Below are positions 1 through 64,000 of a stretch of 64,000 bases of DNA, in pieces (within the stretch, counting starts at the first letter, position 1; every line of letters starts with the position of its first letter). Source of the DNA: an uncultured Candidatus Saccharibacteria bacterium. Its GTDB lineage: Bacteria; Patescibacteriota; Minisyncoccia; Phycocordibacterales; Zambryskibacteraceae. A program made the translations under genes and the position numbers. The DNA lies in NCBI GenBank assembly GCA_964357635.1, contig CAYHLZ010000002.1:513-64512 (forward strand), in the 5' to 3' direction. Below the pieces are notes generated by a model. The model searched no databases. It was not told the DNA's origin and saw only the letters and a program-made list of their open reading frames with translations.

Positions 1-1
1 A

Positions 2-433
2 TACTTGGCAGTAAGAGAGACGTCGCTTGAGCTTTTTGGTTTCTCGGACCAAGAAACTTTAAATGCTTTTGAACTTCTCATAACCATCTCCGGTATTGGG
101 CCAAAGACTGCTCTGGGCATACTAAACGTCGCCACCCCAGCCACCCTCCGACAAGCTGTGGTAAATAGAGACACCACTTACCTCACCCGCGTCTCTGGTA
201 TCGGCAAAAAGAATGCAGAGAAAATTGTCATGGAGCTCAAAGATAAATTGAAAGTCAGCAAAGAAGATAAGGGTGTTGATATGCGCTCTGAAGGTGATGC
301 GCTTGAGGCACTAGTGTCTTTGGGTTATAACGAGCGCGACGCCCGAGAAGCATTAAAGAGGGTGCCAAAAGAAGTTTTGGGGGCAAGCGAGCGCGTCAAG
401 GCTGCCTTGAAGCTTTTATCGCAACATGCCTGA
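2..433 (+). CDS. ruvA: Holliday junction DNA helicase RuvA, C-terminal portion (5' end cut by window edge)
   Basis: ORF runs in from the window start; HhH motif 'ISGIGPKTALGIL' and the short C-terminal domain typical of RuvA. Confidence 0.8.
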   Translation, partial: YLAVRETSLELFGFSDQETLNAFELLITISGIGPKTALGILNVATPATLRQAVVNRDTTYLTRVSGIGKKNAEKIVMELKDKLKVSKEDKGVDMRSEGDALEALVSLGYNERDAREALKRVPKEVLGASERVKAALKLLSQHA

Positions 434-1283
434 GCTACCAGAGGTCCAAACCACCGTTAACGGATTAAATAAAAGGGTTAAGGGAAGAAAAATTGTTGCG
501 GTAAAGACAAGTTACAATAGTTTGCATCATGCGGGCAAGGACAATATAAAGAACCAAAAGTTTTTTAAACTTTTTCAAAAAAGAGTTAGGGGAAGAAAAA
601 TTATAAAAGCAGAAAGACGAGCAAAAAATATTCTCATCCACCTCTCTGGAGGAGAAACTGTGCTTATCCATATGAAGATGACTGGACACTTCGTCTATGA
701 CCGTCCCGACTACCCTTTCACGAGACTTAATTTCAAACTAGATAACGGCAAATACTTGTCTTTGTCCGATATGCGTAAGTTTGCCAAGGTAACAATTTTC
801 CCGACTTCCCAACTTGAAAACTCTCTACACCTTAAAAACCTTGGCCCAGAACCTCTTCACAAAAAATTTCAATTCCCGCAATTTAAATCGCAAATACTCA
901 AGCGACCAAACGGTAAAATAAAACAAGTGCTTCTAGATCAGGGTCTTATATCTGGCATTGGCAACATTTATGCCGATGAGATTCTCTGGCGCGCAGGAGT
1001 TCACCCTCTCTCCAAAGCAGGAAAAATTCCAGAAAAAACTCTTAAAGAAATGTTTAGGGCGATGAAAATGCTTTTGACAAAGGGGGTTTCTTTGGGTGGA
1101 GACTCAATGTCTGACTATAGAAACATTGCGGGTGGTAAAGGTAAGTTTCAAGAACATCATCGCGCCTATCAGCGCACCGGCCTTTCTTGTGATAAGGTCG
1201 GTTGCCGAGGACATATCCGACGCACTCTTGTGGGTGCGCGTAGTGCTCACTTCTGCGATAGACACCAAAAACTGTATAAATGA
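426..1283 (+). CDS. fpg: Formamidopyrimidine-DNA glycosylase (Fpg/MutM family)
   Basis: N-terminus MPELPEV (catalytic Pro2/Glu3 of Fpg/Nei); Cys/His-rich C-terminal zinc-finger-like region; overlaps the ruvA stop by 8 nt. Confidence 0.85.
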   Translation: MPELPEVQTTVNGLNKRVKGRKIVAVKTSYNSLHHAGKDNIKNQKFFKLFQKRVRGRKIIKAERRAKNILIHLSGGETVLIHMKMTGHFVYDRPDYPFTRLNFKLDNGKYLSLSDMRKFAKVTIFPTSQLENSLHLKNLGPEPLHKKFQFPQFKSQILKRPNGKIKQVLLDQGLISGIGNIYADEILWRAGVHPLSKAGKIPEKTLKEMFRAMKMLLTKGVSLGGDSMSDYRNIAGGKGKFQEHHRAYQRTGLSCDKVGCRGHIRRTLVGARSAHFCDRHQKLYK

Positions 1284-1750
1284 AAAACAAAGCTTCTGTC
1301 TTAATCCTTGAAAACATTCGGAGTGTTGAGAACACCGCTTCCATCTTTCGCACCGCCGACAGATTCGGGGTCTCTAGAATAATACTTGTTGGTACCACAC
1401 CCGCCCCTCTTGACCGTTTTAAAAGAGAGAGAAAAGATTTTGTAAAAGTCTCGCTGGGAGCAGAGAAAAAAGTTTTCTGGGAACACAAGAAAAAAATTAA
1501 ATCCGTAATTAAAAGTTTAAGAAACGATAAATTTCAGATTATCTCACTTGAACAAACTCCGAAAGCCAAAAGTTTAAGAGGTTTTGTACCGCAAGACAGA
1601 TTTGCACTTATTGTTGGTAACGAAGTTTCTGGGATATCAAAAGATGCTCTTGAGACATCAGATGTTGTGGTTGAGATACCAACGGAAAGTAAAAAGGGGT
1701 CGCTCAATGTCTCTGTCGCCACAGGCATTGCGCTCTTTGTGCTAAAATAA
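1280..1750 (+). CDS. SpoU/TrmH-class RNA 2'-O-methyltransferase
   Basis: Motifs 'ASIFRTADRFGV', 'LIVGNEVSGIS' and 'NVSVATGIALF' typical of the SPOUT methyltransferase family. Confidence 0.7.
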   Translation: MKNKASVLILENIRSVENTASIFRTADRFGVSRIILVGTTPAPLDRFKRERKDFVKVSLGAEKKVFWEHKKKIKSVIKSLRNDKFQIISLEQTPKAKSLRGFVPQDRFALIVGNEVSGISKDALETSDVVVEIPTESKKGSLNVSVATGIALFVLK

Positions 1751-1751
1751 A

Positions 1752-2159
1752 GTGATGCTTAATCCATTTCCAGAACTCCTAATGTATTCAACACTTGGAC
1801 CACTTATCTTGCGCCTACTTTTAGGACTCATCTTCATAGATCTAGGAATCTTAAAATTTAAGAGTGAGAAAGAAAGGTGGCTTGATTCGTTTGAGACTCT
1901 AGGGCTTCGACCTGCGGGCCTGCTCCTGCCTCTATACGCTTCTCTTCAAATACTTGGCGGACTACTTCTACTCTTGGGTCTCTGGACTCAAGTGGCGGCC
2001 TTGGCGTTTGTCATCTTTAGCGGCGTAGAGCTCTTTGTAGAATGGAAGGCTCGTGAGATTCTTAAACGTGATTTAATTTTCTATCTCTTTATTTTCGTTA
2101 TCTCGCTTTCTCTTCTTGTAACTGGAGCTGGTGCCTACGCTCTAGATATCCCTCTTTAA
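1752..2159 (+). CDS. DoxX-like small integral membrane protein
   Basis: Four hydrophobic helices in 135 aa; DoxX-like pattern. Confidence 0.45.
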   Translation: MMLNPFPELLMYSTLGPLILRLLLGLIFIDLGILKFKSEKERWLDSFETLGLRPAGLLLPLYASLQILGGLLLLLGLWTQVAALAFVIFSGVELFVEWKAREILKRDLIFYLFIFVISLSLLVTGAGAYALDIPL

Positions 2160-2205
2160 TTGTTGTATATTTTGAAACTAGTTTCCCCGCCAAGGCGGGA
2201 TAAAT

Positions 2206-2278
2206 GCGCCCATAGCTCAGTTGGTAGAGCAGGTCCCTTTTAAGGACAAGGTCGTAGGTTCGATCCCTACTGGGCGCA
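2206..2278 (+). tRNA. tRNA-Lys (anticodon TTT)
   Basis: Cloverleaf read by eye: acceptor GCGCCCA/TGGGCGC, D-arm GCTCAGTTGGTAGAGC, anticodon loop CTTTTAA, T-arm GTAGGTTCGATCCCTAC; CCA not encoded. Confidence 0.85.
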
Positions 2279-2292
2279 CAAGTCGAGGAAGC

Positions 2293-2320
2293 AAGAAAAA
2301 GAATTTATTCTTTTTCTTAT
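2293..2320 (+). terminator. Hairpin AAGAAAAAGAAT/ATTCTTTTTCTT downstream of tRNA-Lys
   Basis: Perfect 12-bp inverted repeat with a 2-nt loop, followed by a T-rich run. Confidence 0.45.
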
Positions 2321-2365
2321 TTCCGAGCGCAGTCGCCCAGCACGACGGTACTGGGCGCACTACAC

Positions 2366-2394
2366 TTGACTTTTTCATTTGGTGTTGTTATTAA
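2366..2394 (+). promoter_or_regulatory. Putative sigma70-type promoter for the small ORF at 2438
   Basis: TTGACT (-35), 17-nt spacer, TATTAA (-10); AGGAG Shine-Dalgarno 8 nt before the ATG at 2438. Confidence 0.3.
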
Positions 2395-2437
2395 GTAGTC
2401 TGACTCTGGATTCCTAAGCCTATAAGGAGAGTTTATT

Positions 2438-2665
2438 ATGGAACGCGGTTTCGTGTGCTTGGGTGTAATCGTGGGATTTCTTTTCGGGGCCGTTTTTGCC
2501 CGAGGAGATGTCATTACAACGATTCCTGTGGAAAAAAATGGAAGCCAGATCGTTTACGACGGCAGGCTTTCACAAGAGGCAGTAGCGTTGCCGGCCGGCA
2601 AGTACACCTACGTTCGTAGGGCGCGGGGAGAGGTTGTCGAAGAACAATTTGTCCCGCGTAAATAA
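2438..2665 (+). CDS. Small secreted or membrane-anchored hypothetical protein (75 aa)
   Basis: Strong SD (TAAGGAGAG) upstream; N-terminal hydrophobic segment CLGVIVGFLFGAVFA; followed by a terminator. Confidence 0.55.
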   Translation: MERGFVCLGVIVGFLFGAVFARGDVITTIPVEKNGSQIVYDGRLSQEAVALPAGKYTYVRRARGEVVEEQFVPRK

Positions 2666-2688
2666 ACATGTTTCGCCCCAGCGTTCAA

Positions 2689-2718
2689 ACCCCGCGATTC
2701 CAAGCGGGGTTTTGTTTT
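2689..2718. terminator. Rho-independent terminator, likely bidirectional
   Basis: ACCCCGC-GATTCCAA-GCGGGGT hairpin followed by TTTGTTTT; lies between convergent genes. Confidence 0.7.
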
Positions 2719-2733
2719 ATGGAACAAGATTTT

Positions 2734-3180
2734 CTACAACTTTAAAAGCAGTTTTTCGATTAGGGTTTCTATCTCCCCCTCACCACGACGAGCGAGGATA
2801 AATCCTGTAACCAAGTCTTCTGAAATTTGTTCAAGTTCTTCTTGTTTAAAATTCTTTAAAAAACTCTTGGATTTATTATATGTAAACGGTTTCATGTCTG
2901 TTTCTGAAACTGTTTTCACTTTTGAAACAATAAGCATAGATTTCACTTGCCAAAATAGTTTAAAGAAAATTTCTTCAGGAGACACGCCAGCCAAAAGTGC
3001 TTTCTGATAAAGAGTCCACGCTTCTTTCTTGTTTTTTGCACCCAAGGCATCGGTTAAAAGAAAAATGTTAAATTCTTTACCACGTTTATCCAATGGCAAT
3101 TTCTCTTGGTCTTCGGGAGCATTAGGACTAGCATCAACTACCGCACCGAAAATATCTTTGTGGTAAAACTCGTCTTTCAT
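2734..3180 (-). CDS. Hypothetical alpha-helical protein; weak resemblance to the C-terminal domain of DNA polymerase III delta (HolA)
   Basis: 148-aa ORF whose start overlaps the polA stop by 4 nt, suggesting co-transcription; HolA-like resemblance is loose. Confidence 0.5.
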   Translation of the reverse strand: MKDEFYHKDIFGAVVDASPNAPEDQEKLPLDKRGKEFNIFLLTDALGAKNKKEAWTLYQKALLAGVSPEEIFFKLFWQVKSMLIVSKVKTVSETDMKPFTYNKSKSFLKNFKQEELEQISEDLVTGFILARRGEGEIETLIEKLLLKL

Positions 3181-5537
3181 ATTTTTTCCATCTCACCCCA
3201 ATTATCTCCTGCTTGTGCCTCAACAATTATCGGCACCTCTTGAGCTTTTTCCTTCGGTAGAGCTTGTTCCATAATATTTCTAAATTCTCCCACAACCTCG
3301 TCCACCAAAGAATCTTTTATCTCGTAAACCAGTTCATCGTGCACTTGAAGGATAAGATGAATTTTGTTCTCCAGATTTTTACTCTTCACATAATCATCAA
3401 TTCTCTTCATGGCAATTTTAGTAAGATCTGCTTGAGTGCCTTGTATGGGGGCGTTAATAGCCATTCTTTCTGCTTGTGCCTGCACGTATGGTAGAGGTGA
3501 GTTAAATCCGGCAAAGTAGCGCCTTCTGCCAAACATGGTTTCTGTGTATCCTTTGCGAGAAGCCTCCGCCTTAATTTTATCCAAGTACGACGCCAGTCCT
3601 GAAAAAGTTTTAAAATATTGATTATAAAACTCTTGCGCTTCTTTGCGGTCCACCCCAAGATTTGCTCTTAAAGCATTAACCCCCATGCCATATAGGATGC
3701 CGAAATTTATAGTCTTCGCCTTTATGCGCATACCCTTGTCCACCGCCTCTTTCGGAACTTTGAAAACTCTCATAGCCACTCCGGCGTGAGCATCAACTCC
3801 CGATTTAAATATTTCAATAAGTTTTTTATCCTTAGAAAGAATGGCGGCGATACGAAGCTCTATTTGTGAGTAGTCTAAAGAAACAAGTTTAAAACCTTTT
3901 TCTGCAACAAAAGCATTTCTGATTGCTCGACCTAGTGGAGTTTTATTCGGAATGTTTTGAAGATTTGGAGAGTTGGAGCCCATACGGCCAGTGGTGGTAC
4001 CCGCCTGAAGAAAGGTTGAGTGAAGGCGCGAGTTCTTGTCCAGAAGCGGTGGGATGGCATCAATATAAGTTGAGAGAAGTTTGGAGAGCTCACGATACTC
4101 AAGAATAGAACCAATAATTGGGTGTTTGTCCCGAAGCTTTTCCAGTTCAGATTCTTTGGTTGAGAGAGCGCCTGTCGGTGTTTTCTTTTGATATTTATCG
4201 GCAAGTTTGAGCTTATTAAATAAAATATCAGAGAGAATTTTAGGGGAATTAATGTTGAATTCTCCTCCAGCTTCCTTCCAAATCAGTTTTTGGAGACGTG
4301 TTAGCTCTTGGTGATATTTGATGGACAAATCTTTAAGCGCATCTTTATCTATCTTTACACCACGCGCATTCATCGCTTCCACAACAGATATAATTGGCTT
4401 CTCAATTTCTTCGAAAACTTTGCGCACCCCTCGCTTGTCAAGTTCTTTATCAATAATTTTTCTTGCCTCTTTTATGTCTTCTGTTTTACAAAATCTAAAC
4501 ACATCTTCCAAGTTCGGGTCTGATAAATTGGAGTCTATAACCCAGAGCGCAAGACAGAGTTCTTTGGTTTCTAAATTATCTTCCACGAACGATATGGTTT
4601 TTACTTCTTTTTTTTCTACTTCTTCGCCGTTGTTTAATAAATTTTTCACCTTCTGTTCCATGGTTCTGAATTCCAGTTCTTTAAATAAGTCGTAGAGTTT
4701 TTCTGGCTTTAAGTTTTCTCTCCACTCCTTCGGTAGGGTAAAATTTATAGGAGCATCAACTCTAATGGTCGCAAGCGTTTTGGAAAAGAGTGCTTCTTCT
4801 TCGTTCTCGAGCAATAGGTTTTTTATGCGCTCCGTAATTCCGGCTTTTTTGTAAGTGTCGTCTTTCTTTTTCAGAGCTTTGTAAATATCTTCCACGGAGC
4901 CAAAGGTAGTAATAAGAGATGTGGCGGTTTTTTCCCCAATACCTTTTACTCCGACAATATTATCAGATGGATCTCCTCGTAGACCCTTGTAGTCAACCAA
5001 AAGCTTTGACGGGAACCCAAAGCGTGCGCTCACCTTCTTCTCGTCATAAAGAATGACATCGTTAATCCCTTTTTTTAAAGTATAAACTTGCACATCTTTG
5101 TCGCGCACAAGTTGCAGAGCATCCATATCACCAGAGGCAATAACAATTTCAACACTTTTATCTTTTTCTAAATCATGGACAATTGTGCCAATGATATCGT
5201 CTGCTTCAAAGCCCTTATGAGAATATATAGGAATGCCAAATGCCTTGAAAACATCTTTAGCGCGCTCAAGTTGTAAGACCAAGTTGTCATCTGTCTTGGC
5301 GCGCCCCGCCTTGTAGCTCTCTAGTGCTTCGTGTCTGTGTGTTGGTCCAGGGAGGTCAAAACAGGCAACCAAAAAGTCGGGTTTAAGGTCAGAAATAATC
5401 TTTAAAAGCATTGCCGTTAGGCCATAAAGTGCACCGGTTGGCTCTCCTTTAGAGGTGGCGAAGTCTAGAGGTAGGGCGTGGTAAGCGCGGTGGATTATCG
5501 CGTGCGAGTCCAGAAGTATAAGTCTTTTAGTTTTCAT
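3177..5537 (-). CDS. polA: DNA polymerase I (5'-3' exonuclease plus polymerase domains; short form)
   Basis: N-terminal 5' nuclease region (LILLDSHAIIHRAYHA); polymerase motifs 'RRAAKTINFGILYGM' and 'QVHDELVYE'; 786 aa. Confidence 0.9.
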   Translation of the reverse strand: MKTKRLILLDSHAIIHRAYHALPLDFATSKGEPTGALYGLTAMLLKIISDLKPDFLVACFDLPGPTHRHEALESYKAGRAKTDDNLVLQLERAKDVFKAFGIPIYSHKGFEADDIIGTIVHDLEKDKSVEIVIASGDMDALQLVRDKDVQVYTLKKGINDVILYDEKKVSARFGFPSKLLVDYKGLRGDPSDNIVGVKGIGEKTATSLITTFGSVEDIYKALKKKDDTYKKAGITERIKNLLLENEEEALFSKTLATIRVDAPINFTLPKEWRENLKPEKLYDLFKELEFRTMEQKVKNLLNNGEEVEKKEVKTISFVEDNLETKELCLALWVIDSNLSDPNLEDVFRFCKTEDIKEARKIIDKELDKRGVRKVFEEIEKPIISVVEAMNARGVKIDKDALKDLSIKYHQELTRLQKLIWKEAGGEFNINSPKILSDILFNKLKLADKYQKKTPTGALSTKESELEKLRDKHPIIGSILEYRELSKLLSTYIDAIPPLLDKNSRLHSTFLQAGTTTGRMGSNSPNLQNIPNKTPLGRAIRNAFVAEKGFKLVSLDYSQIELRIAAILSKDKKLIEIFKSGVDAHAGVAMRVFKVPKEAVDKGMRIKAKTINFGILYGMGVNALRANLGVDRKEAQEFYNQYFKTFSGLASYLDKIKAEASRKGYTETMFGRRRYFAGFNSPLPYVQAQAERMAINAPIQGTQADLTKIAMKRIDDYVKSKNLENKIHLILQVHDELVYEIKDSLVDEVVGEFRNIMEQALPKEKAQEVPIIVEAQAGDNWGEMEKI

Positions 5538-5961
5538 AATTTATCTCTCTTGTTTTATCGTCAACAAATTTGAAAGAAATTTTTCTTGTATTTTTCGGAA
5601 TAATCTTTGCGACGTTTTCTGGCCATTCTATGAAAATTAAATTTTCTGGCTCTTTGATAATTTCTTCCCAGCCAAGATGCAAGAGTTCCGATTCTTTTTC
5701 AAGACGATAAGCGTCAATGTGTATTAGGCGCTTAAAGTTTTTAAAATTTATCGCATAAATTTTTTCTATAACAAAAGTTGGACTCTGCATGTTCTCTGTA
5801 ATACCTAAAACTTTGCCAACCTCTTGAGTAAAAGCTGTTTTACCAGCACCCAAATCTCCTTCTAGCGCTACCACTGTAGCATTTTTTCCATATTCAATGG
5901 TGTCTAAAAAATCTTTGGCAATGTTTCTTGTTTCCGGAAGACTCTTGGAGAAGTGGTGCAT
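5527..5961 (-). CDS. tsaE: tRNA threonylcarbamoyladenosine biosynthesis ATPase TsaE (YjeE)
   Basis: Walker A 'GDLGAGKTAFTQ'; size and motif pattern match the TsaE family; overlaps the polA start. Confidence 0.75.
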   Translation of the reverse strand: MHHFSKSLPETRNIAKDFLDTIEYGKNATVVALEGDLGAGKTAFTQEVGKVLGITENMQSPTFVIEKIYAINFKNFKRLIHIDAYRLEKESELLHLGWEEIIKEPENLIFIEWPENVAKIIPKNTRKISFKFVDDKTREINYEN

Positions 5962-5989
5962 TAATACATTTTAACATTAGAGCAATAAA

Positions 5990-6026
5990 AAAGGGCGGAG
6001 AGGGAAATGAATCCCTTCCTCCGCCC
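5990..6026 (-). terminator. Imperfect GC-rich hairpin followed by a T-run on the minus strand (terminator of the lipoprotein gene)
   Basis: GGGCGGAG...CTCCGCCC stem; the minus strand reads TTTTTTATTG immediately 3' of the stem. Confidence 0.45.
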
Positions 6027-6042
6027 TTCTCGGGGAAACACC

Positions 6043-6450
6043 TTAGCGCCCCGGACACTCGGCATCCTTTGGCGAATCGAGCTGGTCGATTGCCCAGATT
6101 TCTTCTTCCGAACCACGGTTCGTGTTTACCCGATACACCCTTGACGTCGAACCGATGTAGGCCCCCGGAGTATACGCTTCGTCAGTGTGGGTCCCAGGAG
6201 TGCTGTAGGCCTTGGCCGTGAGAGACATCTCGCGATGCCTTCCACCAAGCAACCTCGAGACGAGCACCGCAGTGTATGAGTCACCGAAAGCAAGGTTGGT
6301 GACCTTAAGACGATCAGGGCTCTCCAAGTCCATGTACGGCGAGCAGTTGTTCGTGACGTGAACAGTACTGCAAACCTGTACGCAAAGAGTCGAGCACCCG
6401 CTCACCAACATTGTGGCAAGCAAAATCACAACGAGCTTGAAACTGTTCAT
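6043..6450 (-). CDS. Hypothetical lipoprotein (signal peptide with lipobox LVSGC)
   Basis: N-terminus MNSFKLVVILLATMLVSGCS; the gene body is visibly more GC-rich than its neighbours. Confidence 0.6.
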   Translation of the reverse strand: MNSFKLVVILLATMLVSGCSTLCVQVCSTVHVTNNCSPYMDLESPDRLKVTNLAFGDSYTAVLVSRLLGGRHREMSLTAKAYSTPGTHTDEAYTPGAYIGSTSRVYRVNTNRGSEEEIWAIDQLDSPKDAECPGR

Positions 6451-6565
6451 GACGCCCTCCTTTGGGCTATCGTTTTTCCTATATCTATTATACCATAACT
6501 AGTGCCAGAAAGTCAAGTACTAAAATAAGCCCGAAATTAGAGCTAAAACCTGCCTAAAAGAGGTT

Positions 6566-8269
6566 TTGCTGGTGTATAATATAGCCATGGTTAAGTTCGA
6601 CGAAGAAAAGCAGAAAGATAGGATAAAGGCCCTTCTTCAGAAGGAAGAGGAAGACCTTGCCTCTGCCCTATCGGAGCATCACGGAGTGCCCTACATTGAC
6701 CTCTCAACACATTCGGTAAATATTGACGCCCTACGGGTCATAAAAGAAGCTGATGCGCGAGCCGCTGACTTGGCCGTCTTTAACTCTACGGACAAAAGGA
6801 TTAGTGTTGGCGTCCTTTCAACAAAAAACGAAAAAACTTTGGCCGCTATTGAAGACCTGAAGCTCCGAGGCTACCTCCCTGAAATTTATATGGTCTCACA
6901 CCAAAGCCTTGAGAAAGTTTGGGAGAGATACAAAGATCTTTCGTATTCTTTTGAAACTCAATCTGGCGCCCTTGATATCTCAAACGAAGAAATTCTTAAA
7001 ATAACCCAGAACGTTACCTCGCTTGAAGATATCAAGAAATTAATCTCAGGAGTACTCTCGGAGAAAAAAACTTATCGTATTTCAAAAATTTTAGAAATCA
7101 TTCTAGCTGGAGCTATTAGTTTGAAGGCTTCTGACATTCACCTAGAACCAGAAGAAAAAGATTTGCGTCTACGCTACCGACTGGATGGCGTGCTTACCGA
7201 CATTCTTCATTTTGACTCCGAAACATTTAAGTTGCTTCTCTCCCGCATCAAGCTTGTAAGCGAGCTTAAACTTAATGTTAAAGATAAGGCGCAGGACGGT
7301 CGTTTCTCTATTAAATTGTCCGATGTTGAAATTGAGGTGCGCACCTCGCTTTTACCTGGCCCTTATGGCGAGTCGGTGGTCTTGCGCGTCCTTAATCCAA
7401 ATGCAATTTCCGTTGAGCTTGAAAAACTTGGGATTCACCCACGCCTACTTGAGGCCCTAAGGAAAGAAATTGGAAAACCAAACGGCATGATTCTTACCAC
7501 CGGTCCAACAGGTTCCGGTAAGACCACAACGCTTTATGCTTTCTTAAAAAAGATTTACACACCCGATGTCAAAGTGGTTACCATTGAGAACCCTATTGAA
7601 TATCACCTTGAAGGTATCGTGCAGACCCAAGCAGAAACCGACAAGGGCTACACCTTTGCCGAAGGACTTAGAAGCGCACTTCGTCAGGACCCAGACGTCA
7701 TCATGGTGGGAGAAATTCGCGACAACGAGACTGCCACTGTGGCCATCAACGCAGCCCTCACTGGTCACTTGGTCTTTTCAACACTTCACACCAATAACGC
7801 CGCCGGTGCTTTCCCGCGACTTCTTGATCTTGGTGTCAATTCTAAAGTGATTAGTTCTGCTCTCAATGTTTCTATCGCTCAAAGATTGGTCCGCAAACTC
7901 TGTCAGGTGTGCAAAAAAGAGGCACCCCTAGAAGGTGCAGACAAAGAAACTGTCGCCAGAATTTTGGCCGGCGTCTCTGATCCGACTTATTTAGATAATA
8001 TCCAGAGAGAGCACGCCTGGACCACTGTTGGTTGTCCGGAATGTCTTGGTCTTGGATTTAGGGGACGAATTGGAGTATTTGAGGCGGTGCTGGTGGACCA
8101 CGAGATTGAAAAAGCGGTTATCACCAATCCTTCGGAACGCGACATCCGTGAAGCGGCCAAGAGTCAAAAACTTCTGACTTTGGCCCAAGACGGGGTTATC
8201 AAGGTGCTTACAGGGATCACCACGCTAAAAGAACTTGACCGTGTGGTAGACCTTTCGTCAATAGAATAA
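6566..8269 (+). CDS. GspE/PilB-family secretion ATPase (type II secretion / type IV pilus assembly ATPase); orphan copy
   Basis: Walker A 'GPTGSGKTTTLYAF', Walker B 'DPDVIMVGEIRD', C-terminal CxxC...CxxC tetracysteine; the true start may be GTG 6572 or ATG 6587 (SD AAGAGG lies at 6557-6563). Confidence 0.85.
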   Translation: MLVYNIAMVKFDEEKQKDRIKALLQKEEEDLASALSEHHGVPYIDLSTHSVNIDALRVIKEADARAADLAVFNSTDKRISVGVLSTKNEKTLAAIEDLKLRGYLPEIYMVSHQSLEKVWERYKDLSYSFETQSGALDISNEEILKITQNVTSLEDIKKLISGVLSEKKTYRISKILEIILAGAISLKASDIHLEPEEKDLRLRYRLDGVLTDILHFDSETFKLLLSRIKLVSELKLNVKDKAQDGRFSIKLSDVEIEVRTSLLPGPYGESVVLRVLNPNAISVELEKLGIHPRLLEALRKEIGKPNGMILTTGPTGSGKTTTLYAFLKKIYTPDVKVVTIENPIEYHLEGIVQTQAETDKGYTFAEGLRSALRQDPDVIMVGEIRDNETATVAINAALTGHLVFSTLHTNNAAGAFPRLLDLGVNSKVISSALNVSIAQRLVRKLCQVCKKEAPLEGADKETVARILAGVSDPTYLDNIQREHAWTTVGCPECLGLGFRGRIGVFEAVLVDHEIEKAVITNPSERDIREAAKSQKLLTLAQDGVIKVLTGITTLKELDRVVDLSSIE

Positions 8270-8310
8270 TTCTTGCGACAAAGTCTATTTCGTGAATAAT
8301 TGAGAGCAGA

Positions 8311-8470
8311 TCCAGCACATAAATCTCTAAGCAACACTTTCAGAATACACCAAAAGCTAAACGAATCTTTCAAGGATGGCTTCAGAAATCTTAAAAAGAC
8401 ACCAAGTGCGTCCTTAGAGAAAAGTCCAAATGCCCCGGAGGGCACGTTGCTTAGAGATTTATGCTCTGGA
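8311..8470. repeat. Long inverted-repeat element: arms of about 24 bp flanking a 110-nt interior
   Basis: Left arm GCACATAAATCTCTAAGCAAC (8315-8335) is the reverse complement of GTTGCTTAGAGATTTATG (8446-8463), an 18-nt perfect match extendable with two mismatches; the interior holds a GCCC-CGGA-GGGC hairpin. Confidence 0.6.
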
Positions 8471-8515
8471 AAAGAACTAAATGCTTCCTAAATAGTCTAT
8501 CACACAAAAACTTTT

Positions 8516-9547
8516 ATGTCAAGTAAGGTAAATAAAGAAAAAAAAGTAGGGGAAGAGACTGGGTTTGCCTCATTTCTAGACAACGAGCTTCGCCCTTCTA
8601 ACTGGCAGGACTATATCGGTCAAAAAGCTGTTAAAGATAATTTAAAAATTTTAATACAAGCAGCCCAAGAGCGCGGAGTTCCTCCAGAACACGTCTTGTT
8701 TTATGGCCCTCCAGGACTTGGCAAGACCACTCTTGCCCACTTGGTAGCCAAAGAGACGGGACGAGCCATTAAGATCACTTCGGGTCCTGCCATAGAGCGC
8801 GTAGGAGACCTTGCCTCAATACTGACAAACCTTGCTTCTGGTGACATTCTTTTTATAGACGAGATTCACAGACTAAACAAAACTATTGAAGAAGTGCTCT
8901 ACCCCGCCATGGAGTCTGGAGTCTTGGATATTATTATCGGCAAAGGTCCGTCGGCTCGCACTATTCAGTTGGAGCTCCCGCCGTTTACCTTACTTGCAGC
9001 CACCACGCGGGTGGCGATGATTTCTTCCCCTTTACGAAGCCGTTTCTCGGGCGGTGTGTTTAGATTAGAGTTTTATAGCGAAGATGAGATTGCAGAAATC
9101 TTGCGCAGGTCAGCAAAAATTATTGGCGTCAAAATTGAAAATGACGCTGAAAAAGAAATTGCCAAGCGTTCTCGCTTTACTCCGCGCACTGCTAATTACT
9201 TTTTGAAGCGTGCCCGAGACTTCGCTCAAGTTGGCGGCAAGCCTCTTAACAAAGAGACGGTGGAACACGCATTGAAACTTTTAGGTATTGATGAAAAAGG
9301 GCTCTCGCCTTCTGACAGAAAACTTTTGGAAATCATTGCTGAGAAATTTTCTGGCGGACCCGTGGGACTTTCCACTTTAGCCGCAGCGCTCTCCGAAGAA
9401 GAAGCTACTGTTGAAGAATTTAACGAACCGTATCTTTTGCAACTTGGTCTTCTTGAGCGCACCGCACGAGGTCGAGCGCTTACCCTCCACGCTTACACCC
9501 ATCTTGGTAAAACACCGCCAAAGAATCTTCAAAACAAATTGCTATGA
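8516..9547 (+). CDS. ruvB: Holliday junction branch-migration helicase RuvB
   Basis: Walker A 'GPPGLGKTTLA', 'ILFIDEIHRL', AAA+ plus winged-helix C-terminus. Confidence 0.9.
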   Translation: MSSKVNKEKKVGEETGFASFLDNELRPSNWQDYIGQKAVKDNLKILIQAAQERGVPPEHVLFYGPPGLGKTTLAHLVAKETGRAIKITSGPAIERVGDLASILTNLASGDILFIDEIHRLNKTIEEVLYPAMESGVLDIIIGKGPSARTIQLELPPFTLLAATTRVAMISSPLRSRFSGGVFRLEFYSEDEIAEILRRSAKIIGVKIENDAEKEIAKRSRFTPRTANYFLKRARDFAQVGGKPLNKETVEHALKLLGIDEKGLSPSDRKLLEIIAEKFSGGPVGLSTLAAALSEEEATVEEFNEPYLLQLGLLERTARGRALTLHAYTHLGKTPPKNLQNKLL

Positions 9548-10074
9548 GTGGGCACAACAAGTGGTCAAAGATTAAAAACAAGAAAGCAGTAACAGATGCC
9601 GCCAAATCAAAGATTTTCTCAAAGATGGCGCGCCTTATTTCTGTTGCCTCCAAACAAGTTAAGGGTGATGTCTCGTCTCCTATTCTAAGAGCAGCTATAG
9701 ACAAGGCGCGAGAATACAACATGCCCGCTGACAACATTGAACGAGCGGTAAAAAAAGGTGCGGGTTCAGATGCCGAAGCGCTTGAGCAAATTACTTACGA
9801 AGCCTATGGACCAGGTGGTTCAGCTTTAATTATTGACGCCTTAACAACCAACAGAAACAAAGCTGCTCAAGAAGTTAAATTTATTTTATCTAAACGCGGG
9901 GTTGCTCTTGCCACACCCGGCTCTGTCACGTGGGCATTCGTTAAGGAAGCAGGTGCGTGGAAACCGACAACAACCATAGAAATTTCTGAAGAAGATGGGC
10001 AGGTTTTGGAAAAATTAATTGAAGAGCTTGAAGATAATGATGAAGTCCAAGATGTCTATACCAATGCGCTCTGA
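9544..10074 (+). CDS. YebC/PmpR-family probable transcriptional regulator (short form, 176 aa)
   Basis: N-terminus 'MSGHNKWSKIKNKKA...KIFSKMARLI' is diagnostic of the YebC/TACO1 family. Confidence 0.75.
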   Translation: MSGHNKWSKIKNKKAVTDAAKSKIFSKMARLISVASKQVKGDVSSPILRAAIDKAREYNMPADNIERAVKKGAGSDAEALEQITYEAYGPGGSALIIDALTTNRNKAAQEVKFILSKRGVALATPGSVTWAFVKEAGAWKPTTTIEISEEDGQVLEKLIEELEDNDEVQDVYTNAL

Positions 10075-10555
10075 AATTGTTTTGGCAATTGACCCAGGTT
10101 TTGACCGAATTGGTGTGGCAGTACTGAAAACTGGCACAAATAATGTGGAGCTTCTTTTTTCAGAATGTTTGGAGACCAACCCGAAGGATAAAAGAGCCAA
10201 AAGACTTTTGGCTATAGGAGAAAGGGTAAAAAAAGTAATAAAAAAATGGAAACCAAGTGTTCTTGCAGTAGAGACTTTGTTTTTCAACACCAACACTACT
10301 AGCGCTATCGGGGTGGCAGAGGCAAGAGGTGTTGTTGTCTACGAGGGTACCCGGGCGGGCTTGGAGGTTTTTGAATATGGACCACAGGCGGTTAAGGTGG
10401 CAGTAACCGGCTACGGTAAGGCAGGTAAGGTTCAGATGGCAGATATGGTCAAAAGGCTTGTAAGACTACCTAAGCGGGGCGCCAAGAGGCTTGATGATGA
10501 GATGGACGCCATTGCCCTGGGGATTACTCATCTTGCAACAAAAAAGGGTATTTGA
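10064..10555 (+). CDS. ruvC: Crossover junction endodeoxyribonuclease RuvC
   Basis: 'IVLAIDPGFDRIGVAVL' with catalytic Asp near the N-terminus; ATG at 10064 overlaps the yebC stop; the ORF-track start at 10019 is probably an upstream extension. Confidence 0.8.
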   Translation: MRSEIVLAIDPGFDRIGVAVLKTGTNNVELLFSECLETNPKDKRAKRLLAIGERVKKVIKKWKPSVLAVETLFFNTNTTSAIGVAEARGVVVYEGTRAGLEVFEYGPQAVKVAVTGYGKAGKVQMADMVKRLVRLPKRGAKRLDDEMDAIALGITHLATKKGI

Positions 10556-10629
10556 TACAAATAGAGGCATTCAAAAATGCCCGTAAAAAAGCTCGAGCAT
10601 TTTTATTAGAAATAATTTAATTTTGAACC

Positions 10630-10797
10630 ATGTTAGAAGACGACATCATCAAGGATGAAGACGATGAACTTGATATAAAACTCCCCCCAGAGGTTGAAAA
10701 AGTTGGAGACGTGTTAGATGAGGAGCCGGAAAGTCTTGATGAGTTGGCAGAAGAGGAAGAAGAAGAGGAGCCGTTTGATGACGTTGACCCGATGTAG
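10630..10797 (+). CDS. Putative small, highly acidic protein (55 aa, D/E-rich)
   Basis: ATG...TAG ORF below the track's 60-aa cutoff; MLEDDIIKDEDDELDIKLPPEVEKVGDVLDEEPESLDELAEEEEEEEPFDDVDPM; a terminator follows directly; no clear SD. Confidence 0.3.
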   Translation: MLEDDIIKDEDDELDIKLPPEVEKVGDVLDEEPESLDELAEEEEEEEPFDDVDPM

Positions 10798-10801
10798 GAA
10801 A

Positions 10802-10831
10802 ACCCACCGCCAAGCGGTGGGTTTTGTTTAA
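10802..10831. terminator. Rho-independent terminator, bidirectional with the tyrS 3' end
   Basis: ACCCACCGC-CAA-GCGGTGGGT (9-bp perfect stem) followed by TTTTGTTT. Confidence 0.75.
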
Positions 10832-12240
10832 GAGATTTCTATTTTTATAAATCGGTGCTTACCAATCTTTAATGTGTTGCCACTTTTAGAGACCTCCTCG
10901 TCTGGAGATTCTATTTGTTTTTCTGTTTCCAAGTCAGTAACTGCCCCATCCTTAACTAGTCTTCTCCACTCGGTTTTAGAACTAACAATGCCTTGCCTAA
11001 CAAGGAGGTCAGAAAGCTTGTCGCCAATAGCCCCGGAAATTTTTTCTATATCCTTGGGGGTACCTTTTTTTGAAAAAGTTTCAATAAAATCTTTTTCTGC
11101 TTCTTTGGCTTTATCTTCACCGTGATAGATAGAGACAATTTCGTGTGCCAAACGCATCTTAATATCTTTTGGGTTGTGCTTTGTTTCTCCGAGCTTCTTT
11201 TCTATTTCTTTGATTTCTCCAAGCGAGGTATATGTGGCGAGTTTGAAGTATGTGGCAATAGCAGTGTCTGGAATTGACATGGTTTTGCCAAACATTTCGC
11301 CCGGCATATCGGTTATGGCAATGTAGTTATCCAAACTTTTAGACATTTTCTCTTTTCCATCAAGCCCAGGAAGAATTTCAAGAGAAAGCACTGCTTGTGG
11401 TGAAACTTTGTTGGCCTTCATAACATCCCTACCCATAAGCATGTTGAAGGTTTGGTCTGTTCCGCCAATTTCTAAATCGCAGGAACCATAAATCTGTGAG
11501 AGGACAAAAGAATCAATGCCTTGAAAGACTGGGTAGAGCATTTCGTGCATATAAAGTTCCTGCCCAGCCTTTATCCGTTCCTGAAACAAATCTCTGTCTA
11601 TAAGATGCGCGTGAGTAATGTGTCTAAGTCCCCAAAGCACGTTTAAAAGCGTTATTACCGAGATGTGGTTCTTAAGTCCTAAGTCTCTCACCTGCATGCG
11701 TGTTTGCTCAAAAACAACAGCTTTGCCAATAAATGAATTTGGAGGTATTTTAATTTTCGTGGTTTTGTTGTCGACCGTAACATCCATATTAACTTCGTAG
11801 TTATCTGGAAGGTGGAGGTCAGTAATGCTCGTAAACCAGTCAGAGTTTCTAATCCAAGAAAACAAATGTTTGTCGGTACGCAGGATTTTGCCGACTTGGT
11901 CAATATAAGTTTTGGCATTCTTATCTACTTCGGCTTGTTCAATTTCTGGTCTGGTTTTGCTCTTACCAGACGGGTCGCCAATACGTGCGGTAAAATCCCC
12001 AACCAAAAAAACCACCTTACAACCAAGATCTTGAAGTTGACGTAATTTTCTTAATATAACAGCGTGGCCTAGATGAATATCTGGACGAGACGGGTCAACG
12101 CCAAGTTTAATAACAATATCTTTTGAGTACTCGCCCTTAGACTTCTTAAGCAGTTTTTCTTTAAAGGCGTCGTCTGGGTCTGTAAAGGAGCCAACGCCAC
12201 GAGAAAGTATTTCCTCCACCTCTTTGTTCATACCAGTCAA
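10828..12240 (-). CDS. tyrS: Tyrosyl-tRNA synthetase with C-terminal S4 domain
   Basis: HIGH-class motif 'HLGH', 'GDFTARIGDPSGKSKTRP' (TyrS signature), 'KMSKS' present as KMSKSLDN. Confidence 0.85.
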   Translation of the reverse strand: MTGMNKEVEEILSRGVGSFTDPDDAFKEKLLKKSKGEYSKDIVIKLGVDPSRPDIHLGHAVILRKLRQLQDLGCKVVFLVGDFTARIGDPSGKSKTRPEIEQAEVDKNAKTYIDQVGKILRTDKHLFSWIRNSDWFTSITDLHLPDNYEVNMDVTVDNKTTKIKIPPNSFIGKAVVFEQTRMQVRDLGLKNHISVITLLNVLWGLRHITHAHLIDRDLFQERIKAGQELYMHEMLYPVFQGIDSFVLSQIYGSCDLEIGGTDQTFNMLMGRDVMKANKVSPQAVLSLEILPGLDGKEKMSKSLDNYIAITDMPGEMFGKTMSIPDTAIATYFKLATYTSLGEIKEIEKKLGETKHNPKDIKMRLAHEIVSIYHGEDKAKEAEKDFIETFSKKGTPKDIEKISGAIGDKLSDLLVRQGIVSSKTEWRRLVKDGAVTDLETEKQIESPDEEVSKSGNTLKIGKHRFIKIEIS

Positions 12241-12295
12241 TTTAACACGTTCGGTCTAAAAGTTAAATGTGCTAAAATAGACTTTCTAGAGAAAA

Positions 12296-14359
12296 ATGAT
12301 TAGGAAACTCCGTCATTCAAACCGCTTTTTAGTTGTAGTGGCTCTCGGGCTATTTCTCTTGGGTATTCTTATTTTATGGGCAGCCTCATTTCGTATCCCG
12401 GCGCTTGAGGACATTTCTGAACGCAGGGTAGACCAGTCCATTAAGATTTATGACCGTACAGGTACAATTCTTCTTTATGATACGTCTCGTGATGTTAGGA
12501 GGGCCCTTATACCTCTTGAAGAGATATCTCCTTACGCAAGAGCTGCCGCGCTTGCTATAGAAGACAGAACCTTTTACTCACACAAAGGATTCCGACCAAC
12601 ATCGTTCCTTAGGGCTGTTCTTGTAAACGTAACCAGTCTTTCATTTAGTCAGGGTGGTTCCACCATCACCCAGCAAGTGGTAAAAAACTCAATTCTTACC
12701 AAAGACAAAACTCCCGCAAGAAAATTAAAGGAATTAATTTTGGCACTTAAACTAGAAAGAGTTCTAACTAAAGATGAAATTCTATCTCTTTATTTGAATG
12801 AGATTCCTTACGGAGGAACCATTTACGGTATAGAGGAGGCGGCAAAAAACTTTTTTGGAAAACCGGCGCTTGAGTTAACTTTGGCAGAGTCCGCATACTT
12901 GGCAGCTCTACCAAAGGCGCCAACGTATTACTCTCCATATGGATTGCATAGAGAAGATTTGGAGAAGAGAAAAAACTTGGTTCTCCAAGAAATGCTTGAG
13001 AATGGATTTATTTCTCAAGAAGAACACGAGGGTGCCTTAAAAGAAGAGGTAGTATTTTTACCCAGACAAAATACTGGAGGTATAAAGGCACCACATTTTG
13101 TTTTTTTTGTTATTGAAAAGTTGGCAGAGAAATATGGTGAGGACACCATTATGGGTAGTGGTTTTAAGGTAATTACTACCCTTGATTACTCTATCCAACA
13201 AGAGGCTGAAGCGGTGGCAAAGAAATATGGAGTCATAAATAAAGAACGCTTTAATGGTGAAAATAATGCGATCGTGGTCATAGATCCAAAAAACGGAGAC
13301 ATCCTTGCTATGACTGGTTCTAAAGATTACTTTGACAAAGAAATTGACGGTAACTTTAACGCTGCTCTAGGACACAGGCAACCTGGTTCAACATTTAAAC
13401 CTTTTGTGTATTCCGTTTTGTTTAACAAAGGCTACACCGACGAAACTGTTCTTTTTGATGCACCTGTTCAGTTTTCTCCAGACTGCGCTCCAGACAACTT
13501 TACAACAGACGATGTTTGCTACTCCCCCGTTAACTACGACGACCATTTTAGGGGCCCCCTAACTATTAGAGAAGCTTTGGCACAGTCAATAAACATTCCG
13601 GCCGTAGAGGCACTCTATTTGGCAGGAGTGAGAGATTCTGTTGATTTGGCTAAAAGCCTTGGGGTTGAAAGTCTTACTGCCCTAGAAGACTATGGTCTCT
13701 CGCTTGTTTTGGGTGGTGGAGCAGTCTCTCTTCTTGACATGGTCTCTGCTTACTCGGTTTTTGCAAATGATGGTGTCCGTAACCCGTACAATCCAATTCT
13801 TTGGGTTGAGGACACTGACGGTAACGTAATAGATAGAAACATTGTCTTTCCTAATAGAGTGCTTCCAGAACAAACAGCAAGAACAATTTCAAGCATTCTT
13901 TCTGACAACGAGGCTCGTACTCCTGCGTATGGAGCAAATTCAACTCTCTATGTTCCATCAAGAGACGTGGCGGTAAAAACCGGTACTTCTAACGACTATC
14001 GCGATGCTTGGATTGTTGGATATTCTCCTAATGTTGTTATTGGTGCGTGGGTTGGAAACAACGACAACTCCCAAATGGCAAAGAAGGTGGCTGGTCTCAT
14101 CGTCTCTCCAATGTGGCGAGAACTTATGGATAAGGTTCTACCGATGCTCCCAGTAGAGTCGTTTATAGACCCAGAAACAGAAGACTCATTGGAACTTAAG
14201 CCAGTTATGCGTGGTGATTTTAGTAGTAGTAATCACTCAATTCTTTACTGGGTGGACAAAAACGACCCAAGAGGAGAGGCGCCCGGAGAATCGTCAACTG
14301 ACTCACAGTTTAAAAATTGGGAATACAGTGTAAAACTCTGGAAAAACGCCCACCCTTAA
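12296..14359 (+). CDS. Class A penicillin-binding protein (glycosyltransferase GT51 plus transpeptidase), PBP1A-like
   Basis: N-terminal TM anchor; GT51 motifs 'EDRTFYSHKGF' and 'GGSTITQQ'; transpeptidase SxxK 'GSTFKP', SxN and 'KTGT'. Confidence 0.85.
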   Translation: MIRKLRHSNRFLVVVALGLFLLGILILWAASFRIPALEDISERRVDQSIKIYDRTGTILLYDTSRDVRRALIPLEEISPYARAAALAIEDRTFYSHKGFRPTSFLRAVLVNVTSLSFSQGGSTITQQVVKNSILTKDKTPARKLKELILALKLERVLTKDEILSLYLNEIPYGGTIYGIEEAAKNFFGKPALELTLAESAYLAALPKAPTYYSPYGLHREDLEKRKNLVLQEMLENGFISQEEHEGALKEEVVFLPRQNTGGIKAPHFVFFVIEKLAEKYGEDTIMGSGFKVITTLDYSIQQEAEAVAKKYGVINKERFNGENNAIVVIDPKNGDILAMTGSKDYFDKEIDGNFNAALGHRQPGSTFKPFVYSVLFNKGYTDETVLFDAPVQFSPDCAPDNFTTDDVCYSPVNYDDHFRGPLTIREALAQSINIPAVEALYLAGVRDSVDLAKSLGVESLTALEDYGLSLVLGGGAVSLLDMVSAYSVFANDGVRNPYNPILWVEDTDGNVIDRNIVFPNRVLPEQTARTISSILSDNEARTPAYGANSTLYVPSRDVAVKTGTSNDYRDAWIVGYSPNVVIGAWVGNNDNSQMAKKVAGLIVSPMWRELMDKVLPMLPVESFIDPETEDSLELKPVMRGDFSSSNHSILYWVDKNDPRGEAPGESSTDSQFKNWEYSVKLWKNAHP

Positions 14360-15459
14360 GACTGATTCATCGGCATAACTAAATAGAGAAAACTTGTGTC
14401 CCCAACCCCGCGGACAATAATTGGCTTGGCCTGACCACTAAAATCAAGTGAAATACTGTCTGTGGTAATAGACTGAAAGCAATCTGTAAAATATTTATGG
14501 TTTATGTTTATTGACAAGTCACTTCCCTCAAGAACGGCGTCAAGGTTGTGGGTGTTTTCTCCCACAGACGAATTTTTGGACTCAATTTCAAAGTTTTTAG
14601 CCTTGGGGGAAAGTTTAAATGAAAGTTGATTAAAGGTGTCAGAGAAGATTAAGCTTGTTTTAAGAGAGTTTATTAAATCCTGCTTTAATAAAACTGCTTT
14701 GGAGGTAATTTCTTTAGGAATAATTTGTTTATAGTCAGGAAAGTTTCCCTCCACAACCCTAGATGTTAAATAAATATTTTGAGAGCGTAGTGCCATCTGG
14801 TGTTCTTCTAAAGAAACCGAGATTTCTTCCTCACCTTTATCAAAAATCTTTATTATCTCCGTGGCGTTTTTCTGTGGAATAAGTATGTGTTTGAAGTTGG
14901 GAGCTTTTTTTACCCTTATTTTCTTCTCTGCTAGTCGGAAAGAGTCTGTTGCCGCGAAAACAAGAAACTCTCCATCATATTTTACAGAAACAGAAGCTAG
15001 TTCTGGTTTTATACTCCCTACAGCGGCAGCATAAACAACCGATCTTATACCAAAAATAAGGTCCCTTGCTGGTATTAAAAAGCTCTTATCCTCATCTATT
15101 TCTGGAATAACTGGAAAATCTTCTCCGGAGAGCGTTTTTATACTGGTTTTATTGGAAGATGTCTTTACCTCCAACACCTGACCTTTAGTGTTTATAGTAA
15201 TGCTCCTGTCTTTTGATAAGGAGGAGATAAAAGAGGTAATAACTTGGGCAGGAACAACAACAATACCTGGTTCCACAACTTTCACTGGAATACTAATAGA
15301 TATACCAAGATCTAGGTTTGTTGCTTTTATTGAAAGAGAGTTTGCTCTCGCGTCCAAATAAAGACCAGAGAGGACGGGTAGGGTGATGTTCTTACCAGCA
15401 ATTTTATTTGCCTTATTTAGAGCTTCTTCTAGTTGTTCTTTAATACATTCTATTTTCAT
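14356..15459 (-). CDS. dnaN: DNA polymerase III beta sliding clamp
   Basis: Begins MKIECIKEQLEEALNKANKI...; three-domain length; sits downstream of dnaA; the true ATG (15457-15459) is internal to the track ORF. Confidence 0.85.
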   Translation of the reverse strand: MKIECIKEQLEEALNKANKIAGKNITLPVLSGLYLDARANSLSIKATNLDLGISISIPVKVVEPGIVVVPAQVITSFISSLSKDRSITINTKGQVLEVKTSSNKTSIKTLSGEDFPVIPEIDEDKSFLIPARDLIFGIRSVVYAAAVGSIKPELASVSVKYDGEFLVFAATDSFRLAEKKIRVKKAPNFKHILIPQKNATEIIKIFDKGEEEISVSLEEHQMALRSQNIYLTSRVVEGNFPDYKQIIPKEITSKAVLLKQDLINSLKTSLIFSDTFNQLSFKLSPKAKNFEIESKNSSVGENTHNLDAVLEGSDLSININHKYFTDCFQSITTDSISLDFSGQAKPIIVRGVGDTSFLYLVMPMNQS

Positions 15460-15662
15460 ATATAAAAAATTATTAATACTATTAGGGGTGTGGATATGTG
15501 TACGTCCAAACAAAAGACCCAGCTAAGCCGTTTTTTATATTTTTACATTTATTAACATGAGGACTACTTGTTTGGTAACTTAACAATTTGTAAAATGACA
15601 CCAAACTACCCCCTCTTTCCAACACCTTGTTAACAGTTTTTTCTTTGTTTCTCCACATAGTT
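15460..15662. other. Putative replication-origin region (AT-rich dnaA-dnaN intergenic spacer with DnaA-box-like 9-mers)
   Basis: TGTGGATAT (15489-15497, 8/9 to TGTGGATAA) and TTCTCCACA (15649-15657, 8/9 to TTATCCACA) flank an AT-rich stretch of about 150 bp; the flanking dnaA/dnaN and rpmH-rnpA-yidC genes give the canonical oriC context. Confidence 0.35.
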
Positions 15663-17009
15663 TTAAACAGTTAATAAGTTTCTAATCTGACCAACCTCTT
15701 CCAATAATGACTGGTCAACCTTAATGTCGCCTTTTATCTTTTCACACGAATGAATTACTGTGGTGTGGTCTCTACCGCCAAGCTTTTGTCCTATTGACGG
15801 GTAAGAAATATTAAAATCTTCTCGCAAGAGGTACATAACTATTTGTCTTGGTCTAATAACCTCTTTGTGTCTAGTTTTTTCATAAATACTATCCTCTTTA
15901 ATGTTATAGAAGTCAGAGACAATACGTACAACATCTTTAACTGCAATGGTTTTTTTAGGTTTAATGTTGTTTTTTATATAATTTCTAACATCAATCATTG
16001 TTATTTCCTTGTTTTTTAGCTGTGCGTGGCAGAGGAGAGTGTTGACGGCGCCCTCAAGGTCTCTAATGTTTCCATTTATAGTGTGAGCCAGGTAATCTAT
16101 TATCTCTGGAGAGAGGGGCACGCCCTGCTGTTTTGCTTTGGCGGAAATAATAGCAATTCTTGACTCTTTGTCTGGCGGAGGGATGTCAACCGTCATTCCC
16201 GCAGAAAGCCTTGATTTAAGCCTTTCTTCAAGCCCTGTAATGAAGTATGGGTGTTTATCAGAGGAAAATATAATCTGCTTATTACTATCATAAAGAGTGT
16301 TAAATAGGTGAAATAATTCTTCCTGAAACTTTTGTTTATCAGAGAAAAATTGAATGTCATCAACTATTAAAACGTCGTATTTTCTATATTTTTCTTTGAA
16401 AATAGTCATTTTCTGGTTTTGAAGAGCATTCATACAGTCCTGTCCGAACTGTTCAGATGTCATGTAATAAACCTTTTTATTCGGGTAAGTAGCCTTAATA
16501 TGGTTGCCTATTGCTTGTATTAGGTGTGTTTTACCGTGCCCAGTAGAACCATGTATGAAAAGTGGGTTGTAAGTAATACCAAGCTTTTTTATAACCGCTT
16601 GCGCTGCCGCATGAGCAAGCTCGTTGAATGGTCCGATAACAAAAGTTTCAAAAGTGTATCGCGGGTTTAGGTTGTCATCCTTGTTGACCTGGGTTTCTGG
16701 TAACGGAAGTTCTTTGGTATGTAGGTCTTGGGCCGTTTTTTCCTCCTTCCTTCTGGATTCCTCCTTGTTTACCACATACTCAATGGCGTGAATAGAGCCC
16801 TCTAGGCCACGAAGGCTTTTAAGAATAGTGTTGTGGTACTTAGTTAGAAGCCACTCCTTAACAAATGCGTTTGGCACCGAAAGGATCACTACTCCCCCAT
16901 CTTCCTTAACAATACGAGTGTCTTTAAACCAAGTTGTAAAGTTTGCACTGGAGATACTTAGCTCTATCTCCACTAAAACGCTTTGCCAGAGTTGCTTATA
17001 GTCAGTCAT
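15663..17009 (-). CDS. dnaA: Chromosomal replication initiator DnaA
   Basis: AAA+ Walker A 'GSTGHGKTHLIQAIGN', C-terminal DNA-binding helix-turn-helix, conserved neighbourhood. Confidence 0.9.
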   Translation of the reverse strand: MTDYKQLWQSVLVEIELSISSANFTTWFKDTRIVKEDGGVVILSVPNAFVKEWLLTKYHNTILKSLRGLEGSIHAIEYVVNKEESRRKEEKTAQDLHTKELPLPETQVNKDDNLNPRYTFETFVIGPFNELAHAAAQAVIKKLGITYNPLFIHGSTGHGKTHLIQAIGNHIKATYPNKKVYYMTSEQFGQDCMNALQNQKMTIFKEKYRKYDVLIVDDIQFFSDKQKFQEELFHLFNTLYDSNKQIIFSSDKHPYFITGLEERLKSRLSAGMTVDIPPPDKESRIAIISAKAKQQGVPLSPEIIDYLAHTINGNIRDLEGAVNTLLCHAQLKNKEITMIDVRNYIKNNIKPKKTIAVKDVVRIVSDFYNIKEDSIYEKTRHKEVIRPRQIVMYLLREDFNISYPSIGQKLGGRDHTTVIHSCEKIKGDIKVDQSLLEEVGQIRNLLTV

Positions 17010-17110
17010 GAAGGTTTGTTGCTACAATAGTATATCTTTTAGCAATTTAATAAGAACTTGTTAAAGTCGTAAAAAATGTTTATAATGTGTTTATAACTTG
17101 TTAATAAGAA

Positions 17111-17245
17111 ATGTCCACAACATATAAACCAAAAAGACGCAAACGAGCAAAAACTCACGGTTTTCTCTCAAGACAAAAAACTTCTACAGGAAGAAGAACC
17201 ATTAGAAACAGACGAAGAAAGGGACGAGCACGTCTCGCGGTTTAA
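17111..17245 (+). CDS. rpmH: 50S ribosomal protein L34
   Basis: 44-aa [47 protein letters not shown] not in the track; classic L34 sequence; stop is 1 nt before the rnpA ATG. Confidence 0.9.
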
Positions 17246-17246
17246 A

Positions 17247-17564
17247 ATGATTTCTAAAAACAGGAGGATTCCCAGATTACTTTTTAAACCCCTTCTTGAA
17301 TCAAAACGATATTTCAATTCACAAAATTTTTCTCTACGAGTAGCACAGGGAAAAGTGGCTAAAGTTGCCGTGTCTGTTTCTAAAAAAGTTTCTAAGCGAG
17401 CAGTTGTCCGCAACAGAATTCGTCGACGAACATATTCAGCCATTCGCAAGCTTTTACCCAATCTTTCTAACAATCTTTTTTTACTGATTGCTAAACCGAG
17501 GGCTGAAAATGTTCGGGGCGAGAAGCTTAAGAACGAACTCGCCGAACTCTTTAAAAAAGTATAG
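17247..17564 (+). CDS. rnpA: RNase P protein component
   Basis: Basic protein with an 'RNRIRR' (RNR-motif) region, in the conserved position between rpmH and yidC. Confidence 0.8.
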   Translation: MISKNRRIPRLLFKPLLESKRYFNSQNFSLRVAQGKVAKVAVSVSKKVSKRAVVRNRIRRRTYSAIRKLLPNLSNNLFLLIAKPRAENVRGEKLKNELAELFKKV

Positions 17565-17573
17565 AATTAACCG

Positions 17574-18290
17574 ATGTCTTCTTTCTACCACACGGTTTTC
17601 TTTGACCCACTATACAACGGGTTAGTTGTTTTGTTTAAGATTTTACCTTGGGCTGATGCTGGTATTATTGTTATTCTTCTAACTGTTCTGGTTCGTATTA
17701 TTATTTTTCCTCTTTCCAAAAAGGCTATACTTACTCAAGTTAAAATGGCTGAGATTAGCCCGGAACTAGCAAAAATTAAGGAGAAATATAAAGACAAAAC
17801 AGAAGAGCAGGCAAGACAAACCCTCGCTCTTTACAAGGAAAAAGGGGTTAACCCATTTTCTGGAATATTTGTCATTATTATTCAGATTCCTATTATCTTT
17901 GCGTTGTATCAAATCTTTCTTCATCTTCCTGAGGTTAATCCGACTTTTCTATACTCGTTTGTTACTGCGCCAGATTATATCAACACCACCTTTCTTGGGG
18001 TTCTAGACATCACAGCAAAAAGTTTTGCTATTGCAGCTCTGGCAGCAGTTTCAACATTTTTTCAGTTTAAAATTTCTATGAAAGGACAAACCCCGCCAAC
18101 AGGTAACTCCTTCGGCAACAACTTGGCCCGAAGTATGCAGACTCAGATGAAATACTTTTTCCCAGTAATAGTTTTCTTTGTTTCTTATAATATCTCTGGG
18201 GTAATTGCTCTCTACTGGCTTACTACAAATCTTTTTAGTATCGGACAAGAACTTTTTGTTCGTAAGAAAATTAGAGCTCCTCAAGCCTGA
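17574..18290 (+). CDS. yidC: Membrane protein insertase YidC (short Oxa1-like form)
   Basis: Five TM segments in 238 aa with a conserved 'IQIPIIFALYQ' helix; rpmH-rnpA-yidC synteny. Confidence 0.8.
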   Translation: MSSFYHTVFFDPLYNGLVVLFKILPWADAGIIVILLTVLVRIIIFPLSKKAILTQVKMAEISPELAKIKEKYKDKTEEQARQTLALYKEKGVNPFSGIFVIIIQIPIIFALYQIFLHLPEVNPTFLYSFVTAPDYINTTFLGVLDITAKSFAIAALAAVSTFFQFKISMKGQTPPTGNSFGNNLARSMQTQMKYFFPVIVFFVSYNISGVIALYWLTTNLFSIGQELFVRKKIRAPQA

Positions 18291-19515
18291 GTGCCCAGAG
18301 AGTTAGGTCAATTTTGTTTATAAAGATTAAGTAATCTTCGTTTGGAGAAAGTTTTGGCTCTATTACATCGATGCTTCCTAGCTCTGTAGGTAGTTCTAGG
18401 AGAACCTGAGCAACACCAGTGTCAGTGTCAAAAGACCAAACTCTGTCATAAAAAACGCTTACTCCTTTGTACCAGTTATCTGGTTCGTTTATACCAATTT
18501 TGTTTGATGGCACACCACAGAAGACTAACGCTGTGTTTTTTGTACTCCACACACACTTATCGGCAAGGGTGGTAGCCGAAAGTTCATTAATATCATCAGC
18601 AGGAATGTTTTTTACAAACGACAAAGTTTCATTGTTGACGGCGTATGAATACAGCACCCGACTTCCTTGTGTATTAGACAGGGCTGTTAAAGCATTAAAT
18701 GGTCCAAGAATTTTTGTAAATGCCCCACTTGAGGTGTTTAACGAGTATGCATAACCAGGGACACTAAAGCTTGCTTTGGTGTGGACAACCAAGCTGTTGC
18801 CCGAAGTCATAAGACGCCAATTGGTGAAAGGTGAACTGAAAAGAGTTTTGAGACCAGAGCCATTAAACGCAGAAGAAACTATTGAGAGTGAATCTTCCAG
18901 AGAATAGATGAGGTTATCACCAGAGCCAACAGTCACAGAACCAATGTCTCCACGTATTGGAGTTGAGACAACCGTATAAAGCATGTCGGTTTCTGGCGAA
19001 CTTGTTGCTGTTGGTTTTGGTAGAGACAAAGCAAAAGACAAATTTTCTACCAAATCAGTGTCATCTTTAAGAAATCTTACAAGAACAGCCTTACCGTCCG
19101 TCCTAAAGTATGCCTCATAAATCTTCGGCAAGGTTTGGTTGGTAATCTTTGTTTTTTTAAGTGTCAGCAAATCAATCTCATAAATATGACCTGTTGCACG
19201 GTCCACATATCTTGCAACAGTGGTTGATGAATTTTTATTCAGAACCACTGCTCCAGCAACCGGAACATCAGAGAGCTGAAAAAATGTTTTCTCTGAAGAA
19301 TCCTCTTCATTTGAAACAGGTTCTTCGGTGGTTTCTGATGGATTTTCTGTTTCGGTTGTTGAAGAAGGAAGGTCGTCTCCAGAACCAAAGGGCAGAAGCC
19401 CAGAAACTGTTTCACTAAAAGGGGTACCAGAGCTTTTAAGAAACAGATATCCCCCAACTAGCACAGCAAGAAGCAGGATAGAGGTGATTATTATAATTAA
19501 AAACTTTTTTGACAT
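18271..19515 (-). CDS. Hypothetical membrane-anchored beta-rich protein (N-terminal TM, acidic S/T/E-rich linker, propeller-like repeats); last gene of the T4SS-like operon
   Basis: MSKKFLIIIITSILLLAVLVGGYLFL anchor; start overlaps the upstream pilin-like gene region; no recognised catalytic motif. Confidence 0.5.
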   Translation of the reverse strand: MSKKFLIIIITSILLLAVLVGGYLFLKSSGTPFSETVSGLLPFGSGDDLPSSTTETENPSETTEEPVSNEEDSSEKTFFQLSDVPVAGAVVLNKNSSTTVARYVDRATGHIYEIDLLTLKKTKITNQTLPKIYEAYFRTDGKAVLVRFLKDDTDLVENLSFALSLPKPTATSSPETDMLYTVVSTPIRGDIGSVTVGSGDNLIYSLEDSLSIVSSAFNGSGLKTLFSSPFTNWRLMTSGNSLVVHTKASFSVPGYAYSLNTSSGAFTKILGPFNALTALSNTQGSRVLYSYAVNNETLSFVKNIPADDINELSATTLADKCVWSTKNTALVFCGVPSNKIGINEPDNWYKGVSVFYDRVWSFDTDTGVAQVLLELPTELGSIDVIEPKLSPNEDYLIFINKIDLTLWALRLEEL

Positions 19516-19533
19516 AATATTAATTACTCAATT

Positions 19534-20397
19534 CTACGTTTGTGCATGCCAGTGGTTACCACGAGATGTTACCTCGTAAGTAAGTATTCCGATTCCTGGC
19601 ACCAACACCCTTGTTCCGTTTCTAGGACCAGATGCTTCTGAATTAAATTGTGATAAATAAGTATGAAGTGCTTGAGATTGGCGAAGGTCAATTGCTGCTC
19701 GACCGGGACCGTGTGTTTCGTGCCCACCTTCAGAGCCGCCAGTTATTGTTAAAGGGCAACCACAGAGGGTTGCCAACTGCATCACATGAAGAATGGTGGT
19801 TGGTGGTAGACCAACAACGTTTGTGCATCCTTCGGTTTCTCCGTTAACACAAGGACCATTATTTACCGACACGGGAGGTATGTTTTGCCCAAGCACCTGT
19901 CTAATTTGAGCATCTGCTGCCACTTGTTCTGGTGTCAGTGGGTATCCTGGGAGTACGTTACCACCACCTCCTCCAACAACAGGGGCGGGTGCGGTTGGTC
20001 GCGGGGCGCTAAAATTAAAATTCACCAAATCAGGATTAATGCTATTTAGAATAACCCAAGCACCTAATGCTAAAAGTAATCCGCCTATGGCATTTTGAAT
20101 AGTGTTTTTTGCCTCACTTTTTCCGGAAAAGGCGTCAGTGGACATATATTTAATACCACCGACAATTATCATAATAACAGCAAGCACTCCGGCGATGCCG
20201 ATAAGTAGAGAAAAGACGCCGGTGATGTATGGCACAGGACTCGTTCTTCCGCTTCCTTGGGTTGTTTCTGTCCCGGGCAAGGGTGCCAAAAGCTGATAAT
20301 CGGTTTGAGCAAATACTGGCGCGTTGTTAGCAAGTAAAACCAGAACGGCAAATACAAAAGCAATAAAAGCAAATTTTTTCATATTAGTTGTTTTCAT
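19534..20397 (-). CDS. VirB2/TrbC-like pilin-type protein fused to a Cys/His-rich C-terminal domain
   Basis: Signal peptide, then two hydrophobic helices separated by a short charged loop (pilin topology), then about 150 aa containing 'CGCP', 'GGHETHGPGRAAIDL' and 'NHWH'. Confidence 0.5.
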   Translation of the reverse strand: MKTTNMKKFAFIAFVFAVLVLLANNAPVFAQTDYQLLAPLPGTETTQGSGRTSPVPYITGVFSLLIGIAGVLAVIMIIVGGIKYMSTDAFSGKSEAKNTIQNAIGGLLLALGAWVILNSINPDLVNFNFSAPRPTAPAPVVGGGGGNVLPGYPLTPEQVAADAQIRQVLGQNIPPVSVNNGPCVNGETEGCTNVVGLPPTTILHVMQLATLCGCPLTITGGSEGGHETHGPGRAAIDLRQSQALHTYLSQFNSEASGPRNGTRVLVPGIGILTYEVTSRGNHWHAQT

Positions 20398-21094
20398 ATT
20401 GTATTAAGAAATTTTTATTGGCAAACTGCGTAACCTGGTACGTGTTTGATACACGCGCACGTATACTTGAAGCTCCTTTGGCATCATCGGGGGTGCGATA
20501 CGTTACCGAACTCCCCGTGTCTGTGCCCCCAACATTAGTGCCCCATTCGTACTTCAAAACATCGTCAGTGCGATCAAAAACACTAAAGAAAAAAGGAAAA
20601 GCCGTAAAAGTAACTTCTTTCCCCTCTAATTTATAGGTATTACCTACCTCTTTGTTGAATTTAAATCCATAAAGAGGATTGTTTTCATATATATAAAGAG
20701 AGGGCGTTAACGGGGTAATCTTAGTGGAGGCGCTTGCCAACACCGTTTTTTGACCATACTCGTCTGAAGAAGAAGAGATGATTTCTACCTTGATGGTTTG
20801 GGGTTTTGAAAGAATTGAGTCAAGAAAAGATATAGTATTTTTGCCAATCCCGTTTAAATTACCCAAAACTGTGCCAGTTTTTGTCCACTTATAGTTTAAG
20901 CTAGCTGGGTTACCGAGGCCGTGAGGTATTGCTACAAGAGTAATCCTAGACTGGCTTGACCACAGTGTCCTGCCTTTATAAAACGGAGGAACATAATTTT
21001 CTCCTTGCCAAAGAAGATCTACTTCTTGAGCCTTTAGAAAAGTTGTTGGCAGGATAAGTAGAGCAAGTACCAAAAGGAGAAAGGTTTTCTTCAT
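20384..21094 (-). CDS. Secreted hypothetical protein (signal peptide MKKTFLLLVLALLILPTTFLKA), beta-rich
   Basis: ORF within the T4SS-like operon; probable start at the internal Met at 21094, which precedes the signal peptide. Confidence 0.5.
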   Translation of the reverse strand: MKKTFLLLVLALLILPTTFLKAQEVDLLWQGENYVPPFYKGRTLWSSQSRITLVAIPHGLGNPASLNYKWTKTGTVLGNLNGIGKNTISFLDSILSKPQTIKVEIISSSSDEYGQKTVLASASTKITPLTPSLYIYENNPLYGFKFNKEVGNTYKLEGKEVTFTAFPFFFSVFDRTDDVLKYEWGTNVGGTDTGSSVTYRTPDDAKGASSIRARVSNTYQVTQFANKNFLIQYENN

Positions 21095-21135
21095 CCCCTT
21101 ATTATAACGAATCCTTTGGCAATTTTCTTTTGACA

Positions 21136-23007
21136 TTATTGACTTGTTGCTCCGGCCTCTTTTAACTCTCTTTGAGCTGCCTCCACGGCTGTTTCTTGGT
21201 TTTCTTCCGCTTCTTGTTTTGCCTTTTTAATAGCAAGCACTTGCGAGGGGTCGGAAGTGATAATCTGGTCTTCTGTATATGAAGCGATGTTTTTTATGGC
21301 AACGTGTTTTAGTCCAGCAAAAAAGATTCCTTCTCCCCTATCTGACTCCAGAAGCAAATATTTTTCCTCGTCTGTGAGATTAAAGGTTTTTTGAAGCTCG
21401 TCTATGATGGTGGGAGACTGCTTCATGAGAATCTGTATAGAAGAGTTGGTAATAATTGGCAAACCATAAGGACTCTTCAAGAAGTCGCCGACATCTTGCG
21501 TTATTGTCGCAACACCGAGGAAATATTTTCTTCCTCGCTTGACGAGTCCCATGAGGAAGGAAGCAGTGTCTTCCGATTTCATCATCCACCACGCCTCGTC
21601 TATAACCAAGAGACGTTTTTTGAGTTCTTTTCTGATAACGTTCCAAATATAGTGGGTAACAATGTACATGGCGATGGGCTTGAGTTCATCCTCCATGTCT
21701 CGCAGAGAGAAGACCACAAACTTTTTATTTATATCAACATTTGATGGTCTGTTGATAAATCCGGACCAAGTGCCTTTCGTATATTTGGAAAGTCTTTGAG
21801 CAAGAGATTCTCCACCCTCCATACCAGCAAGCACCATTTCAAAGTCAGACATTAAAGGAGGTTCAATATTACGAAAGTCTGAATCGGCAGTAATATCCTT
21901 GAGAGCGTATGTTTCAGTGATGGCGCGGTCAATAATAGCGTCTTCCTCAGCAGTTAAGCCACCCATCATTAGTCGGAAAAGACCGACTAGGTTAATAATA
22001 TTTGAGCGAAGCACGTTTGCCGTGCTCTCGTCTGGTCCAGGTATCGGTAGGTCAAAAGGATTTATATGGTGTTCTGAGTTAAGAGAGATTTTAAAATATC
22101 TACCACCTGTTGCTTCTGCCATGTACTCATACTCTCGCTCCGGATCTATCACGATCACTTCCGTGTCAAACATCAAGGTACGCAATATCTCAAGTTTTGT
22201 GGCATAAGATTTACCAGCACCAGACTTGGCAAACATAATTGAGTTGTAGTTTTCAAGAGAGAAGCGGTCAAAGAGCACCAAAGATGAGTTGTGCCTATTG
22301 ATACCATAAAGAATTCCCTTGTCTGAAGTTAGGTCAAAGGAGGTGAATGGGAAAAGAGAGGAAAGTGGAGAGGAGTTGAGCTTAGAATGCACCTCAAGAA
22401 GGTCGTTGCCAAGAGGAATGGTGCTTTTGTATCCCTGTTCTTGTTGGAAAAGAGCCGGTTTTACATAAATAAGTTTTGCTTCAAGAATAGATTTAATTTC
22501 TGACTCAACCTTATCTAACTCTGCGGCACTATCACCATAAATAGTGATATAAAGACCGACGTCAAAAAGTTTTTCCTGTGCTTGTTGAAGCTGGTCTCGC
22601 AGATTCTCAAGGTCTTGATAGGCAACGTCAAGCACTGGGTCACGCACCAACCCCTTTTCTTCTCTGCCGTGGATCTGACTTTGCACCTCGGCAACTTTTC
22701 TCTGGAACTGGCGCAACACCTTTGAAGTCTCAATAGGGTGAACAAAGATTGAGACATCAAAAACCTTGTCCATGTTAATAATGGGAGAAAACCAACCCTC
22801 GGAAAGAAAACGCGGATACGAAATAACAAAGAAACTTCTTAAAACCTTCTCACCAAGATTAATCTCCTTAGGTGTGACCTTGAGGGCCGATGGCGCAATA
22901 ATATCTTTGAGCTCCAGCACCCCTGCTTCAAAAATTTCTTTAGGCAAAATAGAAGAAATATCAGTCTTTGTTTCTTTTTTCTTAAATAATGAATCAAAAA
23001 TTGCCAT
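21136..23007 (-). CDS. VirB4/TrbE/CagE-family conjugation-type ATPase, C-terminal ATPase portion (split gene)
   Basis: Walker A 'FAKSGAGKSYATK', Walker B 'LLVIDEAWWM'; N-terminal 'IAPSALKV...SYPRFLSEGWF' matches the segment that follows the VirB4 N-domain. Confidence 0.8.
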   Translation of the reverse strand: MAIFDSLFKKKETKTDISSILPKEIFEAGVLELKDIIAPSALKVTPKEINLGEKVLRSFFVISYPRFLSEGWFSPIINMDKVFDVSIFVHPIETSKVLRQFQRKVAEVQSQIHGREEKGLVRDPVLDVAYQDLENLRDQLQQAQEKLFDVGLYITIYGDSAAELDKVESEIKSILEAKLIYVKPALFQQEQGYKSTIPLGNDLLEVHSKLNSSPLSSLFPFTSFDLTSDKGILYGINRHNSSLVLFDRFSLENYNSIMFAKSGAGKSYATKLEILRTLMFDTEVIVIDPEREYEYMAEATGGRYFKISLNSEHHINPFDLPIPGPDESTANVLRSNIINLVGLFRLMMGGLTAEEDAIIDRAITETYALKDITADSDFRNIEPPLMSDFEMVLAGMEGGESLAQRLSKYTKGTWSGFINRPSNVDINKKFVVFSLRDMEDELKPIAMYIVTHYIWNVIRKELKKRLLVIDEAWWMMKSEDTASFLMGLVKRGRKYFLGVATITQDVGDFLKSPYGLPIITNSSIQILMKQSPTIIDELQKTFNLTDEEKYLLLESDRGEGIFFAGLKHVAIKNIASYTEDQIITSDPSQVLAIKKAKQEAEENQETAVEAAQRELKEAGATSQ

Positions 23008-23008
23008 A

Positions 23009-23665
23009 TTAGGTTACTTTAATCGGCTTCTCTGTCTCGCCCGGGTTAAATGCTTTGTAGAAAAGCTCAATAACTTCTTCTGTACCAAGACGAACCACAC
23101 GAATGCCGGTTCGTATTAGTCCTTGCTCTACCACTGACAAACGTTCTTCAAGCTGGCTTCTGTCCTCGTCAAAACTTGCTTCAGTCTTACTGGATTTATC
23201 ATTATCGGTACCAAGTCCTAGACGTGAAGTAATGCCACTGGCAATACCTCCGCTTGACTGGCTGGTTGATAAAATGGCGGGACTATAAGGCACCACGATA
23301 AAGAAGTGTTTGGTCATAATGTTTGTGTTCTCGGTGAAGTTTTTGATGAATTCAATGTATTCTCTCACCTGAATCTTCATTAAATTGTTCGTCTGGTTTT
23401 TCTCTTGTCCCTCTAGAAGAGCGATGTAGGGGCGGATATCAAGTTTGCGAGATTGCACCACTATCTCAATAGAGAAATCAAGAGAATTTAGAAAATCTTG
23501 GAATTGGAAGAGAATTGCCTGCTTCTCATCTTCCGATTTTAGAGAAAAGTTTAAGGACGAGCAGAGAAGGATAGAGCGCATGCCTCCGTCTTTGAGGATG
23601 ACAGTACCGTCCCGCACCTCTTTGATGGGAACAAATTCTTGGGTAGCGTTTGTAGTAGGAGCCAT
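23009..23665 (-). CDS. VirB4-family N-terminal domain (CagE/TrbE/VirB-type) encoded as a separate ORF
   Basis: 'VPIKEVRDGTVILKDGGMRSILLCSSLNFSLKSEDEKQAILFQFQDFLNSLDFSIEIVVQSRKLD' and '...EEVIELFYKAFNP' match the VirB4 N-domain; stop TAA and next ATG form TAAtATG, a 1-nt gap in a different frame. Confidence 0.65.
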   Translation of the reverse strand: MAPTTNATQEFVPIKEVRDGTVILKDGGMRSILLCSSLNFSLKSEDEKQAILFQFQDFLNSLDFSIEIVVQSRKLDIRPYIALLEGQEKNQTNNLMKIQVREYIEFIKNFTENTNIMTKHFFIVVPYSPAILSTSQSSGGIASGITSRLGLGTDNDKSSKTEASFDEDRSQLEERLSVVEQGLIRTGIRVVRLGTEEVIELFYKAFNPGETEKPIKVT

Positions 23666-23672
23666 GCCTCAA

Positions 23673-24104
23673 TTATACCTTATCCTCGGTGTTTTCCGTT
23701 GTAGGATTAACGTTTTCTTTAATATCTAGGCTCCAACTAAGATCTCTAAGCTTTGATTCCGATAGTTTGGGTACATAGACTTGGTCTAAAGGTTTTGCAT
23801 CTCTTGGTCCGGCAACTGGCTTCTTCTCTTCCTTCTTCCAGAGATAGAGCTTGTTGGTCAAGGTGTATTTAACAAAAGCTTCTACTACGTTTATAAACGG
23901 TTTGCCGTTGATTTTGTAAAACGCCAATGCTCCAGCGAAGGCAAGTATGGGTAATGCAATTAAAATCGCTAAAAATTTTGGTAAAAGAATGAACAAAACG
24001 ACAGCAATACCAGCTCCACCAGCAACATAAATAAATTGCTTAAAGGTCATAGGGCCAAAAATCTTGTCTTCAATCTCTATAAATTGTGGTACTTGAAAGC
24101 GCAT
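23673..24104 (-). CDS. PrgI/VirB3-like small membrane protein
   Basis: 'MRFQVPQFIEIEDKIFGPMTFKQFIYVAGG' followed by two TM helices; sits just upstream of VirB4 as in Gram-positive T4SS. Confidence 0.55.
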   Translation of the reverse strand: MRFQVPQFIEIEDKIFGPMTFKQFIYVAGGAGIAVVLFILLPKFLAILIALPILAFAGALAFYKINGKPFINVVEAFVKYTLTNKLYLWKKEEKKPVAGPRDAKPLDQVYVPKLSESKLRDLSWSLDIKENVNPTTENTEDKV

Positions 24105-24113
24105 AAATTTATT

Positions 24114-24647
24114 TTACACTAACGGCTCTCTATACGGATCCTTTCCTTCTCCATATCTATAATCTGGCAAAGACGTCTTCGTTTCTTTTGGTTTCGGCGG
24201 TTCTCCGCCCGACTCCAGCCCGACAAAGTCATTCTGGCGGGGAACGACTTCAGTCGTTCGGGCGGGCTCTACATGTGGCACGCTGTGCGCCACCTCACCC
24301 TCTTCTACCATGGGCAGGTTATCACCAGAAACTTTTTTCTCCCCAATACTTTTTTCCACAATTGGACCAAGAATTTTCTCAGCGACAGAGTCTCCAATTT
24401 TGTTGGCTGTTTCTTGGGACACACTAACTGCCCGTATAATGTTTTGTACAAAATCATCCGGGTTCTCAAACGCATATAGAACAAACATAGTTTCCTGTTC
24501 AAGAGAAACTATTTGTTCGGGGTCTAAAGCATTACTTTTACCAATTTCCTCTACCAACGCTTTCCAAGGCAGGGCACTAATTGCCTGTTGCAGATTGGAG
24601 GGCAACTTATCAAACTGTTCTTTTATAAGTTTTTCTTCTTCGTTCAT
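24114..24647 (-). CDS. Hypothetical acidic cytoplasmic protein in the T4SS-like operon
   Basis: 177-aa ORF overlapping the upstream gene by 4 nt; no known motif. Confidence 0.45.
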   Translation of the reverse strand: MNEEEKLIKEQFDKLPSNLQQAISALPWKALVEEIGKSNALDPEQIVSLEQETMFVLYAFENPDDFVQNIIRAVSVSQETANKIGDSVAEKILGPIVEKSIGEKKVSGDNLPMVEEGEVAHSVPHVEPARTTEVVPRQNDFVGLESGGEPPKPKETKTSLPDYRYGEGKDPYREPLV

Positions 24648-26830
24648 GGTGTAGATGTTGTTCCTCCGGAAGGTGGTGGGGGTGTTGATGGTGGAGTTGC
24701 TTCTGGCGTTTCTTCTTCAGGCAAATCTCCTGATTCTTTGGCAACATCTTTATATGCCTCGATTAATTTGTCTTTTTTACTCTTTCCTGTTCTTATTCGA
24801 GCTGCCGCAGCATAGTTATAACCAGCAAGTTTTGCCCAAGGGGATCTTTCCACCATATCTGCATATTTACCTTTTCGTATTTCTGCCGCTGGTTGTATTT
24901 CCTTCAGGCTTTCTATTTGTTTGTCATAAGCAGCGGATATTATCTTTGTGTCTTCCTCTATTTTTTCTCTTGCCCTAATCGTCTCTTTCTTTAATGTCTT
25001 AAGTTTTTCTCTTTCAATGTCCAATTCTTTTAACTTTTCTGTTTTGACTCCAAAGTCAGCTGTTTCTAGTTCTCCTTCTAGTTTAGATATGGCATCAGAT
25101 GATGCTTTTTCTTTTGCTTCAGTCGCCCTCAATTGCTCTTTATTTTTTTCTTCCTTTTTCTTTATATCCGCCTGTTTGTTTGTTTCCGCTTCCTGTCTTT
25201 TTTTCTTTATCTCCTCTTTGTTACCCAACAGATTATCAAGTTTTTGTTTAGCCTGAAGCGCCTGTGGCGAAGTTTCTCCAAATTTTGTTTTTGCGTTATC
25301 ATATTCAGCTTTTGCCTTAGCCCTTGCTTTATCTGATGGGGCATATGATTCCGCCACCTTTGCTGCTTTTTCAGATTGTGCTTTTCTGTATCCAGAAAAA
25401 CCATCTTTAGTACCCTTGAACACTTTAGAATCAGCATCAAGAACACCTCCCAATCCGCCAGGAGCATTTCTTGCATCATAGCTTGCTGACCCACCCTTTC
25501 TTCCTGCCCAAAGAGCAAGTCTTGCACTTCGACTACCCTCAGCAGCTTTTCCTTTAAAGTACTCGCTTTCAGATACTGCGGTTGCTGCTCTACCAACCGT
25601 TTGTCTACCAGCAAACGCCGCTGTTCCGACAACAGCACCAGTCAAGAATTTGGTTGCGTTCGTTACATTTGAACCAGCCTTGTTTGCCCACGATTTGGCG
25701 ATACTAAGAGCAGCAAGGAGAAAGACAATCACAATCATAAAGTTCATAAACATAGCAAACGCTCCACTGGAAAGGGCAACTATCTCCTGCCCCCGCTCAC
25801 CTACAGCCGCAAGAGCGCCAAACTCGGTAACGGCACCTCCCGCCGAACCCAAAGAGGTCCTAATACCCCTTAGAACCTCAACCGCAATCCAAAGAATCAT
25901 AAAAAATATAGGGGCAAAAAACGCTTGCCCCACCAGAGTTTCTTTCCACTTATCTGCTGCTCCGCGTAGTGCCGGTAAAACAAAGGCAATAAAAGCTATA
26001 GGAGAAAGAATTAATACCAAAATTAAAACCACATAACGCACAATAAGCATGATTGCCATAGAGAAGAAGACAAAGGCGGAAATGACAAGCATGATAGAGC
26101 CCATCATAGTTATAGTGAGTATGGTTCCATTGCCGAGAGTGCCTCCGCTAAAGCTGTAAAGACTTTGCAAATTTAATTGTTGCATAAAAGCGTTTGAAAG
26201 ACCGCGTGATGACAGGGCGGTTGTGAGGTCAGTTAGAGTTCCGGAAGGTATGATTAGATCGTGGAAAAAGAGAGCCAATATATTGGCGGCATCAATGACC
26301 AGTTTGGTGAAGAAGAGACTGAAGTTTATAAGTATGGCAACGATGATGACGTTAACAATTAGTTTCTTGGTATCGCTTCCTACTCCCAAGATGGTTCGTA
26401 TCGCTGCATACAGGAGGATAAATATAAAACCCATGTTGGCGAGGTCACGGACGGCATCCCATGCATTATTTATGGCGGTTTCGTTAGCAGCATAGTTGTC
26501 AGACATGCTGATGACTGTGAAATAGACCACTGCATTTAAAACAACTCCGGCCAGGCCTGTCAAAAATCCCATAAACTGAAGGATTGACTCTGCCAAGGGA
26601 ATGACAACCCATGACATTATTTCGCACCCAAAATCAAACACCTCTGGACACAGTCCCTCCGATGATGCCCCTGACGGTTGGTCAGGTATACAACCGGGCT
26701 GAGGATCGACAGAGCACGGTGGTGGGGCTTGAGCCAATGTTGTTTGAGGAGCAATAAATCCACTTGTAGTAAAAACAATTACAAGAACGAAAAATAAAGC
26801 CGAAAATTTTTTCCAATACTTTTTCATCAA
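24644..26830 (-). CDS. VirB6/TrbL-like polytopic membrane protein with a long C-terminal K/E-rich coiled-coil and Pro-rich tail
   Basis: Signal peptide, Cys-rich extracellular segment (CSVDPQPGCIPD...CPEVFDFGCE), at least six TM helices, then about 250 aa of lysine/glutamate-rich repeats ending TPPSTPPPPSGGTTSTP. Confidence 0.55.
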   Translation of the reverse strand: MMKKYWKKFSALFFVLVIVFTTSGFIAPQTTLAQAPPPCSVDPQPGCIPDQPSGASSEGLCPEVFDFGCEIMSWVVIPLAESILQFMGFLTGLAGVVLNAVVYFTVISMSDNYAANETAINNAWDAVRDLANMGFIFILLYAAIRTILGVGSDTKKLIVNVIIVAILINFSLFFTKLVIDAANILALFFHDLIIPSGTLTDLTTALSSRGLSNAFMQQLNLQSLYSFSGGTLGNGTILTITMMGSIMLVISAFVFFSMAIMLIVRYVVLILVLILSPIAFIAFVLPALRGAADKWKETLVGQAFFAPIFFMILWIAVEVLRGIRTSLGSAGGAVTEFGALAAVGERGQEIVALSSGAFAMFMNFMIVIVFLLAALSIAKSWANKAGSNVTNATKFLTGAVVGTAAFAGRQTVGRAATAVSESEYFKGKAAEGSRSARLALWAGRKGGSASYDARNAPGGLGGVLDADSKVFKGTKDGFSGYRKAQSEKAAKVAESYAPSDKARAKAKAEYDNAKTKFGETSPQALQAKQKLDNLLGNKEEIKKKRQEAETNKQADIKKKEEKNKEQLRATEAKEKASSDAISKLEGELETADFGVKTEKLKELDIEREKLKTLKKETIRAREKIEEDTKIISAAYDKQIESLKEIQPAAEIRKGKYADMVERSPWAKLAGYNYAAAARIRTGKSKKDKLIEAYKDVAKESGDLPEEETPEATPPSTPPPPSGGTTSTP

Positions 26831-26833
26831 TAA

Positions 26834-28273
26834 TTATCTTTGAACAGTGACATATTGTGTGGTCGCACCATTTCCGTTAGAACAAGTGAGAATGAAGGTC
26901 ATTATAGGGTCTGTTACTCGCACGGACTCTCCTCCACTAAGAGCCTTAGGACCACTCCAACCCCCAGAGGCTGTGCAGGAAGTAGCGTTGGTAGCTGTCC
27001 AGTCAAGCGAAGCGATGGTAAAGAACGGAAGTTCCAGACGCTCAGCACTAAAGGTAACTACAGGGAGCGCTCCTCCGCCCCCACCTCCGAAACCTCCTCC
27101 AGGGACGGCGACATTAACGGAACGAGAAGTCGGTCCATAAGTATTTGTGCATGTAATAGAATATGTCTGACTTGCCGTTAAACTTGGAGTTAACTCTGTT
27201 CCACTTAGTGCTCTGGGACCACTCCAGCCACCGGATGCGACACAGTAGCTGGCATTGGTGGAAGACCAGGTTATGGTTGCTGTGCCGTTAAGTGCCACTG
27301 TGGTTGGGAAAGCATTGAGAGTCACCGTGGGTGCCAGAGGGTTGCTACCCACTGGTGGTGGAACACCCCCACCTCCACCTCCACCTCCACCTCCACCCCC
27401 ACCACTTAAGAGTCCTTGGGCACCAAAGACAAATCTTTGCAGGAGTTGACCGATGAGCGCGCTCACAAGCTCGTCAAACTCGTCTGCCAACTCAAGCTGT
27501 CTCACGCCAGTTCCTAAAACATTTTCAAGTTGTTTCTCAATTACTACACCAGGTGTTTGGGCATCACCCCAATCTAGACATGTGTTTGTGCCGTCAGTAC
27601 TTCGCCTTTCACACGGAGCGAATGTTAAGAAACCACTGCTCCAACTAAGTTGTTCTTTCTGAAGACCCAAGGCCTCTCTAAGTCGGGAGTTAAGTTCAAT
27701 CCGAGCTTCAACATACGACCCATACGGGTTATTGGCCCTGTTTTGTGTCATGGAAAACCATCCGTCCCATCCTCCTTGGTCAAAATCATCGTAGAAACCT
27801 TCAATATTTCCAACTACGTCAGACAAAGTACATTGAAATTGATAGTCTGACGAACCGATTCCTCCGCTGTTATAGGAATTCCTAAGAGATAATCTAATTT
27901 GAGTTTGAAAAGGTGAGCAAAGAAAGTTAAGATCAGTACCGTCGATAAACTCTCCAGCAAGCCCATCAGCAAGGTTGGTGAAAAACTGTTCCGGATTTCT
28001 TACAAAGGCGGGGCTCCCTTCAAAACCTTCATTTATCCACTCAATAGTGGAGTTCAAAATGCTTTCTATCAGGGTTCTGGCAAGAGTTATCGCGACAAGG
28101 TCAAGAGTTAGTCCGGGGACAAAGTATCCGAACGCGGTTATGCCCACCTCTTTTACAGTATTTGCTTGGTCCACAGTGGGGATTCCATATTGCGCCCCGG
28201 TCTTAGTTGGTAGGATAGGAACAAAGAGTATTACGATTAGCAGGAGGGCCAAAATGCGATTTTTATAATTCAT
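26834..28273 (-). CDS. Secreted protein with poly-Gly linkers and two Ig-like repeats (shared with the protein at 50063)
   Basis: Signal peptide; 'GGGGGGGGGGGGG' tract; repeats 'TNASYCVASGGWSGPRALSG' and 'TNATSCTASGGWSGPKALSG'. Confidence 0.55.
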   Translation of the reverse strand: MNYKNRILALLLIVILFVPILPTKTGAQYGIPTVDQANTVKEVGITAFGYFVPGLTLDLVAITLARTLIESILNSTIEWINEGFEGSPAFVRNPEQFFTNLADGLAGEFIDGTDLNFLCSPFQTQIRLSLRNSYNSGGIGSSDYQFQCTLSDVVGNIEGFYDDFDQGGWDGWFSMTQNRANNPYGSYVEARIELNSRLREALGLQKEQLSWSSGFLTFAPCERRSTDGTNTCLDWGDAQTPGVVIEKQLENVLGTGVRQLELADEFDELVSALIGQLLQRFVFGAQGLLSGGGGGGGGGGGGGVPPPVGSNPLAPTVTLNAFPTTVALNGTATITWSSTNASYCVASGGWSGPRALSGTELTPSLTASQTYSITCTNTYGPTSRSVNVAVPGGGFGGGGGGALPVVTFSAERLELPFFTIASLDWTATNATSCTASGGWSGPKALSGGESVRVTDPIMTFILTCSNGNGATTQYVTVQR

Positions 28274-29064
28274 ATATTACTGTTAAACATTATACCATTC
28301 GTGATAAGCACACTCTGAATATTTGTGAGAATATCTGATTCTAACTTAGTATTTTTCGCATAGTGATTCAGAGCGGCGTATGCTTTCGCTGGGTTTTTGG
28401 AACTGTCACTAACTAGTTTCAACGCCTCGGCATTTTCTAAGTAGTTATTTATAAGATCAAGATGATAAGAAGATAGAGAAACCGGCACTCCCACCAAGAG
28501 AAGCTCACTTGCCGCTGCCTGGAAGAACTTAGAAGTGGCTGACATGAATGAAGAGAAAGCAGGACTCGAAATATCTGAAAAATCGCGACCAGAAGCTTGG
28601 GCTGCCACCAAATTTTTATACTTACTGCGGATTGCCGTTAAACTTGCGCCATATGCCGCCATATTTTCTTCGTTATCGGGTACTACTATAACTTGATTTA
28701 AAAGGACTTTTGGTGCGGACAACTTAAAGCTTAGGATATCTTCGGCGTATTTATCGGCAAGGTTTAAGATATTTTCTCCAGAGATCTGACCCTGGGACTT
28801 AAGTGACATGTAGTCGGTAAAAATTTGCCTGCTTAAGAGTTCTTCTTGTGAAAGAGTAGTGGTGGAAAAAGCTCTCGTGGGTGTCGTAGAAGAACTTAAA
28901 AAGTCTTTCAAAAAGGCGTCGTCGGATGCAAACTCTAGAGGAGCTTGAACAGAGACCAAGGTAGCGGAATAAGGAGGAATTTTTATAAATCTAAACCACA
29001 GTGCCCCACCGATAAGAGCAAGAGACAAGAAAAGGGCGCCGATAAGACGAATTGACGGCATCAT
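28270..29064 (-). CDS. Membrane-anchored hypothetical protein (possible VirB8-like bitopic component); first gene of the operon
   Basis: N-terminal TM 'LIGALFLSLALIGGALWF', about 230-aa periplasmic-type domain; no motif recognised. Confidence 0.4.
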   Translation of the reverse strand: MMPSIRLIGALFLSLALIGGALWFRFIKIPPYSATLVSVQAPLEFASDDAFLKDFLSSSTTPTRAFSTTTLSQEELLSRQIFTDYMSLKSQGQISGENILNLADKYAEDILSFKLSAPKVLLNQVIVVPDNEENMAAYGASLTAIRSKYKNLVAAQASGRDFSDISSPAFSSFMSATSKFFQAAASELLLVGVPVSLSSYHLDLINNYLENAEALKLVSDSSKNPAKAYAALNHYAKNTKLESDILTNIQSVLITNGIMFNSNI

Positions 29065-29120
29065 ATTCTAGTATATCAGAGAATATTTCGCTAATTTGTG
29101 CATAAGTGTATAATTAATCC

Positions 29121-30104
29121 ATGCGAAGCCTCCTTATTCTTACCACCTTCTCCTTAGTGCTTGCTCTCGGCTTGTTTAGTTCTACGACAAAGGCAGAAAT
29201 CTTCACCTCAAACCTCACTGTAGGAAGTAGAGGTGTTGAGGTTTCGGCACTTCAGCAAATTCTTGTATCTGAAGGATATTTGGTTATGCCGACAGGCGTT
29301 TCTTATGGCTACTTTGGACCACTTACAAAATCAGCGGTAGCAATGTGGCAGTCAGCCAATGGAGTCTTGCCCACCTTGGGCTACTTTGGTCCAATTTCCC
29401 GAGCAACCTTATCAGCAAAAACATCTGTCAAGAATCCCGAACCTCCGACTCAGCCGACCATGCCCGTAGAACCGCCGTCAACGCCAGTTTCGGATTTGTC
29501 TTCCGGCATTTCGGCAAATTCGGACACACCGTTTGCTTTGGGCATGAGAGCAAATCGCATCCTATTTTTCCGAGCATCACCACTGGAAGTAAAACCCGGG
29601 GATATAGTTACTCTTGATGGTTCTGGATTTAGTAAAACTTCAAACAAAGTTTATTTTAGTGGTGGCAATGCAGTCGTAGCCACTTCTACCAATGGTACGG
29701 TTATGAATGTTGTTGTACCTCCAGGTCTCTCAAACGGAGAACACGAGCTTACTGTAGAAAATGTTTTGGGTTCTTCCGCCAATCCAGATTTAAAAATTAT
29801 AATTAGAGTAACAGACAACCCACAGCCACCACCACAAATCACAAGCGCATCAATCTCCGGCGATACAGTCACTCTTATCGGTACTGGGTTTACTTCTTCC
29901 AACAATCTTTCCACCACCTTTGGCGACAACCCAAGCTCAATTTTGTCAAACGGGACTACTCTAACTTTTCGCATCACCGATCTTTCTATGTATGAGAAGA
30001 TTAAACAATTTACCCAAGGCAAGTATCAAACTAGTCTTTGGATTTACATCTACAATGAACACGGTGCTAGTAGAGAGCCTTATCAATTGAACGTAAATAT
30101 ATGA
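29121..30104 (+). CDS. Secreted protein with a peptidoglycan-binding domain (PG_binding_1-like) and IPT/TIG-like repeats
   Basis: Signal peptide; 'GSRGVEVSALQQILVSEGYL...GYFGPLTKSAVAMWQSANGV' is PGBD-like; two 'G..VTL.G.GF' beta-sandwich repeats. Confidence 0.55.
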   Translation: MRSLLILTTFSLVLALGLFSSTTKAEIFTSNLTVGSRGVEVSALQQILVSEGYLVMPTGVSYGYFGPLTKSAVAMWQSANGVLPTLGYFGPISRATLSAKTSVKNPEPPTQPTMPVEPPSTPVSDLSSGISANSDTPFALGMRANRILFFRASPLEVKPGDIVTLDGSGFSKTSNKVYFSGGNAVVATSTNGTVMNVVVPPGLSNGEHELTVENVLGSSANPDLKIIIRVTDNPQPPPQITSASISGDTVTLIGTGFTSSNNLSTTFGDNPSSILSNGTTLTFRITDLSMYEKIKQFTQGKYQTSLWIYIYNEHGASREPYQLNVNI

Positions 30105-30511
30105 CTAAGAAAAAATTTCTTGCCCTCATTGTTGCCCAAACTTTTTTCTGGCTTTTCGCACCACTGACGCCAGTTAGAGCGCAAGTATCACCCGTGCCAG
30201 GTTTTGGTGGACTTATGAATTTTGATATTGCTTGCACCTGTCCTGCTAACATCGGTAATCTCTGGGTTTGGCATACACCCCTCTTTCTAACAGTAAGTCC
30301 CAGTCCGCTTACGGGTCCTCTGGCGTGGTCACCCTTTTACACAATTCATTACCCCATGTTTTCTTTTGGTGTGCCCGGAGCATATGATTTGGGCGCTTAT
30401 CTTCCCGGAGTTCAGGCTTGTTGGATGTTGATACCCACCATACCACCATCTTGCCTTCCGTTGATAAACGCAGGGCTAATGACCCAAGATGGCACTAGTT
30501 TAAGTATTTAA
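30101..30511 (+). CDS. Secreted Cys-containing hypothetical protein
   Basis: Signal peptide MTKKKFLALIVAQTFFWLFAPLTPVRAQ; overlaps the upstream stop. Confidence 0.4.
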   Translation: MTKKKFLALIVAQTFFWLFAPLTPVRAQVSPVPGFGGLMNFDIACTCPANIGNLWVWHTPLFLTVSPSPLTGPLAWSPFYTIHYPMFSFGVPGAYDLGAYLPGVQACWMLIPTIPPSCLPLINAGLMTQDGTSLSI

Positions 30512-31282
30512 AAGCGCTGCAGAGATTTTTTTCCAATTTTCAAGAGAAACATCTTCGGCGCGTATGTTTTCATCAAGTCCGAGTGTATTGAATGTCTCTA
30601 GAATTTTTTCTTTTTTAAACAAAGTTGAAAGATTTGAAGAAAGTTTTTTGCGCTTAGACTTAAACCCGGCGTGAAGCATTTCAAAAAAGTCTTTTTCGGA
30701 GAAGTTGTCAAAAAACTTTTTAGAAATATCTTCTATGGCGATAATAGCCGAGTCTACTTTGGGCACAGGCGAAAAAGAGCCCGCCAAAACTTTCTCCACA
30801 AACCTCGGCTCTCCATAAGCTTTAACTGAAACAGAGAGAATGCTTTCCTTCCCGTTTCTTGCCACAATCCTCTCCGCCACTTCTTTTTGTACCAAAAGTA
30901 CCATTAGACTCGGCTGAAATTCGCTCTCAAGAAATTTTTTGAAAATAAGACCTGTAATGTTGTAAGGTATATTTGCTATCAGCTTATAACCCTTTTCTAA
31001 ATTAGAGAGATTAAACTCCAAAATATCCTCATTAATTATTTCAAACTTGCCATTTTCTATTTCTTTTTTATAAATTTCTTTCAAGAATAAAGAAAGTTCA
31101 TCGTCTTTCTCTACCGCCACTACTGTCGCACCAGTTTGTAGAAGTTTTCCCGTCAAAGCCCCTGTGCCTGGACCAATTTCAAGAATACAATCTGTGGACT
31201 CTATTTTTCCCGCTTCAACAATAGACTTCAAGGCCTTTTCTGATTTTAAGAAATGCTGACCCAGTGATTTTTTTGTTTTCAT
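30500..31282 (-). CDS. rsmA: 16S rRNA (adenine1518/1519-N6)-dimethyltransferase RsmA/KsgA
   Basis: 'GQHFLKSEKALKSIVEAG', SAM motif 'LEIGPGTGALT', 'NIPYNIT'. Confidence 0.85.
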   Translation of the reverse strand: MKTKKSLGQHFLKSEKALKSIVEAGKIESTDCILEIGPGTGALTGKLLQTGATVVAVEKDDELSLFLKEIYKKEIENGKFEIINEDILEFNLSNLEKGYKLIANIPYNITGLIFKKFLESEFQPSLMVLLVQKEVAERIVARNGKESILSVSVKAYGEPRFVEKVLAGSFSPVPKVDSAIIAIEDISKKFFDNFSEKDFFEMLHAGFKSKRKKLSSNLSTLFKKEKILETFNTLGLDENIRAEDVSLENWKKISAALLNT

Positions 31283-31284
31283 AT

Positions 31285-33270
31285 TTAAAATTCTATCTCA
31301 AGTAAGGGCTTTCTTCGGAAATTTGTCTCATCAAAAACTTCTTGTTCCATGAGATTTTCTGGTATATCAAAAATAAATTCAGAAGGCAGGTTTGTCTGTC
31401 TCCTACCAAACATGTTACGAGTTTCAGTATATGTTAGAAACACTTTTTTTCTTGCACGGGTGATGGCAACATAGAAAAGTCGTCTCTCTTCCTCTCTTTC
31501 TTCGGCAGTAATGTTGTCATTTATTTTCTGGTGAGGAAAAAGTCCATCTTCAAGCCCAGAAATGAAAACAAAATCAAACTCAAGACCCTTGGCGGAGTGT
31601 ACGGTCATAAGTCGTACAGAATTTTCTTCATCATTTAATTCATCTTGGTCACTCTGTAAACTTGCGTCTGTGAGGAAATTTAAAATACCCTCTTCTGGTG
31701 ACAAGGCATCGTACCTAGAAGCAAAATTGGCAAGCTCGAATGCGTTTTCAAGTCTAGCCAAACCATCTTCTCCACCCTCTTTCCACTCTTTTTCAAGTCC
31801 GGTTTGGTTGATGATGAAAGAAATTGTTTCGCTTGGTTTGTTCTCTTTCAAGAACCTTTCAATTTCCACAAGAAGGTTTCTAAAATTTTTAAGCTTCGTC
31901 TTCATTGCCGGCGGGAGAGCTTCTTCGTCGCCCATAACTATTTTTAGAGCAGTGGTTTTACCTATCCCGCGTGTGGGTGTATTAAGGATGCGTTTAAGAT
32001 CCGAGACACTGTCCGAGTTTAGTGCGGCTCGTATGTAAGAGATAATATCTTTAACTTCTTTGCGTTCAAAAAATCGTGTTCCTAGGAGCCTATATGGGAC
32101 ATTACGATTCATAAACGCTTCCTCAAGGGCTCGGGACTGAAAATTGGCTCTATAGAGCACCGAAATCTCTTTCGGAGGCACACCCTTTTTTATAAGACCT
32201 TCTGCTTTTGAGGCGATAAACTCCGCCTCGCTTACCTCGTCAAAACCACCGAAGACTCCAATCTTTTCGCCAAGAGCATTCTCGGTAAAAAGATTTTTCT
32301 CGCGTCTGATTTTATTTTTTTCTATCACTCTATTGGCAGCTTCAAGAATAGTTTTGGTAGAACGATAGTTTTCCTCTAAGATTATAACTTGCGCGTTGGG
32401 ATAATCTTTCTCAAAGTCAATAATATTTTTTATATCTGCCCCGCGCCACGAATAAATATTTTGGTCTATATCTCCCACCACACAAATGTTTTTATTTTTC
32501 CCCACCAACATTCGCGCGATTTCAAACTGGACGCGATTGGTGTCTTGGTATTCATCTATGTGAATATATTTCCAAACATTTTGGTAATATTCTCGCACGG
32601 ACACATCGTTACTTAACAAGTTCATCGTTTTTAAAAGCAAGTCATCAAAGTCAAGTGCATTGTCTCTTGCAAGTATTTTCTCGTATTCTGGCCAAACACT
32701 GTTTAAAACTTCTCGGAAGTAACCGTATTCTTTTTTTTCACCTACTTCTAGAACGTTTTTACCACCACCTTTTTCTTTAGATATGAGAGATAGGATGCGT
32801 CCAGGGTCATGAGTTTTTGGATCTAGGCCAAGAGTTAAGAGCGCTTCTTTAACCGCCTTTTTGCTATCATCTCGGTCAAAGATGGCGAAATGTTTTTTTA
32901 TACCAACCTTATCCGCATGTTCTCGCAAAATATGAACTCCAAGAGAATGAAAGGTGCTAACAAAAGGTCGCTCGCTTGTACCAACAGGTCTATTGAGTAT
33001 CAAACTTTCCTTGAGACCCGTCTCTATTCTCTCGCGCATCTCTTGCGCTGCCTTATTGGTAAAAGTTATAGCAAGAATCGCAGAGGCTTCCGTACCCATT
33101 TCAACAAGATGACGAATTCTCTCTGCAATAGTCTTGGTCTTGCCCGCCCCAGCGCCAGCCAAGACTAAGACGGGTCCTTCTGTGGAGACCACCGCCTTTT
33201 TTTGTTGAGAATTCAAGTTTGGAGAGTATTTTTGAGACATTTCAGACACTATAGCATATGTGGAGAGCAT
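31285..33270 (-). CDS. pcrA: UvrD/PcrA-type ATP-dependent DNA helicase
   Basis: Walker A 'GAGAGKTKTI', 'VDEYQDTN' motif II, 'VMTVHSAKGLEFD' and 'LFYVAITRA' helicase motifs. Confidence 0.85.
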   Translation of the reverse strand: MLSTYAIVSEMSQKYSPNLNSQQKKAVVSTEGPVLVLAGAGAGKTKTIAERIRHLVEMGTEASAILAITFTNKAAQEMRERIETGLKESLILNRPVGTSERPFVSTFHSLGVHILREHADKVGIKKHFAIFDRDDSKKAVKEALLTLGLDPKTHDPGRILSLISKEKGGGKNVLEVGEKKEYGYFREVLNSVWPEYEKILARDNALDFDDLLLKTMNLLSNDVSVREYYQNVWKYIHIDEYQDTNRVQFEIARMLVGKNKNICVVGDIDQNIYSWRGADIKNIIDFEKDYPNAQVIILEENYRSTKTILEAANRVIEKNKIRREKNLFTENALGEKIGVFGGFDEVSEAEFIASKAEGLIKKGVPPKEISVLYRANFQSRALEEAFMNRNVPYRLLGTRFFERKEVKDIISYIRAALNSDSVSDLKRILNTPTRGIGKTTALKIVMGDEEALPPAMKTKLKNFRNLLVEIERFLKENKPSETISFIINQTGLEKEWKEGGEDGLARLENAFELANFASRYDALSPEEGILNFLTDASLQSDQDELNDEENSVRLMTVHSAKGLEFDFVFISGLEDGLFPHQKINDNITAEEREEERRLFYVAITRARKKVFLTYTETRNMFGRRQTNLPSEFIFDIPENLMEQEVFDETNFRRKPLLEIEF

Positions 33271-33459
33271 GGTTGACTGGTGTCTCTTTGGGGGAGTAGA
33301 ATGGAGTAACAGGACGAAAGTACGCCGTAATATGGCTCAACAGAGCCATTTCTGATTGACAGACAGAGCCATGAGCAGTTTAACCACCCTATATTAGTAA
33401 AAGAAAGATAGTATTTAATAAGAAGAATTTTCAGGCGCTTCTGGTAGTTGCGCTTTTTA

Positions 33460-34400
33460 TCTTGGCGCCCCTCTCTATGAGGGCCTATATCCCAGGGCAG
33501 GCTGGCAAACTTGTTCGTATGCCTGAAGTAGTCGGGTCAGGTAACTCTCAAACCATGACTCTTCTGGAAGGCTATTTAAACATTAATCCTACTGGTACCG
33601 GTGGAGCAGAGATTGCCATAGTTGATCGCATGGCACTTGAATCAAGTGGTGGCGGGAGTGAGGTGTTTGTTGACCTCGGTAAATCTGGCACAGGACAAAT
33701 ATCCGTCTATGTTGTGCGTAAGGGTGATACTCTAAGCGAGATTGCAGAAATGTTTGGCGTCTCCACCAATACGATTCTCTGGGCCAACAACATTAAGGCC
33801 AATTCTATTAAAGAAGGACAAGAACTTGTCATCCTACCCATCTCTGGTGTGCGTCACGTTGTAAAGAGTGGTGATACCCTCAAGTCTCTTGCCACAAAAT
33901 ATAAAGCGGATCTTGGAGACATCCTTTCATACAACGGACTTTCAACCGATAGCAAAATAAAAGCAGGAGACATTGTAATTATTCCTGATGGTGTTATTAG
34001 TCAAACCCAAGGTTCCATAGCCAAACCGTCTGGTGGGACAAACTATCCAACCTACGCTGGTTATTATATGAGACCAATAGTTGGTGGCATGAAGAGTCAA
34101 GGAATTCACGGCAACAACGGTGTTGACTTGGCTGCCTCTGTTGGCACACCAGTTCTTGCTGCAGCAGATGGAAAAGTTATCGTCTCGCGCACAGGAGGAT
34201 ATAACGGTGGCTATGGTACCTACGTGGTCATTAGTCACTCAAACGGCACACAAACTCTCTATGCTCACATGAATGCAAACAGAGTTTCAGTTGGCGAACA
34301 AGTTAGCCAAGGACAAAACATTGGTTCGGTTGGTAAAACTGGCCGAGTCACGGGCGCACACCTCCACTTTGAAATCCGTGGTGCCAAAAATCCTTTCTAG
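33460..34400 (+). CDS. LysM-domain M23 metallopeptidase (peptidoglycan hydrolase)
   Basis: Two LysM repeats (YVVRKGDTLSEIA..., HVVKSGDTLKSLA...); M23 motifs 'HGNNGVDLAA' and 'GAHLHFEIR'; start codon ambiguous. Confidence 0.8.
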
Positions 34401-34452
34401 TTAAACATCAAACTTTTTTGGGCTAAAACCTACGGTTCGCCCGAAAATTCTA

Positions 34453-35982
34453 TTACACGTCGAATTTTTTAGGGCGATACTCAATTGCTTCTAAGATGTG
34501 ATTGTTGGTAATCTCTGGGGCACCTTCAAGATCAGCGATAGTTCGCGCCACTTTTATCATCCGGTGATAGACACGAGGAGAAAATCCGAGTCGCTCTGCA
34601 GCCAAGTCAAGAGTTTTTCTTGACTCTTTATCCAGGGCGACAAGAGAAACCATATCTCTGGCGCTCATTTCTGAGTTTCTTAATATTTTCTTACCTTTTT
34701 TACTGAAACGTTCTCTTTGTGCCTCTCGCGCTTTCTCCACTTTTGTTCTGAAAAACTCACTTTTCTCGCCTTCAGAGACGCCAGAGAGTTCAGACGGCAA
34801 AACCCTGTCTACCTCAAGCCAAATATCTATGCGGTCCATGATAGGACCCGACATTTTTCTTCTATATCTTGAAAGGGCGGAGGGTGTGCAGACACAAGGT
34901 TTGCCTCGGAAGCCAAAATTTCCGCAAGGGCATGGGTTCATCGCAGCCACAAGCGAGACATTTGCCGGAAACTGCGCCGTACCCTTGGCACGCGAGATAG
35001 ATATCACCTTGTCTTCTAGGGGCTGCCTCAAACTTTCTATAACCCTCCTTTCAAATTCTGGAAACTCATCCATAAAAAGTACTCCACAGTGAGCCAGAGT
35101 AATCTCTCCTGGTCTTGGTGTTGTTCCTCCTCCGACAAGTGAGACGTAAGAAGCAGTGTGATGCGGTGCGCGAAATGGCGGGTTAGTAATAAAGGTCTCT
35201 GAAAGAATGCCCGCAACAGAATGAATGCTCGTTGCCTCAAGCCCTTCTTCAAAAGTAAGTTCTGGTAAGATGCCAGCAAAAGCTTTGGCAAGCATGGTTT
35301 TACCTGTGCCTGGTGGACCATACATTGCGCAATTGTGTCCTCCGGCTGCCGCGATGAGAAGTCCGCGTTTGGCTCTCTCCTGGCCTCTAATATCTGAAAA
35401 ATCTATGCTCGCGATTGATTTTATTTTATCTACAACAGTTAACTCTGCTTGCGGGAGTTTAGTAGTACCAGAAAGATGTTTGATTAAATCTTCAAGTGAG
35501 GAGACTCCAAAAATACTTACGCCATCAATAATGGCTGCTTCACGAACGTTATCCGTCGGCACATAAAGTTCTTTGAAATCATTTTGCTTTGCAAATCTGG
35601 CAATTGGTAAAACTCCGGGTACTTTACGAACCTTACCATCCAGAGACAATTCGCCCAAGAATAACTTTTTCTCTGGGTCAAAAGAAATATCTTTATTAGC
35701 GACAAGATATGAGAGAGCAATTGCTACGTCAAACGAAGTTCCTTCTTTCCTCTGATCTGCTGGAGCGAGTGAAATAACAACCTTATGATTCTTTGATTTT
35801 GGAGAATCTAGACCGGAGTTTTTAATAGCTGCCGAGACGCGGTCACGTGCTTCTTCTACTGCTTTGTCTGGGAGACCAACGATAGTGAAAGCATTAAGAC
35901 CACGAGAAATATCGGTTTCTACGGAAACAGGAATTACAGATAAAAGATTTGTTTGTGCGCTGTAGACCCTTGAGAAACTCAT
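34453..35982 (-). CDS. comM: YifB/ComM-family Mg-chelatase-like AAA+ protein
   Basis: N-terminal Lon-like domain, Walker A 'GPPGTGKTMLA', C-terminal ChlI-type region. Confidence 0.85.
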   Translation of the reverse strand: MSFSRVYSAQTNLLSVIPVSVETDISRGLNAFTIVGLPDKAVEEARDRVSAAIKNSGLDSPKSKNHKVVISLAPADQRKEGTSFDVAIALSYLVANKDISFDPEKKLFLGELSLDGKVRKVPGVLPIARFAKQNDFKELYVPTDNVREAAIIDGVSIFGVSSLEDLIKHLSGTTKLPQAELTVVDKIKSIASIDFSDIRGQERAKRGLLIAAAGGHNCAMYGPPGTGKTMLAKAFAGILPELTFEEGLEATSIHSVAGILSETFITNPPFRAPHHTASYVSLVGGGTTPRPGEITLAHCGVLFMDEFPEFERRVIESLRQPLEDKVISISRAKGTAQFPANVSLVAAMNPCPCGNFGFRGKPCVCTPSALSRYRRKMSGPIMDRIDIWLEVDRVLPSELSGVSEGEKSEFFRTKVEKAREAQRERFSKKGKKILRNSEMSARDMVSLVALDKESRKTLDLAAERLGFSPRVYHRMIKVARTIADLEGAPEITNNHILEAIEYRPKKFDV

Positions 35983-36338
35983 TTCATATGTTTACGACAC
36001 CCCCTAGCAGACGGATTTGCTTCAAGTCTTTTTTCATCTATTTCTTCGCCACAAGTTTCGCACAAACCATATTTGCCGTTCTTAATCTTGTCTAAAGCGA
36101 CTCGAAGGTCTTGGTAGCGGGTCTCTAGAGTATTAACGATTGCCAGGTTTTCCTCATATTCTTCAATGCTGTCAGCCATCGTGTTTTCATCAGCTTGAGA
36201 ACTATCTTTATCAGTCGGAGTAGCCTCCCAATCAGAAAGATTATCGGGATTTCGTCTGCCAACTTTTGCCAACTCTTCTCTCAAGAGTTCCTTTTCTCCT
36301 TCCAGCTTCTTTTTAAAGTATTCAGTGTCTATTGCCAT
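35979..36338 (-). CDS. DksA/TraR-family C4 zinc-finger protein
   Basis: C-terminal 'CETCGEEIDEKRLEANPSARGCRKH' (CxxC-x17-CxxH-like); coiled-coil N-terminus. Confidence 0.7.
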   Translation of the reverse strand: MAIDTEYFKKKLEGEKELLREELAKVGRRNPDNLSDWEATPTDKDSSQADENTMADSIEEYEENLAIVNTLETRYQDLRVALDKIKNGKYGLCETCGEEIDEKRLEANPSARGCRKHMK

Positions 36339-36362
36339 GCCACCATCTTAGCAGACCGAGCT

Positions 36363-37220
36363 CTAACGGGAAAGTTTCTCTTGAGTTAGGCGATCAATAA
36401 GCGTTCTTAAGGTCTCTAAACCATCTGTAATAATGAGCGTGTCATTATCAAAAAACGAATAAAGAATAACCGGCTGGCTCTCAAAGTAAAGCATTCTAAT
36501 ATCTTTGTTTCTGTCAGTTAAGTCCGCAAATACTGGCTCTTGTGGTAGTCCTCCCAAGTATTCTCTGGAAGCAAACAAGGGTAAGATATCTTGGCTCAAA
36601 TTTTTCTCCCAATTAAGCATGCCGGCAAAAGCATTTTCAAACGATGAGAGTTTGATTATAAGAAAGATACTGTTCCCCAAGGCTCCATACATAAAGAGCG
36701 GGTCAAATGATCTGACTAAACTACCAGGAGCTCGGCTTTCAAGCATTTTAAGAAATTCGCTTATTGAAAGAAGCTCTGTTTCTTCTCCAATAATTTTATT
36801 CAAAACCACGTGCTTGAGTTCTCCGCGAGGTGTTCCTTCTGTTGCCCCATTTAAGGAGCTTATGAGAGTCTCACGAGAGGCACCGAAGACGTCAATCCTC
36901 ATTTCGGTGTTGGCAGAGAGGAATCTGTTTTCTGGCGCAGCAATTTCTGGCGCAGCAGTTTTTCTCAAAAACTCGTTATAGGCATATTTGGCCCCAAACC
37001 CACCAAGGACCAAGAAGAAAAGACTGCCCAACAAAAGATAGAAAAACTGCTTTCTTTTCGCAATGATTTCTGGTGTGGCGGGGGTCCTTGCGCCAGAACC
37101 TTTTTTTAATTGTTCTGCTCGCTGAATAGAGACAAGAGACTCCCTCTGTTTCTCAAGGGCTTCCGCCACATCCCCTTGGAAAGTGCGGATTTGTTTCAGA
37201 GGAGTCTCTTTTTTGTCCAT
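36363..37220 (-). CDS. Hypothetical single-pass membrane protein
   Basis: TM 'FFYLLLGSLFFLVLGGFGA'; no known motif. Confidence 0.45.
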   Translation of the reverse strand: MDKKETPLKQIRTFQGDVAEALEKQRESLVSIQRAEQLKKGSGARTPATPEIIAKRKQFFYLLLGSLFFLVLGGFGAKYAYNEFLRKTAAPEIAAPENRFLSANTEMRIDVFGASRETLISSLNGATEGTPRGELKHVVLNKIIGEETELLSISEFLKMLESRAPGSLVRSFDPLFMYGALGNSIFLIIKLSSFENAFAGMLNWEKNLSQDILPLFASREYLGGLPQEPVFADLTDRNKDIRMLYFESQPVILYSFFDNDTLIITDGLETLRTLIDRLTQEKLSR

Positions 37221-37257
37221 CTCTCTATTTTAACCTACTTGTAGTGAGTTGGTCGAA

Positions 37258-37800
37258 CTATCGAGGGTTTTGTTCACGAACTTTTCCGCCACCCGTGTTG
37301 AGAAGATATTTTTTTGGACTCTGGTCTAGGTCAAGAAAATCATCAGCCGCCTCAATCAAGCGTGCAGAAGAAGATTTACCAAAGGCAACAACCTCTACTT
37401 GGCAACCATGAGTGTTTTGAAGATATTTGACTAGAGGCACATAGTCTCCGTCTCCAGAGAGAAGGACAATGCTGTCTAATTTTGGTGCCATGATGATGGC
37501 GTCAATTGCAAGTCCCACATCCCAATCTGCTTTCTTGGCTCCACCTAGGAATATTTGTAAGGGTTTTGAGCGGATTTCAATTCCGGCTTTACCTAAGGCG
37601 CCGAAAAAGGCGTTTTCTTCGCCAGATTCTGTGGTGACCACGTAGGCCATGGCGCGAATAAGAACCCTGCCGTCAAGAGCATCTCTTACTATTGCGGCAA
37701 AATTTGCTTTAGCATGATGAAGATTTTTGGCACTGTGATAAATGTTTTGCGTGTCTATAAAAATGCCGACCCGCTGGGCTTTATGTTTTATTACTGTCAT
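37258..37800 (-). CDS. NYN-domain (LabA-like / DUF88) protein
   Basis: 'VGIFIDTQNIYHS', 'LLSGDGDYVPLV' PIN-like acidic motifs. Confidence 0.65.
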   Translation of the reverse strand: MTVIKHKAQRVGIFIDTQNIYHSAKNLHHAKANFAAIVRDALDGRVLIRAMAYVVTTESGEENAFFGALGKAGIEIRSKPLQIFLGGAKKADWDVGLAIDAIIMAPKLDSIVLLSGDGDYVPLVKYLQNTHGCQVEVVAFGKSSSARLIEAADDFLDLDQSPKKYLLNTGGGKVREQNPR

Positions 37801-37848
37801 TAAATTTTCTAATCTATTAAAACTACTTCTAGTAGTGAGCTAGTCGAA

Positions 37849-38115
37849 CTATTTCTTCAAACCAAGTTTCTTTTGTAGAGTTGAAGCACGCTTCGGACTC
37901 TTCTTTTCCAAATATTTCATATGCGCCTGACGATCTGCCACCATGGCAAGTAGTCCTCGGCGTGAGTGATTATCTTTGGCATGCGTTTTGAGATGCTTTG
38001 CGAGCTCCTCTATCCGCTTTGTCAATATGGAAATTTGCACTTCAGGAGAGCCGGTATCTTTATCGTGTACAGCTACCTCCTTAATGAGTTTAAGTTTTCT
38101 GGTTTTAGAAATCAC
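37849..38115 (-). CDS. rpsO: 30S ribosomal protein S15
   Basis: 88 aa; 'HLKTHAKDNHSRRGLL...' is the S15 signature. Confidence 0.9.
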   Translation of the reverse strand: MISKTRKLKLIKEVAVHDKDTGSPEVQISILTKRIEELAKHLKTHAKDNHSRRGLLAMVADRQAHMKYLEKKSPKRASTLQKKLGLKK

Positions 38116-38144
38116 TTAATAATAATAGCACACGGAGACGCGGA

Positions 38145-39086
38145 TTGCAAGAGTGTGGTATAATGTCGCACAACATGAGCCAAGTTAGCGAACTAGAACA
38201 ATTAAAGCGAGAATTCCTTGAATATACCGAAATTGAGAAGGGACGCAGTCTCAAAACTGTTGAAAATTATGACCGATATTTAACTAGATTTCTTGAGTAT
38301 TCTAAGGCGAGAAAAGCGGGCGATATCAAAGATGACACAGTGAGAGAGTACCGGCTTTGGCTTAATAGGCAGGCTACCAAAGGAGGCACCCTAAAGAAGA
38401 AAACTCAAAATTACTATCTTATTGCTCTCAGAGCCTTTCTCAAGTATTTGGCAAAACGTGGAGAAAAAACCTTGTCGCCGGAAGTTATAGAGCTTGCCAA
38501 AGTTGGTGAACGCTCCATAGACCTCATTACTCCAGAAGAGCTCTCACGACTTCTTGATGCTCCAGACACAACAGAGCTTTCTGGTCTGCGGGACAAGGCA
38601 ATACTAGAAACCCTTTTCTCAACAGGACTGCGCGTTTCAGAAATCTGTGGTTTGCCGAGAGATTTGGATCTCTCTAGTGAAGAATTTTCCGTGCGTGGCA
38701 AAGGAGAGAAGGTGCGAGTAGTATTTCTCTCCCCCGAGGCAAAAAGCACAATAAAAAAATATCTGGAAAAGACCACCGCCTATGGCGGGGCCCCGCAGAA
38801 AGCGGTGGGAAAAGAAATCTATGATGAAAGATTGTTCCCAGTCACAACACGCTCTGTTCAGAGAATTATCAAACACTATGCTATCAAAGCTGGTATTTCC
38901 AAGAAAGTTACTCCTCACGTGGTACGCCATATGTTTGCAACAGACCTCCTTTCAAATGGTGCCGACCTGCGCAGTGTCCAAATGCTTTTGGGGCATGCCA
39001 ATATTGCCACCACCCAGATTTATACCCACGTCACAGACAAGCAACTAAAAGAAGCGCACAAAAAGTTTCATTCTAGGAGGAAATAG
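38145..39086 (+). CDS. Tyrosine site-specific recombinase, XerC/XerD family
   Basis: C-terminal catalytic motifs 'HVVRHMFATDLL', 'LLGHANIATTQIYTHV' (R-H-R-Y pentad); core-binding N-domain. Confidence 0.85.
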   Translation: MQECGIMSHNMSQVSELEQLKREFLEYTEIEKGRSLKTVENYDRYLTRFLEYSKARKAGDIKDDTVREYRLWLNRQATKGGTLKKKTQNYYLIALRAFLKYLAKRGEKTLSPEVIELAKVGERSIDLITPEELSRLLDAPDTTELSGLRDKAILETLFSTGLRVSEICGLPRDLDLSSEEFSVRGKGEKVRVVFLSPEAKSTIKKYLEKTTAYGGAPQKAVGKEIYDERLFPVTTRSVQRIIKHYAIKAGISKKVTPHVVRHMFATDLLSNGADLRSVQMLLGHANIATTQIYTHVTDKQLKEAHKKFHSRRK

Positions 39087-39188
39087 GCACTCATTTGACA
39101 AAATTGAGGCGATTTGCTATGCTTAGGGAGTAATAGTTTCCAGGAGTGGGTTCGCCGCAAGGCGAACCCATTTCGTAACCAAAACAAT

Positions 39189-40343
39189 ATGTTTGATTTA
39201 AAAGTCATCAATTCAGTACTAGGCGAACTTGAAGAAGTGCGCGGTATTCCCCGTGCCTCTATTGTTGAAGCCATAGAAGCCGCCCTCGCCACAGCTTATA
39301 AGAAAGAATATGGCAAGAAGGGACAAATAATCCGCACCACCTTTGACCCAAACACAGGGGAAACTAACTTTTTCCAAGTAAAGATTGCAGTAGATGATTC
39401 ACGCGTCATTTTTGACGAAAACGACCTGCCCGACGGCAAGGCGGGGGAGATAAAAGAAGGTGACGAGCGCGATATATATAATGCCGAGCACCATATTCTT
39501 CTTGAAGACGCCCGTAAGATTAAGAAAGATGCTCAACTTGATGAGGAGATAATCTTTCCCATTGAATCTAAAGGGGATTATGGTCGCATTGCTGCTCAGA
39601 CCGCTAAACAAGTTATAACTCAGAAAATTCGTGAAGCAGAAAAGACTTCCGTGGTTGCTGAATTCGGCAAACGGGAAGGTCAGATTGTAAATGGTTCTGT
39701 TCAACGCCTTGAGCGTGGCAATATTTTCGTAGACATGGGTAGAGCCACTGGCCTTCTTCCATATGAAGAACAGATTCCTGGAGAAAGATTTGGTCAAGGA
39801 GAGCGAGTGAGAGCATATCTTTATAGAGTGGAGGAAAGTCCTAGAGGAGTATTCCTTCGTCTCTCACGCTCACATCCAAAATTTATTGAAAAACTTTTTG
39901 AGGCCGAAGCACCAGAACTCGCAAACGGCACTGTGGTTATAAAGGCTATTGCCAGAGAAGCCGGTTATCGCTCCAAAATTGCTGCCCTTGCCATAGACAG
40001 TCACATTGATCCAGTTGGTGCACTTGTCGGTCAGCGCGGAGTGAGAGTTTCTACTGTGATGTCAGAATTACGCGGAGAAAAGATAGACATTATTGAATGG
40101 TCGGCAGAACCGAAAAAATTTATTGAAGAAGCCCTTTCTCCTGCAAAAATTCTTAACATTGAGATTAATGAAGCGGAGAAGTCCGCAGTCGTTAATGTCT
40201 CAGAAGACCAACAGTCTCTTGCTATAGGCAAGGGCGGGCAAAATGTGCGCCTAGCAGCCAAGCTTACTGGCTGGAGGATAGACATCCAGTCTGCCAAAGG
40301 CGAAGAGCTTGCGGTTGCCGATGTTTCCGCTGATAATAAATAA
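39189..40343 (+). CDS. nusA: Transcription termination/antitermination factor NusA
   Basis: Starts MFDLKVINSVLGELEE...; S1 domain and two KH domains; the ATG at 39189 is internal to the track ORF. Confidence 0.85.
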   Translation: MFDLKVINSVLGELEEVRGIPRASIVEAIEAALATAYKKEYGKKGQIIRTTFDPNTGETNFFQVKIAVDDSRVIFDENDLPDGKAGEIKEGDERDIYNAEHHILLEDARKIKKDAQLDEEIIFPIESKGDYGRIAAQTAKQVITQKIREAEKTSVVAEFGKREGQIVNGSVQRLERGNIFVDMGRATGLLPYEEQIPGERFGQGERVRAYLYRVEESPRGVFLRLSRSHPKFIEKLFEAEAPELANGTVVIKAIAREAGYRSKIAALAIDSHIDPVGALVGQRGVRVSTVMSELRGEKIDIIEWSAEPKKFIEEALSPAKILNIEINEAEKSAVVNVSEDQQSLAIGKGGQNVRLAAKLTGWRIDIQSAKGEELAVADVSADNK

Positions 40344-40344
40344 T

Positions 40345-40878
40345 ATGAATCTCTGGCACGACATAGAACCAGGAAACTTTGAAGCGATGAACGTCATCGT
40401 GGAGATAAATAAGGGTTCTAAAAATAAATACGAGATAGACAAGAGAACAGGACTTATTGCCCTTGACCGAGTACTTCATAGCTCGCAGGACTTCCCTTTT
40501 GACTACGGTTTTATCCCTCAATCACTTTGGCACGACAAAGATCCTCTTGATGTGATTTTACTAACTACTTATCCTCTTGTTCCTGGGGTTATGGTACGAG
40601 CACGACCAGTGGCACTTATGAACATGATAGACAGCGGTGAAGGAGACGATAAAATTATCGCCGTACCAACGGACGACCCTCGTTTCAACACAGTTAAAGA
40701 TTTGAAAGATATTAACCCTCACACCCTTAAAGAGATTGAGCATTTTTACTCTACATATAAGAAACTTCAGAACAAAGAGGTCAGGGTAGAAGGTTTTAAG
40801 GGCAAAGAAGACGCAGAAAAAGTCTTTGAAGAGGGTCTTAAACTCTATCAGAAAGAGCATTCGCAGGGCACAAAATAG
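40345..40878 (+). CDS. ppa: Inorganic pyrophosphatase (family I)
   Basis: 'IVEINKGSKNKYE', 'DPLDVILL', 'GEGDDKIIAV' motifs. Confidence 0.85.
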   Translation: MNLWHDIEPGNFEAMNVIVEINKGSKNKYEIDKRTGLIALDRVLHSSQDFPFDYGFIPQSLWHDKDPLDVILLTTYPLVPGVMVRARPVALMNMIDSGEGDDKIIAVPTDDPRFNTVKDLKDINPHTLKEIEHFYSTYKKLQNKEVRVEGFKGKEDAEKVFEEGLKLYQKEHSQGTK

Positions 40879-40934
40879 TTCGCTATAATTAAAGCCTACG
40901 GAAACGGCTGAAATTAAGAACTAATTAGATATAA

Positions 40935-41591
40935 ATGAAGCATAGAAGAATTGTTGTTTCTGGCATTGTACTTGCTCTCGTTTTTCTCTCAACCCCAGCC
41001 CTTGCTGAGGAAGGAGCAAACGCTGGCTTTAGTGCCGGAGGAAGTACGACACCACTTAAGGTGAAAGCAGAGATGAGGGCAAACATTGAAGCCAAGCGAG
41101 CTTCAAGTACAGAACGCCGAGAGGACACGCGTGAGAAAATGCTTGAGCGCAAGGCTTCAACCACTGAGCGCATACAGGAACGCAAGGCTTCCAGTACTGC
41201 CCGTAGAGTTGAATTCCAACAAAATCTTGCCAAGCGCCAAGTAGAACACGTTACGAAAGTAATGCTCGCCACCATTGAACGCCTTGAAAAGATTATTGTA
41301 AGAATTGAATCAAGAATTGCTAAAATTGAGGCTGAAGGTGGCAATACAGAAGAAGCAGAAGGATTTGTCGCTGATGCAAAAGTAAACCTAACTGACGCCG
41401 AAGCCTCTGTCAACGCTTTTGCCAGCATTGAACTTACTAGCGATAAGGCCAAAGAGAACTTTGAGAAGGTTCGTAATGCCGCAGCAGAGGCTCGGGAACA
41501 TATTCGTATGGCGAGAGAGAATCTTATGAAAGCCATACGTTCACTGGGTTCTGTAAAGGCTAGTGTAAGATCAGATAATTCCGTGGAGTAA
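40935..41591 (+). CDS. Secreted alpha-helical coiled-coil protein with 'ERKAS' repeats
   Basis: Signal peptide ending STPALA; repeated 'E(R/A)KAS(S/T)TER' units. Confidence 0.45.
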   Translation: MKHRRIVVSGIVLALVFLSTPALAEEGANAGFSAGGSTTPLKVKAEMRANIEAKRASSTERREDTREKMLERKASTTERIQERKASSTARRVEFQQNLAKRQVEHVTKVMLATIERLEKIIVRIESRIAKIEAEGGNTEEAEGFVADAKVNLTDAEASVNAFASIELTSDKAKENFEKVRNAAAEAREHIRMARENLMKAIRSLGSVKASVRSDNSVE

Positions 41592-41615
41592 ATTATTGAC
41601 TAACCAGTAACCAAC

Positions 41616-41876
41616 ATGGATGGAGAAAATAACCTAAATTCTGGAGAAAAAAATGGTGGAGCTGGGCCAATCATTGCTGTAATCATTATTCTTGCTCTTG
41701 TTATTTTGGGAGCTCTCTATTTTTGGGGAGAGCGCAATGACAGGGACGAGTTACTTAACGATGATGCGCTTGAAGCCATAGAAATGCAGAGCACTTCAGA
41801 CGAGACTGACTCTATTGAGGCAGATCTAGATGCGACAGATGTAGACAGTCTTGATAGCGAGATAAACGCTTCCTAA
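41616..41876 (+). CDS. Small single-pass membrane protein with an acidic C-terminal tail
   Basis: TM '[20 protein letters not shown]' then D/E-rich tail. Confidence 0.4.
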
Positions 41877-41891
41877 CCATAAGTTTCTTAG

Positions 41892-41938
41892 ATATAACAA
41901 AGAGTCCCAGAGTTGCACTCTGGGACTCTTTGTTATAT
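41892..41938. promoter_or_regulatory. Perfect 22-bp stem / 3-nt loop hairpin 13 nt upstream of the clpP start codon
   Basis: ATATAACAAAGAGTCCCAGAGT-TGC-ACTCTGGGACTCTTTGTTATAT; no downstream T-run. Confidence 0.7.
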
Positions 41939-41950
41939 CGTAAGTCCAAT

Positions 41951-42526
41951 ATGGGTTATTTAATACCAACAGTTATAGAAAAAAGTCAGTTTGGGGAGCG
42001 AGCATACGACATTTACTCGCGACTTTTGCGCGAGCGCATTATTTTTCTCGGTGGGAGGATAGATGATGATTCTGCCAATATTGTTATCGCCCAACTTCTT
42101 TTTCTTCAATTTGAGGATCCAAAAAAAGATATTTCTCTCTATATTAACTCTCCCGGAGGTTCTGCTTCTGCAACTCTTGCGATGATAGATACTATGAATC
42201 ACATTAAACCAGATGTTTCTACTGTCTGTGTTGGTCTTGCGGCATCGGGTGGTGCGTGGCTTCTTTCTGCTGGCGCCAAAGGCAAGCGATTTGCCCTACC
42301 TAATGCTGAGATTATGATTCACCAACCTCTTGGTGGCGCAGAAGGTCAAGCAACTGATATTGAGATACAGGCCAAACAAATCCTTCGTCTTCGCGAAACT
42401 CTTGTTAAAATTATGGCTAAAAATACAGGGCAAACCGTCGCCCAAGTTCAAAGAGATATTGACCGAGACTTCTTTATGAATGCGGAGGAAGCCAAAAAAT
42501 ACGGCATCGTAGACAAGATTCTATAG
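41951..42526 (+). CDS. clpP: ATP-dependent Clp protease proteolytic subunit
   Basis: '[10 protein letters not shown]...ERIIFLGG'; catalytic Ser 'GLAASGGA', His 'MIHQPLGG'. Confidence 0.9.
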
Positions 42527-42619
42527 CTGTAGTAGAATAACAAAGTTCATCTTGTAAAGAATTATTGAAACGTTTCATAACTCCCGTCTGACCTAAACGA
42601 CCGCTCGGTTCCGGAAAAC

Positions 42620-44149
42620 ATGTCTGTTAAATTAGCTTTACTTTTAGCATTGCTTGCCGCATCTGCCGGTATCGGCTTCGGTTATTTGCTGCGTCTTCTA
42701 ATCTCTCTTGGTAAGAAGGGCTCGATGGAGCTTGATATTAAGGAGATGGAGCTTTCTTCCAAGGAGGAGGCGCAGAGAATTATCTTGGAAGCAGAAGCTC
42801 GTAGGGATGAGATTATTCAAAAGACCCAAAAAGATGTTAAAGAACGCGAAGAGAGGGCGAAAAAGACTGAAGACAGGCTTGTTACAAAGGAAGAATTTTT
42901 AGATAAACGCCAACTTGATTTGGATAAGGAAGCAGATGTTGCCGAAAGGAAAATTTCTGAAGCAGCTTCTCTTAAAGAAAAGGCAGAAAAGCTTGTTCTG
43001 TCGCGCCAAGTAGAACTTGCCAAGGTCTCCGGGCTATCTCATGCGGAAGCCAAGAAAGAGCTCTTAAAAATTGTAGAAAAAGAAGCCGAAGAAGACATCC
43101 TTGTGCGCACCCAAAAACTTGAGGCCGAAGGAGAAGCTCGTCTTGAGTCCAGAGCCAAAGAAATTCTTGCCACAGCGATTCAAAGGCTTGCTGTATCAAC
43201 TTCAAGTTCAATGATGGGTACCACTGTAAACCTACCTTCCGATGAACTGAAAGGAAAGATTATCGGCAAAGAAGGGAGAAATATCAAAGCTTTTGAACGT
43301 GCCACCGGTGTTGAGGTGATTGTAGATGATACACCAAACTCCATTACTCTTTCTTCTTTTGACCCTGTGCGTCGAGCGATAGCTAAACTGGCACTAGAAA
43401 CTCTGATTGCTGACGGTAGAATTCAACCGGCCAAAATTGAAGAGCTTGTAGAGAAAGCTACCAATGAAACCAATAAAATTATTAAAGAAAAAGGTGAGCA
43501 AGCCGCTATTGAGTGTGAAGTTTACAATCTTGACCCCAAATTAATCTCACTTCTTGGACGCCTGCACTTCCGTTCTAGTTATAGCCAAAACGTTTTGGAC
43601 CATTCTATAGAAATGAGTCATTTGGCAGGCATGATGGCCAAAGAGCTGGGAGCAGACGTCGCAGTTGCTCGAGCCGGTGCCCTACTTCACGACATTGGCA
43701 AGGCACTTGACCACGAAGTTTCTGGTACTCATGTTGAGATTGGTAGAAAAATTTTAGCCAAGTTTAATGTTTCCGAAGAAGTTATCAAGGCGATGCAGTC
43801 GCATCATGAGGAATACCCGTACGAAACCATTGAGTCTGTTATCGTTCAAACTGCCGACACTATATCGGGCGGAAGACCTGGGGCTCGTCGAGACACCGCA
43901 GAGCGTTATCTCAAGCGCCTTACTGACTTGGAAAACATTGCTCTTTCCTTTGACGGTGTGGAGAAGGCTTATGCTCTTGCTGCCGGTAGGGAGGTTCGGG
44001 TCTTTGTTACCCCAGACAAGATTTCTGACTTGGAGGCCAAAAAAATGGCTAGAAATATAGCCTTAAGAATTGAGAGCGAACTTAAGTATCCAGGTGAAAT
44101 CAAAGTTAATGTTATCCGTGAGGCAAGGTCTATAGAATTTGCCCGCTAG
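42620..44149 (+). CDS. rny: Ribonuclease Y
   Basis: N-terminal TM, long coiled coil, KH domain (GKIIGKEGRNIK), HD domain (HSIEMSHLAGMMA...LLHDIGK). Confidence 0.85.
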   Translation: MSVKLALLLALLAASAGIGFGYLLRLLISLGKKGSMELDIKEMELSSKEEAQRIILEAEARRDEIIQKTQKDVKEREERAKKTEDRLVTKEEFLDKRQLDLDKEADVAERKISEAASLKEKAEKLVLSRQVELAKVSGLSHAEAKKELLKIVEKEAEEDILVRTQKLEAEGEARLESRAKEILATAIQRLAVSTSSSMMGTTVNLPSDELKGKIIGKEGRNIKAFERATGVEVIVDDTPNSITLSSFDPVRRAIAKLALETLIADGRIQPAKIEELVEKATNETNKIIKEKGEQAAIECEVYNLDPKLISLLGRLHFRSSYSQNVLDHSIEMSHLAGMMAKELGADVAVARAGALLHDIGKALDHEVSGTHVEIGRKILAKFNVSEEVIKAMQSHHEEYPYETIESVIVQTADTISGGRPGARRDTAERYLKRLTDLENIALSFDGVEKAYALAAGREVRVFVTPDKISDLEAKKMARNIALRIESELKYPGEIKVNVIREARSIEFAR

Positions 44150-44252
44150 AGAGCACCTTTCCCAACCAATGGCGTAAAAAAATGGCTTGGTATATAATCA
44201 TATGAGTCTAAAGGTATTGTGTAGTCAGATTTATCAAATAAAACTATGAGTT

Positions 44253-44525
44253 ATGAATAAGATAGATATTGCAAACGCAGTGCATGGGAAGCTCGGTGGC
44301 ACCAAGGTGCAGGCTGAGGGAGTTGTCGATACAGTTATCGACTCAATCGTCTCCACTCTTAAAAAGGGTGGCGAGGTCTCCATTGCTGGTCTTGGTATCT
44401 TCTCAACCAAGGTTCGCGCAGCACGTCAGGCCAGAAATCCTCGTACAGGCGCATCCATCTCGGTTCCGTCTATGCGAGTGCCAAAGTTTCGACCAGCCAA
44501 AGCATTAAAAGAAGCAGTTAAGTAA
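44253..44525 (+). CDS. hup: DNA-binding protein HU
   Basis: 90 aa; 'MNKIDIANAV' start, 'GLGIFSTKVRAARQARNPRTG' beta-arm. Confidence 0.9.
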   Translation: MNKIDIANAVHGKLGGTKVQAEGVVDTVIDSIVSTLKKGGEVSIAGLGIFSTKVRAARQARNPRTGASISVPSMRVPKFRPAKALKEAVK

Positions 44526-44551
44526 ATAAAACTTAAAACTTCAATAACAAA

Positions 44552-44576
44552 AACCCGCGCATGCGCGGGTTTTTGT
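44552..44576. terminator. Palindromic GC hairpin plus T-run, bidirectional between hup and cca
   Basis: AAACCCGCGCATGCGCGGGTTTTTG. Confidence 0.7.
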
Positions 44577-44594
44577 TACCCTCCTATGAAACGT

Positions 44595-46070
44595 TTATTC
44601 TACTTTATACTCTTCTCTGATTTTACCAATCTCTTTTTCTTCCTCACCTTCATTTTTATCTTTTGCAATTTTACCGAATTTAAAGAGTTCTTGGGGTGGG
44701 AGGGCGTGTAACTCCAGCACTCTTTTTTCTAAGTGTTCTTTGGTATTGAGTTCGGGTTTTTCAAGCACTTCCGACAAAAGAATTTCTAATATGAAACCAA
44801 TTTTTGGTCCTGCTTCAATTTTAACGAGCTTCATTATATCTGCTCCATTGAGGGCAAGTTGTTTTACAGAAATTGGGTCGCGTAAAACCTCCTCAATCAT
44901 TGATTTATATTTACGCAGACGATAAGGTGTTTCTTTCGGCCTGCCGGTGCCAATGCGGTCAGAGGTGCGTAAGTCAACAAGATCCCAAATTAAATCTACT
45001 CCAACATTGCGCACGATGCGACGTACTGCGCTGGGTGTTATTTTTTCTGTGTCAGAAAAGAACATGTGCCAGCGCACTAGTTTAGCTGTTTTATCTATAG
45101 TTTCCTTAGGGAATTTGAGGGTTTCAAGAATCTGTTTGGCAAGCCGTGTACCCACCACCTCATGACCATAGAAGGTCCATTGGTTGTTTTTCCGAGCCCT
45201 GGTATGTGGTTTGGCCACGTCATGTAGGAGAGCGGCCAGACGGACATGGAAAGGAAACTTTTTCTTGGCGGAATGATTAAGTGTTCTTAGAATATGTTCC
45301 CAAACCGTATAAGCATGGGCCTGATTTTGTTCCATGCCTATCCCCTTCTCAAATTCAGGTGAAATAAATTTCAAAAGACCGAGACGAGCCGCCAAGTCTA
45401 AAGCAAGCGCCGGTTCATCAGAAATAATAATTTTACTAAACTCATCACGAATACGTTCTTTAGAGATATGTTCCAAGAGTGAAGCATTTTTTGTTATTGC
45501 TTCTTGAGTCTCATGCTCTATGGCAAAGTTTAATTCACTTGCAAAACGAAGAGCGCGCAGCATTCTAAGCGCATCTTCTCCAAATCTTTCCTCTGGGTTT
45601 CCCACAGTGCGAATAAGTTTTTTCTCAATATCAACTTGACCTTGAAATGGGTCAAGCAGGTCTCCAGTTTCTACATTGTAAGCAAGTGCATTCATGCTGA
45701 AGTCTCGGCGTGCCAAGTCTTCTTGTATGGTTTTGCCCCAATGCACCTCGTCTGGTCTGCGAAAATCTGAATACCCTGACTCAAGACGATAAGGTGTCAC
45801 TTCAATTGTTTTGAGACGCACATCTTCTGTCCCCTCATTAACAACTCCAACGGTACCGTATTCATTTTCGTAAAATGTTTTTGGAAAAATCTTTATTATC
45901 TCTTCTGGTTTGGCACTTGTGGCAATATCCCAGTCTTTGGGATCCCTACCCATGACCAAGTCACGGACACAGCCTCCGACCAAAAAGTTTTCAAATCCGG
46001 CGCGTGAAAGTACGTGCGAAACACTTTTCACCTCTTCGGGGACCTCAAATTTTTGTTTTGTTTTAGACAT
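44595..46070 (-). CDS. cca: tRNA nucleotidyltransferase (CCA-adding enzyme) with HD domain
   Basis: 'GGCVRDLVMGRDPKDWDIAT' polymerase-beta-type head; HD motif 'LLHDVAKP'. Confidence 0.8.
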   Translation of the reverse strand: MSKTKQKFEVPEEVKSVSHVLSRAGFENFLVGGCVRDLVMGRDPKDWDIATSAKPEEIIKIFPKTFYENEYGTVGVVNEGTEDVRLKTIEVTPYRLESGYSDFRRPDEVHWGKTIQEDLARRDFSMNALAYNVETGDLLDPFQGQVDIEKKLIRTVGNPEERFGEDALRMLRALRFASELNFAIEHETQEAITKNASLLEHISKERIRDEFSKIIISDEPALALDLAARLGLLKFISPEFEKGIGMEQNQAHAYTVWEHILRTLNHSAKKKFPFHVRLAALLHDVAKPHTRARKNNQWTFYGHEVVGTRLAKQILETLKFPKETIDKTAKLVRWHMFFSDTEKITPSAVRRIVRNVGVDLIWDLVDLRTSDRIGTGRPKETPYRLRKYKSMIEEVLRDPISVKQLALNGADIMKLVKIEAGPKIGFILEILLSEVLEKPELNTKEHLEKRVLELHALPPQELFKFGKIAKDKNEGEEEKEIGKIREEYKVE

Positions 46071-46087
46071 AAATTAGGAGTTTAGAA

Positions 46088-46162
46088 TGGTGCCCCCAGC
46101 AGGAATCGAACCCACATCACCTGTTCCGAAGACAGGCACTTTATCCATTAAGCTATGGGGGC
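46088..46162 (-). tRNA. tRNA-Arg (anticodon TCG), CCA encoded
   Basis: Reverse complement GCCCCCATAGCTTAATGGATAAAGTGCCTGTCTTCGGAACAGGTGATGTGGGTTCGATTCCTGCTGGGGGCACCA folds as a cloverleaf; anticodon loop CTTCGGA. Confidence 0.8.
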
Positions 46163-46192
46163 GTTGAATTTATCGTACAAGAGATTTATCTG

Positions 46193-46263
46193 TGCGACTA
46201 GGGAGAATCGAACTCCCATCTCGTCCTTGGCAAGGACGCATTCTACCACTAAACCATAGTCGC
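46193..46263 (-). tRNA. tRNA-Gly (anticodon GCC)
   Basis: Reverse complement GCGACTATGGTTTAGTGGTAGAATGCGTCCTTGCCAAGGACGAGATGGGAGTTCGATTCTCCCTAGTCGCA; anticodon loop TTGCCAA. Confidence 0.8.
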
Positions 46264-46343
46264 AAGTGAAGAGATAATAACTTATTTGGGGAAAAAAATC
46301 GAGATTTTGAAATCACATCTTCGCGTGATAGGATGGACGATTA

Positions 46344-46369
46344 CGGGCTGTATGAGTACATCAGCCCGA
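46344..46369 (+). other. tRNA-Pro acceptor-stem minihelix (internally deleted tRNA-Pro-like element), copy 1
   Basis: CGGGCTG-TATGAGTACAT-CAGCCCG-A: acceptor stem and discriminator identical to the neighbouring tRNA-Pro genes, with the body replaced by an 11-nt loop. Confidence 0.55.
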
Positions 46370-46416
46370 GCATTCAGAACGATAAGTTATGCTAGCATAA
46401 CTTCTGTTCTTCATTA

Positions 46417-46487
46417 CGGGCTGTAGTACAGCGGTAGTATACACGCTTCGGGAGTGTGAGACCCGAGTTCGATTCTCGGCAGCCCGA
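46417..46487 (+). tRNA. tRNA-Pro (anticodon CGG)
   Basis: C1-G72 acceptor CGGGCTG/CAGCCCG (bacterial tRNA-Pro hallmark); anticodon stem-loop CACGC-TTCGGGA-GTGTG; T-arm CCGAGTTCGATTCTCGG. Confidence 0.8.
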
Positions 46488-46528
46488 TGCCAAATAAAGT
46501 GTGTTAGCATAATTTCTGTTCCTAACTA

Positions 46529-46599
46529 CGGGCCGTAGTATATCGGTAGTATGCATGCTTTGGGAGCATGAGGGCCGAGTTCGATTCTCGGCGGCCCGA
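46529..46599 (+). tRNA. tRNA-Pro (anticodon TGG)
   Basis: CGGGCCG...CGGCCCG acceptor; anticodon loop TTTGGGA; same T-arm as the other Pro copies. Confidence 0.8.
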
Positions 46600-46616
46600 A
46601 AGAACGTTTCTCACTA

Positions 46617-46642
46617 CGGGCTGTATGATTACATCAGCCCGA
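46617..46642 (+). other. tRNA-Pro acceptor-stem minihelix, copy 2
   Basis: CGGGCTG-TATGATTACAT-CAGCCCG-A; preceded by the same leader (TTCTCACTA) as the tRNA-Pro(GGG) gene. Confidence 0.55.
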
Positions 46643-46689
46643 GCGCTCGAAGCCCGTGCCCATGTAAACATGGTCACGACTTCTCACTA

Positions 46690-46760
46690 CGGGCTGTAGT
46701 ATAGCGGTAGTATTTGCCCATGGGGTGGGTAAGGCCCGGGTTCAATTCCCGGCAGCCCGA
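46690..46760 (+). tRNA. tRNA-Pro (anticodon GGG)
   Basis: CGGGCTG/CAGCCCG acceptor; anticodon stem-loop TGCCC-ATGGGGT-GGGTA; T-arm CCCGGGTTCAATTCCCGG. Confidence 0.75.
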
Positions 46761-46769
46761 AAGTAAGTT

Positions 46770-46843
46770 GCGGGATTAGTTTAGTGGTAAAACGACAGTT
46801 TTCCAAACTGTAGTTGGGAGTTCGATTCCCCCATCCCGCACCA
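46770..46843 (+). tRNA. tRNA-Gly (anticodon TCC), CCA encoded
   Basis: GCGGGAT...ATCCCGCACCA; anticodon stem-loop ACAGT-TTTCCAA-ACTGT. Confidence 0.8.
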
Positions 46844-46862
46844 GAGTGCGGTCTAAAATTAT

Positions 46863-47447
46863 CTAAATATATTTAAGTATTCCAGCTTTTTTCATTTCCT
46901 CTAGGGCTAAGTTAAACAGTTTTACAATCTTTTTCTCACGATAGTGAACCATAAGTATAAAAATGGTATTAGCTGGTATCAGGTTGAGACCAGGTATAAG
47001 TTCAATACACATAGCTAATGCATATCTAATCCACAGATATCTTATGATTTTTTTCTTCCACCAACCACCACTTGATTTACTAAAACACCACATAAACAGG
47101 GCAAGTGCCAAGACTAGTCCCACAATATAAACAAAAATCCAAACAATAATTCCAATAATCGTAAGAGCAAGGGCGGTTCCCACCCAGTCCAAAGTATCCT
47201 TAGCCATGGCCACCACAAGTATCATAAACGGGAAGTCGGAGTGTTGAGGAGGATCTTCAACCAAACGCTTCGCATCACCATCCTCAAACGTCTCACCTTC
47301 TTTACGAAATATTTTTCTCGATTTTTCCATAACATCACCCACAGCCCTTTCAATTTCGCGCGCCCCTTTCTCTAAGGCAATGCGACTTATACGCTGTGCT
47401 TGTTCCAGCTCTTTTTGTTCTAATAATCGTTCGGCTTCTTCATTCAT
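46863..47447 (-). CDS. Hypothetical membrane protein (N-terminal coiled-coil, three or four TM helices), likely co-transcribed with the ion channel gene
   Basis: Start lies 4 nt after the channel gene stop; hydrophobic helices 'FMILVVAMA', 'ALALTIIGIIVWIFVYIVGLVLALALFMW' and 'LIPANTIFILMV'. Confidence 0.5.
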   Translation of the reverse strand: MNEEAERLLEQKELEQAQRISRIALEKGAREIERAVGDVMEKSRKIFRKEGETFEDGDAKRLVEDPPQHSDFPFMILVVAMAKDTLDWVGTALALTIIGIIVWIFVYIVGLVLALALFMWCFSKSSGGWWKKKIIRYLWIRYALAMCIELIPGLNLIPANTIFILMVHYREKKIVKLFNLALEEMKKAGILKYI

Positions 47448-47450
47448 AAA

Positions 47451-48212
47451 TTAAGGCTTATCCTCGGTCACTCTGTCAGTTTTCTTGCCGAGCAAAAGGT
47501 GAGAAACTGCTGTGCCAATAATGTGAATTAAGAATCCAAGGAGAATAAAGCTAACAAACCTAGCAACCATAAAAATGATTATACCTGCATATGTTTGAGG
47601 CATGGTGGTAGAGATAGAGCCACCCAAGAGTGCCTCCAGAATCCAGAGCATGCTTAAGGGAATGTTTTCAAAATTTGGATGTCCGTGTTCAAAGACATAT
47701 ACAAGCGTTCCAAGTGTCGTGATGGTGAAAATGAGTGCAGAAAAATAAATTTGGATATTTAAGCGGAGGATGGCAGACTTATCTTCTGCTGACTGTCTTT
47801 CTAAGTGTTCAAAGCGAACTACTTTAGCCAAGCGTATCATTCTCAAGAAACGAAGTATTCGCAGAGCCCTTATTGATTTGAAGAATGATAGGTTTGAAAT
47901 ACCTAATAAAGTCGGAAGTATTGATATTAAATCCACCAACCCAAAGAAACTGAAAATGTATGAAAGTTTTTTATGACTACCAATGATTCGGCAAATGTAT
48001 TCAATAGAGAAAATAAAAACAGCCGTATACTCAATGACCAAGAAATATTGATTATAGTGAGAAAATTTGGATACAGACTCAAAGATGATTGCCAGAATTG
48101 AAATAACTATAACAATAGATAGAAAATCATTAACTCTAAGAAAAAATTTTGAGTTTGTTTCATAAAATGCTTTTTGGCAAAAGAGAGTTATAGGGTTAGA
48201 GAGCGCTTTCAT
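47451..48212 (-). CDS. Voltage-gated ion channel superfamily protein (single 6-TM domain with S4 voltage sensor; selectivity unclear)
   Basis: S4-like helix 'IRALRILRFLRMIRLAKVVRF' with Arg at every third position; S1-S3, pore loop and S6 are readable; no GYG potassium filter. Confidence 0.65.
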   Translation of the reverse strand: MKALSNPITLFCQKAFYETNSKFFLRVNDFLSIVIVISILAIIFESVSKFSHYNQYFLVIEYTAVFIFSIEYICRIIGSHKKLSYIFSFFGLVDLISILPTLLGISNLSFFKSIRALRILRFLRMIRLAKVVRFEHLERQSAEDKSAILRLNIQIYFSALIFTITTLGTLVYVFEHGHPNFENIPLSMLWILEALLGGSISTTMPQTYAGIIIFMVARFVSFILLGFLIHIIGTAVSHLLLGKKTDRVTEDKP

Positions 48213-48244
48213 GTAAGTTTTATTATACCAAGAATTTTTAGGCT

Positions 48245-48649
48245 CTAAATAATAATATTTTCGATTATTTCCGCTCTCGCTTGCCTATTTTTCTGGTCAA
48301 TTTTTACCGTTATAAGATCAAGTTGCCAGTCTTGGTCCAGTTTTTTCTCCAACAAATATGTCTGGATAACTCTGGAGAGTCGTTTCAATTTCCACGGATG
48401 CATGTTGTCTTCTGGTCTAAATCCTCCATCTGTTCCATGGGAAACATTGCCAAAAGTTACACACGAAACGCTTTTTACCTCTATAAAGTGAATAATATTA
48501 GACTTTGTGGCGACAATATCTATCTCGCCCCACTTTCTAAGATAGTTTCTCTCTTTAACTTCAAATCCCCTTTTCTTTAGAAAATCACAGGCAACATTCT
48601 CTCCGATATCTCCCAATTTTCTCTTTTCCGTTCTATTATCAGCTTTCAT
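48245..48649 (-). CDS. YraN-family (UPF0102) predicted endonuclease
   Basis: 'GENVACDFLKKRGFEV...EIDIVA...IHFIEVKS' PD-(D/E)xK-like core typical of the YraN family. Confidence 0.7.
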   Translation of the reverse strand: MKADNRTEKRKLGDIGENVACDFLKKRGFEVKERNYLRKWGEIDIVATKSNIIHFIEVKSVSCVTFGNVSHGTDGGFRPEDNMHPWKLKRLSRVIQTYLLEKKLDQDWQLDLITVKIDQKNRQARAEIIENIII

Positions 48650-49196
48650 TACAATATATTAAATAAGTTTCATATGAAACGTATAAGAGTATGAAATGGC
48701 TATAATTAAGGACATTTAAGTATTATGCCCTTTAAATATATGTCTTTTAATACCCACTTTCCACATAATTATCCACAGATTACCTAATTTATGGTCTAAT
48801 CGTCTTTAAAATAAAGACTTTTTTACTTTTGGCCATATTTGTTTGATAATCAATAAAAGACTTTTTCTAAGACATTGAAACAAAAAACCGCCACGGGTTT
48901 CCGCAGCGGTTTCCCCGCCGAAGCGGAGTGAAAGATCATTCCAGAGAAGAGGTCGGGCTTACAGAATGCACGAGACCAAAAATAAAAAAAGTTGGGGGTT
49001 CGTCATCCTTATCCGAACCACTAAACCAGAATCATCTTCCGGTAGTTGGAACGGCCTCCCATGAACTATACTCGAACTCAAATCTCAATTAGAGAACCAA
49101 GAATATCTGTCCGAGCGTCTGCAAGTATTGTACTTTATAAAGGACAAATTTAGAAGTTGAAATCTGGGGATAAGAGTGTCCTTTTGTTTTATGGCT

Positions 49197-49967
49197 CTAT
49201 TTAAGGGTTAATTTGATGGGGCAATGATCAGAGCCCAAAATATTGTCAAGTATTTCTATAGATTTAACTTTACTTAATATTTCTTTTGAAGAGAAAAAAT
49301 AATCAATTCTCCAACCAACATTTCTTTCACGAGCAAAAGTTTTCATGTCCCAATAAGTATAAACCCCTGCTTTTTCAGGGTAAAAATGTCTGAAAATGTC
49401 TATCCAGCCATAAGAGACAAGTTTATCCATCCACGCCCTCTCTATGGGCAAGAAACCGACATGAGTCTCATTTTCCTTTGGTCTAGCTAGGTCTATTGGT
49501 TTGTGGGCCACATTTATATCTCCGCAAAGGATTATATTGGAATGTTTCGTGTGTAACTTATTTATGAATTCTAGGAAGTAATCATAGAAATCAAGCTTGT
49601 ATCGCAACCTTTCTGGCGCACCACCACCATTCGGAAAATAGCCATTTATAAGGATAAAATCCTTATATTCAGCCATAATTAGGCGTCCTTCTTTATCAAG
49701 CCTATCTATTCCTATGTCACGTGAAACTTTTATAGGTTTCTCCTTAGAGTATATGGCTACACCACTATAACCCTTTTTTTCTGTGGGGAAGTGAAAATAG
49801 GCGTGATATCCGTCTGGAGCGCTTAATTCAGGAGGAAGTTGGCCGGGAAGTGACTTTGTCTCTTGAAGACAGAGAAGGTCTGGTTTCATGTCAAACACTT
49901 CTTTGATGTTTCCCTTGCGGTGTGCGGCTCTAAGTCCATTGACGTTCCAAGAAATGATGGTTTTCAT
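49197..49967 (-). CDS. xth: Exodeoxyribonuclease III (Xth/APE1 family)
   Basis: 'IISWNVNGLRA', 'CLQETK', C-terminal 'SDHCPI' motif. Confidence 0.85.
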   Translation of the reverse strand: MKTIISWNVNGLRAAHRKGNIKEVFDMKPDLLCLQETKSLPGQLPPELSAPDGYHAYFHFPTEKKGYSGVAIYSKEKPIKVSRDIGIDRLDKEGRLIMAEYKDFILINGYFPNGGGAPERLRYKLDFYDYFLEFINKLHTKHSNIILCGDINVAHKPIDLARPKENETHVGFLPIERAWMDKLVSYGWIDIFRHFYPEKAGVYTYWDMKTFARERNVGWRIDYFFSSKEILSKVKSIEILDNILGSDHCPIKLTLK

Positions 49968-50062
49968 GTATTTTCTAATTCTAATCTATGCTGTGGGGAT
50001 AACAAGTTTGCGATTATTCAATTTTGCTTTAGAATCTCAGGTATAAGCATCCTCTTAAATTA

Positions 50063-51187
50063 ATGGCAATTGTAAACATAAAGGGGGTTATTAAAATACT
50101 TGGTATCGGACTTGTCTCTCTTTGCTTTTTTCCTTCAATAAGTTATGCAGATTTTAATTGGGTTCAGGTTGGCTCCAATAGTGGTAACGGATTTGGGGAA
50201 TGTGTTTCTGAAAATATATCATGTGATTTTGGTGTCCCAATAGCCTCTTGTCTTCACAGTAACAACATAAGTCCTACATACACCACAACGCATGCGTGTG
50301 ATGCTGCGAATTTTGGTAATTATATAACCGAGGCGAATGGCACTCTTTGTTTCCCCGGCGAAGACACAGGATCGTGGGGCGAGGAATATTATGAATGTCA
50401 GTGGATTGGACCTGTGACTTTGAATGTTTCCATAAATTCTGGGCAGGGGACAATTTCCGCACCCGGCATTAGCTGTCCAGGGGACTGTAGTCAGAATTTT
50501 ACATACGGAGATTGGGTGACAATTCTCGCGACACCAAATAGCGCTGGCGGTTTTAGTTTTGGTTCTTGGAGTGGAGCATGTCTCGGACAAACATCAAGTT
50601 GTTCTATACAAATGAATGGTAGTCAAAACACAAGTGTTAGTTTTAATGCGCCGTCGGCGCCAACTGTTAGTTTAAACGCAAGTCCCAATCCAGTTGTTTA
50701 CAACACCGCAAGTTCTCTTTCTTGGTCCTCCACCAACGCAACATCTTGCACAGCCTCTGGGGGTTGGAATGGTCCTAAGGCTCTTAGTGGAACTCAATCA
50801 ACCGGCAACTTAACTTCTAACCAAACCTACACTCTTGACTGTATCGGTCCAGGGGGTTCTGCCAATCGTTCTGTAACAGTGGCAGTTTCGCCGAGTAGCG
50901 CAATGTCTGTATCTTGTGTCGGTAGTCCTTCTGTTGCATTACTCGGACAAAACATAACTTGGACTGCCAGCGTAGATTCTGGTGGTGTGCCACCCTTCAC
51001 TTACTCATGGAGTGGGACAAATATTCCCACAAGCCCTGCACCTACGACTAACCCGTATGTAAAAAGCTACAGCACTATTGGAGAAAAAACTGCTACCGTC
51101 ACAGTGACGGGAGGGAATTCGGCCGAAGCCACTTGTTCTCCCGCAAGAGTTCAGATTAATTTTGACCCGGACTTTGAAGAATTTTAA
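50063..51187 (+). CDS. Secreted Cys-rich protein with an Ig-like repeat, a PKD-like domain and a conserved C-terminal tail ...VQINFDPDFEEF
   Basis: Signal peptide; 'STNATSCTASGGWNGPKALSG' repeat; PKD-like 'FTYSWSG...YVKSYSTIGEKTATVTVT'. Confidence 0.6.
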   Translation: MAIVNIKGVIKILGIGLVSLCFFPSISYADFNWVQVGSNSGNGFGECVSENISCDFGVPIASCLHSNNISPTYTTTHACDAANFGNYITEANGTLCFPGEDTGSWGEEYYECQWIGPVTLNVSINSGQGTISAPGISCPGDCSQNFTYGDWVTILATPNSAGGFSFGSWSGACLGQTSSCSIQMNGSQNTSVSFNAPSAPTVSLNASPNPVVYNTASSLSWSSTNATSCTASGGWNGPKALSGTQSTGNLTSNQTYTLDCIGPGGSANRSVTVAVSPSSAMSVSCVGSPSVALLGQNITWTASVDSGGVPPFTYSWSGTNIPTSPAPTTNPYVKSYSTIGEKTATVTVTGGNSAEATCSPARVQINFDPDFEEF

Positions 51188-51199
51188 TAATCTAAAAAT

Positions 51200-53245
51200 A
51201 TGACAGATACACTACAAATAAATTGGAAGGTAAAAATAATTTTTCTTGCTATCCTTGTGACCTTGGGTTTATTTTCTCTAACAAACACTTCTTTTGCCGG
51301 AACATGGGGAGCTCCAGTACAGCACCCAAGCTATCCCACATCTGGAGCACAATGCGAACCGTTCCCCATCGGTCCGGGAAGTCCGTTTACAACAAATAGT
51401 TCGTGTATGACTGGAGCTGTACATGACTACGGCACAGTAAGCAATAGCACAACTCAGTGCGGCGGTTTTTCTAGTGAACCTGCGCAAGTTATGGCGAATA
51501 ACTCCATAAAGCGACAAACGTGTAATCCGTCTCCAAACAATCCGCCTAATGCCAATGCCGGTATTGACCGCTCAGTCACTCAACCAGCTAGCTCTGTTGT
51601 AATAAGCGGCGCATCAGCGAGCGACCCAGATGGCGGTGTCTCCTCTACAGTTTGGTCTTTTACAGGCGGGCCCGGACCGAACCCAAGCATAACAAACAGC
51701 ACAACTCTCACCCCCACCTTCTCAAACATGACTATGGATGGCGTCTACACTTTCCGTTTGCGGGTTACAGACACGGGCGGTCTGGTTACTACCGACACTA
51801 TGACGGTCACAGTAAACTTGGCAGTTACACAATGTAATGATGCCCAAGAAAATGACTCCCCAACTGATAATCGTACAGACTCAGGAGACTGGGGCTGTCA
51901 CTCAGATGGCGATGCTACAAACAGCTTCACCTATGTTCCCACGGACAACAGTGAAAGCAATACTTACTGCCTTTCTCCAGGGTGGGATACTCCGAGCGAT
52001 TCAGCTTACGATGGAGACATAGACGGGCCAGCTGCTAATTATTGGTGTAGCAACCAAGCTCCTGGTGGACCATGTCCCTCTAATTTGTCCGGCGGACCAA
52101 CTTCAGTGAGTGCAAAGGGGAGCGCCACAGTATGTTGTTATGTGGACTCAGTTGACTCTTATACTGGATATCTAAGACAGTGTGCCGGCTCATCACCTAC
52201 ACCAACCCCCGCTATTTGTGGGTCAGATAATGGGCAAACAATTTCCTCAGAACCAGTTGGTGGATCGTCAGCCTGTTACAGTGGAACTTATGTAAATAGC
52301 CCCGCAGATAATTCGACCACATGGAACTGGACTTGCGATGGTTTAAATAACGGCACCGACGCACCCTGTTCAGCAACCAAACTTACATACACTCTTACTA
52401 CTGCAGTTAGCCCTGGCGGTTCTGCTGGAACTGTTTCTGCACCAGGTATAACTTGTGGGGCAGATTGTAGTGAAGTTTTTACAGCTGGCGCCCAACCGAC
52501 GCTTATGGCAACGCCGACGGATCCTGGCTACGACTTTGTCAATTGGACTGGTGGGGATTGCGACGGACTTACCACAACCTCATGTCTAGTCACCTTGAAC
52601 AGTAATCAAAGCATAACTGCTAACTTTGTTCCAGAACCCCCAGCATTTGATTACAGTCTTACGCCCAACACTCAAGTAAATACAACTCAAAATTCGACCG
52701 CCCAGAAGGTTGTGAGCAAAAATCTTATTTCTGGCTCTGGATCAGTTACTTTATCTGTCGGAGCCCTACCTACAGGAGTTTCTGTCTCTGGTATATCTGG
52801 CCAAGGCGCACCTCTTCCTAACTCCTCAACCATAACTTTTAGTATCTCCCCAACCGCCACAGTTGGGAATCACCCGATAACCATCACCGGGAATCCACTA
52901 AACAAACAACTAACCTTCAATCTGAATATTTCTCCCAGCACCAGTCTTTCAGTCTCGTGCTCTGGAAATCCTCCAACAGCGTTACTTGGTCAGAACGTAA
53001 CTTGGACAGCTGTTCCAAGTGGAGGTACTCCGCCGTACTTCTACTCTTGGAGTGGCGATAATATTCCGACGAGCCCTGCTCCCACCGGTAGCACTTATGT
53101 AAAAAGTTACAGCACTGTTGGTTTAAAGAGAGCCAATGTTACGGCCACTGATAGCAGCCTTCCTACTGCCCAAACAACCCCATCCTGCGCTCCGGCCGCC
53201 GCAGAGGTACAGATTAACTTTGACCCCTCATTTGAGGAATTTTAA
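51200..53245 (+). CDS. Large secreted protein with PKD-like domains; paralogous C-terminal module ending ...VQINFDPSFEEF
   Basis: Signal peptide; PKD-like 'SASDPDGGVSSTVWSFTGGPG...GVYTFRLRVTDTGG'; the C-terminal roughly 100 aa align with the end of the preceding gene product. Confidence 0.6.
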   Translation: MTDTLQINWKVKIIFLAILVTLGLFSLTNTSFAGTWGAPVQHPSYPTSGAQCEPFPIGPGSPFTTNSSCMTGAVHDYGTVSNSTTQCGGFSSEPAQVMANNSIKRQTCNPSPNNPPNANAGIDRSVTQPASSVVISGASASDPDGGVSSTVWSFTGGPGPNPSITNSTTLTPTFSNMTMDGVYTFRLRVTDTGGLVTTDTMTVTVNLAVTQCNDAQENDSPTDNRTDSGDWGCHSDGDATNSFTYVPTDNSESNTYCLSPGWDTPSDSAYDGDIDGPAANYWCSNQAPGGPCPSNLSGGPTSVSAKGSATVCCYVDSVDSYTGYLRQCAGSSPTPTPAICGSDNGQTISSEPVGGSSACYSGTYVNSPADNSTTWNWTCDGLNNGTDAPCSATKLTYTLTTAVSPGGSAGTVSAPGITCGADCSEVFTAGAQPTLMATPTDPGYDFVNWTGGDCDGLTTTSCLVTLNSNQSITANFVPEPPAFDYSLTPNTQVNTTQNSTAQKVVSKNLISGSGSVTLSVGALPTGVSVSGISGQGAPLPNSSTITFSISPTATVGNHPITITGNPLNKQLTFNLNISPSTSLSVSCSGNPPTALLGQNVTWTAVPSGGTPPYFYSWSGDNIPTSPAPTGSTYVKSYSTVGLKRANVTATDSSLPTAQTTPSCAPAAAEVQINFDPSFEEF

Positions 53246-53272
53246 TCTGCCTTGTTATATAATTAAACCACT

Positions 53273-53812
53273 ATGCCACCAACACAAACACAAAACCCAA
53301 CACCAGTACAAGGACAAACACCAAACAAAAAAACCTTTTTGGCGATACTTGTTATTATGGCGCTTCTCGCCCTAGGATATTTCTTGTCTCAAAAGTATTC
53401 TCTAGACAAAGGCCCAACTTCGCCAGAGGAGACCAATGAAGCCCTTCCCATGGAAGTGGTCGTGGAACACACACAAGCAGTCAACGGAGTACTGCCCACA
53501 CCAAAAGATTTCCCCAAAGACATACCAGTTGAGAAATTTGACATCACAGAAAGCGCGACAACGGTCTACCCAAGCATAGGTGCCAAGCAGTTAAATATTA
53601 GTTATCAAAGCAACAAGTCATTAGATGTTAAATATAAAGAATATAAAGACTACATGACCAAAGCAGGCTACACTCTCTCTGAAGGCGGTACCGGCGCTAA
53701 CCTAAAAGCTATCTTTGGTACCAAAGAAAAAGAGAATTTGTCTGTAGTTGTAAGCTCTGCGGGGGGTGGTTCTCTTGTTCAGGTTGCTTATCTTCTGAAA
53801 TCTAGCAAATAG
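53273..53812 (+). CDS. Membrane-anchored hypothetical protein
   Basis: Pro/Thr/Gln-rich N-terminus then TM 'FLAILVIMALLALGYFL'. Confidence 0.4.
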   Translation: MPPTQTQNPTPVQGQTPNKKTFLAILVIMALLALGYFLSQKYSLDKGPTSPEETNEALPMEVVVEHTQAVNGVLPTPKDFPKDIPVEKFDITESATTVYPSIGAKQLNISYQSNKSLDVKYKEYKDYMTKAGYTLSEGGTGANLKAIFGTKEKENLSVVVSSAGGGSLVQVAYLLKSSK

Positions 53813-53909
53813 CCCAAGCGTGCCCACTTGTTTTGTCATGGTTCGACGTCGCTCACCATGACCCTGAGTATGTCGAACGGGTCATTCTCGTGATAAAATA
53901 AAGTGAAGT

Positions 53910-55664
53910 ATGCATATTGACGAATCTAAGCTTGAGAGTTTTATGGTTGACTCTGGACTTGTCTCCAAGAAGGAGATTGAGCTTGCCAGAAGTGAGGCTA
54001 AGAAGAAAGACGTAAGTATCGGAACAGTACTTGTAAACAAAGGGTCACTGACAGAAGATGATCTTCGTCGGATGCAAGCCTACATTCTTGGCATTCCTTT
54101 TGTTGACCTAAAGAATCAGAAATTGGATTTCTCCGTGCTTTCTTTGATACCTGAACCAATTGCGAGAAATCACAATATTGTCGCCTTTAAAAAGATTAAT
54201 GACCACCTTGAAGTGGCGATGCTTGATACCGAGGACCTGACTGCCATAGATTTCGTTAAGAAAAAGGTCGGATTAAGGATTTTGCCGCGCCTGACAGATG
54301 ACGAGTCTATGAAGTGGGCACTCCTTTCTTATCAAAAAACTCTTAAGGCAGAATTTGGAGATATTATTCAAAAAGAAGCGGGCTCACTTACAGCTCTAAG
54401 TGACGGGACAGGTGACGAAGATCTTGCCGAAGGAGATTTGAAAAAACTAGCAACCGATATCCCCGTAGTTCGCATTGTTGACACTCTACTCAAGCACGCC
54501 ATCATTCAAGATGCTTCCGATATTCACATTGAACCACAGGAGGATAGAGTCTTGGTGCGGTACCGTATAGACGGCATACTGCGTGACGCCATGATTCTAC
54601 CGAAAAATACTGGTCCAGGTATCACCGCTCGTCTCAAGGTTCTCTCTAGTCTTAAACTAGACGAGAAACGTCTTCCTCAAGATGGGCGATTTAAAATTGA
54701 TGTTGAAGGAGAAAAAGTTTCTTTCAGAGTCTCAACTCTACCAACTTATTATGGAGAGAAAACTGTGATGAGGCTTCTGCGCGAGACCGTTTCTGGCTTT
54801 ACCTTAGAGAGTCTCGGGTTTCACAGTAGGGGACTTGAACAACTGCACAAGGCGCTCAAGGTTACAACGGGCATGATTCTTGCCACTGGTCCGACAGGTT
54901 CTGGTAAGACCACAACTCTCTACACCATGCTTGATATTGTTAATACTCCCAACGTTAACATCTCAACCATAGAAGACCCTGTTGAATACCAAATGACCCG
55001 CGTAAACCAAACGCAGGTGCATCCAGAGATTGGACTTACTTTTGCTAACGGTCTTAGGACCCTAGTGCGTCAAGATCCAGATATAATTATGGTCGGAGAA
55101 ATCCGAGACAACGAGACCGCAGCGCTCGCTATTAACGCTTCGCTTACTGGTCACCTTGTACTTTCAACTCTTCACACTAACTCTGCTGCAGGGGCCATAC
55201 CAAGACTTCTAGACATGAAGGTGGAGCCGTTTCTTTTGGTTTCTACCCTAGATATTGTTATTGCCCAACGTCTCATAAGGAAACTTGCTTCATCCAAGAC
55301 CAAATATTTCTTGAACAAAGAAGAGCTTGCATCCCTTGGCAACGCTGTTTCTTTAGACAGAGTTTTGGGATTTCTTAGAGAAGAAAAAATTATAGACAAA
55401 AAAGATGATTGGGACAAAATTACTTTTTGGAAACCAAATCCGGGCAAGGATTCTGAAGACGGGTACGCCAGTCGTATTGGTATACATGAAGTATTAAATG
55501 TTACTCCAACTATTAAAAGCCTGATTATGAAAGGAGCCACGGCGGGGGAGATAGAAGAACAGGCAAAATCAGAAGGCATGATGACCATGATTGAAGATGG
55601 CATTTTCAAGGCAGCACAAGGCATCACCACTATTGAAGAAGTCCTAAGAGTAGTTTCCGAATAA
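53910..55664 (+). CDS. pilB: Type IV pilus assembly ATPase PilB (GspE family)
   Basis: Walker A 'GPTGSGKTTTLYTM'; GspE N-domains; immediately followed by pilC and pilin genes. Confidence 0.85.
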   Translation: MHIDESKLESFMVDSGLVSKKEIELARSEAKKKDVSIGTVLVNKGSLTEDDLRRMQAYILGIPFVDLKNQKLDFSVLSLIPEPIARNHNIVAFKKINDHLEVAMLDTEDLTAIDFVKKKVGLRILPRLTDDESMKWALLSYQKTLKAEFGDIIQKEAGSLTALSDGTGDEDLAEGDLKKLATDIPVVRIVDTLLKHAIIQDASDIHIEPQEDRVLVRYRIDGILRDAMILPKNTGPGITARLKVLSSLKLDEKRLPQDGRFKIDVEGEKVSFRVSTLPTYYGEKTVMRLLRETVSGFTLESLGFHSRGLEQLHKALKVTTGMILATGPTGSGKTTTLYTMLDIVNTPNVNISTIEDPVEYQMTRVNQTQVHPEIGLTFANGLRTLVRQDPDIIMVGEIRDNETAALAINASLTGHLVLSTLHTNSAAGAIPRLLDMKVEPFLLVSTLDIVIAQRLIRKLASSKTKYFLNKEELASLGNAVSLDRVLGFLREEKIIDKKDDWDKITFWKPNPGKDSEDGYASRIGIHEVLNVTPTIKSLIMKGATAGEIEEQAKSEGMMTMIEDGIFKAAQGITTIEEVLRVVSE

Positions 55665-55673
55665 TTTAAAAAC

Positions 55674-56885
55674 ATGACTCTCTACAAATATAAAGCGAAG
55701 GATAAGGATGGCAACATCTACGAACGCAGTCTTGATGTAAAAAACCGTTTTGACATCTATAACGTTATTCGTGAGGAGGGCGGAAGCGTGGTCTCTATCC
55801 AGGAAGTCAAAAACTTTTTGTCTGCCATTGCCCTTGACCGGCTTTTCAGTGGCATACCAACACACCAAAAAATTACCTTCGCCAAAAACCTTGGGTTAAT
55901 GATGAATGCCGGCTTGTCAGTAACGAGAGCTCTTGCCGTTATGGGCAAACAGACCAAGAGTAAACCACTCAAGAAACTACTTTCCGACCTTGAAGCCGAT
56001 GTAAGTCACGGCCAGACACTCTCAGAGTCGTTGCTCAAACACCCAAAAGCATTTTCTCCTCTCTTTGTGTCAATGATAAAAGCAGGTGAAGAGTCTGGTA
56101 ACGTCTCTGGCGCTCTCGCCATTGTTTCTAGTCAAATGGAGAAAACCTATCTTCTGACGAAGAAGGTGCGTGGCGCACTAATTTATCCTTCTGTCATTAT
56201 TACCGTAATGATAGTTCTTGCCATTCTTCTTCTTATTTTCATGGTGCCAACTCTTACTGCCACTTTTGAAGGTCTTGGGGTCAAACTGCCTCTTCCGACA
56301 CGTGTTCTTATAGCTGCCAGCGATTTTCTTATTGAAAATACTCTTGCTGTCCTTGTTGGGATAGGTTTTCTTATAACGGTATCAATTATGTTTTTAAAAA
56401 GCAGGGTTGGTAGAAATTTTTCTGATGCTGTCTTTATCCGGCTTCCTCTTATTGGCGAGATGGTCAAGGAGTTTGAATCTGCTCGCAGTGCTCGCACCCT
56501 ATCTTCTCTACTTTCTGCGGGTGTAGAAATTATTGTTGCGATTGATGTCACTATTGATGTTTTACAAAACCACTTATACAAAGATGTGCTTAAACGCGCC
56601 CGCACCGCCATTGAAAAGGGCGAGCCGATGTCTAGAGTGTTTGTTGAGAACGACAAACTTTATCCGATATTTGTTGGAGAAATGGTTGCGGTGGGCGAGG
56701 AGACAGGCAAGATTTCAGAAATGCTTATGGGTGTAGCAAATTATTATGAAGAAGAGGTTGACCAGAAAACTAAGGACCTCTCCACCATCATTGAGCCCAT
56801 ATTAATGATTATTATTGGTGTTGGAGTAGGAATCTTTGCTGTCTCAATGCTTGGTCCGACATACTCTCTCGTAGATTATATTTAA
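55674..56885 (+). CDS. pilC: Type IV pilus inner-membrane platform protein PilC (GspF family)
   Basis: Two GspF repeats, three TM helices, 403 aa. Confidence 0.8.
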   Translation: MTLYKYKAKDKDGNIYERSLDVKNRFDIYNVIREEGGSVVSIQEVKNFLSAIALDRLFSGIPTHQKITFAKNLGLMMNAGLSVTRALAVMGKQTKSKPLKKLLSDLEADVSHGQTLSESLLKHPKAFSPLFVSMIKAGEESGNVSGALAIVSSQMEKTYLLTKKVRGALIYPSVIITVMIVLAILLLIFMVPTLTATFEGLGVKLPLPTRVLIAASDFLIENTLAVLVGIGFLITVSIMFLKSRVGRNFSDAVFIRLPLIGEMVKEFESARSARTLSSLLSAGVEIIVAIDVTIDVLQNHLYKDVLKRARTAIEKGEPMSRVFVENDKLYPIFVGEMVAVGEETGKISEMLMGVANYYEEEVDQKTKDLSTIIEPILMIIIGVGVGIFAVSMLGPTYSLVDYI

Positions 56886-56891
56886 TTATTC

Positions 56892-57362
56892 ATGAAACAA
56901 AGAGGCTTCACTCTCATAGAAATTGTAATTGCGACCGCAATTTTTCTTCTTTTTGCTATCGGGGTCTACCAAGCCTATACCACCATATTTAATGCCATTG
57001 CCAATGCGCACAACAGAGCTCTCGCCACCGACCTTGCCAATGTGAGATTTGAAGTTATCAAGAACCTACCGTACTCAAGCGTTGGTACAGTCGGCGGAAC
57101 CCCCAGCGGACTAATTGCCGTGTCAGAGACTGTTACGAGTGACAATGTTTCATTTACTGTTGCGACAACAATCATGAACGTTGACGATCCTTTTGACGGA
57201 CTTCTTGGTGGTGGAGATATTTTTCCTGCTGACTATAAACTTGTTGAAATAAGTATCACTTGTAACGGCTGTAAGAACCTTCCTCCAGTAGTGATTACAG
57301 GAAGAGTCGCCCCAAAAAATCTGGAAACTAGTCTTAAATGGATAAAATCAAATATCACATGA
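56892..57362 (+). CDS. Prepilin-type pilin (type IV pilin or pseudopilin)
   Basis: Class III signal 'MKQRG|FTLIEIVIATAIFLL' (Gly-1, Glu+5). Confidence 0.75.
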   Translation: MKQRGFTLIEIVIATAIFLLFAIGVYQAYTTIFNAIANAHNRALATDLANVRFEVIKNLPYSSVGTVGGTPSGLIAVSETVTSDNVSFTVATTIMNVDDPFDGLLGGGDIFPADYKLVEISITCNGCKNLPPVVITGRVAPKNLETSLKWIKSNIT

Positions 57363-57964
57363 AAAAAAACGGCTACAGTCTCGTAGAATTTGTTTTCGCG
57401 GTGGTTATGGCAACAGTTATTGTTTTTATCGTCACTATCTTTGCTAAAAATGCCATAAATTTTAACTCCTCGTCGCAGTCAAGCATGAACGCCATCTTTG
57501 AAAGTAGAAAAATACTAAGCACCATGGTCTCGGAACTTCGTTCAACCGCTCCTTCTGCGATGGGTTCTTATTCTATTGAGTCTGCCGCTACTAGTTCAAT
57601 CGTTTTTTTTGCTGATGTTAATTCAGACGATATTTCAGACCGCATTCGTTATTTTCTAGATCCGAACACGCGCGCTGTTCAGAGAGGCGTAATACTCGCA
57701 ACAGGTGAACCACCTGGTTATACCGTAGCTGAAACATTTTCAACCATTGTTTCTGACATAGGGAACGGCGCTTCAACAGCACTTTTTGATTATTATGACG
57801 GCAATTATGCAGGCACCACAAGCCCATTATCAATACCGGTAAATATTGCTTCCATCAGAATGGTTAAAATCACCATTAAGGTTGAACGAGACCCAAACAA
57901 GCCATCTGAACTTATGACATTTTCATCTCAAGCGTCTCTAAGAAACCTTAAAGATAATTTATGA
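57359..57964 (+). CDS. Prepilin-type pilin-like protein
   Basis: 'MKKNG|YSLVEFVFAVVMATVIVFI' prepilin leader; the ATG at 57359 overlaps the previous stop. Confidence 0.65.
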   Translation: MKKNGYSLVEFVFAVVMATVIVFIVTIFAKNAINFNSSSQSSMNAIFESRKILSTMVSELRSTAPSAMGSYSIESAATSSIVFFADVNSDDISDRIRYFLDPNTRAVQRGVILATGEPPGYTVAETFSTIVSDIGNGASTALFDYYDGNYAGTTSPLSIPVNIASIRMVKITIKVERDPNKPSELMTFSSQASLRNLKDNL

Positions 57965-59433
57965 GAAAAAAAACTTTACAGAGCGACGGATATCTTTTGT
58001 TAGAAGTGCTGGTCTTTGGTGCGGCAGCAGTAGTCGTTATCATCGGGCTCATTGCTTTTGCTGCCACCAACGTCAAGATTGGCCGACGTGTTGTATTGTC
58101 AGAACAAGCTTTTCAGATGGCTGAAGCAGGTCTTGAATATTATCGTTGGCACTTAGCACACGATCCAACGGACTATACAGATGACACAGGACTCCCTGGT
58201 CCTTATGTTAAAAATTTCTATGATAGAAACGGAGTTCTCTTGGGTACCTTCACCCTCACGATAACTCCTCCTCCACTTGGTTCAACTCTCGTGACCCTAG
58301 AGTCAGTCGGTACTTCCGCAGTAGATCCTGCCGTTTCAAGAACCCTTGTTTCTAGACTTGCTGTGCCTTCTTTTGCCAATTTTGCTGCTGTTGCTAATGC
58401 TATTATGCGTTTCGGAAGTGGCACAGAAGTGTTTGGTCCAATTCATTCCAACAACGGTGTACGCTTTGATGGTCTTACGCACAATCTTGTTACCAGTTTT
58501 CTATCAAACTATGACGACCCAATACATACAGGTAGTAATGAATTCGCCGTGCATACGCACGTTAATCCTCCTCCAGGTAGTGGACTCAATAACAGCTTTC
58601 GTCCCTTAGAAGCTCCGCCAACGAGTCCTGTGCCCTCAAGAACAGATGTCTTTATTGCCGGAAGGTCATTCCCAGCTCCGGAAGTTGATTTTGACACCAT
58701 CACAAACGACTTGGTCCAGATGAAAGCTGATGCGGAATCAGCCGGACTGTATTTCGCCTCCTCAACCCTAAGTGGCTACCGAATTGTGTTGAAAACCGAT
58801 GATACCCTTGATCTTTATAGAGTAAACAGCTTGAGAGCCGTACCAAACAATTGTACTGGTTCTGGAACTGGGTGGGGTTCGTGGACTGCTAGTTCTACAG
58901 ACCAAACATCACTTGGCACTTATCCTTTTCCCGCAAACGGTTTAATTTTTCTTGATGACAATGTCTGGGTTGAAGGAACAATTGACGGGGCACGTCTAAC
59001 CATTGTTGCCGCTCGCATACCAGATGACGATGTCAACCAAAGAAGATCAATGACGATTAATAACGATGTTATGTATACTCACTACGACGGTACGGATGTA
59101 GTTGCTCTCATTGGTCAGAACAATGTTAATGCTGGTCTTTACAGCGAAGATGATTTGAGAATTGACGCCGCACTTGTCGCACAGAACGGCCGAGTCGGTA
59201 GATATAGCTACAGTGATAACGATTGCGCTCCATATAAAAATCGAAATAGCATCACGCTCTATGGCACTATCGTGACTGCTCTACAATACGGTTTTGCCTA
59301 CGGAGATCCTGTTACCAATGGATACTCTTTTAGAAATCTTATCTATGACTCATTCCTACTATATAACCCTCCACCATTTTTCCCGGAAACTGAAGATTTC
59401 CACGAAGTTATTTCTTGGAAAGAAATAGAGTAA
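57961..59433 (+). CDS. Large pilus-associated protein with a pilin-like N-terminus (candidate minor pilin or tip protein)
   Basis: '...QSDG|YLLLEVLVFGAAAVVVIIGL' then 450 aa of beta-rich sequence; overlaps the previous gene by 4 nt. Confidence 0.55.
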   Translation: MRKKTLQSDGYLLLEVLVFGAAAVVVIIGLIAFAATNVKIGRRVVLSEQAFQMAEAGLEYYRWHLAHDPTDYTDDTGLPGPYVKNFYDRNGVLLGTFTLTITPPPLGSTLVTLESVGTSAVDPAVSRTLVSRLAVPSFANFAAVANAIMRFGSGTEVFGPIHSNNGVRFDGLTHNLVTSFLSNYDDPIHTGSNEFAVHTHVNPPPGSGLNNSFRPLEAPPTSPVPSRTDVFIAGRSFPAPEVDFDTITNDLVQMKADAESAGLYFASSTLSGYRIVLKTDDTLDLYRVNSLRAVPNNCTGSGTGWGSWTASSTDQTSLGTYPFPANGLIFLDDNVWVEGTIDGARLTIVAARIPDDDVNQRRSMTINNDVMYTHYDGTDVVALIGQNNVNAGLYSEDDLRIDAALVAQNGRVGRYSYSDNDCAPYKNRNSITLYGTIVTALQYGFAYGDPVTNGYSFRNLIYDSFLLYNPPPFFPETEDFHEVISWKEIE

Positions 59434-59443
59434 GATAAGAGCT

Positions 59444-60208
59444 ATGGCAAAACCAGTTTTAATAGCGAATTGGAAAAATTACCCAAGCTCTTTCTCTGAA
59501 GCAAAGAACCTCTTGGGTCAATTATCGCGAGATCGCAAGTTTTACAAAAAACTTTCTCTTTTTATCGCCCCACCATTGCCATATCTAGAGTCAGTGGCTC
59601 TTAAGTCAAAGGGTTTTGCTCGCCTAGCCATCCAAGATACCACAAATCTTTCAGGTGGGACTTATACCGGCGTGGTAACTCCAGATATTTTAAAAAGTTT
59701 CGGAGTCGGTCTTGTTATATTGGGTCACAGTGAACAGCGCGCACTTGGTGAGACGAACGAGGCCGTTTCACAAAAAGTTATTACCGCTCTTCGTTCTGGT
59801 TTTACACCTTTAGTTTGCGTCGGAGAGTTATCTCGAGACCAAGAGGGTAGACACTTTGAATTTCTGCGAGAACAACTCAAATCCTCGCTTGCTGGTCTAA
59901 ACAAGAAAACTCAAGCTGCCAAACTTGCTATCGCTTATGAGCCAGTGTGGGCTATCGGCAAAAGCGCGATTGAAGCTATCGGTCCATCTGATTTATCTGA
60001 ATCAACTATTTTTATCAAAAAAGTTTTGAGCGACATGTTTGGGCGCTCAACCGCTGACCGCATCCCGATTCTCTATGGTGGCTCTGTTGAGCCAGCTAAT
60101 GCCAAAACGCTCTTTAGTAAAACTGGCGTCAAGGGATACCTTGTCGGACACGCCTCACTTAGTGCTAAAAATTTTAAGGCCATAGCCATAGCACTTACTT
60201 CAAAATGA
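59444..60208 (+). CDS. tpiA: Triosephosphate isomerase
   Basis: 'IANWKNY', 'VILGHSEQR', 'AYEPVWAIGK', 'ILYGGSV' motifs. Confidence 0.85.
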   Translation: MAKPVLIANWKNYPSSFSEAKNLLGQLSRDRKFYKKLSLFIAPPLPYLESVALKSKGFARLAIQDTTNLSGGTYTGVVTPDILKSFGVGLVILGHSEQRALGETNEAVSQKVITALRSGFTPLVCVGELSRDQEGRHFEFLREQLKSSLAGLNKKTQAAKLAIAYEPVWAIGKSAIEAIGPSDLSESTIFIKKVLSDMFGRSTADRIPILYGGSVEPANAKTLFSKTGVKGYLVGHASLSAKNFKAIAIALTSK

Positions 60209-61230
60209 AATCCATTACCGAAATTAAGGATTTGAAGGGTAAACGCGCCCTAGTAAGAGTTGACTGGAGTGTACCTATTAACTCTGGCGAAGTTTCTAAT
60301 GACTATCAAATAATAAAATCCTTTCCTACCATAGAATATTTACAAAAAGCAGGCGCCAAAGTAGTTCTTATTAGTCATGGGGAAAAAGATGATGATTCTC
60401 TAGAGCCAATATATAAGTATGTTAAAAAATTTCTTCCGCAACTAACATTTATTAAGCCAAGTGATCTGGTGCTCCTAGAAAATCTTCGCCAAAACAAGGG
60501 TGAGAAAGAAAATTCAGAACAATTTGCGAAAGAACTTGCTAGTCTTGGAGACATTTTTGTAAACGATGCCTTTCCAGTTTCTCATAGAAAGCATGCTTCA
60601 ATTGTGGGTGTGCCCAAATTCTTGCCAAGTTTTGCCGGCATTCAGCTCAATCTTGAGATTGAAGCGCTTTCCAAAGCTTTTTATCCAAAGAGACCGTTTT
60701 TCTTCATTTTGGGTGGCGCTAAGTTTGATACTAAGTTGCCACTTCTGAAGAAATTTATTCATATTGCTGACAGTATTTTTGTGGGTGGAGCGTTGGCACA
60801 CAATTTTTTTGTGGTGCTTGGCAGAGATATTGGAGACTCATTAGTAAGTGGCGGGGACTTTGGCCTAAGAGAGTTATTAAATACGGGTAAAATCATTCTC
60901 CCAGAAGATACCATTGTGGAGGATAAAAAAATTATGGATGCCGGACCAGTTACAATGGAAAATCTTAAGTCAAAAATAGCGAGCTCAAATCTAGTTTTAT
61001 GGAATGGTCCCTTGGGCACCTACGAAAGAGGCTATAGAGTTGCCACGCTAGAGCTAGCAAGAATCATTGCTGATTCTGGAAAGGAGTCAATAATTGGTGG
61101 AGGCGACACTCTTTCTGCTGTAAATGAATTAAATCTTTTTGATAAATTCTCTTTTGTCTCTACTGGTGGTGGCGCGATGCTAGATTTTCTAGCTACAGGT
61201 ACGTTGCCGGGCATTGAAGCGCTCAAGTAA
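60205..61230 (+). CDS. pgk: Phosphoglycerate kinase (short form, 341 aa)
   Basis: 'KGKRALVRVDWSVPI' N-terminal motif, 'FILGGAKFDTK', C-terminal 'STGGGAMLDFLATGTLPGIEAL'. Confidence 0.8.
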   Translation: MKSITEIKDLKGKRALVRVDWSVPINSGEVSNDYQIIKSFPTIEYLQKAGAKVVLISHGEKDDDSLEPIYKYVKKFLPQLTFIKPSDLVLLENLRQNKGEKENSEQFAKELASLGDIFVNDAFPVSHRKHASIVGVPKFLPSFAGIQLNLEIEALSKAFYPKRPFFFILGGAKFDTKLPLLKKFIHIADSIFVGGALAHNFFVVLGRDIGDSLVSGGDFGLRELLNTGKIILPEDTIVEDKKIMDAGPVTMENLKSKIASSNLVLWNGPLGTYERGYRVATLELARIIADSGKESIIGGGDTLSAVNELNLFDKFSFVSTGGGAMLDFLATGTLPGIEALK

Positions 61231-61597
61231 TAAACTTAAGAATTTTCTCTGCGTTTATCTTAAAATCTTTTGGATTACCAGAGACGTTTGAGTTTGGGAA
61301 TACCCAGATATGGGCGTGTTCTACTTCGTCGCCTATTATTTTTGAAAGGATAAAGTCAGTGTCAAAAGCCTTTCTTTGGGCTTGGGCTATTTTTTTTACC
61401 ACCTCAAAATACTCTCCTACGTTTGGCGCATCCCAGACCCATCGATAGTGTTCTTTAGGAATAACTTGGGCATGTCCCGGAGATTGTGGGTTAATATCCA
61501 AGAATGCTAAGAATTTTTTATCCTCATATACCTTATGTGATGGTATTTCTCCTTTAACAATCTTACAAAAAACGCAATTTTCTTTTGTCATGATCAT
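61223..61597 (-). CDS. HIT-family (histidine triad) nucleotide hydrolase
   Basis: 'CVFCKIV' and the histidine triad 'HAHIWVF'. Confidence 0.8.
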   Translation of the reverse strand: MIMTKENCVFCKIVKGEIPSHKVYEDKKFLAFLDINPQSPGHAQVIPKEHYRWVWDAPNVGEYFEVVKKIAQAQRKAFDTDFILSKIIGDEVEHAHIWVFPNSNVSGNPKDFKINAEKILKFIT

Positions 61598-61598
61598 G

Positions 61599-62522
61599 TT
61601 AGTAGGTGCGTGACTTTACCAGCTGACCGTATTGGTCAAAAAGTTCAATTGTCTCGTATTCTTTGGCCCACATCTCCCAACCATGGCCAAGGAAAATTCG
61701 CCAAGTTTTACCATAGAAATTTTCGTCATTTACATGGTTGGCGATACAAGCGTCGTAACTATAATGACTCTTGATAAACGTTACACAAGCGCTTGAAAGC
61801 GGTTTGCCATTTACACAATTACGACAGATTTCTCCATCTCTATCTCTTGTATCAAACTCCGGTTTCTGGCAACTCGGCATTTTTTCTATAAATTTTCTGC
61901 ACTCGGTATCAAGAGAGCTAACCCCCAACTCATTTTCTGGTTGAGGGCAATTGCGTTTAAGTGCTGGAGTAAATTTGTATTCTTCTAAATTCTCCAAATA
62001 ACCGCTACAGATATTTTCCTTGAAACTTACGATTTTATATGGCGTTTGGGCACCCATTCTACCCGTGGTGATAATCGCTTTTTCGCCTGGTTCAAGCACT
62101 ATATTGTGAAGCACGTTATATCCACTAGGAGATATAAAGAGTGCTGCCCGCCCAATCGTTGCAATGTCGGAAGCAAAGTACTTTAACTGTCCGCCAAGAT
62201 TATAGGCTCGTTTATCTTTTCCATTTTTCAAATACCAATTGGTGATAGTAACAGGTTCTTTTCCTCTGTTGTCTATACTGATGTATTCCTCAAATGACTG
62301 GTAAGCGCGGGATGCGTTACCAGTAGTAAGCGAAATATTTGGCGTATTTGAAGTGCTTGATGACTTTGAGGTAGAAATATTTTGTGTTTTTATACCAGTA
62401 TCATCTTGAGAATTAACTTTGCTTTCTCCAGAGTCGAGTTTATCTCCCAACCTAGACACAAATAAGACAATAAGAACCGCCAAAACTGCGATAACTTGTA
62501 GGGCGCCATTACCTTTCTTCAT
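61599..62522 (-). CDS. Membrane-anchored Ser/Thr-rich, Cys-rich hypothetical protein
   Basis: TM 'LQVIAVLAVLIVLFV', S/T-rich linker, C-terminal domain with 10 Cys. Confidence 0.45.
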   Translation of the reverse strand: MKKGNGALQVIAVLAVLIVLFVSRLGDKLDSGESKVNSQDDTGIKTQNISTSKSSSTSNTPNISLTTGNASRAYQSFEEYISIDNRGKEPVTITNWYLKNGKDKRAYNLGGQLKYFASDIATIGRAALFISPSGYNVLHNIVLEPGEKAIITTGRMGAQTPYKIVSFKENICSGYLENLEEYKFTPALKRNCPQPENELGVSSLDTECRKFIEKMPSCQKPEFDTRDRDGEICRNCVNGKPLSSACVTFIKSHYSYDACIANHVNDENFYGKTWRIFLGHGWEMWAKEYETIELFDQYGQLVKSRTY

Positions 62523-62556
62523 AAACCTATCTTAATACGCATGCTAGAATAGTCCA

Positions 62557-64000
62557 ATGCAGCATTTCCCCGAAATTTTTGAAACCTTGCTTAAGGAAAG
62601 AGGTATTACTAAAGAGGAAGAGGCTAATTTCTTAAGTCCAGACTACGAAAAACTTCATAACCCCCTACTTCTACCAGATATGGAGAAGGCTCGTGATAGG
62701 GTTATTCTCGCAATTAAAAATAACGAACACATTACTGTTTTTTCTGACTACGACGCCGATGGTATACCTGGGGCTGTCGTTCTCTCTGATTTTTTTAGAA
62801 GGTCAAAGTATGAAAATGTTTCTTTCTACATACCTCACAGGCACAATGAAGGCTTTGGCTTGAGTTTAGAAGCAGTAGAAGAGTTTCTAAAAAGGAATTC
62901 TAAGGTTGTTATCACCATTGATTGTGGCATTACGGATATAGAAGAAGTTAAATATGCCCAAGAGCAAGGCATAGACATAATCATCACAGACCACCACAAA
63001 CCAAAAGCTACGTTACCCAACGCTTGGGCAGTGGTTAATCCAAATAGAGAGGATTCTCAATACGAATTTAAAAGTCTTTGTGGTTCTGCGGTGGTCTTTA
63101 AATTAGTTCAAGCTGTAGTTCTCAAAGAATCTTTTGGCGCAAAGCCGGGTATGGAAAAATGGTCTCTTGATATGGTTGCCATTGCCACTCTCTCTGACAT
63201 GGTGCCACTGGTGGGGGAGAATAGAACTCTGGCACGTTTTGGTCTTGAAGTTTTACGTAAATCTCCAAGGTTGGGACTCGCAGCACTTTTTAAAAGGATG
63301 AACTTGAATCAACAAAATCTATCTGAAGATGATGTTGTTTTTATGATTACTCCGCGTATTAACGCCGCCTCAAGGATGGGAGTATCAGAAGATGCTTTTA
63401 AACTTTTAAGAACTCTTGACTATTTAGAAGCAGAAAGATTGGCGCTTCATTTAGAGAAAATTAATAACCAAAGAAAAGGAGTGGTAGCAAGCATTGTTAA
63501 AGATGCCAAGGCGCACTTATCTAGTCGTGAAGAAGTAAATGATGTTATCGTCGTCGGCAATCCAGATTGGCGACCAGGACTTCTCGGGCTTGTGGCCAAT
63601 TCACTTGTGGAAGAATACAGTCGACCAGCATTTGTCTGGGGGAGAGACGGAAACGGCATACTGAAGGGCTCTTGTCGCTCGTGCAATGGTTATGATCTTG
63701 TGGCCCTGATGAACGTGGCCAAAGATTCTTTTATAGAGTTTGGAGGGCACTCTGGTGCCGGTGGATTTGCTGTTGATTTGGAAAATATTACTACTCTTGA
63801 AGAGAAACTTTCAAAAGCACTATCTTCGCTTGAGAGCAACGATGAAGAACAAGAAGAAGAAAAAGGTTTAGTTATAAAAACCTCTGACATTGGAGAAAAT
63901 CTTTGGAATACAATTTCTCAATTTGCTCCATTTGGAATGGGAAATAAAAAACCTGTCTTTAAAATTCCAAAAGCAGAAATAAAATCAGTAAAAAAGTTCG
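62557..64000 (+). CDS. recJ: Single-stranded-DNA-specific exonuclease RecJ (DHH family), 3' end beyond the window
   Basis: Read manually (absent from the track because it has no in-window stop): 'VFSDYDADGI', 'ITDHHKP' (DHH), 'GGHSGAGGF' (DHHA1); continuous frame from the ATG at 62557 to the window end. Confidence 0.8.
   Translation, partial: MQHFPEIFETLLKERGITKEEEANFLSPDYEKLHNPLLLPDMEKARDRVILAIKNNEHITVFSDYDADGIPGAVVLSDFFRRSKYENVSFYIPHRHNEGFGLSLEAVEEFLKRNSKVVITIDCGITDIEEVKYAQEQGIDIIITDHHKPKATLPNAWAVVNPNREDSQYEFKSLCGSAVVFKLVQAVVLKESFGAKPGMEKWSLDMVAIATLSDMVPLVGENRTLARFGLEVLRKSPRLGLAALFKRMNLNQQNLSEDDVVFMITPRINAASRMGVSEDAFKLLRTLDYLEAERLALHLEKINNQRKGVVASIVKDAKAHLSSREEVNDVIVVGNPDWRPGLLGLVANSLVEEYSRPAFVWGRDGNGILKGSCRSCNGYDLVALMNVAKDSFIEFGGHSGAGGFAVDLENITTLEEKLSKALSSLESNDEEQEEEKGLVIKTSDIGENLWNTISQFAPFGMGNKKPVFKIPKAEIKSVKKF

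Follow-up and report, generated by a model that had tools for sequence, protein, structure and literature searches.

The CPR/Patescibacteria are thought to be attached to hosts, and type IV pili and surface proteins are their main suspected organs of contact. Among the described systems closest to the proteins reported here, signals of the LPXTG and PEP-CTERM type combine a motif with a TM helix and a basic tail and are served by a dedicated transpeptidase. The T9SS is an outer-membrane system of Bacteroidota, with PorU cleavage and A-LPS attachment, and the C-terminal domain (PDZ) of the T2SS protein GspC contributes to substrate specificity in some systems. For the T4bP-secreted proteins TcpF of Vibrio cholerae and CofJ of ETEC, the proposed recognition element is a short linear peptide at the N-terminus of the mature protein, which binds a trimeric minor pilin in these diderm bacteria (PMC9565799).

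The window (the whole 64-kb stretch of DNA that was analysed) comes from a groundwater Parcubacteria-type (CPR) bacterium and holds two adjacent genes for proteins that end in the same short tail. They are followed by a gene that we call g179 and by type IV pilus genes:

50063..51187, + strand: tailed protein 1, 374 aa (NCBI MEK7176958.1, annotated 'hypothetical protein'); signal peptide aa 1-29, Cys-rich N-terminal region, Flg_new_2 aa 122-193, Ig-like domain aa ~197-277, putative PKD-like terminal domain, FEEF tail
51161..51184, + strand: tail of protein 1, F-D-P-D-F-E-E-F, then TAA TAA
51200..53245, + strand: tailed protein 2, 681 aa (NCBI MEK7176957.1, annotated 'PKD domain-containing protein'); signal peptide aa 1-33, K319L-like PKD aa 120-205, Cys-rich region, Flg_new_2 aa 409-478, Ig-like domain aa ~484-578, putative PKD-like terminal domain aa ~583-673, FEEF tail
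52637..53242, + strand: conserved C-terminal module of protein 2, aa 480-681; two predicted Ig-like beta-sandwich domains plus the tail
53219..53242, + strand: tail of protein 2, F-D-P-S-F-E-E-F, then TAA
53273..53812, + strand: g179, a 179-aa bitopic membrane protein and conserved partner gene of the tailed genes; short N-terminal cytoplasmic part, TM helix aa 19-42, Pro-rich linker, ectodomain aa ~91-176
53910..55664, + strand: PilB/GspE-type assembly ATPase (MshEN + T2SSE)
55674..56885, + strand: PilC/GspF platform protein (T2SSF)
56892..59433, + strand: three pilin-like or pseudopilin genes (156, 208 and 490 aa)

The pair of genes is as the original prediction had it, in coordinates, in lengths, as secreted tandem paralogs and in their FEEF ends. 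Both proteins close with VQINFDP(D/S)FEEF-stop (the 374-aa protein in ARVQINFDPDFEEF and the 681-aa protein in AEVQINFDPSFEEF, each directly before its stop codon), and these are the only two ends of the form [FYW][DE][DE][FYW]-stop in all six frames of the 64-kb window. The two ORFs lie 12 nt apart, with two stop codons after the first. BLASTP aligns protein 1 with protein 2 at 42% identity over 286 aa (E 3e-47), and the close alignment claimed for the last ~100 aa amounts to about 65% identity; synonymous differences are present between the tail codons of the two paralogs. The signal peptides and numerous cysteines are likewise there: by inspection, cleavage falls after SYA29 in protein 1 and after SFA33 in protein 2, and the mature proteins contain 14 and 22 Cys, respectively. 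Neither protein has a 19-mer hydrophobic stretch >= 1.6 outside the signal peptide.

The PKD-like domains that had been read in both proteins reach Pfam significance in protein 2 only, where K319L-like_PKD (PF22352) matches aa 120-205 at 3.7e-16 and PF18911 matches the same residues at 6.9e-07, whereas Flg_new_2 is the sole Pfam match of protein 1. The conserved C-terminal unit also needs redrawing: the tail is indeed conserved, but the part shared across the family spans ~200 aa and comprises two Ig-like domains together with the tail. The shared terminal domain has no significant match in Pfam or NCBIfam, an SprB repeat (0.0055) falling below the cut-off. Its profile retrieves thousands of multi-repeat PKD-like proteins, and the homolog P0164 bears PF13573 and PF18911; by profile homology to such multi-repeat proteins, the terminal domain appears to be PKD-like. 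The AF2 model of the protein 2 module (mean pLDDT 91.6) predicts an Ig-like sandwich for the same domain. Foldseek with the module returned generic tandem Ig domains, and a PDB profile search with it returned marginal Ig matches only.

The tail occurs far beyond chance in other CPR genomes, where the original prediction had proposed looking for it. Roughly 20 CPR genomes, counted at species level, and a large number of metagenome contigs together yield ~55 non-redundant proteins that end P-x-[F/L]-[E/K/Q/R]-E-F-COOH. A genome-wide pattern scan gave 27 in-family matches, in ~20 CPR genomes, against a random expectation of ~9, the non-family matches being unrelated ORFs. The family is limited to one Parcubacteria/Zambryskibacteria-like clade and is not CPR-wide. 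A scan of IMG/VR found only FDPxFEEFW motifs that are unrelated and internal, on which grounds a phage origin of the tail was rejected.

The layout is constant, with a G strand ending ...[VI]-x-F followed by [D/N]-P-x-[F/L]-x-E-F-COOH. Across 53 non-redundant tails, conservation is complete (100%) at P(-6), E(-1) and F(0) and reaches 98% at F(-8) and 91% at N(-9), and the rest of the last 110 aa averages ~67%. The 44 distinct tail DNAs use GAA and GAG at about 1:1, all four CCN codons, both TTT and TTC, and all three stop codons, a pattern that indicates purifying selection on the tail with free synonymous change. A constraint at the nucleotide level, such as an RBS for the next gene, was rejected because synonymous sites and stop codons vary; an RBS-type constraint is also out because the downstream gene and the spacing differ among loci. 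The position is strictly terminal as well: among 983 domain matches, the last profile position is reached by 52 of the 54 terminal ones versus 1 of the 929 internal repeats.

What precedes the shared module is highly variable. Tailed proteins range from 368 to 1333 aa, and their N-terminal parts are mutually unrelated and built from adhesin-type modules (Flg_new_2, CARDB, PKD, GBS_Bsp-like, TSP_1, BNR and SdrD_B); PilB, encoded beside these variable genes, stays at ~85-89% identity. Many other PKD-like relatives stop directly after the G strand, with no tail, so the Ig/PKD fold does not require it. In P0034, the gene for which lies outside a pilus locus, T-P-H-FEEF-COOH follows straight after a different Ig domain, one that aligns with the middle domain of protein 1 (E 1e-5). 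From this one case, the tail looks portable.

As had been claimed, no described sorting system accounts for this ending: the tail region matches nothing in Pfam or NCBIfam, and no match was found in literature on Patescibacteria sorting signals, CPR/Zambryskibacteria pili, Ig-like proteins or AF1845. The tailed proteins share with LPXTG, PEP-CTERM, PEF-CTERM and PGF-CTERM substrates a motif near the C-terminus, Sec export to the surface and variable passengers, but they end at the motif. Because there is no TM segment and no basic tail, the LPXTG, PEP-CTERM and PEF-CTERM architecture fails, in agreement with the original prediction; an Arg-rich tail is likewise missing, and none of the CTERM models in NCBIfam matches. 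The co-occurring sorting or processing enzyme that had been envisaged was not found. Pfam annotation of ~55 ORFs of the window revealed no sortase, exosortase, rhombosortase, PDZ or Ctp-type protein, and the conserved neighbourhood of the tailed genes holds no sorting enzyme and no PDZ protein; the consistent neighbours are g179 and the type IV pilus cluster. The lack of a PDZ-domain protein in both places also distinguishes the tail from PDZ ligands (OMP YxF-COOH/DegS), which it resembles in that the chain ends in an invariant aromatic residue, its carboxylate free, just after an acidic one.

The T9SS CTD is similar in that it is a conserved C-terminal Ig-like beta-sandwich with no TM segment, follows unrelated N-terminal cargo parts and has extreme C-terminal residues that matter. 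Its outer membrane, PorU and A-LPS, however, neither apply to nor are seen for the tailed proteins, and an NCBIfam scan (E <= 1) gave no match to the CTD models (Por_Secre_tail, type B). The tailed proteins also differ from T1SS substrates: an N-terminal signal-type, Sec-like hydrophobic segment is present in 32 of the 35 complete tailed sequences, none of which has a second TM segment, and there is no ABC/MFP pair at the tailed locus. Like TcpF and CofJ, they are Sec-exported, anchorless and encoded in a type IV pilus operon, but the FEEF motif is C-terminal, unrelated in sequence and found in a CPR bacterium.

The linkage to pilus genes was recovered from both sides. In the search that started from the tail, the locus order is xth, tailed gene(s), g179, pilB, pilC, pseudopilins, tpi, pgk; in an independent search that started from g179, an ORF ending [F/L]EEF-stop stands 2-160 nt upstream of g179 in 30 of 30 loci (those with upstream sequence), and g179 is followed by pilB, pilC and pseudopilin genes. 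The pair of tailed gene and g179 is also kept without pil genes, once before tpi (L032) and once before an ABC transporter (L022). Because the loci all belong to one fairly narrow clade, common descent rather than function may explain part of the conserved gene order. In the window, the three pilin-like proteins carry class III-type motifs, G|F/Y-x-L-[IVL]-E, at the N-terminus; the 156-aa protein matches N_methyl (3.6e-08), and the other two were recognized by inspection of their N-termini.

The ectodomain of g179 is predicted to consist of a beta-sheet plus a helix, and the protein is predicted to be N-in/C-out with a long linker. The ectodomain is weakly like DcrB, TiME, PsbP and the peptide-binding DUF1795/Eag proteins (E >= 5e-3, TM <= 0.44). 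Searches of Pfam and NCBIfam gave no match at E <= 1 except YusW (0.17), a PDB profile search gave nothing, and PF27226 (AF_1845) gave only precomputed or weak matches, on g179 homologs. With GspC, g179 shares its small size, bitopic layout and location directly upstream of a GspE-type ATPase, a GspF platform protein and pseudopilins; in contrast to GspC, it has no HR or PDZ match in Pfam or NCBIfam, its fold looks DcrB/PsbP-like in the model, and there is no secretin. Charge complementarity between g179 and the acidic tail is unsupported, as the pI of the ectodomain varies from 4.9 to 9.5 and is not consistently basic.

Based on the invariance of the tail, its terminal position, the one case of portability and the operon linkage, we tentatively propose, as a possible rather than a probable reading, that the tail is a modular docking tag that is recognized in trans and tethers adhesin-like proteins to g179 or the pilus. 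The tailed proteins, which have no anchor of their own, would be exported by Sec, each with two Ig-like domains as a conserved stalk beneath a variable adhesin-type head. Held on the terminal domain, the last strand and an F-(D/N)-P-x-F hook would offer a partner the invariant Glu-Phe together with the free carboxylate. Of the possible partners, g179 is the most likely and serves as the candidate tail receptor; it is encoded directly downstream and would tether the tailed proteins at the cell surface beside the type IV pilus machinery. Several points speak against a docking tag: the fold matches of g179 are weak, its ectodomain is not consistently basic, tailed genes occur without g179 nearby (L020, L074 and L080), and gene numbers do not pair off, with two tailed genes to a single g179 in the window and two copies of g179 to a single tailed gene in L007.

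Taken as a whole, the tail points to an undescribed docking or sorting tag. The finding defines a compact, invariant C-terminal tag and a cargo set with fast-changing adhesin-like heads, and it names a specific candidate receptor gene next to pilus genes. The tail should also be a practical marker for finding host-interaction proteins in CPR genomes.

Other explanations have to be weighed against a docking tag. That the two genes are adjacent paralogs might suggest an ending without function, left from a recent tandem duplication or gene conversion, but this is exceedingly improbable. The paralogs are just 42% identical overall, another genome has an orthologous tandem tailed pair (L021), and ~55 sequences keep the tail invariant although the rest of their C-terminal residues have diverged to 45-60% identity, with synonymous change saturated. 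Orthologs and many non-orthologous proteins keep the tail, and its family-wide invariance, together with this saturation, refutes recent duplication or conversion as its source, the alternative against which the original prediction had set itself. It is also conceivable, although we consider it unlikely, that F-(D/N)-P-x-F-E-E-F folds back on its own Ig-like domain as an intramolecular cap that is kept for stability only and covers a hydrophobic surface hidden by the next domain in multi-repeat proteins. In the AF2 model, module residues 191-200 (VQINFDPSFE) have a mean pLDDT of 91 despite the coil at 195-202; this high confidence for F-D-P-x-F-E suggests that the tail packs largely against its own domain and favors a structural role for those residues. 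Furthermore, the tail is almost always found with the same domain, and N/D-x-P is frequent after the G strand where related PKD-like proteins have internal repeats, which would make part of the motif a normal linker. Yet the final Glu-Phe, conserved at 100%, is the least confidently placed part of the model (pLDDT 61), and a cap has no obvious need for a free carboxylate at the exact position in every member. The many relatives that end at the G strand and the P-x-FEEF of P0034 on a different Ig domain also argue against it. If the tail were a structural cap only, the finding would reduce to a lineage-specific domain variant. Processing or covalent attachment is a still more doubtful alternative, in which the tail would be removed by some peptidase or transpeptidase or would cleave itself at (D/N)-P by way of a cyclic anhydride or imide, like Asp-Pro 'clip-and-link' modules, coupling the protein to the wall or to another protein. 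Only Asp and Asn can cyclise onto their own backbone, and position -7, just before the invariant Pro, is D in 33 and N in 20 of the 53 tails and nearly nothing else, which may count for self-cleavage; the want of any other anchor would fit as well. Against processing stand the absence of a sortase, exosortase, rhombosortase, PDZ protease or similar gene from the 64-kb window and the conserved neighbourhood, the lack of a TM segment to keep the substrate at the membrane, a natural variant with F at -7 (NFFPHFEEF, in L068/L069) and the fact that D/N-P is also a common turn.

The pilus itself could be the partner. The tail might attach the Sec-exported protein to the tip of the downstream-encoded type IV (pseudo)pilus, by docking on a minor pilin there, for pilus-dependent presentation or export, with extension carrying the protein through the wall and S-layer or displaying it at the tip, and with g179 as an adaptor at the GspC position (a bitopic protein, then ATPase, platform and pseudopilins). 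We regard this as unlikely, although tailed genes lie directly upstream of pilB-pilC-pseudopilins in most loci, in five of them with no g179 in between (L003, L010, L012, L019 and L030), no terminator-like site separates the genes of the window locus, and a large 490-aa pilin-like gene is present. There is also a precedent in an operon-encoded, Sec-exported protein whose short, flexible terminal peptide hooks onto a trimeric minor pilin (PMC9565799). The known signals, however, lie at the N-terminus and show no sequence relation to the tail, g179 matches neither the HR nor the PDZ domain of GspC, tailed genes occur without adjacent pil genes (L020, L022, L032, L074 and L080), and the gene order may be inherited from a common ancestor. 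Were the pilus machinery to read the tag, the finding would speak to a long-standing question, how T2SS/T4P systems recognize their substrates. Rather less likely again is a reading in which a monoderm-type T4P/T2SS-like machine of CPR bacteria takes the tail as its linear C-terminal cargo signal, with g179 (as a GspC-like adaptor) or a minor pilin reading it; hypervariable adhesin heads would then be mounted on the (pseudo)pilus, or driven outward by it, to make contact with host cells. In that case, the tail would constitute a simple, transplantable recognition code for a secretion/pilus family.

The conserved C-terminal tail, F-(D/N)-P-x-F-E-E-F, closes two neighboring genes of the window:

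50063-51187 (+): tailed gene 1, 374 aa, ending ...VQINFDPDFEEF; NCBI annotation 'hypothetical'
51200-53245 (+): tailed gene 2, 681 aa, ending ...VQINFDPSFEEF; NCBI annotation 'PKD domain-containing'

Tailed gene 1 ends in TAA TAA, followed by a 12-nt spacer. That these genes encode tandem secreted paralogs, as the original prediction had it, is borne out by their adjacency, by the Sec-type signal peptides that open both proteins (cleavage after SYA29 in protein 1 and SFA33 in protein 2, by inspection) and by 42% identity across 286 aa (E 3e-47), with ~65% across the last ~100 aa. Its assignment of PKD-like domains to both is backed by Pfam for protein 2, in which Pfam finds a K319L-like PKD domain and Flg_new_2; for protein 1 Pfam gives Flg_new_2 only. 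The common C-terminal ~100 aa have no significant match in Pfam or NCBIfam. Both proteins are acidic, Ser/Thr-rich and Cys-rich, and a hydrophobicity scan found no second TM-strength segment in either, consistent with the claim that they end in FEEF with no TM segment following. Among all ORFs of the window, in all frames, only the tailed ORFs end in an aromatic-acidic-acidic-aromatic tetrapeptide. The NCBI records of both proteins come from a Patescibacteria (CPR) MAG, and the contig from the 0.1-µm fraction of Hainich groundwater.

The tail is a family feature. Scanning GTDB (one genome per species) with back-translated F[D/N]PxFEEF-stop gave 38 loci, in 23 of which the pattern closes a long ORF (27 matches, ~20 genomes). 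These ORFs have in common their last ~100 aa, ...SGGTPPFTYSWSGTNIPTSPAP..NPY...YSTIGQKTATVTVTD.D..QATCP...VQINF[DN]PxFEEF, and all come from CPR MAGs labeled Zambryskibacteria, Parcubacteria, Minisyncoccia or Saccharibacteria ('binchicken' bins). The other matches, in contexts with no relation to the family, are close in number to chance expectation (roughly 9). Searched with a profile, 1.84 billion representative proteins yielded two classes of match: multi-repeat PKD-like proteins matched in the domain body only, and single-match proteins in which the last profile position is the exact C-terminus, every one ending P-x-[F/L]-[E/K/Q/R]-E-F. The profile end is reached by 52 of 54 terminal domains versus 1 of 929 internal repeats. 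The 53 non-redundant sequences end in FEEF (42), LEEF (5), FKEF (2), FQEF (2), LKEF (1) or FREF (1); counting back from the last residue as 0, P(-6), E(-1) and F(0) never vary, and conservation is 98% at F(-8) and 91% at N(-9). Because synonymous change in the tail codons is saturated and all three stop codons are in use, the constraint is on the peptide; with this many carriers, a recent duplication confined to the two window genes does not explain the similarity.

The scan also matched unrelated conserved motifs (L006, L034, L038, L002; L018, L024; L075-L077, L025). Such matches include an internal ARF[DN]PPFEEFW in a verrucomicrobial enzyme, a 65-aa ORF ending HFNPFFEEF that is common to Puniceicoccaceae and Oceanipulchritudo, and an internal FDP[LH]FEEFW..YPK in phage-like proteins.

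The conserved part of the tailed proteins spans ~200 aa (~290 aa in most members if Flg_new_2 is counted) and consists of a first Ig-like domain (FNYSLSNSG...ITVTGSPL.K.T.FNLVV), a PKD-like domain and the tail. AlphaFold2 models this module as two beta-sandwiches (mean pLDDT 91.6), for which Foldseek returns generic tandem Ig domains only. N-terminal to it, the proteins (368-1333 aa) differ wholly in length and content, carrying Flg_new_2, CARDB, PKD, GBS_Bsp-like, TSP_1, BNR or SdrD_B domains; domain annotation found no enzyme domains there. A signal peptide is present in 32 of 35 complete sequences and a second TM segment in none of the 35. At L074 (8001-11144; GCA_040384205.1, JAWVGZ010000004.1), a 1047-aa multi-PKD/CARDB protein ends TPHFEEF, here on another type of Ig domain; its gene interrupts the ribosomal protein operon between rplB and rpsS and adjoins a Y1 transposase, a mobile-looking context. 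At L079 (5493-6011), a 172-aa membrane protein encoded just upstream of the 1333-aa tailed gene has an acidic-aromatic end, ...INYSTDEF, a resemblance that may be fortuitous; there is a radical SAM/SPASM gene in the vicinity.

In the window, the gene order is yraN-like, xth, tailed gene 1, tailed gene 2, g179, pilB, pilC, three pilin-like genes, tpi and pgk, where g179 (53273-53812, +) encodes a 179-aa bitopic membrane protein; no terminator-like site was found between the first genes of the cluster. By tblastn with the cluster proteins, the same order recurs at nearly all tail-derived loci, and L021 holds an orthologous tandem pair (387 and 790 aa). An alignment of g179 homologs, free of tail information, served as an independent query against JGI metagenomes and gave 33 loci. 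Upstream sequence is available at 30, each of which has an ORF ending [F/L]EEF-stop (~400 to over 1000 aa) that closes 2-160 nt before g179, with pilB (product 80-95% identical to window PilB) following. The tailed gene directly abuts pilB, with no g179 between, at L003, L010, L012, L019 and L030, and is solitary at L020, L074 and L080. At L032, a tailed gene and g179 are followed by tpi, without adjacent pil genes. Part of this synteny reflects common descent, since the loci all fall within one clade (PilB identity at least 48%). The CAZUDK01 genome has two tailed gene-g179 pairs, at L032 and L022 (3098-3709), the latter adjoining an ABC-2 type transporter and likewise lacking adjacent pil genes. 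Among close relatives (L047, L045, L048 and others) the pilB-pilC gap can be as short as a few nt or exceed 3 kb, which indicates genes inserted inside the pilus cluster.

The tailed proteins are Sec-exported, anchorless and head-variable, with a common Ig-Ig stalk. The peptide at the end of that stalk is under purifying selection, and neither its final residues nor its terminal position vary. The tailed genes are in tight linkage with the gene of a bitopic membrane protein and with a type IV pilus cluster. We infer that the tail is read in trans. Our favored reading, a tentative one, is that g179 would dock the tail non-covalently, which would tether the tailed protein to the membrane next to the pilus. 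Homologs of g179 have an N-in topology, one TM helix, a Pro-rich linker and a conserved ectodomain, with the motifs FP..IP.E......ES....Y, KY.EYK.Y and LVQ..YLLK; the ectodomain is not consistently basic. No match was found in local Pfam or NCBIfam libraries and no sequence relative in the PDB, though the homologs have weak precomputed matches to PF27226 'AF_1845'. The AlphaFold2 model (pLDDT 79) is an antiparallel sheet with one helix packed on it, and its Foldseek matches are weak (E 5e-3 to 0.1, TM 0.3-0.44): DcrB, TiME, PA1624, YwmB, LppA, PsbP and DUF1795/Eag chaperones. The last hold peptide segments on their sheet.

A rather unlikely alternative is that the tail docks to a minor pilin or that export depends on the pilus, for which TcpF/CofJ provide the precedent (PMC9565799). 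We also doubt that the tail is a purely structural cap. The model places F-D-P-x-F confidently (the block with VQINFDPSFE has mean pLDDT 91, though it is coil past the last strand), but pLDDT falls to 61 at the invariant final Glu-Phe. Moreover, many related PKD-like proteins stop right after the G strand without a tail, and in one case the tail appears portable: P0034, whose gene has a Y1 transposase next to it in the ribosomal-protein operon, ends ...SVTIGLTPHFEEF after a different Ig domain, of the type in the middle of protein 1. An Ig domain of the same kind precedes the end ...GTFEEV in P0123. Processing or self-cleaving attachment at the conserved (D/N)-P bond seems improbable, as one natural variant has Phe at -7 and the co-occurring sorting or processing enzyme that had been suggested for a search has no candidate in the window or conserved neighborhood.

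As originally predicted, the tail is distinct from LPXTG, PEP-CTERM and PEF-CTERM signals, and also from PGF-CTERM, whose defining architecture it lacks, and a T1SS signal is ruled out by the signal peptides. It resembles the T9SS CTD in logic (variable cargo with a conserved Ig-like module at the C-terminus) and T4bP secretion signals in context (operon-encoded, Sec-exported, short terminal motif), but is a member of neither; NCBIfam T9SS CTD models do not match the tail region. The expectation that it fits no described sorting system held in Pfam, NCBIfam and the searchable literature, although a description may still exist. We class the tail as a putative C-terminal tag of surface proteins that does not extend beyond a Zambryskibacteria-like Parcubacteria clade. 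It is well defined though lineage-restricted and of putative function, and potentially informative on CPR-host attachment.

Elsewhere in the window, the dnaA/dnaN origin region (14356-17009) has a conjugative T4SS-like cluster (18271-29064, -) next to it, which includes:

19534-20397 (-): T4SS_pilin protein
21136-23007 (-): TraG/VirB4-like P-loop ATPase
23673-24104 (-): PrgI
24644-26830 and 26834-28273 (-): two of several large secreted ORFs, no Pfam match

About 45 kb away from the pilB-pilC cluster is the gene of a second T2SSE-family ATPase (6566-8269, +; 567 aa), which may be a PilT-like motor or another of PilB-like type. Two more secreted or membrane proteins (61599-62522, -; 29121-30104, +) have eukaryote-like or wall-binding modules, one a lamin-tail domain and one TIG/IPT with PG_binding_1. 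Between the yraN-like gene and xth, 48650-49196 (548 nt) has no ORF of at least 80 aa, tRNA or Rfam match. A six-tRNA cluster (46088-46843) includes three different tRNA-Pro genes (CGG, TGG, GGG) in succession.
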